Below are positions 1 through 38,785 of a DNA stretch of 38,785 nucleotides, piece by piece. Below the pieces are notes generated by a model. It did not search any database. It was not told the origin of the DNA and was given only the letters and a program-made list of their open reading frames with translations. Location of the stretch: assembly GCA_035291485.1 (NCBI GenBank), contig DATDSA010000010.1, positions 1 through 38,785 on the forward strand, in the 5' to 3' direction. The position numbers were made by a program, and so were the translations under genes. This DNA comes from Patescibacteria group bacterium. GTDB lineage: Bacteria; Patescibacteriota; WWE3; 9FT-COMBO-53-11. The stretch's first letter is position 1. Each line of letters opens with the position of its first letter.

Positions 1-138
1 ATCAGCGGGCTGCCACTGGAGCTGGGAAATCTTAAGAATCTCAAGCTGCTGGATCTTTCCGGCAATCCGGTATCCACTATCGACCTCGCCAAAATCGAGG
101 CCGCCCTCCCCGATACCGAGATCCGCTCCGACAATTAA
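1..138 (+). CDS. Leucine-rich repeat protein, C-terminal fragment (5' end outside window)
   Basis: Frame 1 is open from the window edge to TAA at 136-138. The translation ISGLPLELGNLKNLKLLDLSGNPVSTIDL shows LxxLxLxxN LRR periodicity. Confidence 0.5.
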   Translation: MSGLPLELGNLKNLKLLDLSGNPVSTIDLAKIEAALPDTEIRSDN

Positions 139-223
139 TCCCTTCTTTTCTGCTCACCACCGGCCCGGTTCCCAGACTTGTTAAAATAGCTTATTGAGTT
201 GAAACAAAGGGGGTTGAAAAAAT

Positions 224-784
224 TTGTTTAAGAAACTTTTAATCCTATCCGTTCTCACAGTCTTTCTCTTCGCCGGAGGTTTGGTGCTGGCGAAAGACGA
301 TCTCCCGAACCCCGGAATCACTCCCGACAGTCCCTTCTACTTCCTCGACACTCTCGGTGAGCAGATCGAGCTCTTCCTCTCTTTTAGTCCCACTGCGAAG
401 GCCGAAAGGGCCACCCAGATCGCGGCCGAAAAAGCCGCCGAGGTGGAAGCGATGATCGAGGAGAACAAACCGGACGCGGTCGAGACCGCGGCCACCCGCT
501 ACGGCGAGCTGATCAGCCTGGCCGCCCAGAGCATCAGGGAATCAGAGGACAGAGCCGCCGCCGTGGCGGCGCTCGTGGCGCAGGCCACTTCGATCCACCT
601 CACGGTCCTCACCGGATTACTGGATAAGGTTCCCGAGCAGGCGAGGAATGCGATCGAGAACGCCCTGACCAAGAGCGAGAACGGCGCCCAGTCGGCGCTG
701 GACGCTCTTCAGGACGAAACCGATCTCAGGAGCGAGGTCCAGGACAAGATCAACGCCGCTCGGGCAAAACGGGGAGCGGAATAG
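224..784 (+). CDS. Secreted DUF5667-like protein (signal peptide plus Ala/Glu-rich helical region)
   Basis: TTG start follows AAAGGGGG. The N-terminus MFKKLLILSVLTVFLFAGGLVLA is hydrophobic. The motif LPNPGITPDSPFYFLD is typical of DUF5667 proteins as I recall them. Confidence 0.6.
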   Translation: MFKKLLILSVLTVFLFAGGLVLAKDDLPNPGITPDSPFYFLDTLGEQIELFLSFSPTAKAERATQIAAEKAAEVEAMIEENKPDAVETAATRYGELISLAAQSIRESEDRAAAVAALVAQATSIHLTVLTGLLDKVPEQARNAIENALTKSENGAQSALDALQDETDLRSEVQDKINAARAKRGAE

Positions 785-788
785 AAAA

Positions 789-811
789 CCCGCTTCGGTG
801 GGGAAGCGGGG
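789..811 (-). terminator. Hairpin between convergent genes, terminator-like on minus strand
   Basis: CCCGCTTC-ggtgggg-GAAGCGGG forms the stem-loop. On the minus strand it is followed by TTTTCTATT. Confidence 0.5.
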
Positions 812-822
812 TAGAGAAGGGA

Positions 823-1308
823 TCAGCCGAACTTGGGCAGGCGCAGGCCGTGGCAGGAACACTTGCGGCAGGATCCCACTCCGTAACGGTGGTACCTTCG
901 CCGGTGCCCACAGGCGCAAACCTGTTTGGGGTCCGCCGGAACCAGCAGACGGCCGTAGTAATGGAGCAGCCGCCACCCCTGCATGACCGCCGCGTCCATA
1001 CCGGGATTGTTCGGATCGCCAACCGCGCGGGTGTGGAAGATGACGTCCTTGAACATCAAATCTTCCACCGTTTGGACCGCCTCCGCCAGCATCTTCAGCG
1101 CCGCCACGTAGACCAGGCCGGCGGTGTTGAAACTTTCCTCTTTCGGTAGCTCAAGGAACTTCTTGCCCTCGTCCGTACCGATGTCACCCTCGCGCTCCCG
1201 GAAGGAGTTCAGGTGCTCCCGGATCGCGTCGCCGATGGTCTGGACCTTTGCCTTGGCCTTGCGTTTTCCCACGTCTCCTCCCTCTTTTCTTTGAAAGAAG
1301 TTTATCAT
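823..1308 (-). CDS. Hypothetical protein with Cys/His-rich C-terminal tail (putative zinc-binding)
   Basis: 161-aa ORF ending in CACGHRRRYHRYGVGSCRKCSCHG. An alternative GTG start at 1272 is preceded by GGGAGGAG. No family recognised. Confidence 0.55.
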   Translation of the reverse strand: MINFFQRKEGGDVGKRKAKAKVQTIGDAIREHLNSFREREGDIGTDEGKKFLELPKEESFNTAGLVYVAALKMLAEAVQTVEDLMFKDVIFHTRAVGDPNNPGMDAAVMQGWRLLHYYGRLLVPADPKQVCACGHRRRYHRYGVGSCRKCSCHGLRLPKFG

Positions 1309-1352
1309 GAGGATTTGATAATCGGGTAGTCTTTTTATTATCCTAGAGGAGT

Positions 1353-1430
1353 AATGTACGGCTCGCTAAAGCGAACCTAGATTCGGCGAATGGCCGAATA
1401 ACGGCTCGCTAAAGCGAACCTAGCATTTTG
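1353..1430 (+). repeat. Two forward copies of the dispersed hairpin element, with a third hairpin between them
   Basis: The identical 23-mer ACGGCTCGCTAAAGCGAACCTAG occurs at 1358-1380 and 1401-1423. Between them lies the perfect hairpin ATTCGGC-gaatg-GCCGAAT (1381-1399). The second copy continues as TAGCATTTT. Confidence 0.85.
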
Positions 1431-1440
1431 AGAAAACAAA

Positions 1441-1650
1441 ATGAAAGAACAGCACGACCACAGCCAACCCACCCACACCGCCGGTTGCGACGCCTGTTCC
1501 TACGTCGCCGAGGTTCACGCCCACGGCGATGACGAAGCGGTAGACGCGCTGGTGCAGGATCTGGCGGCGCACAACAAGGCCGTCCACAACCAGGACACCG
1601 ACCCCGAAGCCATCAAAGATCCCGTTCGCGCCAAGATGAAGACCCTGTAG
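1441..1650 (+). CDS. Small DUF1059-like protein
   Basis: 69-aa ORF. The pattern C-x2-C followed by DDEAVDALVQDLAAHNKAVH resembles the DUF1059 layout. The next gene starts 4 nt after its stop. Confidence 0.5.
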   Translation: MKEQHDHSQPTHTAGCDACSYVAEVHAHGDDEAVDALVQDLAAHNKAVHNQDTDPEAIKDPVRAKMKTL

Positions 1651-1653
1651 GCA

Positions 1654-2523
1654 GTGTTTCCAATCATCGGAATTCTCACCGGAATCGGCTCGGCGGCGGG
1701 ATGGGGAGTGGGGGATTTCCTCGCCGGAAAATCCTCCCAAAAATCCGGCCCGTACCAAGCCGCCTTCCTCTCGGTTCTGTTCGGGCTAATTGTCACCGCC
1801 GTAATTTACCTCATTTTTGTCCGAGATTTCGGCATTCCATCCCCCGACATCTTCATCCGCCTCACAATTCTGGTTCTCGGCCTGTCGGCCGCCCAGATTC
1901 TGTTCTTTAAGGCCCTGGCGATCGGCCCGATCGGCATCGTCGCCACCATCGGCAGCGCTTATTCGTTGATCACCGTTCCTCTGGCGCTGGGATTGCTCGG
2001 CGAACAGCTCACCGTCGGCCAGCTGGCAGCGGTCGCCACGATTATTTTGGGAGTAATTTTGACCTCAATTCAGATCGGTGGAAAATCAGTCAAGCTCATC
2101 AGCAAGCGGGGGGTGATTCTGGCACTGGGGGCGATGATTATCTGGGGAGTATCTTTCGCTTTTCTCGATCCGGTCGTCGAAGCGCTGGGATGGGTTAAGG
2201 CCTTTTCGCTGGAATACGTCCTGACGGTTATTTGGGAACTAGTTATTCTGGGAGCGATGGGGATCAGCCTCCGCAAGCTGGTGGCGCCGGGATTCAATCG
2301 TTTGGTCGTGGCGAACTCGATCGCCTTTCTTTTCGGGAACGCCGCCTTCAACATCGGGCTGGAGAAGGGGCTGGTCTCAATCGTGACCCCGATCTCTTCG
2401 GCTTATCCAGTAATTACGGTTCTTCTCGCTTGGCTCTTCTTGAAAGAGCACCTCAAGAGGAACCAGCTCCTGGGGATCGCCCTCGTTATCACCGGAGTAA
2501 TTATCCTCGCCGTCTCCGGTTAA
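1654..2523 (+). CDS. EamA/DMT-family transporter
   Basis: 289 aa with about 10 hydrophobic segments in two similar halves. Gly/Ala-rich EamA-type helices. GTG start. Confidence 0.8.
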   Translation: MFPIIGILTGIGSAAGWGVGDFLAGKSSQKSGPYQAAFLSVLFGLIVTAVIYLIFVRDFGIPSPDIFIRLTILVLGLSAAQILFFKALAIGPIGIVATIGSAYSLITVPLALGLLGEQLTVGQLAAVATIILGVILTSIQIGGKSVKLISKRGVILALGAMIIWGVSFAFLDPVVEALGWVKAFSLEYVLTVIWELVILGAMGISLRKLVAPGFNRLVVANSIAFLFGNAAFNIGLEKGLVSIVTPISSAYPVITVLLAWLFLKEHLKRNQLLGIALVITGVIILAVSG

Positions 2524-2566
2524 CGCAGGTCTTGATTCCGCCGGCCGAGCTTCGCTAGACTGGTTC

Positions 2567-4252
2567 GTGCCAAGGCGAAAGTTTCCGAAACTCGTCTTCG
2601 TTTCGGGTGGTGTGCTCTCCGGGTTAGGCAAAGGAATCACCACCGCATCCGTTTCTCTCCTCCTCAAATCCCGCGGCTATAAAGTCACCGCCATCAAGTG
2701 CGACATGTATCTCAATATCGACGCCGGCACGATGAACCCCGTTGAACACGGGGAGGTCTTCGTGACCGATGACCGGGCCGAGACCGACCAGGATATCGGC
2801 CACTACGAACGCTTTCTGAACGAGGACCTGCCGGGGAAGAATTACATCACCGCCGGCCAAGTCTACTACGAGGTCCTCCAGAGAGAACGGCGGCTGGAGT
2901 ACGGGGGAAGAACGATCGACGCCTACGAGGAGATCCCACCGGAGATCATCCGCCGAATAAAACAGGCGGCCCAGGGGTACGAGATCGCGGTGATCGAGCT
3001 GGGCGGAACGGTCGGTGAGTACCAGAACATCATGTTCTTCGAGGCCATCCGCCGGCTGAAGATCAAGGACCCCAGCTCGACCCTGCTGATCCACGTCGGC
3101 TACCTGCCGCTCCCGCCGACCCTGGGAGAGCCCAAATCGAAACCGATCCAACAATCCATTCAAGAACTGAACTCGCTCGGCCTTCGGCCGGATTTCGTTG
3201 TTGCCCGCTCGGAGAAACCGATCGACTTGAAGCGGAAGGAGAAAATCGCTTTCTCCGCCGCGATCGATCCCCAGGACGTAATCTCAAACCCCGATGTCAG
3301 CCCGGTCTACCGCGTCCCGCTGGTGCTGGAGGAGCAGGAGCTGGCGCGAAAGATCCTGCAAAGGTTCGGCTTGCGGTCCCGCGGCCGAAAACTCGGCGAA
3401 TGGAAGAATCTCATCAAAAGGATCGAAGGGGCTAGAAAACCGATCAGGATCGGTATGGTCGCCAAGTACATCTCCTCCGGCGATTTCACCCTGGAAGATT
3501 CCTACATCTGCGTCAACGAAGCGATCAAGCACGCCGCTTGGGAGCAAGGGCTGGATCCCCAGCTGGTTTGGATCGATTCCGAGAAGCTGGAGGAGATGGG
3601 AAAGAAGGAGTTTGAAGAAGCGCTCGCGGGCTTGGACGGGATGATCGTCCCGCAGGGGTGGGGGAGCCGGGGAACGGAGGGGAAGATCGGGGCGATCCGA
3701 TTCGCCCGAGAAAACAAAATCCCATACCTGGGGCTCTGTTTCGGAATGCAGATGGCGGTGGTCGAGTTCTCCCGCCACGTGCTGGGATTGAAGGACGCCC
3801 ACACCGCCGAGGCTGATCCCAAAACCAAGAACCCGGTGATCCACGTCATGCCGAACCAGGAGAAATACCTCCAGAATAGGCAGTACGGCGGGACGATCCG
3901 GCTCGGCGCTTGGAAGTGCGGGATTGAGCCCCGGACGCTACTGCGCCGGATCTACGACCGAGGGGTGGTCAGCGAACGGCACCGCCACCGCTACGAGCTG
4001 AACAACAAGTACCGCCAGCTGCTGGAGAAAAATGGAATGAGGTTGTCCGGATTATCGAGCGATAAGGAGCTGGTGGAAGCGATTGAGTTGGATCAAAAAA
4101 TTCATCCGTTCTTTCTGGGGGTACAATTCCATCCGGAATTAAAATCCCGGCCGTTGGCACCCCACCCTATTTTTAGGGAGTTTATGCGCGCCGCGAGCGG
4201 CGACGGAGGTAGAGACCGACCTCAAAAGCGAGGGCGGCGAAAAGCAGATTGA
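2567..4252 (+). CDS. pyrG: CTP synthase
   Basis: N-terminal FVSGGVLSGLGKGITTAS is present. The glutamine amidotransferase domain shows GLCFGMQ and HRHRYE motifs. 561 aa. Confidence 0.95.
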   Translation: MPRRKFPKLVFVSGGVLSGLGKGITTASVSLLLKSRGYKVTAIKCDMYLNIDAGTMNPVEHGEVFVTDDRAETDQDIGHYERFLNEDLPGKNYITAGQVYYEVLQRERRLEYGGRTIDAYEEIPPEIIRRIKQAAQGYEIAVIELGGTVGEYQNIMFFEAIRRLKIKDPSSTLLIHVGYLPLPPTLGEPKSKPIQQSIQELNSLGLRPDFVVARSEKPIDLKRKEKIAFSAAIDPQDVISNPDVSPVYRVPLVLEEQELARKILQRFGLRSRGRKLGEWKNLIKRIEGARKPIRIGMVAKYISSGDFTLEDSYICVNEAIKHAAWEQGLDPQLVWIDSEKLEEMGKKEFEEALAGLDGMIVPQGWGSRGTEGKIGAIRFARENKIPYLGLCFGMQMAVVEFSRHVLGLKDAHTAEADPKTKNPVIHVMPNQEKYLQNRQYGGTIRLGAWKCGIEPRTLLRRIYDRGVVSERHRHRYELNNKYRQLLEKNGMRLSGLSSDKELVEAIELDQKIHPFFLGVQFHPELKSRPLAPHPIFREFMRAASGDGGRDRPQKRGRRKAD

Positions 4253-7200
4253 CGAGCGGCATTCCGGTGGCGGGGAGAACTTCTCCTTCGTCTTCCTCAC
4301 CCAGGACATCCTGGTCGTTGTTGGTCACCGTACAGGTCTTTTCCTCACCGACCTTAATATCTCCAACACAGTCTTCCGAGTAGAAGGCGGTGTATCCGGC
4401 GACCGGCTCTTCCGTGACTTCATACTGACCGGCGTCGAGGTCAATGACGGTTCCGCCCTCGTTCCCGAAGAAAGCGATCGGGTCGGGATTCGTCGCGGCG
4501 ATAGACAGAGTAAAATCGCTAGCGATCTTGGTACCGGTGCTGTTGTTGACCACCCGCTTGATGACGGTGAGCTTGGGAGCAATATCGTCGTTGGTGATGG
4601 TGCAGGAGATGTTTTCGCCCTCATTCAGGGTAACGGTACCACCGAGAACCGAGGGACAGTCATCCTCACGCTCTTCACCGCCGGTGAGGGAAACGAAGGC
4701 GTACCCGAAGAGACCCGCTTCATTCAGCGCGTAGGGAGTGTTAGCGTCAACTTCCAGGGTCTGACCGGAGGTCACCGCGGTATCTCCAATGGTCAGGCCA
4801 AAATCATTCGGCCCCGCTGTACCACCGTCGAGATTGATGACTTCTTTGTAGAGGGTAATCGTGGGAGCGGTGTCGTCGTTGGTCACGGTGCAGGTTTCCG
4901 AACCACCGTTCGGAATAAACACTTCGCTGCAGTTGTCGTAGCTGGTTCCGTAACCATCCGCCGACTCTTCAGTCACGGTGTAGGTTCCCTGAGGAACGGG
5001 TATTTCCTTCAACGCCCCGTCATCCAAGAACGGTCCGGGTTCCAAACCGTTGACTTGGAAGTAGAAATCGGAACCATTCGCGTCGCCGCCGTTGTCGTTG
5101 ACGACAATTTTCTTCACAATTAGTGTTCCCGGCTGATCGTCGTTGGTGATGGTGCAGGTCTTGGACTCCCCGGGAAGAAGAGTGATATTCCCCTGCGCAT
5201 CGCAATCCTCACCCCAGGTAGAAGGAGCGTAGCCAAAAAGCGTGTCTTCGCTGACCGTGTAAGAACCCGCATCCACGAAATGAGAACCCCAGCTGGATTG
5301 AACAGCATCGATGTAGACGGAAAAATCATTTTCGGTTGCGGTGCCACCGTCATCGTTGGGAAGAACTTTAACCAAAGTGAGGGTGGAAGTTTCGTCATCG
5401 TTTAGGATGGTGCAAGTCATCGTTTCCCCCGGCAAAAGAGCTACTTCTCCTTGCGCGTTGCAATCCCCACCCCAAGAAAAGGGCGTGTAACCAGGAAGGG
5501 TGTCTTCACTAACTGTGTAGGTACCGGCATCTACTTGATGGGATCCCCAGCTGGATTGAACAGCATCGATGTAGACATTAAAGTCATTCTCGGTTGCAGT
5601 TCCGCCGTTATCGTTGGGGAGAATCTTCGCCAAAATAAGCGTCGCTTCCTCATCGTCGTTTACAATCGTACAGGTGACATCCTCAGCCAATCCTAGGGTA
5701 ATAACATTCCCGTTTAACTGCCCACCATCACACTGCCAATCGCTGGGAGTGTAGCCGGAAGGACCACCCGATTCGGACAAGGTATAGGGCTCTCCCGCCA
5801 AAACAGCCTGCGGTCCAACGGTCGGTCCTGACCCAGAAAAACCATCAGTTCCGGTGGCCTGTAACGTCCACTGATTCTCGTTGGCTTGACCACCATCATT
5901 GTTGGTCACTGTTTTGACCAAAGTAAGGGTAGGAGCGACATCATCATTGGTGATGGTGCAGGTTTTTTCGTCGCCGTAGGCCAAGCTAACGTTACCGTCC
6001 TCACAACCTTCACTAAACGTCACAAGGTAACCGGAGGGGTCGATTTCTAAGAAATCTTCCTCAAAAGATTGACTACCAACTTCTAATGTATACGTAGTCT
6101 CCCAAACCCTAAGAACATCATTAATATAAAGATCAAAATTATCTTCGGTTGCAGTACCGCCATTATCGTTAGGAAGCTCTTTGTAGACAGTTAGAGTCGG
6201 CAACTGGCCGTTAGTAAAAGTGCAAGTTATATCACCGCCCGCAGTAAGATCAATGGAATTAGGGTTAATCTCGTTGTTCACCCCATCCGAGCAGACTGCA
6301 CTAATCGGCGCCCAGCCTGTAACCGGATATTCAATTAGAGAATAGTTTCCCGGCAAAAGGTCAGGAAAAGTGTGGGGAGTTTGTTCATCGATCAACGAAG
6401 TAGAACCAGCACCACTCAAAGTAAAGTCAAAAGACTGATTTGAACCAGAAGGTATGGTAATTTTATCAACCGTGATTGAGCCGGGGTTAATTTCATTGGT
6501 GAAAGTGCAAGTGACATCCTCACCTTCAGGCAAGGGCAGTACAACGCTGTCATTCGATCCAGTTCCAATTGGATCACCATCTTCATCCAAACAGGCAACC
6601 GAGGTTGAATAGCTGGAACTGGTAACCTCGCTAAGCGTGTAACTATCTGGAGTAAGATTTCCAAATGTGTAATCCCCACCATCGATAATGTTGCTGGCAG
6701 TACCAACCAGGGAACTGTCGGAGGAGAGTTCCAAGTTAAAGTCCCAGGTACTTGAATCATCCGGAACAACATCCTTAACTACCGTTACGGTAGCGGGCGA
6801 GACTACCGCGTCAGCCGAAAGAGATTTATCAGTAGCTCCCAAATTACCAAGATCATCGTCCCCGTCATCATTAACATCGGCGTACCAACTTATTAAGCGC
6901 ATGTGGTATGGGGAACCATGGATGCCTCCCGCGGAATTTCCGATTCCCCAGTCAAGTTTAGAACCAAGATGACCACCCCAAGCCAAAATTGCGGTTGAGT
7001 TAGTAGCGGAAAAGGTTATATCGATGGTTGTCTCGGCCGCATCATCCGCCAAATCCCCTTGGGTGTTGTAGGCCATACTTGAAATTGCCCCGTTCCACAT
7101 GGACATCACCCGCTCACCAGCCGGCAATGCATTAAAACTAGTGGTGGGTTGACCGAAAACCGGAGATCCGGCAGAACTGGGAGCAGGAATTGCAAAAGTA

Positions 7201-7655
7201 CTAGAAGGAGCAGACCCATCGGTAACTCCAACGACCCCATCGGTAGGATCAACGGTTTCGGTCAAGTGCCCAAAGTAACCGTGGTCTTCCAATCTTTGAT
7301 ACTGGGTAAGAAAGTCAATCGCGTGGGCTCCGCTGTGTTTGATGTCGTAACCGATTGTTAAAGTGATAGGCTCACCGATCGGCAAATCCGTCAAAACAGC
7401 TCGATAGGATTGAGAGTATCCCTCTATTAAGTGAGAGTTTGAGCCTCCGGCATTACCGTTAAACCAAATCGGAGGAACATTGGGCAAAGCGGCAGAACCG
7501 TTACGCATCTGATCGAGATCAACATTTGAACTAAGGTCATCACCATCAGCGTAAACCGGTACGGGGAGATACGAGAAAATCCCAATAACATACTGGGACA
7601 GAAGAGTCAGCGAGGTAAAGAGCGAGAATAATTTTTCGCGCGTTTGCGTACGCAT
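4182..7655 (-). CDS. LPXTG-anchored cell-surface protein with about nine tandem beta-sandwich repeat domains
   Basis: A signal-peptide-like N-terminus is present. Nine modules each end in C-T-x-T/V/L-N-D/N-D, for example TCTITNDD, with NDNGGTAxxxDF cores. The C-terminus is LPATG plus a hydrophobic helix plus RRRSRRA. Confidence 0.85.
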   Translation of the reverse strand: MRTQTREKLFSLFTSLTLLSQYVIGIFSYLPVPVYADGDDLSSNVDLDQMRNGSAALPNVPPIWFNGNAGGSNSHLIEGYSQSYRAVLTDLPIGEPITLTIGYDIKHSGAHAIDFLTQYQRLEDHGYFGHLTETVDPTDGVVGVTDGSAPSSTFAIPAPSSAGSPVFGQPTTSFNALPAGERVMSMWNGAISSMAYNTQGDLADDAAETTIDITFSATNSTAILAWGGHLGSKLDWGIGNSAGGIHGSPYHMRLISWYADVNDDGDDDLGNLGATDKSLSADAVVSPATVTVVKDVVPDDSSTWDFNLELSSDSSLVGTASNIIDGGDYTFGNLTPDSYTLSEVTSSSYSTSVACLDEDGDPIGTGSNDSVVLPLPEGEDVTCTFTNEINPGSITVDKITIPSGSNQSFDFTLSGAGSTSLIDEQTPHTFPDLLPGNYSLIEYPVTGWAPISAVCSDGVNNEINPNSIDLTAGGDITCTFTNGQLPTLTVYKELPNDNGGTATEDNFDLYINDVLRVWETTYTLEVGSQSFEEDFLEIDPSGYLVTFSEGCEDGNVSLAYGDEKTCTITNDDVAPTLTLVKTVTNNDGGQANENQWTLQATGTDGFSGSGPTVGPQAVLAGEPYTLSESGGPSGYTPSDWQCDGGQLNGNVITLGLAEDVTCTIVNDDEEATLILAKILPNDNGGTATENDFNVYIDAVQSSWGSHQVDAGTYTVSEDTLPGYTPFSWGGDCNAQGEVALLPGETMTCTILNDDETSTLTLVKVLPNDDGGTATENDFSVYIDAVQSSWGSHFVDAGSYTVSEDTLFGYAPSTWGEDCDAQGNITLLPGESKTCTITNDDQPGTLIVKKIVVNDNGGDANGSDFYFQVNGLEPGPFLDDGALKEIPVPQGTYTVTEESADGYGTSYDNCSEVFIPNGGSETCTVTNDDTAPTITLYKEVINLDGGTAGPNDFGLTIGDTAVTSGQTLEVDANTPYALNEAGLFGYAFVSLTGGEEREDDCPSVLGGTVTLNEGENISCTITNDDIAPKLTVIKRVVNNSTGTKIASDFTLSIAATNPDPIAFFGNEGGTVIDLDAGQYEVTEEPVAGYTAFYSEDCVGDIKVGEEKTCTVTNNDQDVLGEEDEGEVLPATGMPLVNLLFAALAFEVGLYLRRRSRRA
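5135..5655 (-). repeat. Recent tandem duplication of one ~261-bp domain-coding unit inside the surface protein gene
   Basis: TLILAKILPNDNGGTATENDFNVYIDAVQSSWGSH... and TLTLVKVLPNDDGGTATENDFSVYIDAVQSSWGSH... are adjacent. By eye they are roughly three quarters identical at protein level, with long identical DNA runs. Confidence 0.8.
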
Positions 7656-7773
7656 TAGCTGTTAACTATACATAATACTAACCCGTCTGTCAACCTCACA
7701 TCAAACCTTTTGAAAAATACTATGAGGTAGAAAAGGAAATATTTTAAGCAATCCACCTTGATATACTCTACGT

Positions 7774-8742
7774 ATGCCAATGCGCACCTGCGAATTCGTC
7801 TCGCCCAAACACCCCGACAAGCTCTGTGATTTCATCGCCGATTCGATTTTGGACGGTTTCTTGGCCGGTGACCCAAAGAGCCGGGTGGCGGTGGAACTCC
7901 TCGGCGGCCACGGCCGGGTCTTCGTCAGCGGGGAGGTGACCAGCGCCGCGGACGTGGACGTCGAAGCGCTGGTGAGGAAAACCGTCGGCGAGGACTACCA
8001 GATCGTCGTCAACATTTCCAAGCAGAGTCCCGAGATCTCGCGGGGAGTGGACACCGGCGGGGCGGGGGACCAGGGAATAATGATGGGCTACGCCACCAGC
8101 GAAACCGAGACCTCTATGCCGTTGGAGTACGAGACCGCCCGCAAACTCTGCCAGGACATATATAAGGAGTATCCCTACGACGGAAAAACTCAAGTAACCA
8201 TAGAGAGTAACGGAAGTAACAAGAGTAACCAAAGTGACTACCGAGTGACAACCGTGGTAGCGAGCTTTCAAAATACCAAAACCAAAGAACTGGAAGAGCT
8301 CGTTCGTTCCCTGATCAAGAGCGACTTATACCTTATTAATCCGGCGGGGGAATGGAACCTCGGCGGTTTTGATGCGGATTCGGGATTATCCGGGCGGAAG
8401 ATCGTCATCGACAACTACGGCCCCGAGATCGGCGTGGGCGGGGGATCGTTCTCCGGCAAGGACCCGACCAAGGTCGACCGAAGCGCCGCCTACATGTGCC
8501 GGCGGATCGCCGTCGACCTCCTCAAGAAACACAAAGCTAAGAAGGTGAAGACCAAGCTGGCCTACGCCATCGGGGTGAAGGACCCAGTGATGGCGGTCGC
8601 CGAGATCGACGGTCAAGAAACCCCGATCGAGGGCTACGACGTCACGCCCCGCGGAATTATTGAGTTGCTGAAACTCGACCAACCCATCTACGCCGAAACC
8701 GCTCGCTGGGGACATTTTGGGCGAAACTTTTCTTGGAGTTGA
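7774..8742 (+). CDS. metK: S-adenosylmethionine synthetase, compact 322-aa form
   Basis: Motifs KHPDKLCDFIAD, GAGDQGIMMGYA, GGGSFSGKDPTKVDRSAAY and the C-terminal WGHFGR are present. Confidence 0.9.
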   Translation: MPMRTCEFVSPKHPDKLCDFIADSILDGFLAGDPKSRVAVELLGGHGRVFVSGEVTSAADVDVEALVRKTVGEDYQIVVNISKQSPEISRGVDTGGAGDQGIMMGYATSETETSMPLEYETARKLCQDIYKEYPYDGKTQVTIESNGSNKSNQSDYRVTTVVASFQNTKTKELEELVRSLIKSDLYLINPAGEWNLGGFDADSGLSGRKIVIDNYGPEIGVGGGSFSGKDPTKVDRSAAYMCRRIAVDLLKKHKAKKVKTKLAYAIGVKDPVMAVAEIDGQETPIEGYDVTPRGIIELLKLDQPIYAETARWGHFGRNFSWS

Positions 8743-8746
8743 TGAC

Positions 8747-8782
8747 CAAAATGCTAGGTTCGCTTTAGCGAGCCGTCCAATA
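8747..8782 (-). repeat. Hairpin element copy, reverse orientation, 5 nt after the metK stop
   Basis: CAAAATGCTA-GGTTCGC-TTTA-GCGAGCC-GTCCAATA is the reverse complement of the copies at 1358-1430. Confidence 0.85.
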
Positions 8783-8826
8783 CGGTCGCGGGTTTTCCTG
8801 GGGCTAGGTGCTAAAATTTTCCCAGC

Positions 8827-8860
8827 ATGGACGGCCGCCTGCGGCGACCTAGCATTTTCG
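8827..8860 (+). repeat. Hairpin element copy, forward
   Basis: ATGGACGG / GGCCGCC-TGC-GGCGACC / TAGCATTTTCG. Confidence 0.85.
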
Positions 8861-8869
8861 CATTACTCA

Positions 8870-8905
8870 AATGGACGGCCCGGCTGTGCCGGACCTAGCA
8901 TTGTT
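8870..8905 (+). repeat. Hairpin element copy, forward, directly upstream of ychF
   Basis: AATGGACGG / GGCCCGGC-TGT-GCCGGACC / TAGCATTGTTCG. Confidence 0.85.
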
Positions 8906-8918
8906 CGCTTCGCTCACA

Positions 8919-10025
8919 ATGTCATTATCCGTCGGCATCGTTGGTTTACCCAACGTTGGAAAATCAACTCTTTTTAATGCGCTCTTGAAAAAGCAGGTCG
9001 CCTACGTCGCCAACTTCCCCTTCGCCACCATCGAGCCCAATGTGGGGATTGTCCCGGTCCCGGACCCCCGCCTCGACCAGCTCGCGCTCATAATCAAAGA
9101 GAGCGAGAGGATGGAAGATCTGCCGCCGAAAGTCCCCGCCACAGTTGAATTTTTGGACATCGCCGGCCTCATCGCCGGCGCCCACAAGGGAGAAGGGCTG
9201 GGAAACAAGTTCCTCGCCCACATCCGGGAAACGAACGTGGTCTGCCACGTCCTACGCGTCTTCACCGACCCCGAAATAATTCGGGAAGGAAGCGCCGATC
9301 CCCGCAGCGATTTCGAAACGGTGGAGACGGAGCTGAAGCTGGCCGATCTTCAAACGTTAGAGAAGCAGGCCGAACCAAAAGGAACAACCTCCAAAGAGGA
9401 CGCAATCCGCTGGCGGGCCGTTTCCAAGCTGAAAGAAGCTCTTCGAAAAGGAACCGCCGCCCGAGAGGTCCCCCTCGACGAAGGAGAACAGGAAGCCGCC
9501 CGGGCCCTCTCTCTGCTCACCGCCAAACCGATCCTGGTGGCACTCAACGTGGACGAGGCCGATCTCAAAAAAACCGAAGAGTCGGAGGAGAGATATTCCC
9601 AGGAGCTGGGAGTAGCACGAAATCAGGTCGTCACCATCTGCGCCAAGACCGAGGCCGAGCTGGCCGATCTCTCCCCGGAGGAACAGGCGGCTTACCTTAA
9701 GGAACTGGGAGTAGGGGAATCGGGGTTGGAGAAACTCATCCAACGAGCCTACGCCACCCTGGGGCTGATCAACTTCCTCACCGCCGGCACCATCGAGGTC
9801 CGAGCCTGGACGATCCAAAAGGGGACAGCCGCCCAACAGGCCGCCGGGGTCATCCACAGCGACTTCGAGAAGAGCTTCATCAAGGCGGACGTCGTTGACT
9901 TCGAAACCTTTGTGGAAGTGGGCGGTTGGCAGGCGGCGCGGGAGCAGGGAAAAGTCCGGTCGGAGGGCAAGGAGTATCTCGTCCAAGACGGAGAAGTGGT
10001 CGAGTTCAAGATCGGCGCCTCCTAG
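8919..10025 (+). CDS. ychF: Redox-regulated ATPase YchF
   Basis: MSLSVGIVGLPNVGKSTLFNAL P-loop is present. The C-terminal TGS-like region contains IHSDFEKSFIKA. The start is set at ATG 8919 because YchF proteins begin a few residues before GIVGLPNVGKS. Confidence 0.9.
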   Translation: MSLSVGIVGLPNVGKSTLFNALLKKQVAYVANFPFATIEPNVGIVPVPDPRLDQLALIIKESERMEDLPPKVPATVEFLDIAGLIAGAHKGEGLGNKFLAHIRETNVVCHVLRVFTDPEIIREGSADPRSDFETVETELKLADLQTLEKQAEPKGTTSKEDAIRWRAVSKLKEALRKGTAAREVPLDEGEQEAARALSLLTAKPILVALNVDEADLKKTEESEERYSQELGVARNQVVTICAKTEAELADLSPEEQAAYLKELGVGESGLEKLIQRAYATLGLINFLTAGTIEVRAWTIQKGTAAQQAAGVIHSDFEKSFIKADVVDFETFVEVGGWQAAREQGKVRSEGKEYLVQDGEVVEFKIGAS

Positions 10026-10029
10026 AGGT

Positions 10030-10058
10030 TTGACAGCCAACGCCGGCACCCCTATCAT
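10030..10058 (+). promoter_or_regulatory. Near-consensus sigma70-type promoter for the small ORF
   Basis: TTGACA (10030-10035), a 17-nt spacer and TATCAT (10053-10058), followed by AGGAGG at 10071-10076. Confidence 0.6.
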
Positions 10059-10081
10059 AGGAGCAGAGGAAGGAGGAAGAC

Positions 10082-10309
10082 GTGGGCTACGTTTACTTCG
10101 TCAGCTACGTGATCATGAGAGGGACCCTGGACGGAGGAAGGAACGACACCTTCGGGAACACGCGGTTGGTGCTCCCGCGGAAGATCAGCTCGATCACTCA
10201 GATCATCCAGGCCGAGAGATCGATCAGTCGGAGGAGGGAAGCGGTGATCCTCTTCTATCAGTACCTGGGGAAGGATACCAAGAAAAGAAAGAAACGATCT
10301 CTCAACTAG
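10082..10309 (+). CDS. Small basic hypothetical protein (75 aa), stand-alone transcription unit
   Basis: GTG start lies 5 nt after AGGAGG. The gene has its own promoter upstream and its own terminator downstream. No family recognised. Confidence 0.65.
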   Translation: MGYVYFVSYVIMRGTLDGGRNDTFGNTRLVLPRKISSITQIIQAERSISRRREAVILFYQYLGKDTKKRKKRSLN

Positions 10310-10317
10310 AACCACAC

Positions 10318-10346
10318 GCCGATGGACCAAAATCCCATCGGCTTTT
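10318..10346 (+). terminator. Rho-independent terminator of the small ORF
   Basis: GCCGATGG-accaaaatc-CCATCGGC is followed by TTTT. Confidence 0.7.
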
Positions 10347-10357
10347 CATTTGAGAAA

Positions 10358-10396
10358 AGCGAAAATGCTAAGTCGCCGCAGGCGGCCGTCGATTTG
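10358..10396 (-). repeat. Hairpin element copy, reverse orientation
   Basis: Its reverse complement ACGGCCGCCTGCGGCGACTTAGCATTTTCGCTTTTCTCAAATG is nearly identical to the copy at 8831-8873. Confidence 0.85.
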
Positions 10397-10583
10397 CTTT
10401 CTTCTCTCAAAAACGAGTAAAAATAGGGCGGGCGAGGTTTTCCTCTGCGGATCTCCTCGCCCTGAAAAGTTCAGAGATGTTTTCTCCCGTAAAATCGCTT
10501 CCCAAACGTCTCGAATTTTGATAGAATAAATAGGTTTGGTTTGCTCTGCCCCTAGCCACTAAACCCTAGTTTCCCTAATCGAG

Positions 10584-10620
10584 AAATGGACGGCTCGCTA
10601 ACGCGAACCTAGCATTTTCG
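10584..10620 (+). repeat. Hairpin element copy, forward, directly upstream of gyrA
   Basis: AATGGACGG / GGCTCGC-TAAC-GCGAACC / TAGCATTTTCGC. The gyrA ATG lies 22 nt after the T of TAGCAT. Confidence 0.85.
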
Positions 10621-10630
10621 CTTTGCTCAA

Positions 10631-13186
10631 ATGAAAGAAGAAAAAACACCCGAAATTCCCGAATTGCCCCAAGGAAAAATCCTCACCGTCCCCGTCACGG
10701 GGGAGATGGAAAAAGCCTATTTGGATTATGCGATGAGCGTCATCGTCGCCCGGGCCCTGCCGGACGTCCGCGATGGGCTGAAGCCGGTCCAGCGCCGCAT
10801 CATCTATGCGATGCACGAGCAGGGAATGAGCCCGACCACCAAATTCTCCAAATGCGCCGCGGTGGTTGGGGAAGTGATGAAAAAATTCCATCCCCACGGA
10901 GACATCTCCATCTATGATGCGCTCGTGAGAATGGCGCAGAATTTCTCGATGCGCTACCCCCTGGTCGACGGCCAGGGCAACTTCGGTTCGATCGACGGTG
11001 ATTCGCCGGCGGCGATGCGATATACCGAGTGCCGCCTCGCTCCCTTGACCGATGAACTCTTGGCGGACATTGGAAAGGAAACCGTTCTCTTCGGGCAAAA
11101 CTATGACGCGACTACGACCGAACCGAACGTTCTTCCCGCGGCAGTGCCGAACCTCCTCCTGAACGGTTCTTCCGGGATCGCGGTCGGAATGGCCACGAAC
11201 ATCCCCCCCCACAATCTGGGAGAGATTTTGGACGCCCTCGTGGCGATGGTGCAAGCGGCGAAAGTCTCCGGAGAAGTTGACCAGCACCAGGCCGACTACA
11301 GTCTTACGGTCGAGGACCTGATGCAGTTCGTTCCCGGCCCGGATTTTCCGACGGCCGCCTTGGTTTACGGGCAGGACGAGATCGCCCGGGGCTACGCCAC
11401 CGGCAAGGGGAGTGCCGTGATGCGCGCCAAAACCGAGATCACCGAGGAAGAAGGCCGGAATCGGATCATCGCCACCGAGCTGCCTTATCAAGTTAACAAG
11501 GCGACCCTCCTCGAAAGGATTGCCCAACTCGTAAAAGACGGGAAAGTAAAGGGGATCGGCGGCCTGCGGGACGAATCCGACCGCGACGGAATTAGGGTCG
11601 TCGTTGATCTCAAGAAGGAAGCTCGACCCCAGGCGGTCCTGAACTATCTCTTCAAGCACACCGAACTCCAAACCACCTTCCACATGAACATGGTCGCGCT
11701 TGTTGATGGGCAGCCGCAGACCCTGACGCTCAAAACCATCCTCGAAGAGTTTCTCAAACACCGCTACCAGGTCGTCCTCAAAAGGATAAGATTCTTACTC
11801 GGACAAGCCAAGCAACGTGAGCACATTCTGCAGGGATTAAAGATCGCCCTGGACCACCTCGACGAGGTAATCGCGACCATCAAGAAATCCGCCGACACCG
11901 ACGACGCTCGGACCAACTTGATGAAAAAGTTCGGCCTCACCGAAATCCAATCTCAGGCCATCCTGGACATGCCGCTCAAACGCCTTTCCGCCCTGGAGCG
12001 CGAGAAGATCGAGCAGGAGCTGAAGGATATCCTGGAAGAGATCAAACGCCTGGACCTGATAATTTCCAAACCGCAAAATATCTACCGGGAAGTCGAGAAA
12101 GAGCTCCAGGAAGTTAAAGAAACCTACGGTGATGAGCGCCGCACCAAAATCTTCAAGAAACGGATTGGGGAATTCAGCGAAGAGGAGTTGATCCCGGAAG
12201 AAGACGTCATTATCACGCTGACGGAGGATGGATACATCAAGCGCCTGCGGGAAGAGACCTACAAACGGCAGGGCCGGGGAGGAAAGGGCGTGGTCGGAAT
12301 GAAGACCAAAGAGGAGGATACGGTGGAACAGATCCTCCCTACCTCGACCCACGACGAGGTTCTCTTCTTCACCAACAAGGGGCGAGTCTATAAGCAGAAG
12401 GCTTACGAATTGCCCGAGGCAACTCGCCAATCAAAGGGCACGGCGATAGTCAACATTCTCGACCTGGAATCGGAGGAAAAAGTCGTGATCATGCTCCGCA
12501 TTCCCAAGAAAGACCTCAGACCAATCCATCTTTTCATGGCCACCGACCACGGCACTGTCAAGAAGACGGCGCTGACCGATTTTGAAAACATCCGCCGGAC
12601 GGGGATCATGGCGATCCGCCTTAAGCCCCAGGAGAATCTCATCTGGGTCAAACCGACCTCCGGTGAGAACGATATCGCCCTGGTGACCAGAATGGGCCAG
12701 TCCATCCGCTTCAAAGAGGCGGACGTCCGCTCCATGGGCCGAGCGGCGGCCGGCGTCCGCGGCATCAGAATCGGCAAAGGCGATGAAGTGATTGCGACCG
12801 AAGTGGTTGTCAATCCGAAGGACTACCTCCTCACGCTCTCCGAACGCGGGGTCGGCAAGCGCACCCGTCTCGCCGAGTACAAGACCCAGGGCCGGGGCGG
12901 TTCCGGTATCCTCACTCACCGCGTCACCGCCAAAACCGGTAAACTGGTCAGCGCCCGGATCGTCGAGGAAGCCAAACAGAACGACATGCTTCTTACCTCC
13001 CGCCGCGGCCAGGTGATTCGGCTTTCGCTCAAACAGGTGCCGATCCTGGGCCGAGCCACCCAAGGGGTTTATCTGATGCGCTTGAACGAAGGGGATTCCG
13101 TCTCGGCGGTTGCTTTCATGGAAGAGGGAGAGGAACCGGATGTGTTGCCTCCGAAAGAGGGAGAGGAAGAAGAAAAGCAGGAGTAA
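10631..13186 (+). CDS. gyrA: DNA gyrase subunit A
   Basis: Motifs [14 protein letters not shown], the active-site region AAMRYTE, and C-terminal beta-pinwheel repeats with QGRGGKG are present. 851 aa. Confidence 0.97.
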
Positions 13187-13192
13187 AGGACT

Positions 13193-15370
13193 CTACAGTT
13201 GCAGGCGGCGCAGCAGCTGAGCGTTCGCCGAAACAATCACGGTCGAAGCCGACATCAGGACCGCCGCCACCGCCGGCGCCAGGACAATCCCGAAAGGGGA
13301 GAAGAGGCCGGCCGCCGCCGGGATCGCAAAAACGTTGTACCCCGTTGCCCAAACCAGATTTTCAATCATCTTTCGGTAGTTCGCTCGCGCCAGCTTGATG
13401 ATCTTAACGATATCCCGTGGGTCGTTCTTGATCAGGACGATCCCGGCCGATTCGATCGCAACGTCGGTGCCGGCCCCGATCGCCACCCCCACGTCCGCCG
13501 CCGTTAGCGCCGGAGCATCGTTGATCCCGTCGCCAACCATCATCACCCGGCTCCCATCGGCCCGCAGTTTCTGGACCATCTCCGATTTGTGTTCCGGCAG
13601 AACCTCAGCAAAGTACTCCTTTAGCGCCAGCTCCTTCGCCACCCACTCCGCCACCGGTTTGGCATCCCCGGTGACCATCGCCACCCTGATCCCCATCTTC
13701 TGCAGGGCTGGGACGGCCTGCCGAGATTCCGGCCGAATCAGGTCCGCCACCCCGAAGGCAGCCGTGATCTTCTTGCCGACCAGCAGGTAGACCACCGTTT
13801 TCCCCTGCCGGGAGAGCTTATCCACCGCCGGCTTGATCGTGTCGGGAACCCTGGCCTTCATCTCTTCGATCAGACGAGGGCCGCCCGCGTAGACCACCTG
13901 GTCGCCGATCCTACCCTGGATCCCGCGACCTGGGATCGCTTTCGTCTCCGCCACGTCGAGCAGCTTCAGTTTGCGGTTCTGGGCCTCCTTCATGATCCCC
14001 TCACCGATGGCGTGCTCCGAAGATGTTTCGAGCGATGCTCCCCACTGCAGCGCTTTTTCCTCCCCCCACCCGGGAATGGACAGAACATCCGTCACTCCCA
14101 GCTGGCCGGAGGTGAGGGTTCCGGTTTTATCAAAGAGGACTACATCCACCTTTCGGGCTAATTCCAGCGCGAGTTTCTCCCTAATTAGCAGACCGGAACG
14201 GGCCGAGAGAGTCGTTGAGATGGACGTCACGAGAGGGATCGCCAACCCCAGGGCGTGGGGACAGGCGATTACCAGGACCGCCACCGCCCGCTCCAGCGCA
14301 AAGGCCGGGCCCTCACCGGCCAGCAGCCAAACCACTACCGTCAGAGCTCCGGTCGAAACCGCCACAACTGTCAGGTAGAAGGCGGCCCGGTCCGCCAGCT
14401 CCTGGATCCGGGAGCGGGAGGCCTGGGCCTGGGCGACCAGCCGCATAATTCCCGCCAGGGCCGTCTTCTCACCGATCCTGGTGACCCGCACCTTGAGAGC
14501 ACCGGTCCCGTTCAAAGTCCCGGCAACCACTAAGCTACCAACCTTCTTTTCCACCGGAAGCGACTCCCCGGTGATCATCGATTCGTTGACGCTCGTTTCT
14601 CCTTCGACAACCTCACCGTCAGCCGGAATCTTCGCTCCGGGCCGAACGAGCACGACGTCATCCACCGCCAGCTGGGACAGGGGGACGGTTTCGGCGAGCT
14701 CACCGACCATCTTTTCGGCCGTGTCCGGGAGAAGCCTCGCCAGTTCCTTCAACGCTCCGGAAGCGGAAGAGACCGCTCGCATCTCGATCCAGTGCCCTAG
14801 AAGCATGATCGTGACCAGAGTAGTCAACTCCCAAAAGAGCGGCTCGCCGAGCGGCAGAAAGAGGGTGGCGATGCTGTAGAGATAGGCGACCGAGATCGCC
14901 AGGGCGATCAGGGTCATCATTCCCGGGAGCCGCGCTTTTAGTTCCTTACCGGCGCTCTTCAGAAAGACTAGTCCGCCATAGAAGAAAACGATCGTCGAGA
15001 AGAGCGGAGAAACCAGGTCGGAGTAGGGGAATGACGGCGCGGTGAATCCAAAAACCCGCTGGACCAGAGCGGAGTAGAGGACCACCGGAGCTGTCAAGAT
15101 GAGAGAGAGCCAGAAACGGTCTCGAAACATGTTGACCGAATGATTGGCATGGCGATCAACGGCGGGGTGTTCCCCAGCCGGGTGATTGGTTGATTGGCTG
15201 ATCGGTTGATTGGGAACGTGGTGCTCGCAGTAATAATGAATCACCCCCTGGGCGTCTTTGACGGCTGCGGTGGCCAGCATGCCGCAGAGCTCGCACTTAG
15301 TACCGGGCGGAATAGGAATAGTTTCGGGAGCAGGAATTGGATTTCCGGTTTCGTGCTGGTGTTTTTCCAT
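13193..15370 (-). CDS. copB: Heavy-metal P1B-type ATPase, CopB-like (CPH motif)
   Basis: Motifs [15 protein letters not shown] and TGES are present, with a transmembrane CPH in [10 protein letters not shown]. The N-terminus has a YHS/TRASH-like CELCGM...YYCEHH motif and a His-rich stretch. The start is set at ATG 15370 (MEKHQHE) so that the palindromic operator stays upstream. An alternative TTG start at 15415 exists. Confidence 0.88.
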
Positions 15371-15379
15371 CTGGTTAGA

Positions 15380-15396
15380 ATACCCCCCTGGGGTAT
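15380..15396 (-). promoter_or_regulatory. Perfect 7-3-7 palindrome, CsoR-type operator candidate in the copB promoter
   Basis: ATACCCC-CCT-GGGGTAT is a perfect inverted repeat. On the minus strand it lies between TTGTTA (15401-15406) and TATTCT (15377-15382), with the ATG 6 nt after the -10 element. Confidence 0.6.
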
Positions 15397-15411
15397 ATGA
15401 TAACAAAGGAA

Positions 15412-16827
15412 TCAAGTCAGGCGCTGTTCGAGCGGTTTGCTCTCGAAGGAGACTGAGTTCACCGCCCGCTGGACCACCTCCGACAGAGAGGGGTGGATGT
15501 GGATCGAATTCTTGATGGCGTCCAGGTCGCCGCCGGCCGCCGCCAGCGCCACCACCAGCTCGTGGATGAGAATGGAGGCATCGGTTCCCAGGATGTGGGC
15601 CCCCAGGATCCGGCGGGTCTTGGGATCGGCAAGGATCTTCACAAACCCGTCTTCGTCCTGGAGCGCCTTGCCCATACCGGTTTTGATGTAGGGATATCTG
15701 CCAACCGTGTACTCGATCTTCTTATCTTTCAAGTCCTGCTCCCGCGCTCCCACCCCCGCCACCTGGGGAGAGGAGTAGATGGCGTGGGGCATGACCCGGT
15801 AGTCCACCGCGGTTTTTTTGTCATCCAGGGCGTTCAGGATCACGTGTTTCGCTTCCCAATTCGCGCCGTGCTTGAAGGGCGCCTTTCCGACGATATCCCC
15901 CAACGCCCAGACACCGGGAACGGATGTTTCCAGGTACTCGTTCACCTCCAGATAGCCCTTTTCCGATAGTTTAAAGCCGGCCTTGTCGCACTCGAGCGTG
16001 TCAGTGTTGGGAACCCGGCCCGCCGCCACGAACAAGACATCTCCCTTGATCTCCTGGGACTGACCGGAGACCTCCACCGTCACCGTGACTTCTCCCTCTT
16101 TTCCGGGGGGAGGACCCGCCACCTGTTTTATCGTTGCATTCTTAACCACGCGGTAGTGAGAGGAAAAGACCTCCGTGAACTTGGCCGCGATCTCTTCATC
16201 CTCATTGGAAATCAGGAGCTCGCCGCGGTCGATCACGGTGATCTCGCTCCCCAGGCTTCCAAAAAAACTGGCCATCTCGCAGGAGATGTAGCCGCCGCCG
16301 ATGAAGACTACGCGGGCGGGAAGTTGGGGGAGGCGGAAGATGGTATCGGAGGAGTGGAAGGCGGTCTTGTCCAGACCGGGGATCGGGGGAATGGTGGGGC
16401 GGGTCCCGGCGGCGATGACGATCTTCTCACCCTCGATCTCCTCGTCGCCGACCGTCAGCCTCTTTGGTCCGGTAAAATGGGCAAACTTTTTGAAGAGAGT
16501 GTACTTGGGATTGGCTCGAACCGCCTCCTCGATGCCGGCGGCTTCTTCATCCACGAATTCCATCGTCCGGGCGATGATCCCCGGAAAATCCACTCCCTTG
16601 ATATCGGCCTGGATGTTGAAGGCCCCCGCCCGCCGAACCGTTTCCGCCACCTCGGCGGTTTCGATCAACATCTTGGAGGGGATACAGCCGCGGTTCAGAC
16701 AGGTCCCGCCCAACGGCCCGGGTTCGATCAAGGCCACCGAGAGGCCCTGCCGAGCGGCGTGGGAAGCGACGTTCAATCCCGAACCGGCCCCGATCACGAT
16801 CAGATCAAATTTGCGCATACAAACCAT
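15412..16827 (-). CDS. FAD/NAD(P)-dependent pyridine nucleotide-disulfide oxidoreductase (dihydrolipoyl dehydrogenase / mycothione reductase-like)
   Basis: Motifs [10 protein letters not shown], the redox-active [13 protein letters not shown] and a C-terminal dimerisation domain with HIHPSLSE are present. No C-terminal Cys pair, so it is not MerA. The start may be MRKF at 16818. Confidence 0.85.
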
Positions 16828-16896
16828 GTTAGCAATTCTTACCCCGTGCTATCATGGAGCGGTAAAAATTCATCCGGAGAAAGGGAGAAGGCCGAC

Positions 16897-17886
16897 ATGA
16901 AAGATCAGTTGGGAGTTCTGGATTCGACCCGCTATTTTCTAAGAATGGGGGTGGTCGAGATCGATCACAGCTCCGTTTCGGCGGCAGCCAAAACGATCCC
17001 GCTCGAAGACGTGAATCACTTCGCCAAGCCGCTCTTCTTCCTTGAGGGCTGGACGTGGGAAGAGAAAGTAGCGATCACGCTGATCCGCAACGCCGTCAAC
17101 TTCTCCTTCTGGCCGGACCCCGGCGAAACCCGCTGGACAGTGCGCGGACCGGGGGACAAGATCCTGGACGGCTCCACCGCCGCCTACTTCCGCATCGAGA
17201 AAGCAGTCCGCCTGGGGCTCATCAACCCCTTCTACTTTCCGTTCCTCTGTCGGCTCGACAAGGACGAACTGTCCCAGATCTTTTTAGGGTACGGAGGCAG
17301 CGAGATCCCGATGTTGGAAGACCGCCTCCGGTGCCTGGAAGAGTTGGGGAGGGGAGTCCCGATCCGGGGACCGGACGGGATCAGGGACCTTCTGGACAAG
17401 AATGGCCGGTCGGCGCTGGGACTCGTCCGTTACCTGGTGTCGTGTGTTCCAAACTTCGACGACACCGTGGACACTTGGGGAGACGGGGAGACTACAAAGT
17501 TCTACAAGCGGGCTCAGCTCGCCGCAATGGAGATCCAACGGGTCCTGTTGGACGAGCATCGGGAAGGGTTCGCGGACATCGGCGAACTCACCGCTCTATC
17601 CGATTACCGGCTTCCGCAGCTCTTCCGGGATTTGGGGATATTGGTCTACCAGAGGGGACTCGCCCAGATCGTCGACGAAGAAACGGATCTCCCTCGAGAT
17701 TCCATTGGTGAGGTTTGCATCCGCGCCACTACCGTCTGGGGCGCCGAGTACCTGCGGCTGGAGCTGGAGAGGCAACTGAAGCAGCCGGTCACCGCCGCCC
17801 AGCTCGACTACGTTCTGTGGAAGAAAGCGCGCGAGCTGAAGGATTCGATGCGCCCCCACCACCGGACCCGCACGACCGCATACTGA
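16897..17886 (+). CDS. Queuosine salvage protein (DUF2419 / Qng1-like)
   Basis: ATG follows GGAGAAAGGGAGAAG. Motifs FYKRAQ, SDYRLPQ and the C-terminal HHRTRTTAY are characteristic of DUF2419 as I recall it. The upstream part of ORF 16156..17886 is antisense to the oxidoreductase gene. Confidence 0.75.
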   Translation: MKDQLGVLDSTRYFLRMGVVEIDHSSVSAAAKTIPLEDVNHFAKPLFFLEGWTWEEKVAITLIRNAVNFSFWPDPGETRWTVRGPGDKILDGSTAAYFRIEKAVRLGLINPFYFPFLCRLDKDELSQIFLGYGGSEIPMLEDRLRCLEELGRGVPIRGPDGIRDLLDKNGRSALGLVRYLVSCVPNFDDTVDTWGDGETTKFYKRAQLAAMEIQRVLLDEHREGFADIGELTALSDYRLPQLFRDLGILVYQRGLAQIVDEETDLPRDSIGEVCIRATTVWGAEYLRLELERQLKQPVTAAQLDYVLWKKARELKDSMRPHHRTRTTAY

Positions 17887-17908
17887 GGAAAGCACTAGGA
17901 AATGAAGA

Positions 17909-17947
17909 AACCCCCGAACAGTTCAACTGTGCGGGGGTTACTTTTTT
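17909..17947. terminator. Bidirectional terminator hairpin between convergent genes
   Basis: AACCCCCGAACAGTT...AACTGTGCGGGGGTT forms a long stem. It is followed by ACTTTTTT on the plus strand and preceded by an A-rich run. Confidence 0.65.
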
Positions 17948-18383
17948 ACCACAACCCAAAGAAGTAGAGCACGTTCGTGGTGGCCGCGGCAAGGGACACG
18001 GCGCTGAGAGCGGCCACGATCGCCAACCAGAGAGGACGGGGGAAGCAATCAAACCAGAGAAACCAGAGAACCCCACCGATCACCACCGTGGCGATAGTTT
18101 GAATCAGCATCATCGCCTGAAGGTGGGGAAGGTAGACCACGGTGACTTGATAGAAGGGATTCAACTCCACGGCGTAGTACTCTCCCCCCGAGGCCCAGAG
18201 AAAGGTCGAGACATCCAAGATCCGGGAGAACAGGAAGAGGGCGACGGTACCGGGAATCCAGAGTTTCGGGATCCTGTCCAACCGGTAGAGAAACAAAAGC
18301 GCGGTGGCGGAGACGAACGCCAGTCCCAACGTAAAGAGCTCGGGAACGTTCCTGAGCAGGACATCCCAAGGAAGGTTCGGCAT
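17946..18383 (-). CDS. Integral membrane protein, unknown function
   Basis: 145 aa with four hydrophobic segments. ATG is preceded by AAAGGAGAG. Confidence 0.65.
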   Translation of the reverse strand: MPNLPWDVLLRNVPELFTLGLAFVSATALLFLYRLDRIPKLWIPGTVALFLFSRILDVSTFLWASGGEYYAVELNPFYQVTVVYLPHLQAMMLIQTIATVVIGGVLWFLWFDCFPRPLWLAIVAALSAVSLAAATTNVLYFFGLW

Positions 18384-18420
18384 CGTTTCTCTCCTTTCCG
18401 CTGAGTTTCCTTATTCTACT

Positions 18421-19332
18421 TTATTTATTCCCGCGGTGGAATTTGCGATGGACTTCCTTGAGTTGGGGATTGGTGATGTGAGTGTAGATCTGGGTGGTGG
18501 AGATGTTAGCATGGCCCAGCAGTTCCTGGACGGACCGGATATCGGCGCCTCGGCGCAGGAGGTCGGTCGCAAAGGTGTGCCGCAGGGTATGAGGAGACGG
18601 GTCGGCCGCAATTCCCGCCGCCAATGCGTATTTCTTGACCAACTTCTGGATGCTCCGCACCGTCAACCGAGCGTCCCAGCCTTCCGGATCAATCGGGTTT
18701 CCCCCCTTGAAACGAATGAAAAGGGGCTTGTATTCGTCCTGCCGGTTGTTGAAATAGTTTGTGAGAGACGCTGCGGCGGAATCGGAAACAAAAACCACCC
18801 GAATTTTTCTCCCTTTACCCATTACCGAGATCTCCCGGGTCTTGAGATTCACATCCTTTACATCTAGTCCTACCAGTTCCGAAACCCGCAAACCGGTGGA
18901 AAAAAGAAGCTCCAGGATCGCTTTGTCCCGTCGGCCCTGTTGGGATTTCGGATCAGGAGCATCCAGAAATCTCTCCAAAGTGGATTCGTCCATCACCTTT
19001 ATCTTTCGGTCACCTTCTTCGATCAGCTCGATCCGGTCCGACGGCATCACTTCCAGCTCTTCTTGCTGAGCAAGGTAGCGCAGAAAGGAACGGACCGCAA
19101 TTAGATGGTGGTTCTGGGAACTTTTCTCAAGCGGATTTCCATTCTTGTCCTGATAGCGATTAAGGAATAGTTTGTAGCGCCGAACTAATTGAGGCGTAAT
19201 CGAAGTAGGGGAGTCGGCCTTCGCAAAATCGAGGAATCTTCTTAAAGAGAAAGCGTAGTTCTCGACGGTGTGGGGCGAACGGCCCTTCTCAATCTCTAAA
19301 TATTCTAAGAATCTTTGCAGGTACTCTTTCAT
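18421..19332 (-). CDS. Tyrosine recombinase, XerC/XerD family
   Basis: An N-terminal SAM-like core-binding domain is present. The catalytic region shows GLRVSEL, HTLRHTFATDLL and LLGHANISTTQIYTH. Confidence 0.9.
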   Translation of the reverse strand: MKEYLQRFLEYLEIEKGRSPHTVENYAFSLRRFLDFAKADSPTSITPQLVRRYKLFLNRYQDKNGNPLEKSSQNHHLIAVRSFLRYLAQQEELEVMPSDRIELIEEGDRKIKVMDESTLERFLDAPDPKSQQGRRDKAILELLFSTGLRVSELVGLDVKDVNLKTREISVMGKGRKIRVVFVSDSAAASLTNYFNNRQDEYKPLFIRFKGGNPIDPEGWDARLTVRSIQKLVKKYALAAGIAADPSPHTLRHTFATDLLRRGADIRSVQELLGHANISTTQIYTHITNPQLKEVHRKFHRGNK

Positions 19333-19449
19333 CGGTTTTGGGTAGATGGGGGAGTAAGCCGTTTTGCAATCTCTTGAAATGTGATTGTTCGCACTTTGTT
19401 GATTATATGAACCACAGTTTCAATTTACCGGACTCCCCTTCCTGATGTC

Positions 19450-19535
19450 AATAGGACGGCCGCTTGGGCGACCTAGCTATTGATAGCGATTCTCCGAATC
19501 GCGTCCAATAGGACGCCCTCCGGGTCCTACACGGG
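19450..19535. repeat. Three abutting hairpin-element copies (forward, reverse, forward)
   Basis: Copy 1 is AATAGGACGG/GGCCGC-TTGG-GCGACC/TAGCTA (19450-19479). Copy 2 is GATA/GCGATTC-TCC-GAATCGC/GTCCAATA (19481-19510, reverse type). Copy 3 is AATAGGAC/GCCC-TCC-GGGT/CCTAC (19507-19531). Copies 2 and 3 share GTCCAATAGGAC. Confidence 0.7.
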
Positions 19536-19932
19536 AGAGGCGCCTATTTGTTCACCGAAGGTGAAACAAGTTCCCCACAAAATGTCATACAAAAAATTCA
19601 AATAGACAAAGGGGGATTCGAAAATCAAAATCGAATTCGGAAACGGCCCCCAGCAAGCCTTCTATCTATACAAGATTCTCGCCGAGACGACCATTACGTC
19701 GTCTTGCGACCAATTTTGTTAAGCAATTCTAGGCGCTTGTGGGAAGAGGCCGGGCGAGACCGGCGCGGCATTTACCCACTTTTACTTTCGATCAAACAAT
19801 CTAACAATCAACACAAATTAAAGTATTAATTTAAAATCTACTCTCGCACTCTAGTCTATCGCAAATATTAATATAATTATAGGTCTAAGGTGACTATGGG
19901 TTAGCAGGCACTCCCCTCCTCTGCAAACATCT

Positions 19933-20703
19933 CTATTTAATCACCGCGGCGAGGATCAAAACCGCCAGAGAAACAAGAATATATTCCAAGACGATGGCGT
20001 ATTTGAGATGCTTTCCAAAATAGGCCCGGGAAACCCCCAGGGCGGAATAAAAGAAGGTCGCCTCGGAGATCCCGCGAAGGTGCGCTTTCCAGGGGAAAAA
20101 GGAGAAGGCCAGGGAGACCTGAACCGCCGCCAGCGCCAGCAGAGCCGCCACCGCAAAGAACCGCCTCTCCAGTAGATCCCTGGTGGTCAGGAACCAAAAA
20201 GCGTCCGCTGCCAGGACGAATACCAACCCAAAGAGCAGGCCACTGCTCAGGACCACTCCCAGATCGAGCTTGTAGAGCGCGGTCATCAGCAGGAAGGCGG
20301 AACCAAAAGCGAAGATGAAAACGACCGGCTGGGCGGCTTTCTCCAGCGGGATGCCCTCCTTCCGGATCCGGCTTACCTTAAAAACATTCAGAGCCAGCAG
20401 CAGGATATAGATCCCCAAAGAGAAGGCGACCCAACCGACGATCTTGGCCGCGGGGTGGAAATTCGGAAAGAGGTACTGGTCGAGAGCCGCTCCCATTGAA
20501 AAGAAGAGAGGAAGAACCGGAAAGGTAATCGCCTCGACGCCGCCCAGTCTCCCCAGAGCGAGAGGCAGGAGCAGGAGAGAAATAAGCGGAAGAGCAAAAA
20601 CCGGCAGAAGACTCTCCTGGGAAGAGAGGAGCGCCAGAACAGCGGTGAGGAGAACAGAGACAAGGAAAAATCGGACTCGTTTGTTTCGCAGGAAGGTTAG
20701 CAT
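19933..20703 (-). CDS. Polytopic membrane protein, unknown function
   Basis: About 8 hydrophobic segments. ATG 20703 (MLTFLRNKR) lies 1 nt after the ruvC stop. The longer ORF start at 20763 would overlap ruvC. Confidence 0.65.
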   Translation of the reverse strand: MLTFLRNKRVRFFLVSVLLTAVLALLSSQESLLPVFALPLISLLLLPLALGRLGGVEAITFPVLPLFFSMGAALDQYLFPNFHPAAKIVGWVAFSLGIYILLLALNVFKVSRIRKEGIPLEKAAQPVVFIFAFGSAFLLMTALYKLDLGVVLSSGLLFGLVFVLAADAFWFLTTRDLLERRFFAVAALLALAAVQVSLAFSFFPWKAHLRGISEATFFYSALGVSRAYFGKHLKYAIVLEYILVSLAVLILAAVIK

Positions 20704-20704
20704 C

Positions 20705-21214
20705 TCAGGAGGCCGCCTTAATTTTCCCTCTCTCCAGATGGCAGATGGCGATCGCCAGCGCATCAGCGGAATGAACCGGGGTGGGATGCTCTTTAAGGCG
20801 GAGCATCTTCTTTATCGACTGTTGAACAAGTTTTTTATCCGCTCGGCCGTGACCGGCCACAATCAGTTTTGCCTCCAAAGAATTGTATTCGTAGACCGGC
20901 AGGTCCCGCTCCCCCGCCAGAAGGAGGATCACTCCGTAGGCCTGGGCCACCGAGATGGCCGAGGCAACATTGACGTTGAAAACCACTCGTTCAATGACGA
21001 TCTCCTCCACCGCGTGGGCATCCACTAGTTCCTCCACTCCCCGCTTGATCGTGACCAAACGCTTGGAGAGAGGCTCGGAGGACGGCGTCTTTATCATCCC
21101 GTGAGCGATGTATTCTAGACCGGATTTCTTATCCTTCGATTTGGGGTTTTTAATCTTTCTGATAATCCCCCACCCCATCTCAGCGGTGCCGGGATCAATG
21201 CCTAAGGTAATCAT
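20705..21214 (-). CDS. ruvC: Crossover junction endodeoxyribonuclease RuvC
   Basis: MITLGIDPGTAEMGWGII at the N-terminus and the C-terminal DALAIAICH motif. 169 aa. Confidence 0.9.
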   Translation of the reverse strand: MITLGIDPGTAEMGWGIIRKIKNPKSKDKKSGLEYIAHGMIKTPSSEPLSKRLVTIKRGVEELVDAHAVEEIVIERVVFNVNVASAISVAQAYGVILLLAGERDLPVYEYNSLEAKLIVAGHGRADKKLVQQSIKKMLRLKEHPTPVHSADALAIAICHLERGKIKAAS

Positions 21215-21248
21215 AAAGATGAATTATCAATTATCATTTTCTCAATTA

Positions 21249-21806
21249 TCAAATACTTGTTAATTGGTGAATTAGCTCGTCTGGGATATCGAAGTTGCTG
21301 TAGACATCCTGGACGTCGTCCTGCTCATCCAGGGCTTCCGCCAGGGCCAGCACCTTTTTCGCCGTTTCAGGATCGGAAACCGGGACCGTAAAGGTCGGGT
21401 TCTCCGGATCGATGAAGACATAGGCGGCCGAGCCGGCCTCCCCCATTTTGCCACCGTGGTTCTCAAAGATGCGCCGGATCTCGGGGAGGGTCCGGTTCTT
21501 GTTGTCGGTCAGGATCCTGACCATGAAGGCCGTCCCCATCGGACCATACCCCTCGTAGACCGCTTCCTCCAATGCCTGGGCCGAGGAGGCCGAAGCGGCG
21601 GCCCGCTCGATATTCTCTTTCGGCATGTTGTAGGAGTGGGCTTTCTCGATGGCTGACCTCAGGGTCGGATTGCTATCGGGATCGGAACCGCCTCGCCGCG
21701 CTGCCGTGGAGATCTCTCTCGCCAACTTGGAGAAGACCTTGCCGCGCTTAACATCGGCAACCCCTTTGGCGCGCTTGATTGTCGCCCACTTCGAGTGACC
21801 TGACAT
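21249..21806 (-). CDS. yebC: YebC/PmpR-family protein, short 185-aa form
   Basis: MSGHSKWATIKRAKGVADVKRGKVFSKLAREI, YEGYGPMGTA and the C-terminal DDVQDVYSNF are present. The middle domain appears shortened relative to the ~240-aa forms I recall. Confidence 0.85.
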   Translation of the reverse strand: MSGHSKWATIKRAKGVADVKRGKVFSKLAREISTAARRGGSDPDSNPTLRSAIEKAHSYNMPKENIERAAASASSAQALEEAVYEGYGPMGTAFMVRILTDNKNRTLPEIRRIFENHGGKMGEAGSAAYVFIDPENPTFTVPVSDPETAKKVLALAEALDEQDDVQDVYSNFDIPDELIHQLTSI

Positions 21807-21941
21807 TATTCAATAATCCTTTCTTGATCGCGACACTCGAATTGCAACCGAGCGAAGCGAGGACAGCACTTTTTGCAACCTGAGCACAGCGAAGGCCAGT
21901 ATTTCGAATGACCGCTCATTTCAGGAAAATGATAACAGATA

Positions 21942-21979
21942 AACAAAAAAAACCGTCAGGTTTTTTAGGCCTGACGGTT
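21942..21979 (-). terminator. Rho-independent terminator ending the ATPase operon
   Basis: On the minus strand, AACCGTCAGG-cctaaaaaa-CCTGACGGTT is followed by TTTTTTGTTT. It overlaps the last codons of CDS 21965..22828. Confidence 0.75.
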
Positions 21980-22828
21980 GTTCTTCTCAAACACTTCCCA
22001 AGATCGGATGACAAGGTTGGCTGCCATTCGGATTTCGGTAGGAACATCTCCGTAGCGCCAACGATACCACCCGGCGATGGCCTCCAACCGATAGCGGTAC
22101 CAGTCTCGGCAGGACCGGCAGATGCAGGTCACGTGCTTTCCGTGCCGAAGGCGACTGAACCAGCCCATCGCGATGTAGTCGATCTCCTCGAAACCGCGCT
22201 CGAGCTCCTCCGCCGAAACCCCGAGGATCTCCGCGGGAATGCTGGCCGGAACGGCCGCCGGTGGGAGTGCCGGTTGCTCCGGAGACTCCTCCGCCACCTC
22301 GATTTCGGGATCGGGCGGGGTTTGGCGCAGCTCTAGGAAAAAAATCGTGTGCTGCGCCTCTTCCCGACTTCTGGAAAAGGTGTGGTATCCCGCATCCTCG
22401 GCCAACCTGTCAAACATGACCAGGTGTTCACCGTCAGGCAGGAGCGCGATTATCCCCCAGACATTACTCGGCTCTCCTCGAAACTCGAGTTCATGAAAGA
22501 GGGCGGAATCCTGGACTTCTTTCCACTGAACGAGCGGAAAGGATTGATAGTCTGGGAGTTCCGGAGAATCACCCTCTTCCCATTCCCCTCTGTCCTCGAC
22601 GGACTTCTTCATCCTGGAGAGGGACTTCAGATTGGTGAGGATCGTCTGGCACATCACCGGATTCGGAACGACCACCAGATCGGGCGGGTCACTCATCAAA
22701 ATCCAGAACTCCCTCCCGTCGGCCAACCGAGCCTTGATCCCCCACTTTTTCTTGAACGGATCTTCCCGGAATTCAGAAACGGAAATGGCGGCGTCTTCCG
22801 GTACTTTGTCCCAGTGCAAGACTTCCAT
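21965..22828 (-). CDS. Hypothetical protein: two tandem ~95-aa modules, an acidic linker and a Trp/Arg/Cys-rich C-terminal region
   Basis: ATG is preceded by GAGAGGAGAG. HWDKVPEDAAISVSEFREDP...ADGREFWILM parallels QWKEVQDSALFHELEFRGEP...PDGEHLVMF. The C-terminus contains HGKHVTCICRSC. Confidence 0.7.
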   Translation of the reverse strand: MEVLHWDKVPEDAAISVSEFREDPFKKKWGIKARLADGREFWILMSDPPDLVVVPNPVMCQTILTNLKSLSRMKKSVEDRGEWEEGDSPELPDYQSFPLVQWKEVQDSALFHELEFRGEPSNVWGIIALLPDGEHLVMFDRLAEDAGYHTFSRSREEAQHTIFFLELRQTPPDPEIEVAEESPEQPALPPAAVPASIPAEILGVSAEELERGFEEIDYIAMGWFSRLRHGKHVTCICRSCRDWYRYRLEAIAGWYRWRYGDVPTEIRMAANLVIRSWEVFEKNNRQA

Positions 22829-22920
22829 CGGATACTCTCCTCTCTTTAGTTTTTAGGTTAGGCTAATTCTGCCACAAATTTACCGAAAAATCAATGCTAT
22901 GGGTTATTAAGGGAGGGGGG

Positions 22921-23844
22921 TTACCGAAGATCTTCTTCGTCCATTGGTTTCGCGGGTTTTCCACCGGAGGCGCCTGCCTGCGCAGGCAGGGATTTCGCGG
23001 CGCTCAACTTTGCTGGCTCTTCTTTCTTGACCTCTTTCACGGGAGCCTTTTCCACCTTAGCAGGTTCTTTCTTCGGAGCTGCTTTTTTAGCAAGAACTTC
23101 TTTCTTCTCTTCCGGCTTCACGGGCTTCCCCATAGAGATTTTTTTGTTATGGGCAATCTCCTCGGGAGTCCACACATCTCGGATTACACGAGCGGGCTTC
23201 TCCGTTGGTTTTTCCATCGGCCGAATCTCTTCTTTAGCTTTTTCGGGATGTTCGGTAGAGATTCTTTTGTTATGGGCAATCTCCTCGGGAGTCCACACAT
23301 CTCGGATTACACGAGCGGGCTTCTCGGGTTCGGAAACACCGCTGCCCGGCTTCCGGCCGATAATCTCCACTAATCCCGCAAAAGGAACGTTCCGCTGCCC
23401 TTTCGGAAGAATAATTTTGAGCTTGTCGCCCTCTTCCCCACCCCAGTAGCGGACCGCTCCCTGGATGAGCCGATAGGAACTATCCTTGGAGAGAGCCTCG
23501 AAGTGGCCATCCTTTACCGCCAGCTGAGCTTCCTGCTCCTCGCGTTCCATCTCCTCCAAAAGCTTAAAGCGCCGGCCCTCCGGGCCCTCCACCATCTTTA
23601 GTTTGTCACCGTAGACCAGCTTGGTTTTCGCGGAATAGTTGTCGGGAACGGGATATTTTTTACCGGCTTCGGTGACCATAAACATCCCGTCGTACTTGCC
23701 GACCAAACCGGGCATTTCGGGAGTACCGCTGCGGTGTTCTATTTCAGAAATGAGTTGTTTGGCTAAATTGAGAGAAGAGGACGCGGCGTTCAGCGCCTGG
23801 TTCAAAAGCTGGATTTTATCTTTCCCCCCGTGCCTCTCTTCCAT
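22921..23844 (-). CDS. Hypothetical protein with a coiled N-terminus, two beta-rich modules, an exact internal repeat and a Lys/Pro/Ala-rich tail
   Basis: ATG 23844 lies 13 nt after the ATPase stop. The motif YPVPDNYSAKTKLVYGDKLKM is present. EKPARVIRDVWTPEEIAHNK occurs twice. The tail is KKAAPKKEPAKVEKAPVKEVKKEEPAK. The part of the track ORF upstream of 23844 overlaps the ATPase gene. Confidence 0.7.
   Translation of the reverse strand: MEERHGGKDKIQLLNQALNAASSSLNLAKQLISEIEHRSGTPEMPGLVGKYDGMFMVTEAGKKYPVPDNYSAKTKLVYGDKLKMVEGPEGRRFKLLEEMEREEQEAQLAVKDGHFEALSKDSSYRLIQGAVRYWGGEEGDKLKIILPKGQRNVPFAGLVEIIGRKPGSGVSEPEKPARVIRDVWTPEEIAHNKRISTEHPEKAKEEIRPMEKPTEKPARVIRDVWTPEEIAHNKKISMGKPVKPEEKKEVLAKKAAPKKEPAKVEKAPVKEVKKEEPAKLSAAKSLPAQAGASGGKPAKPMDEEDLR
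23133..23325 (-). repeat. Two 70-nt direct repeats with a 123-nt period inside the CDS
   Basis: 23133-23202 and 23256-23325 differ at one position (T/C) by my alignment. Confidence 0.9.
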
Positions 23845-23857
23845 TGAAAAGATTCTA

Positions 23858-26380
23858 TCACCCTTCCTCGTCGTCCTGCATCGCCGGTGGCGCGGTTGGC
23901 TCCTCCGCACCGGCGGCGACCGAAGGTTCGACCACGGTCTCACCCTTCTCCTCGGCAATCGCCATCCCCAGACTGAACACCCGCTCCGACCAACGCTTAA
24001 TCTTATCCTCAATCTCCGCCGCATCGCGCCCGTAGATCTCGCGAGAGTGCTCCACCGCAGCCTGGCCCTGATAGGTTTGGCCTTCGGGAGGAGCCAGGGA
24101 TATCGCCGAAAACGGCTTGGAGGTCATTCCGTCCACCAGCAGCTTGAGATAGATATGGTATTTATCAAGAGAGATCAGATCTTCCGAAGTGAAGTAGGGC
24201 AAGAATTCTTTCTCCAAAATGGCGGCGTCCGGCGCTCCCACCGAAAACAGCACCATCGTACCAATGTTTCCAAAAACCGCATCCTGCATGCTCTCCGGCA
24301 GTTGGGCCGTGTACTGATGGGTGAGGTGGAGATTAAGGCGATACTTCCGGGCCTCAGAAAGGATCGAGGCAAAGGAGCCGGAAGCAAAGTTCTGAAACTC
24401 GTCCGCGTAGAGGTAGAAATCGCGCCGTTCGGCTTCGGGAATGTTTACCCGCTGCATCGCGGCAAAATTGATCCGAGAAATCATCAGCGAACCCAGGAGA
24501 TTGGCATTGTCTTCCCCGATCTTTCCTTTAGAAAGATTGATCAGAAGAATCTTGCCCTCATTCATGATCTCATCGAGGTTCAGCGAGGAGGTGCGTTGAC
24601 CGACGATATTGCGGATCGTCGAGGACGACAAAAAGCGGCCGACTTTGTTTTGGATCGGGGCCACCGCTTCGGTGTGGAGGCGGGGGTTGGTCATCATCTG
24701 GGTGTATTCCTTCTCCCAAAACTCCCGCAGCACCGGGTCTTTCATTTTGTAGACAATGTACTTCTGGTAGTTCTTGTCGGAGAGAAGCCGGGTAATTCCA
24801 AGGAGGGTCGTCCCGGGAACCTCTAAGAGAGTCAGGATCGCGTTGTTCAAGAGATACTCCAACCGCGGTCCCCAGGAAACATCAATGAAGTGTTTCTTAA
24901 AGGCATCCAGGAGACCGGAAGCGAGCAAGTTCTTTTGGGAAGTGTCCTGCAGTTCCAGAAGATTGAGACCGATCGGGCGCTCGGTATCGGAGGGATCAAA
25001 ATAAACAACGTCGTTCACTCTTTCCGCCGGTACAAAATCGAGCAGCTCTTTAACCAAGTCACCGTGCGGATCCAGGACCGCCACTCCTTCCCCGTTCTGC
25101 ATATCCTGCACAATCATGTTCTTAAATACCGTGGTCTTACCGGTACCGGTTTTTCCGACCAGATACATATGCTGCCGCCGATCTAGGCGCTTAATTCCAA
25201 ATTTCGCAAAACGCTCCCGGAAAGTCGTCTGCGCAAAATAAGTGCAGTCGGAAGTGGGAAGATTCGCGGGCGGTTCCCCCTTTTTGTAAGTCGCCCAAGC
25301 AATGGCGGGAGTCTGCACGGAAACATTCGGCAGGTGGAAGATCGAAGCAAGCTCCGCGGTGTCCAAGACATAGGTTTTATCAGGAAATTCGCGCCGGATT
25401 ATTTTGTCTTTGAAATCTCCGATTCCTTCGGCGGGGGCAACCTGGATAAAAGAGTTCAAACTGGCCGAAGAGAACTGCCGGAAGGAAGCGGCAGCTCCCC
25501 GCAAAAGCTCGGCGCAGTTCTCAGGCTCCAGGGCCGCCGTAAAAACTCTCACGGTCGTTTCAAAACCCACTCGGGTCAGCTTGTCCTCAATCATCTTCAA
25601 ATCCAGTTCCTGCCCGGCCGAGAGCCGAGGCATATCTTGTTTGGGAGGAAGCGGTTTGGAGGGGGGCGTCAACAGGGAGGGATTGAGAAGCTGCTTGATA
25701 GCATAGGGAATCATTCCTCCCAATTCCTCGGTGACCCCGGTGCCGATCTCAGAAATACCCAAACCCATTTTCTTGGTTCCCGTCCGCACGTCATTGACGT
25801 ATTTGTGGCCCGCGGCCTGCCAAACATCCGGAACGGGGCGGACCAGGATCTGGAGCCAGATCCGCTCTCCCTCTTTCACCTCGCTCATCGAGCCGGTCAC
25901 CGCCGCCAGCGGGTCGACTTCGAAATCCCGGAAAGTCTTCGTGGGGAAGAAAGAATCCTTGGAGAGGATCAGACTGCCGCCGCAGGTGGAGAGACCGGAA
26001 AGATCGGTCTGCATGTAATCGTGCTCCATCAACCGGAGCTCCGCGGAAGGATACTGGGCGTAGATCTGTCCTTCGACAAATTCCTGCAGATGCTTCGGGC
26101 AGCGCACGTAGAAGTGGATGCCGGAAGAATCGGCGGCAATCTCAAAGGAGATGTGCTCCTGATGGGTGGGGTCGGCACGCAGCAGCCCGTGCAAGGAAGC
26201 AAACATTTGTTCCGAGGCCAGCGGCAGAAGCTCGTTCGCCTTCGGAACCCGAATCTCCATCAAGACAGTTTCCTCAAACTTGCGGGGGGACGAAGAGGCA
26301 CGACCGGACCGGGCCGAACGGACGGCCCCCATTACGGAAAGACCAAACAAACCAAAAACCAACGGTAGTAGTGTAATCAC
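23858..26380 (-). CDS. Membrane-anchored P-loop ATPase of the TraD/VirD4/TrwB (FtsK-HerA superfamily) type with an unrecognised ~380-aa N-terminal region
   Basis: GTG start. The N-terminal helix is MITLLPLVFGLFGLSVMGAV. Walker A is LVGKTGTGKTT and Walker B is FYLYADEFQNF, followed by RKYRLNLHLTHQ. 840 aa. Confidence 0.8.
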   Translation of the reverse strand: MITLLPLVFGLFGLSVMGAVRSARSGRASSSPRKFEETVLMEIRVPKANELLPLASEQMFASLHGLLRADPTHQEHISFEIAADSSGIHFYVRCPKHLQEFVEGQIYAQYPSAELRLMEHDYMQTDLSGLSTCGGSLILSKDSFFPTKTFRDFEVDPLAAVTGSMSEVKEGERIWLQILVRPVPDVWQAAGHKYVNDVRTGTKKMGLGISEIGTGVTEELGGMIPYAIKQLLNPSLLTPPSKPLPPKQDMPRLSAGQELDLKMIEDKLTRVGFETTVRVFTAALEPENCAELLRGAAASFRQFSSASLNSFIQVAPAEGIGDFKDKIIRREFPDKTYVLDTAELASIFHLPNVSVQTPAIAWATYKKGEPPANLPTSDCTYFAQTTFRERFAKFGIKRLDRRQHMYLVGKTGTGKTTVFKNMIVQDMQNGEGVAVLDPHGDLVKELLDFVPAERVNDVVYFDPSDTERPIGLNLLELQDTSQKNLLASGLLDAFKKHFIDVSWGPRLEYLLNNAILTLLEVPGTTLLGITRLLSDKNYQKYIVYKMKDPVLREFWEKEYTQMMTNPRLHTEAVAPIQNKVGRFLSSSTIRNIVGQRTSSLNLDEIMNEGKILLINLSKGKIGEDNANLLGSLMISRINFAAMQRVNIPEAERRDFYLYADEFQNFASGSFASILSEARKYRLNLHLTHQYTAQLPESMQDAVFGNIGTMVLFSVGAPDAAILEKEFLPYFTSEDLISLDKYHIYLKLLVDGMTSKPFSAISLAPPEGQTYQGQAAVEHSREIYGRDAAEIEDKIKRWSERVFSLGMAIAEEKGETVVEPSVAAGAEEPTAPPAMQDDEEG

Positions 26381-26469
26381 CGCTTTAAACGAGAAACTTA
26401 ATTTCCAACACCTTAAGCATACCTAATTCTACATCAGGGGTGCAATACCTTTATAGGTTGAAACTAGAT

Positions 26470-26497
26470 GGGCCTGGGCTAAATTTGGCCCAGGCCC
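26470..26497. other. Perfect 10-bp GC-rich hairpin upstream of the ATPase operon
   Basis: GGGCCTGGGC-taaatttg-GCCCAGGCCC. There is no adjacent T-run on either strand. Confidence 0.5.
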
Positions 26498-26554
26498 GAA
26501 GAAAGGAGAGAGACTACCAGTAGTTTAACAGTTAATAGTTTATAGTCAATAGTT

Positions 26555-26596
26555 GGAAAAAGATGGGAGCCCCGTTGACCGAAGTCATTGGGGCTC
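26555..26596 (-). terminator. Terminator-like hairpin after the 48-codon ORF
   Basis: On the minus strand, GAGCCCC-(16-nt loop)-GGGGCTC is followed by CCATCTTTTT. Confidence 0.45.
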
Positions 26597-26619
26597 GTTT
26601 CGTGTTGGGACGGCTATCG

Positions 26620-26766
26620 GGTGTAGCGGTAGAGTCGGGAGGTGACCTTGGGATCCATCTGCGAAGGTTGGGAGACCTGCGACAGACGGGCCTGGGTGTC
26701 CTTCTGCTCTCCGGCGTACAGCGAAAGCCGTTCCTTGACCTGGAGATCAAGAGCTGATTTCTTCAT
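26620..26766 (-). CDS. Possible 48-aa small protein (below the ORF-track cutoff)
   Basis: My own translation gives MKKSALDLQVKERLSLYAGEQKDTQARLSQVSQPSQMDPKVTSRLYRYTR. ATG is preceded by AGAGAGGAATGTG. A hairpin plus T-run follows. Confidence 0.4.
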
Positions 26767-26896
26767 CACATTCCTCTCTGATCTAGGATAGTTTAAATAT
26801 ACCAGACTATAGGATAAAAGTCAAGCCCAGGCCGACCTACCCCAATCCAGATAAACAGCGGATTTTTTCTCCCCGCCAAATAAGCTAAAATGGTTC

Positions 26897-26934
26897 CGTG
26901 GACGGCTCAGCTTCGTTGAACCTAGCATTTTTAA
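26897..26934 (+). repeat. Hairpin element copy, forward, directly upstream of the HAD hydrolase gene
   Basis: CGTGGACGG / GGCTCAGC-TTC-GTTGAACC / TAGCATTTTT. The ATG lies 22 nt after the T of TAGCAT. Confidence 0.8.
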
Positions 26935-26944
26935 AGAAACAAAA

Positions 26945-27601
26945 ATGAAAGCAGTAATCTTTGACCTCGATGGGACCCTGATCAACAACGAGTGGATCTA
27001 CGACCAGGCTTACTGTGTGGTCCTGAAAAGTTTGAACATTTCCTGCGACCAGCTCAATCACATCCCCGGAATCGGGCTTCAGGAAAACTGGGAAAGAATG
27101 GTTAATGATCTGGGCATCAAAAAAACCTCCGCCGAACTCGCCGCCCAGACTCGAGATGCCTACCTGCAAAATATCAACAAAGTCAAACTGAGGGATGGGG
27201 CCCGGGAGTTAATCTTCGATCTCAAAAGAAAACACACCCTGGCCATCCTCGGTACCTCCACCGGCAAAGAAACAGCAACCCAAGTCCTCCAGCAGATCGG
27301 GGCCGAAAAATTATTTGATTTCACCGTTTTCGGGGACGAAGTGGAGAACAAGAAACCGGCTCCCGATATCTTTCTTAAAGCGATGGACAAAGCGGGAATT
27401 CTGCCTCGGGAGACCATTGTGATCGAGGACTCGGCGGCCGGCGTCGAGGCCGGCAAGGCGGCCGGAGCCAAAGTGATTGCCATCAAGACGGATTGGTACA
27501 CCCGCGACCAGCTCTTTCGGGCCGATTTTATCGCCGATGATTTCGCCCACATCCTCGACCTTATCAAAAACGAGAAGACGCTCGATCACTCAACCGGGTA
27601 G
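26945..27601 (+). CDS. HAD-superfamily hydrolase (beta-phosphoglucomutase-like subfamily IA)
   Basis: Motifs MKAVIFDLDGTLINNE, GTSTGKE, KKPAPDIFL and IEDSAAGVEAGKAAG are present. Confidence 0.85.
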   Translation: MKAVIFDLDGTLINNEWIYDQAYCVVLKSLNISCDQLNHIPGIGLQENWERMVNDLGIKKTSAELAAQTRDAYLQNINKVKLRDGARELIFDLKRKHTLAILGTSTGKETATQVLQQIGAEKLFDFTVFGDEVENKKPAPDIFLKAMDKAGILPRETIVIEDSAAGVEAGKAAGAKVIAIKTDWYTRDQLFRADFIADDFAHILDLIKNEKTLDHSTG

Positions 27602-27690
27602 TGATGGAACAAAGATCCTGAGCAGAGCGAGATCACTTTATCTCCGAACACCGTGAGGAGACAAAGCTACCGAGCCGAAGGTGAGGTGGC

Positions 27691-27720
27691 TTTACAACCT
27701 CCCCACCTTGTATATATAAT
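27691..27720 (+). promoter_or_regulatory. Sigma70-type promoter for the RRM protein gene
   Basis: TTTACA (27691-27696), an 18-nt spacer and TATAAT (27715-27720). This implies a leader of about 80 nt. Confidence 0.55.
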
Positions 27721-27807
27721 AAACAGAGTTAGGGACCTGCGAGAGTGCTGACCCCGTTAGTTGGACCGCCTCTCTGTGTGCTCCCTTCGAGAGGTGGTGA
27801 AAATCAC

Positions 27808-28185
27808 TTGAGTCAAAAATTATACGTTGGCAATCTTCCCTGGGCAACCACGGGTGATGATCTTAATAAGATGTTCGCCGAGGTTGGCAAGGTGGAGGAT
27901 GCCGTAATCATCAGCTACAAAGACACCGGCCGCTCCAAGGGTTTCGGTTTCGTGACGATGAAAGACGACGACGCCGCCGAAGAAGCAGTTAAGAAATTCA
28001 ACGGCTTCGAGTTGGAGGGACGTGCCCTGATCGTCGACAAAGCCCGCCCAATGCGCGAAGAAGGTGAAGGTGGTGGAGAATCTCCCGCTGGCGGTGAAAC
28101 TCCGGCTGAAGGAGAAGCTCCTGCTACCGGTGAAGCCCCCGCCGCTGAGGAAACTCCGGCTGCTGAAGAAACTCCCGCTGCTTAA
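27808..28185 (+). CDS. RRM-type RNA-binding protein with an acidic Pro/Ala/Glu repeat tail
   Basis: TTG start follows GAGAGGTGGTGA. RNP-2 is LYVGNL and RNP-1 is KGFGFVTM. The tail is GETPAEGEAPATGEAPAAEETPAAEETPAA. Confidence 0.85.
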   Translation: MSQKLYVGNLPWATTGDDLNKMFAEVGKVEDAVIISYKDTGRSKGFGFVTMKDDDAAEEAVKKFNGFELEGRALIVDKARPMREEGEGGGESPAGGETPAEGEAPATGEAPAAEETPAAEETPAA

Positions 28186-28217
28186 GCGGGACGTTTTAAA
28201 GCTGTTATAGTTCTAAT

Positions 28218-29360
28218 ATGCGAAAGGCCCTGTCTCTTTCTAGTCCATCTAGAAAGCTAGCGATTTTCGATCGCGTCCTTTGCTTTCTGATTATCCCCCT
28301 ATTTATTCTCTTCCTGGGTAGTTTGCGCTTGTGGGCGCAAGAGTTGGTTTGGAAAGAAGAGGGGGTTATCTTCTCCGATCCCACCATCCATAATGTTGAA
28401 GTCACTCCCCTCCCCGATGGGAGGTTCCGGATGTATTTTCATCAAGGAGACCAGATGAAGAGTGCGATTTCGACCGACGCCCGCACTTTCCAGATCGAAA
28501 GCGGCGTTCGCTTAACCGGGTCGATGCCGGCAATCGTTAAGCTCCCCGATGGAAAGTGGCGGATGTTTTATCAGGTCGTTGAAAACGGCAAGGGAATATT
28601 CAAGAGTGCACTCTCATCTGATGGATTAACTTGGGCGGTCGAAAAAGGAATCCGTCTCTCTCCCGGCGGTGAGTTTGACCCTGACAATATCGTCCATCCC
28701 ACCGTAATCGCCCTGCCCCAAGGCGGTTACCGGATGTACTACGACGGGGAAGTTCGCCGCACCGAACAGGAATTCACCTGGAGGATCCTCTCGGCCACTT
28801 CGACCGACGGATTGACCTGGACGAAAGATCCGGGCGTCCGGATCAACGTCAACGAAGGCCCGCTGGACGCGGATCTGGTCTGGAGCTCCCATGCCGAATA
28901 CTACAACCTCACCAACACCTACCAGCTATATTTTTCCGCCCAGACTCCGGCCGATAATTTGATCGACGGCATCTACTCCGCCACTTCCGAAGACGGACTT
29001 CTTTTCACTGTCTCTGGTAAACCGGAACTCACTCCCACAAAGGAGAGCGGCGAATCAGGCACCGGGGGGCAGAAGGGGTCTTATCAAGATCCCTTTGTCT
29101 TGGAATTAACTGAGGAAAAAATAATGTACTACTGGATCAATGGCTCAGGAATATATTCCGCCCGGCTCGGGGAAGAATCACCCACACCGGAGCCCCAGTC
29201 GTTCTGGGAGACGCTGCAGCAGAAACCGGCGGAGCTCTGGGAAAAAATCAAAAACATTGGGCTCCCGGAAAATTTCGAACTCTATATTATTCCGACCATT
29301 CTGTTGATCACTGGAGCCGGGGCGGTAATCTACCTCTGGCGCTCGCGTCTTCGCCGCTAA
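28218..29360 (+). CDS. Membrane-anchored BNR/Asp-box repeat beta-propeller protein (sialidase / glycoside-hydrolase-like fold)
   Basis: Repeated S-x-D-G-x-x-W/F boxes are present (STDARTF, SSDGLTW, STDGLTW, SEDGLLF). An N-terminal signal/anchor and a C-terminal helix IIPTILLITGAGAVIYLW plus RSRLRR are present. Confidence 0.65.
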   Translation: MRKALSLSSPSRKLAIFDRVLCFLIIPLFILFLGSLRLWAQELVWKEEGVIFSDPTIHNVEVTPLPDGRFRMYFHQGDQMKSAISTDARTFQIESGVRLTGSMPAIVKLPDGKWRMFYQVVENGKGIFKSALSSDGLTWAVEKGIRLSPGGEFDPDNIVHPTVIALPQGGYRMYYDGEVRRTEQEFTWRILSATSTDGLTWTKDPGVRINVNEGPLDADLVWSSHAEYYNLTNTYQLYFSAQTPADNLIDGIYSATSEDGLLFTVSGKPELTPTKESGESGTGGQKGSYQDPFVLELTEEKIMYYWINGSGIYSARLGEESPTPEPQSFWETLQQKPAELWEKIKNIGLPENFELYIIPTILLITGAGAVIYLWRSRLRR

Positions 29361-30418
29361 TTGATCCCCACCGCGTTTTCCGATCCCAGGATCAAGGTAA
29401 TGTTGGCCCGAGCTTCCGCCCCCTCCCTTGGGGGCCGGCTATCGGAAACCCCAAAGATCCGCGCCAACCGGGAAGCTGTGTAGCTACCGGTCTCCATCAG
29501 CAGATACCCCTTTACCAAATCCTGCCGTTCGAAATTGGCCACCCGAATCACTTCTCCCCCGATGTTCTTAACAATCCTCGCCGCCTCCGAAGCCAAACCT
29601 CCCTCCCGAGTGCCGTTTAGTACCTGAACCTTGAGGTGCTCGGTTGCCAGAAGGTCGTCCCTGAAATAGGTGGAAATTTTTCGATCCAATCCGGTGGGAT
29701 CGTCGAGAAATTCCGGCGACAGAGACAGGTCGGCAATTCGATCGGAACGGACGTGCAGCAGATACCAGACCAGCCGAATAATCCCCGGGACATCCAAACT
29801 GATCTTGGTGGAGGATTGACGAACCGCCAGGAGCTGGGGAAGCTTGAGGATATTTGAAAGGACCAGCGCCTCTTTCACCCCGGAAACTCCCGGAAAAATG
29901 GACTGGAGCTCCTGCAAACCGGAGCGGTCAATCACAATGTAGCCGTCAATCGGAATCCCTAAGAGCTGCTGGACCTTCTGCGCCACCATCCCCACCCCGC
30001 CTTCCGCAGTGTTAATCTCTCCCAAACCGTAGAGTTCCTCCAGATTCTGGTAAGAAGTGGGGATTTTGATGGTCGTGAACAGGCCCTGGGTCGGATTGAA
30101 TGACAGCACACTGAGACTGAAGGTCTGGGGAGATTTGACGGCAATGTCCGATACTTCAAGATAAAGCAGGCTCAATGGCATCTCCCCATCCCAAGAAGAA
30201 CTGTTCTGGAAGTAGGAACCAGCGGCGGAATCGAGCGGGGAAAAGAAGATCTTCACAAAACTGTAAGCCCCGTTGACCAGCAGCACTCCCAACAAAATTA
30301 GCAGAGCCAACCCGAATTGGCGAATTCTCTTCCGGAATTTGGAGTGGCGTTGGAAAATCCTCCAAGAAGAGGAACGACGGGTACCTTTCCTTCGGATACT
30401 CCGATAACGTCTGGGCAT
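29357..30418 (-). CDS. LytR-CpsA-Psr (LCP) family protein with a LytR_C-like C-terminal domain
   Basis: ATG 30418 (MPRRYRS) is followed by a basic stretch and a TM helix. The LCP core shows IDGYIVIDRSGLQEL. The C-terminal region is KVQVLNGTREGGLASEAARIVKNIGGEV. The upstream part of the track ORF reads through a repeat element. Confidence 0.75.
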   Translation of the reverse strand: MPRRYRSIRRKGTRRSSSWRIFQRHSKFRKRIRQFGLALLILLGVLLVNGAYSFVKIFFSPLDSAAGSYFQNSSSWDGEMPLSLLYLEVSDIAVKSPQTFSLSVLSFNPTQGLFTTIKIPTSYQNLEELYGLGEINTAEGGVGMVAQKVQQLLGIPIDGYIVIDRSGLQELQSIFPGVSGVKEALVLSNILKLPQLLAVRQSSTKISLDVPGIIRLVWYLLHVRSDRIADLSLSPEFLDDPTGLDRKISTYFRDDLLATEHLKVQVLNGTREGGLASEAARIVKNIGGEVIRVANFERQDLVKGYLLMETGSYTASRLARIFGVSDSRPPREGAEARANITLILGSENAVGIN

Positions 30419-30551
30419 GGCGAGCTTTTTTATAGCCCCTCGACTACGCTCGGGACACCCTGAGCGAAGCCGAACGGGTGGCAAGGGCTCTAATCTATTG
30501 TACCGAAAAATGGCAGTGGTATTCCAGAGAAACAAAGTTTTTTGCTGGTGC

Positions 30552-30583
30552 AAAAAAAGCCGACCTTTTTCCAAAGATCGGCA
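30552..30583 (-). terminator. Rho-independent terminator after CDS 30605..31048
   Basis: On the minus strand, GCCGATC-tttggaaaaa-GGTCGGC is followed by TTTTTTT. Confidence 0.6.
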
Positions 30584-30604
30584 GGGTTCTCTTACTGCTC
30601 TTTC

Positions 30605-31048
30605 CTAGAAGGAAATCACTCCGGACCCGAGCCCGAGAAGGAGCATCAGAGTCGCCACGAACTGCACCCAGAGAAGGAGGTAGGGACGCTGCCAGACCGA
30701 GCGCTGGTCTTCGGCCGCCATTCCCCGCCATCCCTTGACAAACACAGCGATGGTCCAGACCGCCAGGACCAGAGCCGCCAAGAGCGCCCCATCCCGCCCT
30801 AGCAGGGCGACGGTAGCAAAGGCCGCGGCGGTAAACGCCACATCCAACGGCCGGTCCCACTCCCGGTTCTCTACTATGAGCACCCGAAAGAAAAGGATCA
30901 AAACGTAGAGCCCTCCGGAGACGATCGCCATCGCCGAGATCCGAGCGTCCAGTGACTTCCCCCAGACACCGAAGACCGAGAAGACCCCCAGAAAAAGCGC
31001 CACCGTCAGAAGAGTGGCCACTACCTGACCGAGAACGAGTCGACGCAT
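30605..31048 (-). CDS. Small integral membrane protein, unknown function
   Basis: 147 aa with four or five hydrophobic segments. ATG is preceded by AAAGGAGAG. Confidence 0.65.
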   Translation of the reverse strand: MRRLVLGQVVATLLTVALFLGVFSVFGVWGKSLDARISAMAIVSGGLYVLILFFRVLIVENREWDRPLDVAFTAAAFATVALLGRDGALLAALVLAVWTIAVFVKGWRGMAAEDQRSVWQRPYLLLWVQFVATLMLLLGLGSGVISF

Positions 31049-31129
31049 TTCTGCTCTCCTTTTCGAGGTTTGGCAAGAACTATAACACAGGTTGGAAGCG
31101 AATAAAAGGTACTATTCAAACATAGTATA

Positions 31130-31846
31130 CTATGAGGAATGGTTGAGTGGCTTTAGAAAGGAAAGTACCTTCTTCAAATCGTCCGGTAGATCGGCCTCGA
31201 AGCGCATCCGCGCCCCGGAGACGGGATGAGTAAAGGTGAGAGAGGCCGCATGGAGAAAAAGCCGCGGGCAGAATTCCAGGTCCGCCTTTAACCGCTTTTC
31301 CGAAAGATAGAGAGGATCACTTACAACCGGGTGTTGAATGTGGGAGAAATGCACTCGAATTTGATGGGTCCGGCCGGTGAGTGGGTGAACTTTAATGAAT
31401 GAGCAAATTTCTTCCCCATTCTTTATAATTTCCTCTCGCCGATAAGAGGTCGTGGATTCGCGGCCGCCGGCCACCACCGCAAACCTTCTCCGAAAACGCG
31501 GGTGGCGGTCGATCGGCTCGCTGATCTCTCCTTTCAGATCAGTCTTCCCGTGAACCAACGCTAGATATTCCTTATCCACCGCCCGCTCCTTAAATTGAGC
31601 CTGCAGTTTCTCGAATGCTTCTTGCGTTTTTGCCACCACCAGAATCCCGGAGGTTTCCTTATCGAGACGGTGAACGATACCAGCCCGGCCGCCGATCCCC
31701 TCCTCCGATTTTCTGATACCGAGGTACTTCTCCAATTCGTCCTGGAGAGTGGTTTCGTTTACAGTGGTTTCGGCCCGGTTGACGGTTTGACCGGCGGGTT
31801 TAGAGAGGACTAAAAGATCCGCATCCTCAAAAATCGCATCAAGCAC
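31130..31846 (-). CDS. RluA-family pseudouridine synthase (no S4 domain)
   Basis: The catalytic motif HRLDKETSGILVVAKT and the downstream motif GRTHQIRVH are present. Confidence 0.9.
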   Translation of the reverse strand: MLDAIFEDADLLVLSKPAGQTVNRAETTVNETTLQDELEKYLGIRKSEEGIGGRAGIVHRLDKETSGILVVAKTQEAFEKLQAQFKERAVDKEYLALVHGKTDLKGEISEPIDRHPRFRRRFAVVAGGRESTTSYRREEIIKNGEEICSFIKVHPLTGRTHQIRVHFSHIQHPVVSDPLYLSEKRLKADLEFCPRLFLHAASLTFTHPVSGARMRFEADLPDDLKKVLSFLKPLNHSS

Positions 31847-32240
31847 CTTCTTTGAGGGAGAGTTTTTTCTCGCAATCCAAACCGTAACGCGCCTGGGGAT
31901 AGACCTTTAAACGGGAACGCTCAATCGGCTGGCCGCAGTTCTCGCAGATCCCGTATTTACCGATCTTCATTTTTGAAAGCGCTAGGCGCGTCTCCATCAG
32001 GAGCTTCTCCAAAATTCCCTGCTCGACCGCGATGCGTTCCTGGCTCAAACCTTCGGTCGCCTGCTCAACAAATTCGGCGGAAGGAAGGGAACCGACTTCG
32101 GGACGGGATACCAAACTCTCTTTACCCAACCGCTCTTTTTCTTGAGCCAACCGATTCTCCTGAGCGGTAAGGTCTTTCCGAGCCTTATCCAACAAACGGG
32201 CGGGAACAAGTTTGCCAGCTTTATTCTTGTTAACCATCAC
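31839..32240 (-). CDS. DksA/TraR-family zinc-finger protein
   Basis: A coiled-coil N-terminus is followed by CENCGQPIERSRLKVYPQARYGLDC. It overlaps both neighbouring genes by a few nt, which suggests an operon. Confidence 0.7.
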   Translation of the reverse strand: MMVNKNKAGKLVPARLLDKARKDLTAQENRLAQEKERLGKESLVSRPEVGSLPSAEFVEQATEGLSQERIAVEQGILEKLLMETRLALSKMKIGKYGICENCGQPIERSRLKVYPQARYGLDCEKKLSLKEGA

Positions 32241-32799
32241 TCCTTTTTAACTTAAACTGAACCGTAATTGCAATCAATCCAATGATTCCCGCTCCCAACA
32301 ACGCCAACGAAAGAAAACCGCTGGAAAGGTAGAGCAGAACTCCCTCCAAGATGAGATAGAGGAAGAAGGTGGTTCCGGGCGAGGTTCTTTGATGGAGAAA
32401 GTAAAGCAGGAGTGCTCGACCCCCGGTCCCGGCCGCAAAAAGAAAAGACTGGGTTCGGAGAAGGCCAAATCCGAGAAAAACTGTTGCCTCCGAAAAGCTA
32501 AGCGCCAGAGCCGCTAACCCCAAGATCCGGAGGAAAGACCAGCGCTTGAAGGACGAGAAAATCAGCAGAGCCGTGGCTCCGGCCAGAATTGCTCCCACCC
32601 AGAAAAAATCGGCAGGCATCTCGACAAAGAGCGGAGGCAGTTTTCCTCCTGCCAGAGCACCCAGAGAAGAAACTAGGACCAGATCAAACAGGTCATCTGA
32701 GGAAAAACCCTCCTTCCTCCCCCACCGCCAGAATAGGAAAACTCCCAAGAGGTAGGAAAGCGCCAAAATAATTCCGGAAGTCGAGATCGAAAAATACAT
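32230..32799 (-). CDS. Lgt-like membrane protein (short prolipoprotein diacylglyceryl transferase homologue?)
   Basis: The N-terminus ILALSYLLGVFLFWRWGRKEGFSSDDLFDLVLVSSLGALAGGKL resembles the Lgt N-terminal region. At 189 aa it is shorter than typical Lgt. Confidence 0.4.
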   Translation of the reverse strand: MYFSISTSGIILALSYLLGVFLFWRWGRKEGFSSDDLFDLVLVSSLGALAGGKLPPLFVEMPADFFWVGAILAGATALLIFSSFKRWSFLRILGLAALALSFSEATVFLGFGLLRTQSFLFAAGTGGRALLLYFLHQRTSPGTTFFLYLILEGVLLYLSSGFLSLALLGAGIIGLIAITVQFKLKRSDG

Positions 32800-32803
32800 T
32801 CTA

Positions 32804-34036
32804 TTATTTAATCACGACTTTGGCCCGAACCCAAAAAGCTGCGCCGATCACAATGACCGCAATCATAATAATTGGGATGAGCGGGCTGGCCAGATCGGCG
32901 ACCGGGCCGAACACCAACGCCGCCAACGGCGTGAGAACAGAGGAGATGGTTCCCATCGCCGCAAAGGTCCGGCCCATATGCGGACCGGGGGTGATCCGCT
33001 GCAGAGAAGTAACGATGGGGATCGTAATTCCGGAAGCACTGAGGCCCATCAGAAAGGTCAGCGAGGCGATCGCGATCGAGAAGAATGGGACCTGCTCGAA
33101 GGCCCGCGGCGTGGCGACATGGTTGCCGAGATAGACCCGCAGGGAGGGAGCGGCGGACATTAGCAGGAGCAGGACCCCGATCCCCAGAATGCCCAGCCAA
33201 ACGGGGATGAATTTACCGCGGCGGCCTAAGATGGCCGCTCCCAAGAACAACCCGATCCCCAGCGGCAGGACCGCGACAAAACTCAAATCCCGTGCGTCAA
33301 TTTTTAGAACCTGCTCGGCAAACCCCGGGGCAATTGAACCGGCACCGGCCCCCACCGCGAGAACCACCGAAGCAATCACCAGGGTTTTAGTAACATTCGG
33401 ATTCTTAACCAGATAGTGAAACTGTTCCAAAAGTTTGATCTTGATTAATCCCAAGAATTCCCGAAACGGAACGGTCCGCTTCTCCTGGTCGAGCGGGGGG
33501 AGAAATAAGGTCGCCAAGGCTCCCAGAGTTACCAGCACCGCCGCAGTGATGAAGGGGGCCGGAAAACCAATAAACCGCAGCATCACCCCACTCAGAAAGT
33601 AACCCAAAAAATTGGCCACGTGCGTCACCAGCGACATATAAGAATTAGCTTTGATCAAGTCCCGGCTGGAAACGATCTGCGGCAGAGCCGAATTTTGGGA
33701 CGGAGAGAAAAACTCATCCAGTCCCTGGGCAAAAAAGGAAACCAAAAGAATCCCCGCGAAGCTCTTGGGAAACAGCAGAAACGCCAACGCCGTTGCTCCC
33801 CACGCGATGTTGGTGAAGAACATGATCCGTCGTCGGTCGTAGATATCGGCCGCGACCCCCGAAACGAAGGAGGCCAGCAGCGAGGCCACTAGGAAAACAG
33901 CCATCCACACCGAGACGGCGATGTTCAACCCGGTGAGGCGAAAGATCCAAACGATCAGGGCGAAGGTGGTGATGTGGTAGGCAATGCGGGTAAAGGCCCG
34001 GTTAATGAATAGCAGCCAAAAATTACGGTTCAGCAT
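32804..34036 (-). CDS. MFS transporter
   Basis: 410 aa with about 12 hydrophobic segments. The loop motif DIYDRRRIM lies between TM2 and TM3. Confidence 0.8.
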   Translation of the reverse strand: MLNRNFWLLFINRAFTRIAYHITTFALIVWIFRLTGLNIAVSVWMAVFLVASLLASFVSGVAADIYDRRRIMFFTNIAWGATALAFLLFPKSFAGILLVSFFAQGLDEFFSPSQNSALPQIVSSRDLIKANSYMSLVTHVANFLGYFLSGVMLRFIGFPAPFITAAVLVTLGALATLFLPPLDQEKRTVPFREFLGLIKIKLLEQFHYLVKNPNVTKTLVIASVVLAVGAGAGSIAPGFAEQVLKIDARDLSFVAVLPLGIGLFLGAAILGRRGKFIPVWLGILGIGVLLLLMSAAPSLRVYLGNHVATPRAFEQVPFFSIAIASLTFLMGLSASGITIPIVTSLQRITPGPHMGRTFAAMGTISSVLTPLAALVFGPVADLASPLIPIIMIAVIVIGAAFWVRAKVVIK

Positions 34037-34129
34037 GCTTCTAGATTAACAAAGAATGGGGAAGACGCAGAGTATTGTTTTCGAGGAACATCCCGCAGGT
34101 GCAACGGCGGCGAGGGAGAAGCGACCTGT

Positions 34130-34164
34130 TAAAAAAAGCCCCGAATCAGATTAGGATTCGGGGC
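34130..34164 (-). terminator. Rho-independent terminator after the M16 peptidase pair
   Basis: On the minus strand, GCCCCGAATC-ctaatct-GATTCGGGGC is followed by TTTTTTTT. It overlaps the last codons of the CDS. Confidence 0.75.
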
Positions 34165-35399
34165 GTGATGTTCTCCACCGGACCGTATAGCGCGAGAACG
34201 GCTCGTTGGGGAGTGAGGTAGTTGCGGACAAGGTGAACCAGATCGGGGCGGCGAGTTCGGCGAGCCTGTCTAACCCAGTCGGCGGGGTTATCCACCCGGC
34301 CGAAACGAAGGTACTCCTCGGCTAGAAATTCGCTGATGGTAGCCGGCTGCTCGAGCGCGATCTCCCTCCTCAAAAAGAGGATCTCCTTGGCTCGCTGGAA
34401 TTCGTCCCGCGACATTCCGTCCCGGGCTATTTTTTGGATCTCATCCATCACCACGTTCAGGATCAGCTCCACGTCTTCCCGAGCGCAGGACCATCGCACC
34501 GCCAGTGCGGCGGAGTCGTAGAAGTATTCGGTCTTGGAGGAAATCCCGTAAACTAGCCCCAGATCGTTTCGCACCCGATCAAAAAGGACCGCGGAAAAGA
34601 GATCCGGATCCCCAAACCAGGTGCTAAAAGCGTCGAGGGCCAGCCGTTCCGCCGCTTTCAATCGGGGCAGAGGAAATCCGAGGAGGCAGTGGACGAGTTC
34701 GAACGGGCAGTCTTGCTTGACTACGGTGAAGCCGTTCCGGTTCGGCAGAGGTTGGTGATCAATCTTGAAGGTGCTGCCTTCCGGGAGCTGTCCCATTGTG
34801 CGCTCCAGAATTTCGAGAAGCCGCGGCATAGGAACATCATCACCCAACACCGACAGGACCGTGTTCTTCCCGCACTGGATCCGCGAACGGAAGGATCGGA
34901 ACTGCTCCAGCGTTTGGTTCGGAAGATTCTGCTGCCAAAGAATAGTGTCGGAACTACCTAGGGGGTGTCCGCGCCAGGCCTCACCCATAAAGAGATCGTC
35001 GAGAACGCTCCTGGGGTCGGTCGCGAGTTCAACGTATTCGATCTCGACCACGGCCCGCTCTTTTTCAAATTCCATGGCGGAAACCGAAGAGATCCAAACC
35101 TGTCCCAACAGCTCCACCCCCTTCAACAGGTTTCTATTCGGGAAAGAGAAGTAGTAGCTGATGTCCTCCAGATCTGTTTCGGCGTTTGCTAAGCCGTCAC
35201 CCAGCAGCTCCATCTTCCGGAGCAAATCCGGATTCCGGACGCAAAGATGCTCAAAGAAGTGGGAGATTCCAAACTCTTCGAACTGCTCGAAGCGCGGGCC
35301 GCCCCGGGTCGAAAGCGTCAGGTAAACAGAATGGGTCGGGTCCGGATACCAGACCACTCGCAGGCCGTTGGCCAGGGTGTAGGCCTTAACGGAAAGCAT
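34146..35399 (-). CDS. M16-family (pitrilysin-like) zinc peptidase
   Basis: The HxxEH motif is present in GISHFFEHL. ATG 35399 lies 5 nt after AGGAGG, so I prefer it over the TTG at 35414. Confidence 0.8.
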   Translation of the reverse strand: MLSVKAYTLANGLRVVWYPDPTHSVYLTLSTRGGPRFEQFEEFGISHFFEHLCVRNPDLLRKMELLGDGLANAETDLEDISYYFSFPNRNLLKGVELLGQVWISSVSAMEFEKERAVVEIEYVELATDPRSVLDDLFMGEAWRGHPLGSSDTILWQQNLPNQTLEQFRSFRSRIQCGKNTVLSVLGDDVPMPRLLEILERTMGQLPEGSTFKIDHQPLPNRNGFTVVKQDCPFELVHCLLGFPLPRLKAAERLALDAFSTWFGDPDLFSAVLFDRVRNDLGLVYGISSKTEYFYDSAALAVRWSCAREDVELILNVVMDEIQKIARDGMSRDEFQRAKEILFLRREIALEQPATISEFLAEEYLRFGRVDNPADWVRQARRTRRPDLVHLVRNYLTPQRAVLALYGPVENITPRILI

Positions 35400-35447
35400 C
35401 TCTCCTCCTTTCAAGAGGTATTCGATTAATGGAAGTTTATCAGTCGG

Positions 35448-36722
35448 TTAGGAAAGCGCAAGGAGGCGGCGAAAGCGGTCGGAGTCCGAGAAGGGGCCGA
35501 TGAGCGCGAGGTTGAGGCCGTTGGTCACGAATATTTCTTGGGCTACTTTTTGAACATCCGCCGCCGTCACCGCATCAATTTTTTTGAGCTTTTCCTCCGG
35601 TGTTTCGATCTTCCCCTCCAAGACCTCCTGGCCGAGGAAGTAGGAGCAAGCCCCGTTGGTCGACTCCAATCCCAGAACCAGATGTCCTCTTAGCATCTCT
35701 TTAGCCTTTCGCAGCTCGGGCACCGGAATGGGCAAATCCTTAATTTTTTTCAGTTCCGCCAGAACCGCGGTGACTGCGTCATTCACCTTTTGGTTGTTAA
35801 CGCCGGCAACTATTTGCAGAGAACCGGTGTCGGAGAAATCTTGCCAACCGGCCTCAACGTAATAAGCCAATCCCTGCTTCTCGCGTATCTCCTGGAACAA
35901 GCGAGAGCTCATTCCCCCACCCAGCGCGGAGATTAGGATCTCCAGGGCTTCCCGTTTCGGGTGGGAGCGGCGGTAGGCGCGCAATCCCAGCACAAAATGA
36001 GTCTGGTCGGTTTTCCGCTCTTCGATCATAATCTGCGGTTCCTTCTGCGCGGACGCGAACCTAGGAAGCTTCTTTACCTCCCCCGGCTCCCGCTCTCCCA
36101 AGACCTCCCGCACCTCTGCTAACGCTTCCTTCTCGTTAATCCTACCCGCTACCGTCACGACCAAATTGTGGGGCCGGTACCACTCCTCCAGATACGCTAG
36201 AAAATCCTCTCGTTTCAGAGAGCTCAGCGTTTCTTCTGTCCCGATCAAATCTCGCCCGAGCGGGGTATCGCCAAACACCAGCCGATCGTAAAGGATGCTT
36301 TGGACCCAGGTCCGCGGTTCGTCCCGGTACATTCGCAGCTCCTCGGTGATAACCCGGGACTCCTTTTCGATCTCTTTGGGATCAAACTTTGAATTAAAAA
36401 CCATATCGGTGAGAACGTCCAGGACTTTGGACAGATTCTTCGCTTCGGCCTTGACGTAGTAGGCCGTGATCTCCTTGTCGGTGAAGGCGTTGAAGTGCGC
36501 TCCCAGCGACTCCAGTTCGGATGATATTTCAAAAGAGGTGGGCCGCTTGGTGGTCCCATCGAAGAGCATGTGCTCGGTGAAGTGGGCGATCCCCTGCGTC
36601 CGGGTGTTCTCATACCGACCGCCGGCGCCCACCCCGATCATCGCCGTCACCGAACCGAGGTGCGGCATCGGCACTGTGATGAGGCGCACACCATTCTTGA
36701 GGATGTCCTTTTGATAGTCCAC
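35448..36722 (-). CDS. M16-family (pitrilysin-like) zinc peptidase
   Basis: The HxxEH motif is present in GIAHFTEHMLFDGT. 424 aa, GTG start, paired with the downstream M16 gene. Confidence 0.85.
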   Translation of the reverse strand: MDYQKDILKNGVRLITVPMPHLGSVTAMIGVGAGGRYENTRTQGIAHFTEHMLFDGTTKRPTSFEISSELESLGAHFNAFTDKEITAYYVKAEAKNLSKVLDVLTDMVFNSKFDPKEIEKESRVITEELRMYRDEPRTWVQSILYDRLVFGDTPLGRDLIGTEETLSSLKREDFLAYLEEWYRPHNLVVTVAGRINEKEALAEVREVLGEREPGEVKKLPRFASAQKEPQIMIEERKTDQTHFVLGLRAYRRSHPKREALEILISALGGGMSSRLFQEIREKQGLAYYVEAGWQDFSDTGSLQIVAGVNNQKVNDAVTAVLAELKKIKDLPIPVPELRKAKEMLRGHLVLGLESTNGACSYFLGQEVLEGKIETPEEKLKKIDAVTAADVQKVAQEIFVTNGLNLALIGPFSDSDRFRRLLALS

Positions 36723-36768
36723 GTCTTCTTAACTTTAGCAAAGCCGAAACCAAAACTCGCTTGCGGAT

Positions 36769-36797
36769 TTGACTCGAGCTTCCCTGTACCCTATAAT
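36769..36797 (+). promoter_or_regulatory. Near-consensus sigma70-type promoter
   Basis: TTGACT (36769-36774), a 17-nt spacer and TATAAT (36792-36797). Confidence 0.65.
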
Positions 36798-36840
36798 ATT
36801 AGGCGCACACCAAAACCGAAATGCACAAGGAGGTGCAAAG

Positions 36841-38388
36841 GTGTCGGATCGTCGGATCAACCTCAGCCTGAGCCCCGGATGGATCCTGGCCGTTCTTGGT
36901 TTGATCATCGCCGGGATTGTCCTCTGGGCGGCGGCCCCCTGGGGGTTCGTCCACTGGATTTTCTTCGATATGCTCTGGATGCACCCGACCGGATGGGTCC
37001 TGATCATCATCGCGATCTTGATCGCGGTCGGGGTCGGAATGAAAGACAAGAGCGGCTACGACGGACCGGGAACAATCACCTGGGTCGTCGTAATCCTGCT
37101 ACTCACCGGTCTGGTCGGCTACGGCCTGCTCTCCGGCGCGGTGGCGAAGAAGTATTTGGTCCAGGGCCTCCGACCGACGGCGCTAGAGACTCTGCCGGAG
37201 ACCACGGGAGTGCGGTACCTGCCGATGCCGGTCGCCGAACGATTCGGCGCCAACCAGATCCAGGACCCCGCCCACCACCTGGGCGATATGGATCCGCTGG
37301 ATACCGGCGGTGAGATCGACTGGGTCGCTCCCCGAATCCCGACCGGATTCTGGAACACGTTCAACGGGCAGACCGACGGGTTCGTGGTCATCACCCCCGA
37401 CGGCGAGTCGGAAACGATCCACCAACCCATGCGCTACGGCGAGGGGATGGGGATCACCGACAACATCACCTGGCAACTGTGGCGGATGCGATACAACGTC
37501 GAACTGCCGGAGTTCTACTACATCCGGCTGGAAGACGAGGTTGTCACGGTCGGGCCCTACATCTCCTACCGCTACGAGTTCCCGGTGCGGGTCCCCTACT
37601 GGGGTGGCGTCTTCGTGACCCACGCCGACGGGAGGATCGAGGATCTCTCGCCCGAGTCGGCCATCGCCGACCCCCGATTCGAAGGACAGCGACTCTATCC
37701 AGAGGAGCTGGCGCTTCGGATCGCCAAGGCCTGGGCCTATCGCGGGGGCATCTCCAACGCCTGGTTCACCCACCGCGACCAAACCGAGATCCCTCACATC
37801 GACGGCGAGAACAACCAGATGCCGTACCTGATCCCTACCGACCAGGGTCCGATGTGGTTCATCGGCATGGAGCCCAACGGGCCGGCCTACAGCATCTTCA
37901 AGGTGCTGTTCGTCAACGCCCACGACGGGTCACTCCAGCTCTACGAGCTGCCGGCCGAATCGGGAATGATCAGCCCCAACCGCGCCGGCGGGTACGTCCG
38001 CGCTGCCTTCCCCACCTACCAGTGGTACAAGAGCGGCGAAGAGAGCTCCTCGGGTAACCTGCTGGTGATCGAACCGCGACCGCTCATCAGGGACGGGGTA
38101 CTCTACTGGCAGATGTCGATCACCAATGTCGACTACGCCGGCGTGACGCAGACTGCACTGGTGAACGCCGAGAACAACGGCGTGGTCTACTTCGAAACCC
38201 TCGAAGAGATCCAGCGGTTCTTGGAAGGGACTTACGCGGGCCGGTCGACGGCGGGCGTAAACCAACCGGTAACCGGTGGGGCCGATCAAAACCCCTCCAC
38301 CTCTTCTCCGCTCGATTTGGAGAGGATGACCGAGGAAGAGCTGTGGAACCTGCTTCGCAGTATCACCGCGGAGTTGGAATCACGCTAA
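36841..38388 (+). CDS. Membrane-anchored extracytoplasmic protein, possibly distantly UPF0182-like
   Basis: GTG lies 5 nt after AAGGAGGTG. Three to four N-terminal TM helices are present. The C-terminal segment GNLLVIEPRPLIRDGVLYWQMSIT...VVYFETLEEIQ resembles the UPF0182 C-terminal region as I recall it. Confidence 0.6.
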   Translation: MSDRRINLSLSPGWILAVLGLIIAGIVLWAAAPWGFVHWIFFDMLWMHPTGWVLIIIAILIAVGVGMKDKSGYDGPGTITWVVVILLLTGLVGYGLLSGAVAKKYLVQGLRPTALETLPETTGVRYLPMPVAERFGANQIQDPAHHLGDMDPLDTGGEIDWVAPRIPTGFWNTFNGQTDGFVVITPDGESETIHQPMRYGEGMGITDNITWQLWRMRYNVELPEFYYIRLEDEVVTVGPYISYRYEFPVRVPYWGGVFVTHADGRIEDLSPESAIADPRFEGQRLYPEELALRIAKAWAYRGGISNAWFTHRDQTEIPHIDGENNQMPYLIPTDQGPMWFIGMEPNGPAYSIFKVLFVNAHDGSLQLYELPAESGMISPNRAGGYVRAAFPTYQWYKSGEESSSGNLLVIEPRPLIRDGVLYWQMSITNVDYAGVTQTALVNAENNGVVYFETLEEIQRFLEGTYAGRSTAGVNQPVTGGADQNPSTSSPLDLERMTEEELWNLLRSITAELESR

Positions 38389-38397
38389 CATCCAAAT

Positions 38398-38428
38398 GGC
38401 CAAGAGCCCAAAAACTCTTGGCCTTTTT
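38398..38428 (+). terminator. Rho-independent terminator
   Basis: GGCCAAGAG-cccaaaaa-CTCTTGGCC is followed by TTTTT. Confidence 0.8.
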
Positions 38429-38478
38429 AATACCATTTTATCTGAAGGGATTTGGTTTAATATCTATGAACTAGAGTG

Positions 38479-38785
38479 TTATTGATTAGCCCTCCCGGCG
38501 TACTCGCCGGTTTCGGTGCTGACCTGCACGATCTCCCCCGGTTTCATGAAGAGCGGGACCTGAATTTTGAAACCGGTCTCCAAGACCGCTTCCTTAGTTC
38601 CGCCCTGTTTGGTATCCCCCTTCTCTCCGGGCGGGGTTTCAACCACCTTGAGCTCAACCTTGAGAGGGATTTCGACCCCAATCGGCTGACCCTGGAACAT
38701 AACGAGATTGGCTTCCGAACCCTCCCGCAAGAATTTCACCACATCCTGCGCCAGGGAACGCGCAATGGATATCTGTTCGAAGCTT
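38479..38785 (-). CDS. efp: Elongation factor P, C-terminal part (5' end outside window)
   Basis: The frame stays open to the window edge. SFEQISIARSLAQDVVKFLREG...VETPPGEKGDTKQGGTKEAVLETGFKIQVPLFMKPGEIVQVSTETGEY matches EF-P domains II-III. Confidence 0.9.
   Translation of the reverse strand, partial: SFEQISIARSLAQDVVKFLREGSEANLVMFQGQPIGVEIPLKVELKVVETPPGEKGDTKQGGTKEAVLETGFKIQVPLFMKPGEIVQVSTETGEYAGRANQ

Follow-up and report, generated by a model that had tools for sequence, protein, structure and literature searches.

Two-hairpin repeats on the start codons of WWE3 bacteria: a new repeat family and probable miniature mobile element

The hairpins considered here are members of a family of very small repeats with two hairpins each, not described before, which occurs only in a narrow uncultured clade of WWE3 bacteria (candidate phyla radiation). 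We favour, at a probability of roughly 0.6, the reading that each unit is a lineage-specific, non-autonomous miniature palindromic mobile element, kin in kind to REP sequences and to the hairpin derivatives of IS200/IS605. Insertion polymorphism, the dispersal of identical units and an indel boundary at a unit edge all speak for mobility. The first-pass annotation of the window, i.e. the whole 38.8 kb stretch of DNA analysed here, had described a dispersed hairpin between flanking boxes and suspected a REP-like element; the boxes and hairpins are real and lie where it placed them, and the suspicion was a good lead. A second hairpin, the direct repeat A = A' described below, the abutment on start codons and the insertion polymorphism had escaped it, and with these the identity of the element changes.

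The unit reads, in order, A, GAC, hairpin 1, TAG, B, loop and A', and measures 37-50 nt (mode 44) from GAC to the final base of A'. Hairpin 1 is a GC-rich stem-loop of 6-8 bp that takes up 13-24 nt (mode 17). The palindromic core of ~35 nt, or ~38 nt with the boxes, A and B, has the size expected of REP-type sequences (a 20-40 bp palindrome with a GC-rich stem-loop). Segment B, 5-8 nt long, lies 3' of TAG and is followed by a short, purine-rich, SD-like loop and then by A'. Since A' is the reverse complement of B, the two form hairpin 2. The host flank A, directly 5' of the unit, matches A' and is therefore also complementary to B; in other words, A' repeats A directly, and B can pair with either of them. 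The main subfamily has CATTTT as B and AAAATG as both A and A', the latter providing the start codon of the gene that follows.

These relations can be counted over the family. Counted from the first base past TAG, hairpin 2 has at least 5 Watson-Crick pairs in 62/67 copies; in 37 it has 7 or more. An exact complement of the first 7 nt of B occurs within 30 nt downstream in 29/67 copies, compared with 3.9% for shuffled queries, and an exact downstream repeat of A in 12/67, compared with 1.1%. In 45/68 copies the 3-nt end of A is exactly complementary to the 3 nt with which B begins; these copies make up the ATG/CAT, TTG/CAA, TAG/CTA and AAG/CTT classes. Another four copies (AAG/TTT) pair A with B through a G-T wobble. 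The minor subfamilies, in which B begins with CAA, CTA, CTT or TTT and the flank ends with TTG, TAG or AAG, are found near terminators or at the ends of convergent genes, or else in antisense orientation within operon spacers. The outer boxes had been taken to be fixed throughout. This holds for GAC (65/68 copies) and TAG (61/68), whereas ATG and CAT turn out to be a covarying helix.

The strict pattern GACGG-N8-30-CTAGC occurs six times in the window against 1.4 expected, and none of 100 shuffles reaches six. A covariance model built from 40 copies and run on the window with filters off yields 11 matches, ten of which fall on the 11 copies listed earlier, while one is new (28243-28288). The listed copy at 19507-19531 is too degenerate to be scored; with this remnant (19505-19533) the window holds 12 copies in total (Table 1). 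All were said to be intergenic, and nearly all are: the new copy lies in frame within codons 7-22 of ORF 28218-29360, and the metK-side unit, just past the metK stop, has its distal arm in the last codons of metK, the partner of B being CCAAAATG, antisense of the GHFG codons (8713-8720). The DUF1059 units stand as a tandem pair upstream of their gene, and at A of the first stand the native SD GAGGAG and ATG. No ORF follows the unit at 10347..10397. The tail of the unit at 19448..19511 doubles as the nested reverse unit, which is genuine but diverged.

Table 1. Repeat units and native promoter-like sites in the window, with the layout of each unit and its match to the covariance model or other basis
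Feature	Position	Strand	Layout	Model match or basis
DUF1059 tandem unit 1	1350..1399	+	A AGTAATG, TAC box, hairpin 1 1360-1377, TAG 1378-1380, B ATTCGGC, A' GCCGAAT	1346-1394, E 3e-7
DUF1059 tandem unit 2	1393..1443	+	AAC box, hairpin 1 1403-1420, TAG 1421-1423, B CATTTTG, loop AGAAAA, A' CAAAATG; ATG of A' (1441-1443) opens the DUF1059 ORF	1401-1423, E 1e-3
metK-side reverse unit	8713..8784	-	A CGTATTG 8778-8784, GAC 8775-8777, hairpin 1 8757-8774, TAG 8754-8756, B CATTTTG 8747-8753	8740-8788, E 8e-10
Probable native extended -10 element of ychF	8809..8817	+	TGCTAAAAT	Consensus and conservation between genomes
ychF unit 1, at native ychF ATG	8823..8873	+	A CAGCATG, GAC 8830-8832, hairpin 1 8833-8849, TAG 8850-8852, B CATTTTC, A' TCAAATG	8819-8866, E 6e-11
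ychF unit 2, different subfamily	8867..8921	+	GAC 8874-8876, hairpin 1 8877-8895, TAG 8896-8898, B CATTGTT, A' CACAATG; ATG of A' (8919-8921) is the ychF start codon	8870-8902, E 9e-8
Reverse unit at edge of gene-replacement indel	10347..10397	-	A GCAAATC, GAC 10388-10390, hairpin 1 10371-10387, TAG (within cTTAG) 10368-10370, B CATTTTC, A' TCAAATG	10354-10401, E 6e-10
gyrA native promoter-like site	10499..10527	+	TTCCCA, 17-nt spacer, TG, TAGAAT	
gyrA start unit	10582..10633	+	A AGAAATG, GAC 10589-10591, hairpin 1 10592-10609, TAG 10610-10612, B CATTTTC, A' TCAAATG; ATG of A' at 10631-10633	10578-10626, E 4e-13
TAG/CTA-subfamily unit	19448..19511	+	A TCAATAG, GAC, hairpin 1 19458-19473, TAG, B CTATTGA, A' CCAATAG	19444-19490, E 4e-7
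Nested reverse unit	19477..19511	-	Minus strand CTATTG GAC GCGATTCGGAGAATCGC TAT CAATAG; hairpin 1 GCGATTC-GGA-GAATCGC	19469-19516 (weak), E 0.83
Degenerate remnant	19505..19533	+	CCAATAG GAC GCCC TCC GGGT CC TAC	Unscored by the model
HAD-hydrolase start unit	26894..26947	+	A TTCCGTG, GAC 26901-26903, hairpin 1 26904-26922, TAG 26923-26925, B CATTTTT, A' AAAAATG; ATG of A' at 26945-26947	26890-26939, E 1e-7
New AAG/CTT-subfamily copy	28236..28284	-	A AGCAAAG, GAC, hairpin 1 28260-28274, TAG, B CTTTCTA, A' CTAGAAAG	28243-28288, E 1e-3

The scan of relatives that the first-pass annotation had proposed adds 61 copies in three WWE3 genomes to the 11 matches in the window. These 61 come from 205 kb of loci chosen for containing a copy, and a density of ~300 copies per Mb is an extrapolation only, from the window and these copy-selected loci. 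Identical units are scattered over the three other genomes, the genomes differ in copy number and in subfamily, and tandem arrays repeat every 40-44 nt. The clade is narrow, with only two matches in 493 kb around ychF homologues on 80 metagenome contigs; its genomes include MEUW01, LDXK01 and JBBDZL01 as well as the bin of the window. In line with the earlier impression that the element fits no named RNA family, the 4227 covariance models of Rfam gave no match at gathering thresholds over the whole window, nor at E up to 10 over 8700-8960; a tRNA/tmRNA scan gave no match either. A full-text literature search returned no paper tying the candidate phyla radiation or Patescibacteria to REP, MITE or RAYT. 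The tandem arrays are not a CRISPR array, since every 40-44 nt period has the same sequence and thus there are no unique spacers. A dif or attC-like site of the neighbouring XerC/D-like recombinase was likewise rejected, as the units occur genome-wide and without cassettes; the recombinase gene is of a conserved housekeeping type and occupies the same locus in the MEUW01 genome.

The compensatory stem changes, first noticed by eye, are borne out by statistics. Cells are paired in 83.5% (n=40) and 81.0% (n=61 sequences) of cases, and shuffling lowers these figures to 65% and 61%. The covariation scores are 0.46 and 0.43, compared with 0.15 and 0.14, and 0 of 500 shuffles score as high. Controls with slid registers all score 0.10 or less. 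Both the GC-rich stem and the outer helix covary, ATG/CAT of the latter being replaced by TTG/CAA, TAG/CTA, AAG/CTT or AAG/TTT. The C-A opposition at stem position 3 had been described as invariant. It holds in the listed copies save two degenerate ones (19481-19531), but in only 53/68 copies of the family, the rest having T-A, G-C, C-G or G-T. Beyond position 3, hairpin 1 contains 12 G-T (sense-compatible) and 9 A-C (antisense-compatible) oppositions, and hairpin 2 contains 3 and 4, so that the wobble counts past position 3 of hairpin 1 carry no strand-specific RNA signal. As G-T and A-C are balanced, the data do not point to an RNA of one strand; the pairing pattern fits perfect DNA palindromes with one conserved strand-marking irregularity. 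A duplex transcription-factor binding site is incompatible with the compensatory changes. Since any duplex protein-binding site leaves the covariation unexplained, a folded single strand, by selection or by origin, is a reasonable reading. The earlier argument for such a strand, drawn from the wobble asymmetry, concerns a single position.

Because the crude ORF-based gene caller made several false 'inside ORF' calls in this 55% G+C DNA, the position of units relative to genes was judged from analyses of start codons and of orthologs. In 29/68 copies an ORF of at least 60 codons begins 17-20 nt past TAG. The downstream genes are housekeeping genes: gyrA, ychF, rpsI, rpsQ, rpmC, rplT, rpsK, nusA, prfB, rsmH, gatB, gatC, ftsZ, rny, pheT and yebC. 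Orthologous empty sites in close relatives demonstrate that the insertion point of units of 42-48 nt was precisely the native ATG, within operons and predicted transcribed leaders. Insertion displaces the native SD and ATG ~45 nt upstream, and the unit's own ATG, after the SD-like purine loop, restores the reading frame with no codon added; in filled/empty pairs the N-termini are unchanged. Native SD sequences or stop-start overlaps persist upstream of A, as in GAGGAGTAATG/TAC, GGGAGAGAAAAATG/GAC and TAATG/GAC, and A of the HAD unit holds a native GTG located 6 nt past a TAAAAT -10-like hexamer. Native promoter-like sites also lie upstream of units. That of gyrA is kept in L025 and L041, and the predicted -10 element of ychF, which reads TAGAAT in L041, lies upstream of both ychF units, suggesting that they would be transcribed as part of the leader.

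Several loci can be read as filled and empty sites. At ychF, the window has two units and L041 has none, although the YchF proteins are 90% identical; the first of the two units is missing from L042 and L025 as well, and the tail and A' of the second recur at the HAD gene of L038. At gyrA, the window has a unit, whereas L041, L042 and L025 have an empty site. At pheT, rpsK, rpsQ, yebC and rplT, one genome is filled and another empty. Different subfamilies occupy the same site in different genomes at rplT and the HAD gene. At rpmC, LDXK01 carries a single unit and the MEUW01 genome carries two. L041 has kept the metK-side unit in the same place, its loop having changed, and the boundary of a gene-replacement indel coincides with the edge of the unit at 10347..10397. 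The pairs at ychF, gyrA, pheT, rpsQ, rpsK and yebC record insertion of the IS200/IS605 kind, i.e. orientation-specific, 3' of a fixed short target and with no extra duplication, with the boundary ambiguous by the shared 3-6 nt. The shared ATG makes the unit boundary itself ambiguous. Within most filled/empty pairs codon 2 of the gene differs too, which a clean insertion after the ATG does not explain and which counts against mobility.

A mobile unit may be pictured as follows. The element would choose its target either through pairing with B or because the target is identical to its own 3' end, and this logic would be that of IS200/IS605 and RAYT single-strand HUH transposases. The GAC and TAG boxes and the C-A irregularity may be the recognition marks of a putative protein. 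With its replacement ATG, the unit could land on essential genes without breaking them. Within leaders and operons, A:B pairing would bury the decoy native ATG, or B:A' pairing the working ATG, and the units may thereby modulate translation or mRNA stability. Roles as an RNA switch or a portable promoter are possible in addition. A-B complementarity could also stem from selection after insertion, hiding the decoy ATG, rather than from target choice. We advance only tentatively a more specific form of the mobile reading, a guide-directed miniature transposon. Here the 5-8 nt of B would pick the site by pairing, and a changed B would retarget the unit; ATG, TTG, TAG and AAG classes are seen in the data. 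In the dominant class, evolution would have favoured start codons as targets, and the spare ATG and ribosome-binding loop that it carries would make insertion costless in essential, highly expressed genes. The enzyme would be one not yet recognised in candidate phyla radiation genomes. As to such an enzyme, the window ORFs scanned against Pfam contain no transposase domain. The RAYT gene whose presence had been suggested was not found in 258 kb of clade DNA covering a fraction of each genome, where phmmer with E. coli RayT gave no match at E up to 10 and the best tblastn match had E 0.096. The same DNA contained no homologue of IS200 TnpA in a search with a reconstructed query sequence.

If the unit were primarily a cis-regulatory RNA, it would act as a translational switch in the 5'-UTR of a clade-wide housekeeping regulon: B:A' would hide the start codon (OFF), A:B would close a long hairpin over a GAC/UAG internal loop and leave the start free (ON), and a protein or ligand would bind the conserved loop. 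Complementarity of B to both A and A' is indeed the classic form of mutually exclusive helices, folding predicts both conformations, at similar energies, among different copies, and the purine-rich, SD-like loop, the position downstream of native promoter-like sites (hence within the transcript) and the highly expressed housekeeping genes are as one would expect; the window even encodes an RRM-domain RNA-binding protein. Nevertheless, close relatives express the same genes without the unit, and many copies have no downstream gene, lie antisense in operons, are arrayed between convergent genes or sit inside ORFs. There is no G-U excess over A-C save at one position, itself a mismatch in the sense RNA, and fold z-scores are modest (-2.4 to +0.1). 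Moreover, identical units at unrelated loci suggest proliferation and not gene-specific evolution, and we consider the switch unlikely as the primary function, though the best placed of the rival readings. A portable expression cassette, comparable to Neisseria REP2 or the Borrelia IR, would instead spread by supplying promoters, with TGGACG as -35, TAGCAT as -10, the hairpin as spacer and then the RBS-like loop and ATG. Repeats with promoter, RBS and ATG upstream of genes are a precedent (PMC3184786), each hexamer matches 4/6 of TTGACA or TATAAT, retaining T-12, A-11 and T-7, 57/68 copies have an implied spacer of 15-18 nt, and the 14-17 nt from TAGCAT to ATG resemble the very short native leaders here. 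A promoter, however, needs neither a covarying hairpin nor A-B covariation. A consensus scan calls the native gyrA site and not the units (8/12 matches, sub-threshold), and native promoters look like extended -10 sites (TGnTAnAAT), whereas the units lack TG. In addition, units can lie antisense, stand in tandem arrays or be set within tight ribosomal-protein operons, and the non-ATG subfamilies have TAGCTA or TAGCAA without the essential final T; the cassette thus seems improbable.

Least probable of all, and in our view very doubtful, is a non-mobile element of RNA punctuation or stability, as proposed for classical REPs, whose hairpins would shield upstream cistrons from 3' exonucleases and downstream ones from 5' decay, or would terminate transcription. 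A GC-rich hairpin between operon cistrons, the copy just past the metK stop that is kept in L041, and the stability of the antisense form of hairpin 1 (mean -9.1 kcal/mol) would suit such a role. No T-run follows the hairpin, however, no unit is called terminator-like, and units stand in both orientations in the middle of essential operons. Punctuation also fails to account for why units coincide exactly with start codons, why A' repeats A and why sites are polymorphic for presence/absence. An intrinsic terminator was rejected for related reasons, as TAG and B part the stem from any T-run and units lie inside ribosomal-protein operons.

Small palindromic repeats have been known for 40 years. 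The WWE3 family provides unusually clean evidence on how such repeats move and choose their sites, with filled and empty sites at nucleotide level. The three-way rule that ties the 3' end to the flank and to an internal segment resembles programmable target recognition, and the unit shows a selfish insertion made harmless by replacing the start codon that it hits. Genomes of the candidate phyla radiation are tiny and thought to be poor in repetitive DNA; to our knowledge few lineage-specific non-coding features have been described for these bacteria, and the WWE3 element is one. If the alternative pairings affect translation, the same leader module would serve about a quarter of the genes of these bacteria.

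Among known systems, REPs, of which a genome holds over 100, resemble the WWE3 units in the ~35 nt palindromic core with a 6-8 bp GC-rich stem and short loop, in lineage-specific subfamilies with compensatory stem changes, in high density, in occurrence as singletons, inverted pairs and clusters, and in conserved unpaired bases at the stem foot, the bottom strand of the WWE3 unit reading CTAG-stem...stem-CGTC. REPs carry GTAG or CGTC tags and are linked to RAYT transposases, the CGTC type having no known dedicated transposase (Di Nocera et al. 2013, PMC3733652). The WWE3 tag is CTAG and not GTAG, its stem begins with G-C, unlike the A-T of the four CGTC families (families 1-4), and no RAYT gene, which REPs flank in a REPtron, was found in the 258 kb of WWE3 DNA. 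Furthermore, REPs lie mainly downstream of genes, between co-directional or convergent ORFs, and seldom form head-to-tail arrays (PMC3733652), whereas in the WWE3 units such arrays are common, start codons in sense orientation are the main location (29/68 copies end in the downstream start codon), and a second hairpin, the flanking direct repeat A = A' and an own ATG are added.

The likeness to IS200/IS605 concerns mechanism. These elements reportedly transpose as single strands and have miniature hairpin derivatives. They too insert in one orientation directly 3' of a short sequence without classical target duplication, their cleavage sites are read by pairing with a short internal guide beside an imperfect hairpin, and irregularities of the hairpin mark the active strand. 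In the WWE3 unit one guide would serve both ends, so that, unlike in IS200/IS605, flank and 3' end have the same sequence. B as putative guide also lies 3' of hairpin 1 on the strand with the flank 5', and not 5' of the hairpin foot as in IS608. The unit is only ~45 nt long, and neither TnpA nor TnpB was found.

The Neisseria REP2 repeats are much longer than the WWE3 unit. They are tied to one regulon, whereas the units of ~45 nt are ~10x denser and occur off gene starts as well. Like the WWE3 repeats, REP2 and the Borrelia IR are dispersed directly upstream of ORFs and combine two stem-loops with an RBS, a downstream ATG and possibly a promoter (PMC3184786). REP2 has 23-26 copies per genome (Delihas 2011, PMC3184786), and the review gives no covarying stems, flank/guide relation or empty-site evidence for it (PMC3184786).

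Integron attC sites share an outer helix of conserved sequence, an unpaired central spacer, a variable loop, an inner helix that varies in sequence around a conserved irregularity, the preservation of structure over sequence and the marking of one strand. They are 57-141 nt long, however, and stand behind gene cassettes close to an integron integrase, whereas the WWE3 units lie among housekeeping genes without cassettes, and the sole nearby recombinase is an ordinary XerC/D-like one.

Finally, the RPEs of Rickettsia and the mycobacterial MIRUs are small repeats located in or at the edges of coding sequences, where they, like the WWE3 repeats, are tolerated because reading frames are preserved. 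RPEs differ in being 100-150 bp long and inserted inside ORFs. MIRUs are said to lie between operon genes and to overlap stop and start codons; they encode small in-frame ORFs. In the WWE3 unit, a mini-ORF from the upstream ATG (ATG GAC GGC ... TAG) was considered and rejected. It is in frame only with 18-nt hairpins, and as the hairpin length varies over values that are not multiples of 3, its frame is not conserved. Frame preservation is seen in the unit inside ORF 28218 and at rpsQ of L004, where a 42-nt unit upstream of the gene is read through by the overlapping rpmC and lengthens this ORF in frame, giving an L29 of 93 aa instead of 78 aa.

The hairpin feature is real and well supported, and it is best explained as a miniature mobile element, non-autonomous and of the REP or IS200-derived kind. 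The window contains six instances of the strict pattern GACGG-N8-30-CTAGC where 1.4 would be expected, a count that none of 100 shuffles reached, and a covariance model built from an alignment of 40 copies and run with filters off yields 11 matches. The copies located in the first-pass annotation are present at their reported coordinates; nine of those 11 score between E 4e-13 and 1e-3. The reverse copy at 19481-19510 has a weak score (E 0.83) and is by eye a true diverged unit; the one at 19507-19531 is a degenerate remnant without a model score. One copy that was not in that list lies in frame inside codons 7-22 of a 380-aa ORF (table), an exception to the nearly correct claim that all copies are intergenic. 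This ORF has a signal-peptide-like N-terminus without a Pfam match, and a diverged copy occupies the equivalent place in a related locus (L038, 4718-4766). Rfam, the search suggested earlier, returned no family when the whole window was searched at gathering thresholds or when 8700-8960 was searched at E up to 10.

The unit extends beyond what was first described and, on the strand of the earlier consensus, runs A / GAC / hairpin 1 / TAG / B / loop / A', where A is the host flank on the 5' side, B is an internal segment complementary to A and A', and A' is the 3' end of the unit. The GAC box is found in 65 of 68 copies and the TAG box in 61; hairpin 1 spans 13-24 nt, most commonly 17, with 6-8 pairs. 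Its third position, described as always C opposite A, is so in 53 of 68 copies, the rest having T-A, G-C, C-G or G-T. Nor are the outer boxes invariant: as ATG and CAT they close the inner end of helix A:B, which covaries and reaches 5-7 pairs and in which they give way to TTG/CAA, TAG/CTA, AAG/CTT or AAG/TTT. Hairpin 2, formed by B and the downstream A', reaches five or more Watson-Crick pairs in 62 of 67 copies and seven or more in 37; its loop is purine-rich and often SD-like (GAAGAAA, GGAGAA, AAGGAGGG, GAGGAAA). A' repeats A directly; 12 of 67 copies show an exact repeat no more than 30 nt away, versus 1.1% for shuffled queries, and in tandem arrays of 40-44 nt period the A' of one unit doubles as the A of the next. 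The compensatory changes reported for the stem are borne out in both helices: 81-84% of cells are paired versus 61-65% after shuffling, and the covariation score is 0.43-0.46 versus 0.14-0.15 (0 of 500 shuffles as high; all slid-register controls at or below 0.10).

An ORF of 60 codons or more begins 17-20 nt past TAG in 29 of 68 copies, its start codon being the ATG of A'. Besides the window genes listed in the table, those identified by N-terminal sequence in related genomes include rpsI, rpsQ, rpmC, rplT, rpsK, nusA, prfB, rsmH, gatB, gatC, ftsZ, rny, pheT and yebC. Several units lie inside ribosomal-protein operons, and the alpha operon of the related genome LDXK01 carries one unit per spacer, in either orientation; the non-ATG subfamilies adjoin intrinsic terminators, lie between convergent genes or stand antisense in operon spacers. 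The native SD is often found upstream of A (GAGGAGTAATG/TAC at 1346; GGGAGAGAAAAATG/GAC in the related locus L013), as is a native stop-start overlap (e.g. TAATG/GAC), and native promoter-like sites lie farther upstream. The unit thus occupies the position of the native start codon, with the old translation signals displaced upstream and a new ATG supplied, and the promoter-like sites suggest that it would be transcribed as part of a leader or operon. The hairpin and promoter-like site upstream of gyrA are kept in L025 and L041 despite differing flanks. Native leaders of the clade seem very short, and an SD is often missing (window 8809-8829 and 26881-26900; L041 1297-1318), with a -10-like TAAAAT 6 nt ahead of the GTG of the HAD gene and -10-like hexamers 9-12 nt ahead of the ATG of ychF. 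These sequences suggest that mRNAs of the clade may be leaderless or near-leaderless.

Features of the window and of related loci
Feature	Location	Strand	Remarks
Additional unit	model match 28243-28288 (unit 28236-28284)	minus	found by covariance model
Start codon from unit, DUF1059 gene	1441
Start codon from unit, ychF	8919
Start codon from unit, gyrA	10631
Start codon from unit, HAD hydrolase gene	26945
Promoter-like site TGCTAAAAT	8809-8817		upstream of ychF units
GC-rich hairpin GGGCGAGG...CCTCGCCC	10430-10462		upstream of gyrA; conserved in L025, L041
Extended -10 promoter-like site TTCCCA-17-TG-TAGAAT	10499-10527		upstream of gyrA; conserved in L025, L041
L29 extension	L004, about 1500-1830	minus	peptide NGRPQKRPSILKKQN; compared with L024
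Gene starts compared for second codon	window 10631, L020:4415, L012:6545, L014:2436, L004:1506, L034:3155		versus empty orthologues
1157-aa surface-protein-like ORF	4182-7655	minus	about seven tandem SpaA/Cna_B-type prealbumin-fold domains
S-adenosylmethionine synthetase ORF	7774-8742		only 322 aa as listed; N-terminal and central domain matches shortened
100-nt direct repeat, 85% identical	23103-23202 and 23226-23325		inside ORF 22921-24024 (minus)
RRM_1-domain RNA-binding protein, 146 aa	27745-28185		C-terminal tandem hexapeptide repeat, GE(T/A)PA kind

Units are present or absent at orthologous sites. In L041, the closest relative (YchF 90% identical), the reverse copy after metK is kept and no unit precedes ychF; the empty site reads ...ggttagaataatctcctatatATGtcacta, its filled counterpart in the window is ...ggtgctaaaattttcccagcATG[unit 1][unit 2 ...CACAATG]tcatta, and homology ends at 8809 and is back at 8919. 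The gyrA site has a unit in the window and none in L041, L042 or L025; pheT, rpsK, rpsQ and yebC each have a unit in one genome and an empty site in another. Genomes differ in the subfamily present at rplT and at the HAD gene, and in the number of units at rpmC (two in MEUW01, one in LDXK01). Insertion is exact, at a short sequence identical to the 3' end of the unit and complementary to B, and the ORF is preserved through the unit's own ATG, the length of the protein N-terminus being unaltered in every one of these comparisons. A 42-nt unit before rpsQ of MEUW01 lies within the rpmC overlap and is translated in frame; ribosomal protein L29 has 93 aa there versus 78 aa in LDXK01, 15 residues more, because the 3' end of rpmC reads in frame through the unit. 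Comparison of window 10025-10403 with L041 2422-3229 indicates that 379 bp of unrelated DNA replaces a 268-aa gene found between ychF and gyrA of L041, L042 and L025, with homology back at 10404, which coincides precisely with the edge of the reverse unit. The product of the replaced gene looks like an ATP-cone in its N-terminal region and a restriction-endonuclease fold in its C-terminal region, judging by sequence; the replacement DNA contains a strong promoter-like site (TTGACA-17-TATCAT, 10030-10058).

The family is restricted to a narrow clade, in which identical units are dispersed. A pattern scan of representative genomes gave 40 loci, 26 of which belong to three uncultured genomes, namely candidate division WWE3 bacteria RBG_19FT_COMBO_53_11 (MEUW01) and CSP1-7 (LDXK01) and a Patescibacteria bin (JBBDZL01); the rest, in Sorangium, Bacillus and others, are isolated matches due to chance. 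The covariance model finds 61 copies in the 26 loci. Over aligned parts, the window shares about 80% identity with MEUW01 and thus represents a fourth genome of the same clade. In 493 kb surrounding ychF homologues (80 metagenome contigs, YchF identity 59-90%) the model gives only two matches, both in the two closest relatives.

The wobble-asymmetry argument for a folded single strand does not extend beyond position 3 of hairpin 1. In 64 of 68 copies this hairpin is more stable in its antisense than in its sense form, entirely because of that position, and G-T versus A-C oppositions elsewhere number 12 versus 9 in hairpin 1 and 3 versus 4 in hairpin 2, so that no RNA signature of one polarity remains. 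Apart from one conserved irregularity, the stems are near-perfect palindromes at the DNA level. Such an irregularity is how proteins acting on single-stranded DNA hairpins, as in IS608 and REP-RAYT systems, tell strands apart, and by analogy it may serve here as a strand mark. As RNA, the unit would fold, depending on the copy, into hairpins 1 and 2 with the ATG paired, or into a long hairpin closed by A:B, with modest z-scores. A translational RNA switch would agree with the three-way pairing and the transcribed position; however, it does not fit copies without a gene, antisense copies and arrays, close relatives do without the unit, and a G-U bias is absent.

A portable promoter of the REP2 type (TGGACG-N15-18-TAGCAT followed by an RBS-like loop and ATG) has compatible spacing and a precedent (PMC3184786), yet it leaves the covariation unexplained, and a promoter scan does not call the units promoter-like. 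Similarly, a stability or terminator element would not account for the coincidence with start codons, and the stem lacks a following T-run. These roles are compatible with a mobile origin, and none excludes it. For the mobile element, the insertion site would be picked by B pairing or by 3'-end identity, as in single-strand HUH transposition, and the GAC box, TAG box and C-A opposition may be protein recognition marks. The three-way rule linking A, B and A' suggests programmable target choice, and the point of interest is that start codons are hit exactly by an element with a built-in replacement start. Against mobility, the putative guide B lies on the opposite hairpin side from that of IS608, and the second codon differs in most filled/empty pairs (gyrA GTA to AAA, pheT CTG to AAA); either the unit extends beyond its ATG, or codon 2 was re-selected once the native SD had been displaced. 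Among these differing pairs, codon 2 of the filled gene is often AAA or a Ser codon. No transposase is encoded in the window, and 258 kb of clade DNA contains no RayT or IS200 TnpA homologue.

The closest class is REP (PMC3733652), which the units resemble in size, GC-rich stem, compensatory subfamilies and conserved unpaired bases at the stem foot, the bottom strand reading CTAG...CGTC. Unlike REPs, which lie mainly downstream of genes and have the tag GTAG, the units lie mainly on gene starts, carry CTAG, differ in stem composition, have a second hairpin and a flanking direct repeat and often form head-to-tail arrays, and no RAYT was found in the 258 kb of clade DNA; they are therefore placed in no described REP family. 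They behave like IS200/IS605 elements in target logic, with a hypothetical transposase and a putative guide. Neisseria REP2 and Borrelia IR repeats likewise carry an RBS and ATG upstream of genes (PMC3184786), and RPEs and MIRUs also preserve reading frames. A full-text literature search returned no paper connecting candidate phyla radiation bacteria with REP, MITE or RAYT.

Among other features of the window, the RRM_1 protein has a repeat of 18-nt period at 28057-28197. RRM proteins are uncommon in bacteria, and this one could in principle be a putative unit-binding protein. The MetK ORF represents either a reduced MetK or a misplaced start. The 1157-aa ORF shows a DNA repeat period of 258-288 nt, and the 100-nt repeat is a coding segment duplicated within an ORF that has no Pfam match.

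Follow-up and report, generated by a model that had tools for sequence, protein, structure and literature searches.

The constant distance between TAGCAT boxes and downstream ATG codons in the analyzed window, i.e., the whole stretch of 38,785 nucleotides (38.8 kb), is real and is due to a mobile double-hairpin repeat of WWE3 bacteria (Katanobacteria, candidate phyla radiation). What the initial annotation had described as a portable promoter or leader cassette is likely one subfamily of a non-autonomous dispersed repeat. As the best explanation, we propose with reasonable confidence a REP/MITE-like insertion element that is found at start codons, is mobile, and would be co-transcribed with the gene as part of its leader rather than serving as its promoter.

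The repeat unit measures about 42–48 nt (37–48 nt at its widest) and is laid out as X - GACGG - hairpin 1 - CCTAG - X' - loop - X, where X and X' are reverse complements of each other. The stem of hairpin 1 is rich in G+C and varies in sequence with compensating changes, and its flanks ACGG and ACCTAG were found to be invariant in a 17-copy alignment and nearly so across 63 copies. A second, A/T-rich hairpin (CATTTTG-loop-CAAAATG) is located 3' of hairpin 1. In the commonest subfamily, X reads (A)AAATG and X' reads CATTT(T), and the distance from TAGCAT to ATG is fixed because CAT lies in the 5' and ATG in the 3' arm of that second hairpin. A covariance-model scan detected exactly nine copies in the window and 54 copies in 225 kb of sequence from relatives, giving 63 in total, and an exact-pattern scan yielded matches in three WWE3 MAGs. 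The window copies are as follows, with the spacing counted from the first T of TAG to the A of ATG:

1349..1399, plus strand: copy A0, with SD-like GAGGAG and ATG 1354-1356; core 1358-1380; second hairpin of another subtype, ATTCGGC-GAATG-GCCGAAT, at 1381-1399; covariance-model match
1400..1443, plus strand: copy A, head-to-tail with A0; core 1401-1423; second hairpin CATTTTG 1424-1430 pairing with CAAAATG 1437-1443; spacing 1421 to 1441, 20 nt; covariance-model match
8746..8785, minus strand: copy B, with intact CCTAGCAT at 8751-8758; covariance-model match
8822..8870, plus strand: copy C, starting at the ancestral ychF ATG 8827-8829; core 8831-8852; spacing 8850 to 8871, 21 nt; covariance-model match
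8871..8921, plus strand: copy D, tandem with C; core 8875-8898; second hairpin CATTGT 8899-8904 pairing with ACAATG 8916-8921; spacing 8896 to 8919, 23 nt
10347..10398, minus strand: copy E; core 10368-10389, with CTTAG replacing CCTAG; spacing 10370 to 10349, 21 nt; covariance-model match
10581..10633, plus strand: copy F; upstream X AAATG 10584-10588; core GACGG-hairpin-CCTAG 10589-10612; second hairpin with X' CATTT 10613-10617 and 3' arm AAATG 10629-10633; spacing 10610 to 10631, 21 nt; covariance-model match with 43.7 bits
19447..19484, plus strand: copy H, another subtype with arms CAATAG/CTATTG; covariance-model match
26893..26947, plus strand: copy G, with ancestral GTG 26898-26900; core 26902-26925; second hairpin CATTTTT 26926-26932 pairing with AAAAATG 26941-26947; spacing 26923 to 26945, 22 nt; covariance-model match

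ATG 1441 in copy A is the start of a 69-aa DUF1059 gene (Pfam support), and the HAD gene begins at ATG 26945 in copy G, its HAD Pfam profile starting at residue 1. For gyrA, the identity of which has Pfam support, the ancestral ATG (10586-10588) lies within the upstream X of copy F and the present ATG (10631) within its 3' arm. The true start of ychF is ATG 8919, with the protein beginning MSLSVGIVGLPNVG, and ATG 8871 is in frame with this gene because the unit of copy D comprises 48 nt. Copies B and E face no gene: copy B is located just past the metK stop codon (8740-8742), is directed into the metK 3' end, is flanked by a duplicate of that 3' end, and is common to the sister lineages L033, L036, and L038; copy E, which is in inverted orientation, features 87% identity to copy C. 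Copy H has no adjoining start codon and resides approximately 120 nt upstream of a XerC-like integrase gene. Many copies occupy intra-operon spacers, beginning 3–27 nt past the upstream stop codon.

The motif CCTAGCAT occurs six times in the window, compared to 0.5 expected, and CTTAGCAT was found a single time, within copy E. An ATG is present 20–23 nt 3' of TAGCAT in six of the seven TAGCAT-bearing window copies, which is far beyond chance because a random ATG falls into a four-position span in approximately 6% of cases. Among the 35 CAT-type copies of the window and the WWE3 relatives, 24 featured an ATG at this distance with which an ORF of ≥60 aa begins. The initial annotation had assigned the spacing to every forward-type copy with an intact 3' box, from which copy B deviates (first ATG 41 nt away), and had placed the gyrA box at 10609, one position before the actual T. 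The spacing was also correctly given for two further ATGs, but ATG 8871 is no more than the opening triplet of the tandem unit that follows, and the minus-strand ATG 10349 opens an ORF of only 15 codons overlapping the terminator of a small plus-strand gene. In agreement with the earlier description, the leaders are A/T-rich and contain no GGAGG, and ATGAAAG starts are present at 1441, 10631, and 26945.

Both helices covary across the 63 copies from the window and related WWE3 genomes. Over all copies, 85.6% of the cells pair (86% for hairpin 1), compared to 29–55% in slid controls, and the covariation score of 0.478 was not reached by any of 500 shuffles, the slid controls achieving at most 0.085. 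Pairs 1 to 7 of the second hairpin are Watson–Crick in 29, 29, 29, 28, 28, 24, and 21 of 29 copies, respectively, and pair 7 was observed as G-C, T-A, A-T, and C-G. Variants such as CATTGT/ACAATG and CATTTTCC/GGAAAATG occur within the CAT/ATG subtype, and in other subtypes both arms change together as well (CAATC/GATTG, ATTCGG/CCGAAT, and CTATTCGC/GCGAATAG). The case for structure rests on covariation because the folding energies of single copies are unremarkable compared to shuffles (z = -1.1 for copy F, +0.4 for copy G, and -3.0 for L014); the A0 and A pair was the sole strong fold among those tested (z = -6.4). The third pair of hairpin 1 is a conserved C-A, which equals G-U on the opposite strand. 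No tRNA or tmRNA genes were found in the window, and literature searches did not uncover any earlier account of the repeat, be it from WWE3 or from elsewhere in the candidate phyla radiation.

Comparison with close relatives supported the portable leader cassette in that the unit is an insertion bringing an A/T-rich leader and an ATG. At gyrA, the empty site is represented by nine relative contigs (L029, L030, L032, L033, L036-L040) with identical 5' UTR. Seven sister-lineage contigs read ...CCCTAATCTAAT-ATG-GTAGAAGAA at this position and share both the 5' UTR and the upstream TGnTAnnAT promoter with the window, which contains 45 additional bases immediately 3' of the ancestral ATG. Copies C and D at ychF are missing from L028, L029, L031, L033, and L034, and in three further filled/empty gene pairs the junction is likewise situated immediately 3' of ATG. 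For the ATG subtype, the junction was located just 3' of (A)ATG in all five filled/empty pairs, X' being complementary to that target. In L030 and L035, a family member resides within ychF codon 7 with a target duplication of 22–34 nt; the flanking direct repeats have no fixed length and range from ATG or AAATG (3–5 nt) up to these 22–34 nt, in contrast to classical transposition. For at least one pair (L006 compared to L018), the 'empty' site might have been left by a deletion instead of never having been occupied. A metagenome scan anchored on the gyrA leader recovered only empty-site sister-lineage contigs and no within-population polymorphism. An interpretation of the right-hand module as a plain target duplication fits L013 2933, L030, L035, and copy B, but fails for copy F and L017 4375, in which the 3' module travels with the core. 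A supposed 9.8-kb island missing from L003 proved to be false, the L003 contig being colinear with window positions 24918-30651.

A unit thus inserts directly 3' of an existing start codon, with the old codon remaining as the upstream X, and ends in a new ATG, by which the reading frame of the gene is kept. Later units can insert at the new ATG and form head-to-tail arrays in register. Transcription of the element would start at the native promoter of the gene, placing the unit in the leader, and translation from the old start would usually stop close to the new ATG, so that the latter may be reached by re-initiation. Out of 25 copies, 16 have the short ORF of the old start terminating within -14 to +1 relative to the new ATG, with ATGA overlaps in seven. 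Movement probably proceeds via a folded single strand or via template switching at the short X repeats. No transposase or other mobilizing gene was found in the 336 kb searched, and tblastn of the same 336 kb with two Y1 queries gave no match, the lowest E-value (0.05) being obtained in L010, an unrelated Methylococcaceae locus. The arms change in concert between relatives (TGTCGGAAT/ATTCCGACA in L030 compared to AGTTGGAAT/ATTCCAACA in L035), and such concerted evolution of three arms hints at a templated, transposase-independent mechanism. On this basis, we tentatively raise the possibility of a start-codon-homing, self-repairing mobile element, in which X' either serves as a guide toward a complementary target or originates as a copy of it, and the start is rebuilt at the element's own end. 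If this were the case, leaderless or tightly coupled starts would be turned into termination–re-initiation after a short element-encoded ORF, and selfish DNA could colonize the nearly spacer-free genomes of the candidate phyla radiation without killing genes.

The same covariation was also considered with regard to a selected cis-acting RNA module located in 5' UTRs or between cistrons, for which mobility would be secondary; this appears rather unlikely. Here, the ATG would be accessible when X' is paired with the upstream X and masked when X' is paired with the downstream X, and hairpin 1, the internal loop of which (GAC/TAG) is invariant, would represent a protein or RNase site. Both alternative pairings covary, and the predicted lowest-energy folds use one of them in copy F and the other in copy G and L014. 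On the sense strand of the outer helix, 36 G-U compared to five A-C combinations were counted, an excess that may just reflect purine-rich upstream flanks. Moreover, all gene-start copies are on the same strand as their gene, and about half of the sites are common to different species, which could mean selection for function. However, Rfam 15 gave no match for the whole window at gathering thresholds, and none at E-values up to 1 over positions 8700-10700; the second hairpin consists largely of A-U pairs and is weak, and close relatives manage without the element. In addition, another subtype was found antisense to its flanking genes (L013 2933), copies B and E have no gene to regulate, and gyrA, ychF, HAD, and DUF1059 are without a common function.

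The element is portable, but it is probably not a promoter, since conserved native promoter elements precede it:

8809..8817, plus strand: native ychF -10, TG-extended, TGCTAAAAT, 9 nt before the ancestral ATG 8827
10499..10527, plus strand: native gyrA promoter, TTCCCA-17-TAGAAT with TG extension, kept in relatives with and without copy F
26886..26891, plus strand: native HAD -10, TAAAAT, 6 nt before the ancestral GTG 26898, also present in the MEUW01 ortholog (L026)

Native promoters in this genome region are of the TGnTAnnnT type. Copy F is positioned approximately 60 nt downstream of the native gyrA promoter, within the leader, and the gyrA 5' UTR upstream of copy F is also conserved and is the same in element-free relatives. 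At ychF, the TAAAAT box and the ancestral start constitute a leaderless-type arrangement, and homologous boxes were detected 6–7 nt before the start codon in L029, L030, and L031 and 12 nt before it in L033. The ancestral start codons of ychF and HAD are now found at the 5' edge of the element. Furthermore, TAnnnT was observed 5–9 nt before the start codon in 7 out of 28 element-free genes, compared to 3.5% of random positions. As judged from these sequences, the SD-less starts are ancestral and were not brought by the element, some of them having leaderless-type promoters and gyrA having a leader without SD.

The reading as a portable promoter suggested in the initial annotation, i.e., a sigma-70 promoter with TGGACG as -35 and TAGCAT as -10, which would yield SD-less leaders of 7–10 nt, is unlikely. 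TAGCAT fits TAnnnT, its distance to the ATG is constant, and the spacer to TGGACG, previously given as 15–18 nt, amounts to 16–18 nt in all seven window copies; promoter-creating small mobile repeats are known, and Correia-type elements provide the precedent for a 'portable promoter' (PMC2649163). With this spacer and the TAnnnT fit, weak promoter activity may exist in the window copies. However, the boxes agree with the consensus at only 8 of 12 positions (4 + 4), have no TG extension compared to the native TGnTAnnnT promoters, and in a consensus promoter scan (≥9/12) no element copy was called, the native gyrA and small-gene promoters being called. Over the 35 CAT-type copies, the spacer ranges from 15 to 19 nt (15 nt in 15 copies, 16 in 10, 17 in 3, 18 in 4, and 19 in 3). 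The bases after TAG are not kept as a -10 would be: CAT covaries with the downstream arm as a stem arm and is wholly replaced in other subtypes. Moreover, copies B and E would drive no gene, the genes of relatives exist without the element, and a promoter gives no role to a compensated hairpin in its spacer. A transcript start approximately 7 nt past TAGCAT is unnecessary because the conserved native promoters lie upstream. Finally, it is highly improbable that the repeat encodes a conserved leader peptide or a short upstream ORF (MDG...). This was rejected since, despite the conservation of ATGGACGG (M-D-G) at the 5' edge and short ORFs mostly ending near the main ATG, the unit lengths let the remaining repeat sequence fall into each of the three frames, no peptide conservation was found past MDG, and conservation tracks base pairing rather than codons.

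As a mobile repeat inserted at start codons, the element resembles the REP/REPIN-RAYT system in being a short G+C-rich imperfect palindrome with conserved flanking bases, in having many extragenic copies, and in persisting in lineages while being polymorphic between relatives (PMC3116915, PMC3337134). The REP trait of a short G+C-rich extragenic multicopy palindrome is present, with nine copies in 38.8 kb, and, like REP/REPIN, the repeat probably acts as a folded single strand. The conserved head of REP is reportedly GT[AG]G, whereas the WWE3 repeat has the flanks GACGG/CCTAG and no such head. It also differs in its second hairpin, which is formed from target-matching sequence, and in landing at start codons. 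Unlike REPINs, it is mostly single or arranged head-to-tail instead of forming inverted doublets, the only close inverted pair being copies B and C, and the 336 kb searched yielded no RAYT.

Members of the IS200/IS605 family (IS608, ISDra2) have two different end hairpins, a Y1 transposase, and a tetranucleotide guide 5' of the hairpin. In common with them, the WWE3 repeat inserts 3' of a short specific sequence that is then repeated at its 3' end, and one-strand hairpin recognition and a short, guide-like element sequence complementary to the target may be shared features. In contrast, it has one core hairpin with a complementary arm of 5–12 nt 3' of the core, occasional long duplications, and no transposase seen in 336 kb.

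Correia repeat enclosed elements of Neisseria and other bacterial MITEs are likewise small non-autonomous insertions beside genes; they are co-transcribed, fold in RNA, and can alter the expression of neighboring genes, as the WWE3 repeat probably does (PMC2649163, PMC10969869, PMC2229807). Correia elements are 100–155 bp long, are bounded by 26-bp terminal inverted repeats, duplicate a TA target, and contain an IHF site (PMC2649163, PMC10969869, PMC2229807), whereas the WWE3 repeat is a unit of 42–48 nt with no fixed duplication and no convincing promoter. The MITE hallmark of terminal inverted repeats plus fixed target duplication is absent, the core being flanked by X/X' arms of 5–8 bp. Rickettsia palindromic elements and mitochondrial hairpin or double-hairpin elements (PMC2800124) are also tiny palindromic selfish elements of very compact genomes that can become part of an ORF by read-through; here, copy D is in frame with ychF, and L007 7364 supplies the tail of the upstream gene. 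However, their sequences and hosts are unrelated, and they neither target nor regenerate start codons.

In this interpretation, what looks like a regulatory motif in front of housekeeping genes such as gyrA and ychF is a mobile repeat, inserted at the one gene position where an element ending in ATG is harmless. For uncultured members of the candidate phyla radiation, promoters or regulons deduced from motifs of this kind would be misleading, and gene callers can choose a wrong start, as illustrated by the ORF listed from 8871 instead of 8919. Provided that its density in the window applies genome-wide, the repeat family would account for approximately 1% of the sequence in a genome of around 1 Mb. 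It also offers a natural test of SD-less translation starts in these organisms, i.e., of leaderless mRNAs or re-initiation, and its presence or absence between close strains makes it a possible strain marker for WWE3 populations.

The motif CCTAGCAT occurs six times in the window compared to 0.5 expected occurrences, and CTTAGCAT was found once besides. Site-by-site reading identified nine copies of one small double-hairpin repeat, copy F being the one at gyrA, and a scan applying the covariance model of the repeat (R1) with filters off recovered exactly the same nine.

Copies of the repeat in the window
1349-1399, plus strand, copy A0
1400-1443, plus strand, copy A
8746-8785, minus strand, copy B
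8822-8870, plus strand, copy C
8871-8921, plus strand, copy D
10347-10398, minus strand, copy E
10581-10633, plus strand, copy F
19447-19484, plus strand, copy H
26893-26947, plus strand, copy G

The initial annotation described an ATG located 20-23 nt past the first T of the TAGCAT box in every forward-type copy with an intact box. This spacing observation is real and was detected in six out of the seven TAGCAT-bearing copies, but not in copy B, whose intact box aims into the 3' end of metK, with the nearest ATG only at 41 nt; for copy F, the box coordinate 10609 has to be corrected to 10610. Real genes begin at four of the six spaced ATGs, namely those encoding DUF1059 (1441), YchF (8919, reading MSLSVGIVGLPNVG), GyrA (10631), and HAD (26945). 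The ATG at 8871 merely represents the first three bases of the following tandem unit, and the one at 10349 opens a 15-codon ORF. Among the 35 CAT-type copies at the loci studied, 24 feature an ATG at 20-23 nt that opens an ORF of 60 aa or more.

The repeat unit is arranged in the order X, GACGG, hairpin 1, CCTAG, X', loop, and X, where X' begins immediately 3' of CTAG, its sequence being reverse-complementary to the short arm X. In the common subtype, the arms are CATTTT(G) for X' and (C)AAAATG for X. The TAGCAT-to-ATG spacing is fixed because CAT and ATG represent the two ends of the second, A/T-rich hairpin, which showed Watson-Crick pairs at positions 1-7 in 29, 29, 29, 28, 28, 24, and 21 of 29 copies, respectively, with G-C (10), T-A (7), A-T (2), and C-G (2) at pair 7. 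In other subtypes, both arms are swapped jointly (CAATC/GATTG, ATTCGGC/GCCGAAT, CTATTCGC/GCGAATAG, and TTATCCAGCACT/AGTGCTGGATAA). The upstream X, usually AAATG just 5' of GACGG, likewise pairs with X' to form an outer helix, separated from hairpin 1 by a nearly invariant 3x3 internal loop (GAC opposite TAG). Hairpin 1 is G+C-rich, and its stem varies among copies with compensating changes, featuring a conserved C-A mismatch at the third pair. For the outer helix and hairpin 1, 74.9% of cells were paired in a gap-free 17-copy alignment (slid controls: 33-46%), and 85.6% when all 63 copies were considered (slid controls: 29-55%). The covariation score for the 63 copies was 0.478 compared to at most 0.085 for slid controls, and none of 500 shuffles reached 0.478. 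Predicted folds use the outer helix in copy F and the second hairpin in copy G and in locus L014. Moreover, core hairpin and 3' module reassort among copies: copy D and the copy at L026 3394 have a common 3' module and different hairpins 1, while copies A0, A, and B have hairpin 1 in common and differ in the 3' module. The window scan against Rfam yielded no match for the repeat.

Syntenic contigs (77-90% protein identity) were retrieved via YchF homologs, and a scan of metagenomes with the gyrA leader as anchor yielded five more. The gyrA site is empty in L032, L033, and L036-L040 (...GGTTTGGTTTGCTCTGCCCCTAGCCACTAAACCCTAGTTTCCCTAATCTAAT-ATG-GTAGAAGAAAAACC), and also in L029 and L030. Relative to the former seven, the window carries 45 additional bases right behind the ancestral ATG at 10586-10588 (...CCCTAATCGAGAA-ATG-[GACGG...CTCAAATG]-AAAGAAGAAAAAAC). 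Similarly, copies C and D lie immediately behind the ATG at 8827 of ychF and are missing in L029 (GGTAAAATTACCCC-ATG-TCTTTATCC), L031, L033, L034, and L028. Three additional pairs of filled and empty sites, all belonging to the ATG subtype, show the same after-ATG junction (L017 4375/L007, L013 2456/L011, and L006 1524/L018). The proposed portable leader was thus correctly recognized, the unit being inserted relative to the empty sites of the relatives. Since 72 kb of sister-lineage DNA contain the equivalent of copy B as the sole family member, copies C, D, E, and F were gained in the lineage of the window.

Family members are not restricted to start codons. Around copy B, the 3' end of metK is duplicated, and L032 and L033 carry a member upstream of their gyrA promoter, where the window has none. 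In L030 (2740-2830) and L035 (2300-2390), a member resides within codon 7 of ychF, accompanied by a 22-34 nt duplication including -10 box and ATG, which recreates a CATAAT box 7 nt ahead of the new ATG. Between the two species, all three arms (X, X', X) have changed in concert (TGTCGGAAT/ATTCCGACA vs. AGTTGGAAT/ATTCCAACA).

The promoter function originally proposed for TGGACG/TAGCAT found no support. The pair matches the consensus at 8 of 12 positions, lacks a TG, was not called by a consensus promoter scan, and is spaced by 15 nt in 15 of the 35 CAT-type copies. Many copies start 3-27 nt past the stop codon of the same-strand upstream gene. Copy F lies within the gyrA leader, downstream of a TG-extended promoter (TTCCCA-17-TAGAAT, 10499-10527), the -10 box of which (TGnTAnnAT) is conserved in every relative, irrespective of the presence of copy F. 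Weak promoter activity of the element may nevertheless be compatible with these data. Upstream of this promoter, a hairpin (GGGCGAGG-N17-CCTCGCCC, 10428-10462) without a plus-strand T-run is kept in every relative examined (L029, L030, L032, L033, and L035).

TAAAAT precedes the ancestral start codons of ychF by 9 nt and of HAD by 6 nt, a leaderless-type arrangement also found in relatives. Among 28 element-free window genes, seven carry TAnnnT 5-9 nt upstream of their start codon (random expectation 3.5%), five of these being TG-extended (TGnTAnnnT; 0.4% at random positions), and eight of the 28 carry a Shine-Dalgarno-like site. Starts with TG-extended boxes at this distance include 7774 and 28218, and 23844, 34036, and 36722 on the minus strand. 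Shine-Dalgarno-less starts are therefore native and ancestral, and the sequence pattern points to leaderless mRNAs being widespread in this WWE3 genome.

The old start codon, which keeps its Shine-Dalgarno site or its leaderless 5' end, would now open a short ORF extending into the element. Among the 25 gene-start copies, 16 have such an ORF stopping between -14 and +1 relative to the new ATG (seven with ATGA overlap), so that ribosomes may plausibly reach this ATG by termination followed by re-initiation; in three of the 25, e.g., copy D, the ORF continues in frame into the gene.

The window contig originates from groundwater metagenomes. An exact-pattern scan of species-representative genomes matched three candidate division WWE3/Patescibacteria MAGs (MEUW01, LDXK01, and JBBDZL01), three further matches being likely due to chance, and model R1 detected 54 copies within 225 kb of sequence from relatives. 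Units of 42-44 nt are arrayed head to tail, the core hairpin alternating with the second hairpin, in L026 (6853-6975), L011 (1168-1291), and the window (1349-1443). The copy number of the arrays varies by species; for example, the orthologous site holds three units in MEUW01 and a single one in LDXK01.

In the way it works, the element resembles the small mobile repeats of the REP, MITE, and Correia types (PMC3116915, PMC2649163, PMC2229807). However, it departs from the defining features of each: it lacks the GT[AG]G head and REPIN doublets of REP elements, as well as the fixed target duplication and long terminal repeats of MITE and Correia elements. That it inserts 3' of a short sequence to which one of its arms is complementary is reminiscent of the guide-target pairing of IS200/IS605 elements, although the anatomy differs. 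A tblastn search of 336 kb of DNA, using two Y1 sequences as queries, revealed no transposase, and literature searches returned no description of this repeat. Its start-codon targeting and ATG regeneration are notable in a candidate phyla radiation lineage.

Copies C and E (8827-8880 and 10340-10393; 87% identity over 54 nt) are inverted to each other and bracket ychF and a small inserted gene (~1.5 kb), a layout resembling a composite transposon. Between ychF and copy E, a 75-aa ORF without Pfam match (GTG at 10082; 10030-10350, plus strand) comes with a promoter of its own (TTGACA-17-TATCAT), a Shine-Dalgarno site (AGGAGG), and a terminator composed of a hairpin and a T-run. Its position is occupied by a 268-aa ATP-cone/Mrr_cat gene in the sister lineages L028, L032, L033, and L035, and by nothing in L029 and L030. 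Elsewhere in the window, a 1157-aa ORF (4182-7655, minus strand) consists of repeats 258-288 nt long, the homolog in L028 showing faint to weak Ig-like Pfam matches, and an 18-nt tandem repeat (28057-28197, plus strand) encodes the Glu/Pro/Ala/Gly/Thr-rich tail ending a 146-aa gene.

Follow-up and report, generated by a model that had tools for sequence, protein, structure and literature searches.

The question raised by this locus is what a coupling-type ATPase and its partner genes do among the housekeeping genes of a candidate-phyla-radiation bacterium. The whole stretch of DNA analysed, hereafter the window, is 38.8 kb long and contains three minus-strand genes coding for proteins of 840, 307 and 287 aa, flanked by a conserved promoter and a strong terminator and located upstream of yebC-ruvC. 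The unit consists of the following features:

23858-26380, minus strand: ATPase gene, 840 aa, GTG start (ORF)
22921-23844, minus strand: gene 2, 307 aa from an ATG located 13 nt past the ATPase stop codon (ORF)
21965-22828, minus strand: gene 3, 287 aa, after a 92-nt gap from gene 2 (ORF)
26416..26445, minus strand: promoter-like site with -35 TTGCAC, an 18-nt spacer and -10 TATGCT (read from the sequence)
21941..21979, minus strand: intrinsic terminator with a 10-bp stem, a 9-nt loop and a T-run (sequence; the palindrome listing agrees)

The promoter-like site lies about 35 nt upstream of the ATPase GTG start and is absent from the list produced by the consensus promoter scan. The arrangement TTGCAA-N18-TATCCT or TATCAT is aligned at the matching place in the relatives L081, L082, L108 and L103. 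On the minus strand the terminator has the canonical form AACCGTCAGG / CCTAAAAAA / CCTGACGGTT, then TTTTTTGTTT (21979-21941), and it overlaps gene 3, the stop codon of which sits inside the loop. The terminator-bounded three-gene unit described in the first-pass annotation was confirmed with regard to the ORFs, the gaps of 13 and 92 nt and the terminator, and the unit has a promoter of its own as well.

The ATPase is divided into the following parts:

26318..26377, minus strand: single N-terminal TM helix, approximately residues 2-21 (Kyte-Doolittle, 19-residue windows above 1.6)
25196..26275, minus strand: N-domain (DUF8128), residues 36-395 (AF2 model and Foldseek)
23981..25195, minus strand: P-loop motor domain, approximately residues 396-800 (profile matches and invariant motifs)
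25133-25156, minus strand: Walker A GKTGTGKT in the motor domain
24386-24415, minus strand: Walker B YLYADEFQNF in the motor domain

The long GTG start is supported, since homologues of 830-843 aa are aligned with 100% query coverage and the N-terminus is hydrophobic in 14 of 14 aligned homologues. Exactly one TM segment was predicted by hydropathy at residues 1-22, as had been claimed before, so the N-terminal membrane anchor of a coupling protein (T4CP) is represented here by one helix, canonical T4CPs usually having two. The motifs GKTGTGKT, YLYADEFQNF and RKYRLNLHLTHQ noted earlier are all present in the translation, and residues G409, K410, G412, G414, K415, D660, E661, R678, H688 and Q689 are invariant in the aligned homologues, with a mean column identity of 58% across classes. 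Besides Walker A and B, T4CP profiles including the all-alpha-domain region are matched: Pfam TrwB_AAD_bind at residues 396-713 (3.8e-9, above the Pfam cut-off), DUF87 (1.4e-8), NCBIfam VirD4-like CD1115 at residues 400-715 (1.2e-8) and TrwB as the best PDB sequence-profile match (4.1e-5). The TrwB_AAD_bind, CD1115 and TrwB matches agree with the initial description of a membrane-anchored TraD/VirD4-type P-loop protein, and the motor, as judged from its sequence, is an intact hexameric motor of the VirD4/TrwB type.

The N-domain was modelled by AF2 with a pLDDT of 87.3 and a pTM of 0.80, and the 14 best Foldseek matches in the PDB were without exception structures of TrwK/VirB4 from R388 (prob 1.00, E 3.7e-7 to 3.9e-4, TMq 0.34-0.45). 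According to the model, the N-domain has the VirB4 N-terminal-domain fold, which is newly recognised here. The ATPase shares with VirB4 (TrwK of R388) both this fold and the order of an N-domain followed by a RecA-like motor. Despite that, it was rejected as a VirB4, as neither the sequence families nor the location fit: there is no Pfam match to AAA_10, CagE_TrbE_VirB or TraC in the ATPase, nor among the domains precomputed for 120 homologues, the sole match to a VirB4 model (NCBIfam) covers the P-loop only (2.4e-4), and the gene, unlike VirB4, has no VirB3, VirB6 or VirB8 beside it. On AAA_10 a true VirB4 reaches 7.7e-116; the ATPase family matches coupling-protein models only. In approximately 20 loci of other lineages the N-domain is a stand-alone gene, the split being located directly after a conserved EPPxNLP motif. 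The TM-score of the match to VirB4 is only about 0.44, which weighs against the coupling-complex explanation given below.

Homologues of the ATPase form more than 4,144 clusters, every one of them from Patescibacteria and carrying PF26449 (DUF8128), PF10412 and PF01935, so the ATPase, previously called an orphan, is one in position but not as a family, which is catalogued and very large. It is probably the same gene family as the T4CP homologues surveyed by Quinonero-Coronel et al. in 2025 (PMC12102498), who, in the part of the survey available, reported 5,713 VirD4-type homologues in 2,918 of 3,035 Patescibacteria genomes and VirB4 in 2,417 genomes. Only 148 of the 5,713 were located near virB4; the others were mostly distant from it, with function described as unknown and possible exaptation raised. 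The same part of the survey also reports a near-universal T4SS, encoded elsewhere on the chromosome in most Patescibacteria, and mentions neither the VirB4-like N-domain nor the OB-fold partner, nor any OB/S1 fusion, split or fused form, or synteny with yebC-ruvC-xerC.

The origin of the family is indicated by plasmid relatives. A BLASTP comparison with an 885-aa "DUF87 domain-containing protein" of the B. subtilis plasmid NZ_CP154917.1 gave 24% identity over residues 36-764 (E 3e-51). In the conjugation operon of this plasmid the homologue comes first, adjoining Replic_Relax, and is followed by TcpC and a separate VirB4 (AAA_10, 7.7e-116), while on a haloarchaeal plasmid the order is a VirB4-like gene, an N-domain ORF and a T4CP. 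The Gram-positive plasmid protein has in common with the window ATPase the two-domain layout including the N-domain, Walker A/B and TrwB_AAD_bind. It differs in having no TM anchor and in lying in a conjugation operon, whereas the window ATPase is anchored, has housekeeping flanks and has no relaxase, VirB4, VirB6 or VirB8 nearby. By these sequence comparisons, the ATPase family has its ancestry in the coupling proteins of conjugation systems from Gram-positive bacteria and archaea and, since its full-length relatives occupy the coupling-protein position in Gram-positive conjugation operons, the window gene is a domesticated coupling protein, chromosomal and vertically inherited, and a WWE3-type member of the DUF8128 family.

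No T4SS, relaxase or phage genes were found within the 38.8-kb window, which bears out the earlier statement, and the flanks of 83 genome loci examined contain no relaxase or T4SS channel genes, so the ATPase is not encoded together with a relaxase and a T4SS channel in any of these regions. The accompanying statement that the window has no integrase has to be corrected, as the gene at 18421-19332 encodes a tyrosine recombinase that belongs to Pfam Phage_integrase; it is an Xer-type housekeeping gene in conserved synteny. The first-pass annotation had also named, as evidence against its own reading, an ATPase nested within conjugative coupling proteins in a genome with a full T4SS or ICE; what was found is full-length homology to coupling-position proteins of conjugative plasmids, with no T4SS or ICE genes in the window.

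The conjugative ancestry of the family and weak PADLOC matches to generic ATPases (mad8 2.1e-10, HerA 5.7e-6) could also be taken to indicate anti-phage defence by a HerA-like module, or what is left of an integrated conjugative element. We consider this very improbable in view of a position fixed among housekeeping genes across lineages, a conserved synteny which argues strongly against it, and of intact and invariant catalytic motifs, the lack of a GC anomaly and, according to the available part of PMC12102498, a near-universal presence. There is no nuclease, Sir2 or NurA partner, and genes 2 and 3 have no PADLOC match, which leaves the defence-type HerA-like alternative proposed earlier without support; the ICE remnant likewise finds no support, given the position, the motifs and the GC content, which is unremarkable.

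HerA itself is characterized by a HAS-barrel N-domain, whereas the window ATPase has a VirB4-like N-domain and an OB-fold partner. HerA models match its P-loop only (NCBIfam 3.9e-3; PADLOC 5.7e-6 to 7e-3), and HerA was rejected, as neither a HAS-barrel nor a full-length profile match nor a NurA, Sir2 or nuclease partner was found for the unit. FtsK/SpoIIIE proteins possess a gamma domain and a multi-span N-terminal membrane domain, in contrast to the single TM helix here, and were rejected likewise, with no FtsK_SpoIIIE match at E up to 0.1 in Pfam or NCBIfam. These comparisons bear on whether the ATPase may be a DNA pump like FtsK or HerA that works together with RuvC, YebC and XerC, be it in recombination, in segregation or in the resolution of dimers. 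The synteny ATPase-gene 2-(gene 3)-yebC-ruvC-DUF5656-xerC is kept across relatives, with yebC in the flank of 38 of 44 loci, the saccharibacterial gene adjoins the dcw cluster and topA, and the ATPase belongs to the same FtsK-HerA superfamily (PMC12857230). Such a role in chromosome maintenance is nonetheless quite unlikely: the domain architecture is that of neither protein, TM7x has a separately annotated ftsK (PMC10768705), and the OB/S1 partners suggest single strands rather than duplex DNA. Between the unit and yebC there is a strong terminator, so of the link to yebC-ruvC drawn at first, the conserved synteny stands, while by sequence the genes form a separate transcription unit.

The protein encoded by gene 2, previously undescribed, has the following parts, all on the minus strand:

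residues 6-38: long helix (AF2 model)
residues 46-97 and 101-161 (DNA 23362-23709): two OB-fold barrels (AF2 and Foldseek)
after the barrels: basic disordered linker of about 140 aa (AF2)
22924-22947: C-terminal acidic tip DEEDLR (alignment)
23103..23325: 123-nt internal duplication in the linker, encoding EKPARVIRDVWTPEEIAHNK twice (repeat search)

The AF2 model has a pLDDT above 90 at residues 11-30 and 51-160 and of about 50 in the tail, and its two predicted five-stranded beta-barrels are those of an OB fold. Foldseek found the tandem cold-shock domains (CSD1-CSD2) of RNase R/II (4.5e-4 to 3e-3), followed by IF1/eIF1A, S1 and aIF5A, with low TM-scores due to the disordered tail. These E-values are modest (about 1e-3 to 1e-4), and OB folds bind proteins and sugars too. 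There was no Pfam, NCBIfam or PADLOC match, no PDB sequence match and no plasmid homologue found for this protein. The family contains 1,083 clusters at 50% identity, and almost all of 55 aligned homologues end in EE(E/D)LR, with the final Leu invariant and the Arg and one Glu more than 90% conserved. The tip of bacterial SSB is DDDIPF. Gene 2 resembles SSB in the OB fold, the disordered linker and the conserved acidic C-terminal tip, and differs from it in the tandem S1/cold-shock-like barrels and the N-terminal helix; it was rejected as an SSB, having no Pfam or NCBIfam SSB match and a tip not of the DDDIPF type.

In 57 of 60 informative loci the gene after the ATPase is gene 2, with an identity of 29-79%. 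In the other three a gene-2-like protein has no adjacent ATPase, and one of these, a distant protein ending in IAELDI, is encoded beside dnaX-dnaB, which leaves room for a wider, SSB-like role of the OB family. In about 70 of 83 Patescibacterial genome loci, representing most lineages sampled, gene 2 was not detected within 8 kb. Fusions occur as well: in locus L003 the ATPase, a linker and OB-OB are covalently fused (hmmsearch 1e-24), and sister WWE3 proteins carry a canonical S1 domain at the C-terminus of the ATPase. In Saccharibacteria an ATPase paralogue is followed by a gene-2-like gene. A long disordered C-tail is present on the ATPase in most other lineages and missing from WWE3-type ATPases, the tail with its conserved tip being carried in WWE3 by gene 2 instead. 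The near-constant OB-fold neighbour gives a hint as to the substrate of this widespread orphan ATPase.

On what was observed, namely the identities of the domains, the ancestry of the family, the co-conservation of the pair, the fusions and the signals of the operon, we base the proposal, to which we give about even credence, that the ATPase and gene 2 form a coupling complex capturing single-stranded nucleic acid at the membrane; its interaction, substrate, direction and conduit are put forward conditionally. Gene 2 would be a dedicated auxiliary subunit of the ATPase, and the two would form a machine resembling a type IV coupling complex. The OB module, tethered to the membrane-bound motor via the linker and tip, would take up single-stranded nucleic acid or nucleoprotein in the cytoplasm, and the motor would push it into a membrane conduit. 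The likeliest conduit would be the Patescibacterial T4SS encoded elsewhere on the chromosome, though it could also be an uptake channel. Coupling proteins are known to act with auxiliary subunits, and OB-fold auxiliaries occur in Gram-positive ICEs, namely HelP of ICEBs1 and OrfL/OrfM of ICESt3 (PMC12857230). The likeness of gene 2 to these is one of concept and fold only, as it combines two OB folds with a coiled-coil helix, a linker of 140 aa and a tip that is acidic, and there is no relaxase. For DotM/DotN with DotL and for the TraM-TraD tail the shared concept is a dedicated auxiliary delivering substrate to a coupling ATPase. The DNA or nucleoprotein translocation module postulated earlier thus holds as to the ATPase type and the link to nucleic acid, which is now better founded on the tandem OB folds and on the OB/S1 modules fused to the ATPase elsewhere, but not as to a conserved three-gene unit.

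In Southlakia epibionticum the T4CP homologue was reported to be non-essential while T4SS genes were essential (available part of PMC12102498). This speaks against its being indispensable to that T4SS, though redundant paralogues could account for it. The same finding bears on protein export, in which the ATPase would be the coupling protein of a T4SS encoded elsewhere and gene 2 a secreted substrate or effector delivered to a host cell and recognised, by analogy with many T4SS substrates, via its disordered tail and C-terminal tip. The long, charged and disordered tail of gene 2 ends in an invariant motif, which would suit such a protein, C-terminal signals are recognised by T4CPs (PMC12857230; available part of bioRxiv 10.1101/2024.03.25.586700), and the T4SS is near-universal in the surveyed phylum. 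We regard export of gene 2 as unlikely, as the covalent attachment of OB-OB to the ATPase in L003, and of S1 elsewhere, suits a subunit or adaptor and not a departing cargo, and T4CP homologues are found in more of the surveyed genomes than VirB4 and rarely near virB4.

Import is unlikely to a similar degree. Here the pair would be a cytoplasmic-face motor for the uptake of ssDNA or ssRNA, in competence or nucleotide scavenging, with ComEC or another non-T4SS channel. Natural competence and a lack of nucleotide synthesis are features of Patescibacteria (PMC10633639, PMC12857230), T4SS-type ATPases power DNA import in other systems (available part of the review PMC12857230), and single strands could, by analogy, be bound by the OB and S1 modules. 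Neither comEC nor comF adjoins the pair in the window, and comEC deletion had no effect on Southlakia viability, so uptake is not an essential nucleotide source there. Among saccharibacterial loci DprA (18 of 79) and TopA (32 of 79) are encoded upstream of the ATPase. The dprA-topA adjacency, known from the B. subtilis gene order, is an old housekeeping synteny, so its proximity to the ATPase may be historical.

Returning to the coupling complex, gene 3 would be a young clade-specific accessory co-transcribed with the ATPase-gene 2 pair. It codes for two repeats of about 80 aa followed by a C-terminal part with an invariant CxCxxCR; of the "His/Cys knuckle" described at first, the Cys part (CxCxxC) is retained in the alignment, but not the His. 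Searches of Pfam, NCBIfam, PADLOC and the PDB gave no match. Six homologues were found by word index, and the positional homologues in L081 and L082 share 31-37% identity (E 3e-33 and 2e-59). Gene 3 is present in 16 of 57 loci and, judging by this distribution, is a clade-restricted accessory outside the conserved core, so conservation of the supposed trio applies to the ATPase-gene 2 pair (57 of 60) and not to gene 3. The duplication in the gene-2 linker, consisting of two 100-nt copies with 85% identity spaced 123 nt apart, is recent, and the closest gene-2 homologue (P0121) is 41 aa shorter.

Three ORFs were found on the minus strand by an ORF scan of the window, exactly at the positions reported in the first-pass annotation, and the strong terminator which it had placed at the end of the unit proved to be of the canonical intrinsic form. 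The features of the unit, in the order of transcription, are the following.

26445-26416, minus strand: promoter-like site, TTGCAC-N18-TATGCT, with the same arrangement aligning in relatives
23858-26380, minus strand: ATPase ORF, 840 aa, GTG start
22921-23844, minus strand: gene 2 ORF, 307 aa, ATG 13 nt past the ATPase stop codon
21965-22828, minus strand: gene 3 ORF, 287 aa, 92-nt gap after gene 2
21979-21941, minus strand: intrinsic terminator, 10-bp stem with the gene 3 stop codon in the loop, followed by a T-run

The long GTG start of the ATPase is backed by homologues of 830-843 aa spanning the entire query and by an N-terminus that is hydrophobic in 14 of 14 aligned homologues; hydropathy also places the single N-terminal TM helix described earlier at residues 1-22. 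The residues of Walker A, Walker B and RKY...THQ do not vary in the alignment of these 14 proteins.

The motor domain is matched by TrwB_AAD_bind (3.8e-9) and DUF87 (1.4e-8) in Pfam as well as by the TraD and VirD4-like models of NCBIfam, and TrwB is the top profile match of the ATPase among solved structures (4.1e-5). Membership of the HerA or FtsK families was rejected, the similarity being at the P-loop level only. The ATPase matches more than 4,144 clusters, every one of them from Patescibacteria, and its homologues, named by NCBI 'type IV secretion system DNA-binding domain-containing protein', have the precomputed architecture PF26449 (DUF8128) + PF10412 + PF01935. The family is known yet uncharacterised, and a literature search on DUF8128 and PF26449 returned no papers. 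A published survey reports 5,713 VirD4-type homologues across 2,918 of 3,035 Patescibacterial genomes (about 96%), of which only 148 are located near virB4; it is also mentioned there that the Southlakia homologue is non-essential and that the authors were unable to rule out exaptation of the Patescibacterial homologues (PMC12102498). The essential type IV secretion system (T4SS) cluster of Southlakia has no recognisable coupling protein according to Wang et al. (PMC10633639).

The N-domain of the ATPase (residues 36-395) was modelled with AF2 (pLDDT 87, pTM 0.80), and the top 14 matches of the model in the PDB are all TrwK/VirB4 of R388, with E-values from 3.7e-7 to 3.9e-4 and prob 1.00 but TMq of 0.34-0.45. 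This domain, which the first-pass annotation had been unable to assign, is thus predicted to have a VirB4-like fold, an assignment that is new here. A tblastn search against plasmids revealed N-domain-bearing homologues on Bacillus, Priestia, haloarchaeal, Sulfolobus and Streptomyces plasmids. In the B. subtilis plasmid NZ_CP154917.1, the homologue is the first gene of a Gram-positive conjugation operon and is followed by Replic_Relax, TcpC, a true VirB4 (AAA_10, 7.7e-116) and a large membrane protein; pairwise BLASTP aligns it to residues 36-764 of the window ATPase with 24% identity (E 3e-51). A Haladaptatus plasmid shows the order VirB4-like gene, N-domain ORF and gene for the VirD4-type coupling protein (T4CP). 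Given the VirB4-like N-terminal fold of the model and the full-length plasmid relatives, the family therefore consists of coupling proteins with a VirB4-like N-domain, and the Gram-positive plasmid coupling proteins combine it with a VirD4-like motor just as the window ATPase does. The latter is a chromosomal, domesticated branch of this class.

The window is a housekeeping part of a Patescibacteria chromosome, with candidate division WWE3 providing the closest named relatives among the ATPase homologue matches, and it indeed contains none of the T4SS, relaxase or phage genes whose absence had been noted before. Its genes code for CTP synthase, MetK, YchF, GyrA, a P-type ATPase, a Xer-type recombinase, RuvC, YebC, a HAD hydrolase, an RRM protein, an LCP protein, RluA, DksA and M16 peptidases. 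At 38 of 44 loci the flank of the homologous unit contains yebC, with ruvC, the gene for a DUF5656 membrane protein and xerC usually coming next; this synteny with yebC-ruvC is conserved, yet the two are separate units because of the terminator between them. The rival view that the unit is the remnant of an ICE was rejected in view of the housekeeping flanks, the conserved synteny and the GC content, which is unremarkable across the window. The related view of a defence system, of the HerA-like kind proposed as an alternative in the first-pass annotation, is not borne out, since a PADLOC scan gave only generic ATPase matches and none for genes 2 or 3. In other classes, a protein with Sigma70_r4 and HARE-HTH domains is the commonest ATPase neighbour, encoded directly upstream in 50 of 79 loci, with TopA and DprA farther upstream and dcw genes downstream on the opposite strand. 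An FtsK-like function of the ATPase in chromosome maintenance is a further rival, against which TM7x carries a separately annotated ftsK.

The partner most closely tied to the ATPase is gene 2. A metagenome scan with gene 2 as the seed gave 60 informative loci, and in 57 of them the gene immediately upstream, on the same strand, codes for a DUF8128 ATPase; gene 2 identity in those 57 ranges from 29 to 79%, and the individually examined contexts concur with this adjacency. The gene 2 family comprises 1,083 representatives at 50% identity, 942 of them at <=1e-10; a plasmid search found no homologue of gene 2, and sequence searches of genes 2 and 3 gave no match in Pfam, NCBIfam or PDB. In the AF2 model of the gene 2 product, residues 6-38 form a long helix, residues 46-97 and 101-161 each form a beta-barrel (pLDDT >90), and about 140 residues are disordered. 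Foldseek matched the model first to the cold-shock domain tandem of RNases R and II (4.5e-4 to 3e-3), further to IF1/eIF1A, S1 and aIF5A, and weakly to the Mpa/PAN coiled coil with double OB fold. The tail is basic (pI 9.4), and EE(E/D)LR forms the C-terminal end in nearly all of 55 aligned homologues.

A 123-nt duplication was observed in the gene 2 linker (23103-23325), with two 100-nt copies 85% identical and an extra EKPARVIRDVWTPEEIAHNK segment; it came from a separate repeat search, Tandem Repeats Finder having returned nothing on the locus. The duplication is recent, and the linker evolves through gain of repeats.

ATPase and OB or S1 modules are also found in one polypeptide. At the homologous locus L003, the ATPase, a Q/P-rich linker of about 130 aa and a gene 2-type OB-OB module form a single protein (hmmsearch 1e-24), and sister WWE3 proteins (the homologues P0022, P0024 and others) carry a canonical S1 domain as a fusion at the ATPase C-terminus. 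Disordered C-terminal tails of 50-300 aa are carried by most non-WWE3 ATPases (loci L001-L083); a hydrophobic-x-hydrophobic pattern occurs within the last 7 residues of 29 of 66 tails against 10% of interior windows (binomial p 2e-12, uncorrected for phylogeny), the ends often being PG(E/Q)x(I/V)x(F/L) or x(I/L)x(L/F)(R/H). WWE3-type ATPases are devoid of a tail, and it is gene 2 that carries the tail and tip there. A docking tip or a covalent link would accordingly hold the OB module at the motor. In a rival explanation the system would serve protein export, with gene 2 as the cargo.

Not all members of the OB family accompany the motor. The ATPase is absent beside three distant gene 2-like genes, one of which (L166, 4995-6080) is located between tgt and dnaX-dnaB with no ATPase nearby; its product has two OB folds besides a coiled coil, and its acidic tail, rich in P/T/E, ends in IAELDI. 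The function of the OB family may thus be broader and SSB-like, and the L166 case hints at such a role for part of it.

The best-supported reading is that the ATPase is a domesticated coupling protein and the OB-fold protein its dedicated auxiliary. The pair resembles the type IV coupling complex, which has been reviewed along with the OB-fold helpers of relaxosomes (PMC12857230). Identity and ancestry, the co-conservation, the fusions and the signals of an operon are shown by the data, whereas a physical interaction between the two proteins is inferred; at the membrane, their complex would act on single-stranded nucleic acid or nucleoprotein, with the substrate, the direction and the conduit all being putative; as regards direction, the ATPase acting as an uptake motor is a rival reading. 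It seems unlikely, although conceivable, that the orphan coupling-protein homologues in general are VirB4-NTD-plus-VirD4 motors of a distinct single-stranded nucleic acid translocation system rather than T4SS spare parts, with an SSB-like tandem-OB adaptor tethered by a docking tip or a covalent fusion, moving DNA or RNA across the membrane of organisms unable to make nucleotides. Orphan homologues of this kind are near-universal in Patescibacteria and nearly always away from T4SS, and the locus gives three new handles on them, namely the tightly co-conserved partner with a nucleic acid-binding fold, the independent OB-OB and S1 fusions, which point to the same kind of substrate, and the mixed architecture, which joins a VirD4-like motor to an N-domain of VirB4 type. 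The literature that could be searched describes neither this N-domain fold, nor the OB partner and its linker and tip, nor the fusions with OB and S1 modules. These handles make the function of the orphan ATPase open to specific experiments, Saccharibacteria being now tractable, and the locus bears on nucleic acid exchange or acquisition by ultra-small symbionts.

The first-pass observation is confirmed and its interpretation is supported in part, though not as to gene 3, which was found in only 16 of 57 loci having room for it, so that a three-gene core was rejected. The gene 3 product has two repeats, each about 80 aa long, and its CxCxxCR motif is invariant; only six homologues were found by word-indexed search, and positional homologues with 31-37% identity occur in relatives whose ATPase is about 75% identical. 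Sequence searches, PADLOC included, gave neither a family nor a structure match. Gene 3 is a clade-restricted accessory outside the conserved core.

In about 20 loci from other Patescibacterial lineages (L019, L029, L034, L037-L039, L044, L049, L057, L059, L062-L064, L069, L073-L079), the N-domain (DUF8128) and the motor are encoded by separate ORFs, the break in the ATPase gene falling exactly behind the conserved EPPxNLP motif. Stop-codon readthrough was considered because the two ORFs always share the reading frame, even across five spacers of 12-78 nt, and was rejected, since the junctions contain TAA or TAG, sometimes two or three stops (several in the five spacers), with an ATG a few codons on; they are read as two genes. 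Several Saccharibacteria (L007, L010, L013, L068) possess two tandem full-length paralogues. The order in L007, L010 (3541-10985) and L068 is paralogue A (about 850 aa), a tail-less gene 2-like protein of 179-190 aa, a Sigma70_r4 and HARE-HTH protein, and paralogue B (about 1,030-1,077 aa, with a long disordered tail), while L013 has the two adjacent paralogues only. The non-essentiality of the single T4CP homologue tested in Southlakia could be due to redundancy of this kind.

Upstream of the ATPase, a candidate small RNA of about 55 nt is located at 26455-26549 (minus strand) and also at 13 homologous loci (L081, L082, L091, L092, L096, L101, L102, L104, L108, L109, L113-L115). Its own promoter, TTGACT-N16-TAAACT, is followed by the invariant CU-rich stretch GTCTCTCTCCTTTCTTC, anti-Shine-Dalgarno-like in look and resembling the 16S rRNA 3' end, and then by a 10-bp GC hairpin (26497-26470) with compensatory double changes at four pairs and none broken (MFE -25.6 kcal/mol, z -4.4). 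An Rfam search returned nothing at the gathering threshold; the strand is provisional because the L31-Coriobacteria leader matched the opposite one below threshold (26.3 bits, threshold 33). A role of the hairpin as an ATPase leader or attenuator was rejected, since the element has its own promoter and, in L082 and L114, is 2-3 kb away from the ATPase; it is thus an independent unit. A 50-aa ORF (MKKSALDLQVKERLSLYAGEQ...) at 26613-26765 on the minus strand, which is not kept in L081 or L082, has the ribosome-binding site GAGAGGAA and is preceded by the best sigma-70-like promoter of the region (26796-26824, TTGACT-17-TATATT, 10/12 matches).

As for the neighbouring genes, YebC (21249-21806) is short at 185 aa, like that of relatives (174-189 aa), and Pfam matches its second and third domains in two separate stretches. 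The gene at 27745-28185 codes for a bacterial RRM_1 protein whose tail is rich in Glu, Pro and Ala, and a 1,157-aa protein at 4182-7655 contains at least seven SpaA-type prealbumin-fold repeats and is probably a surface adhesin.
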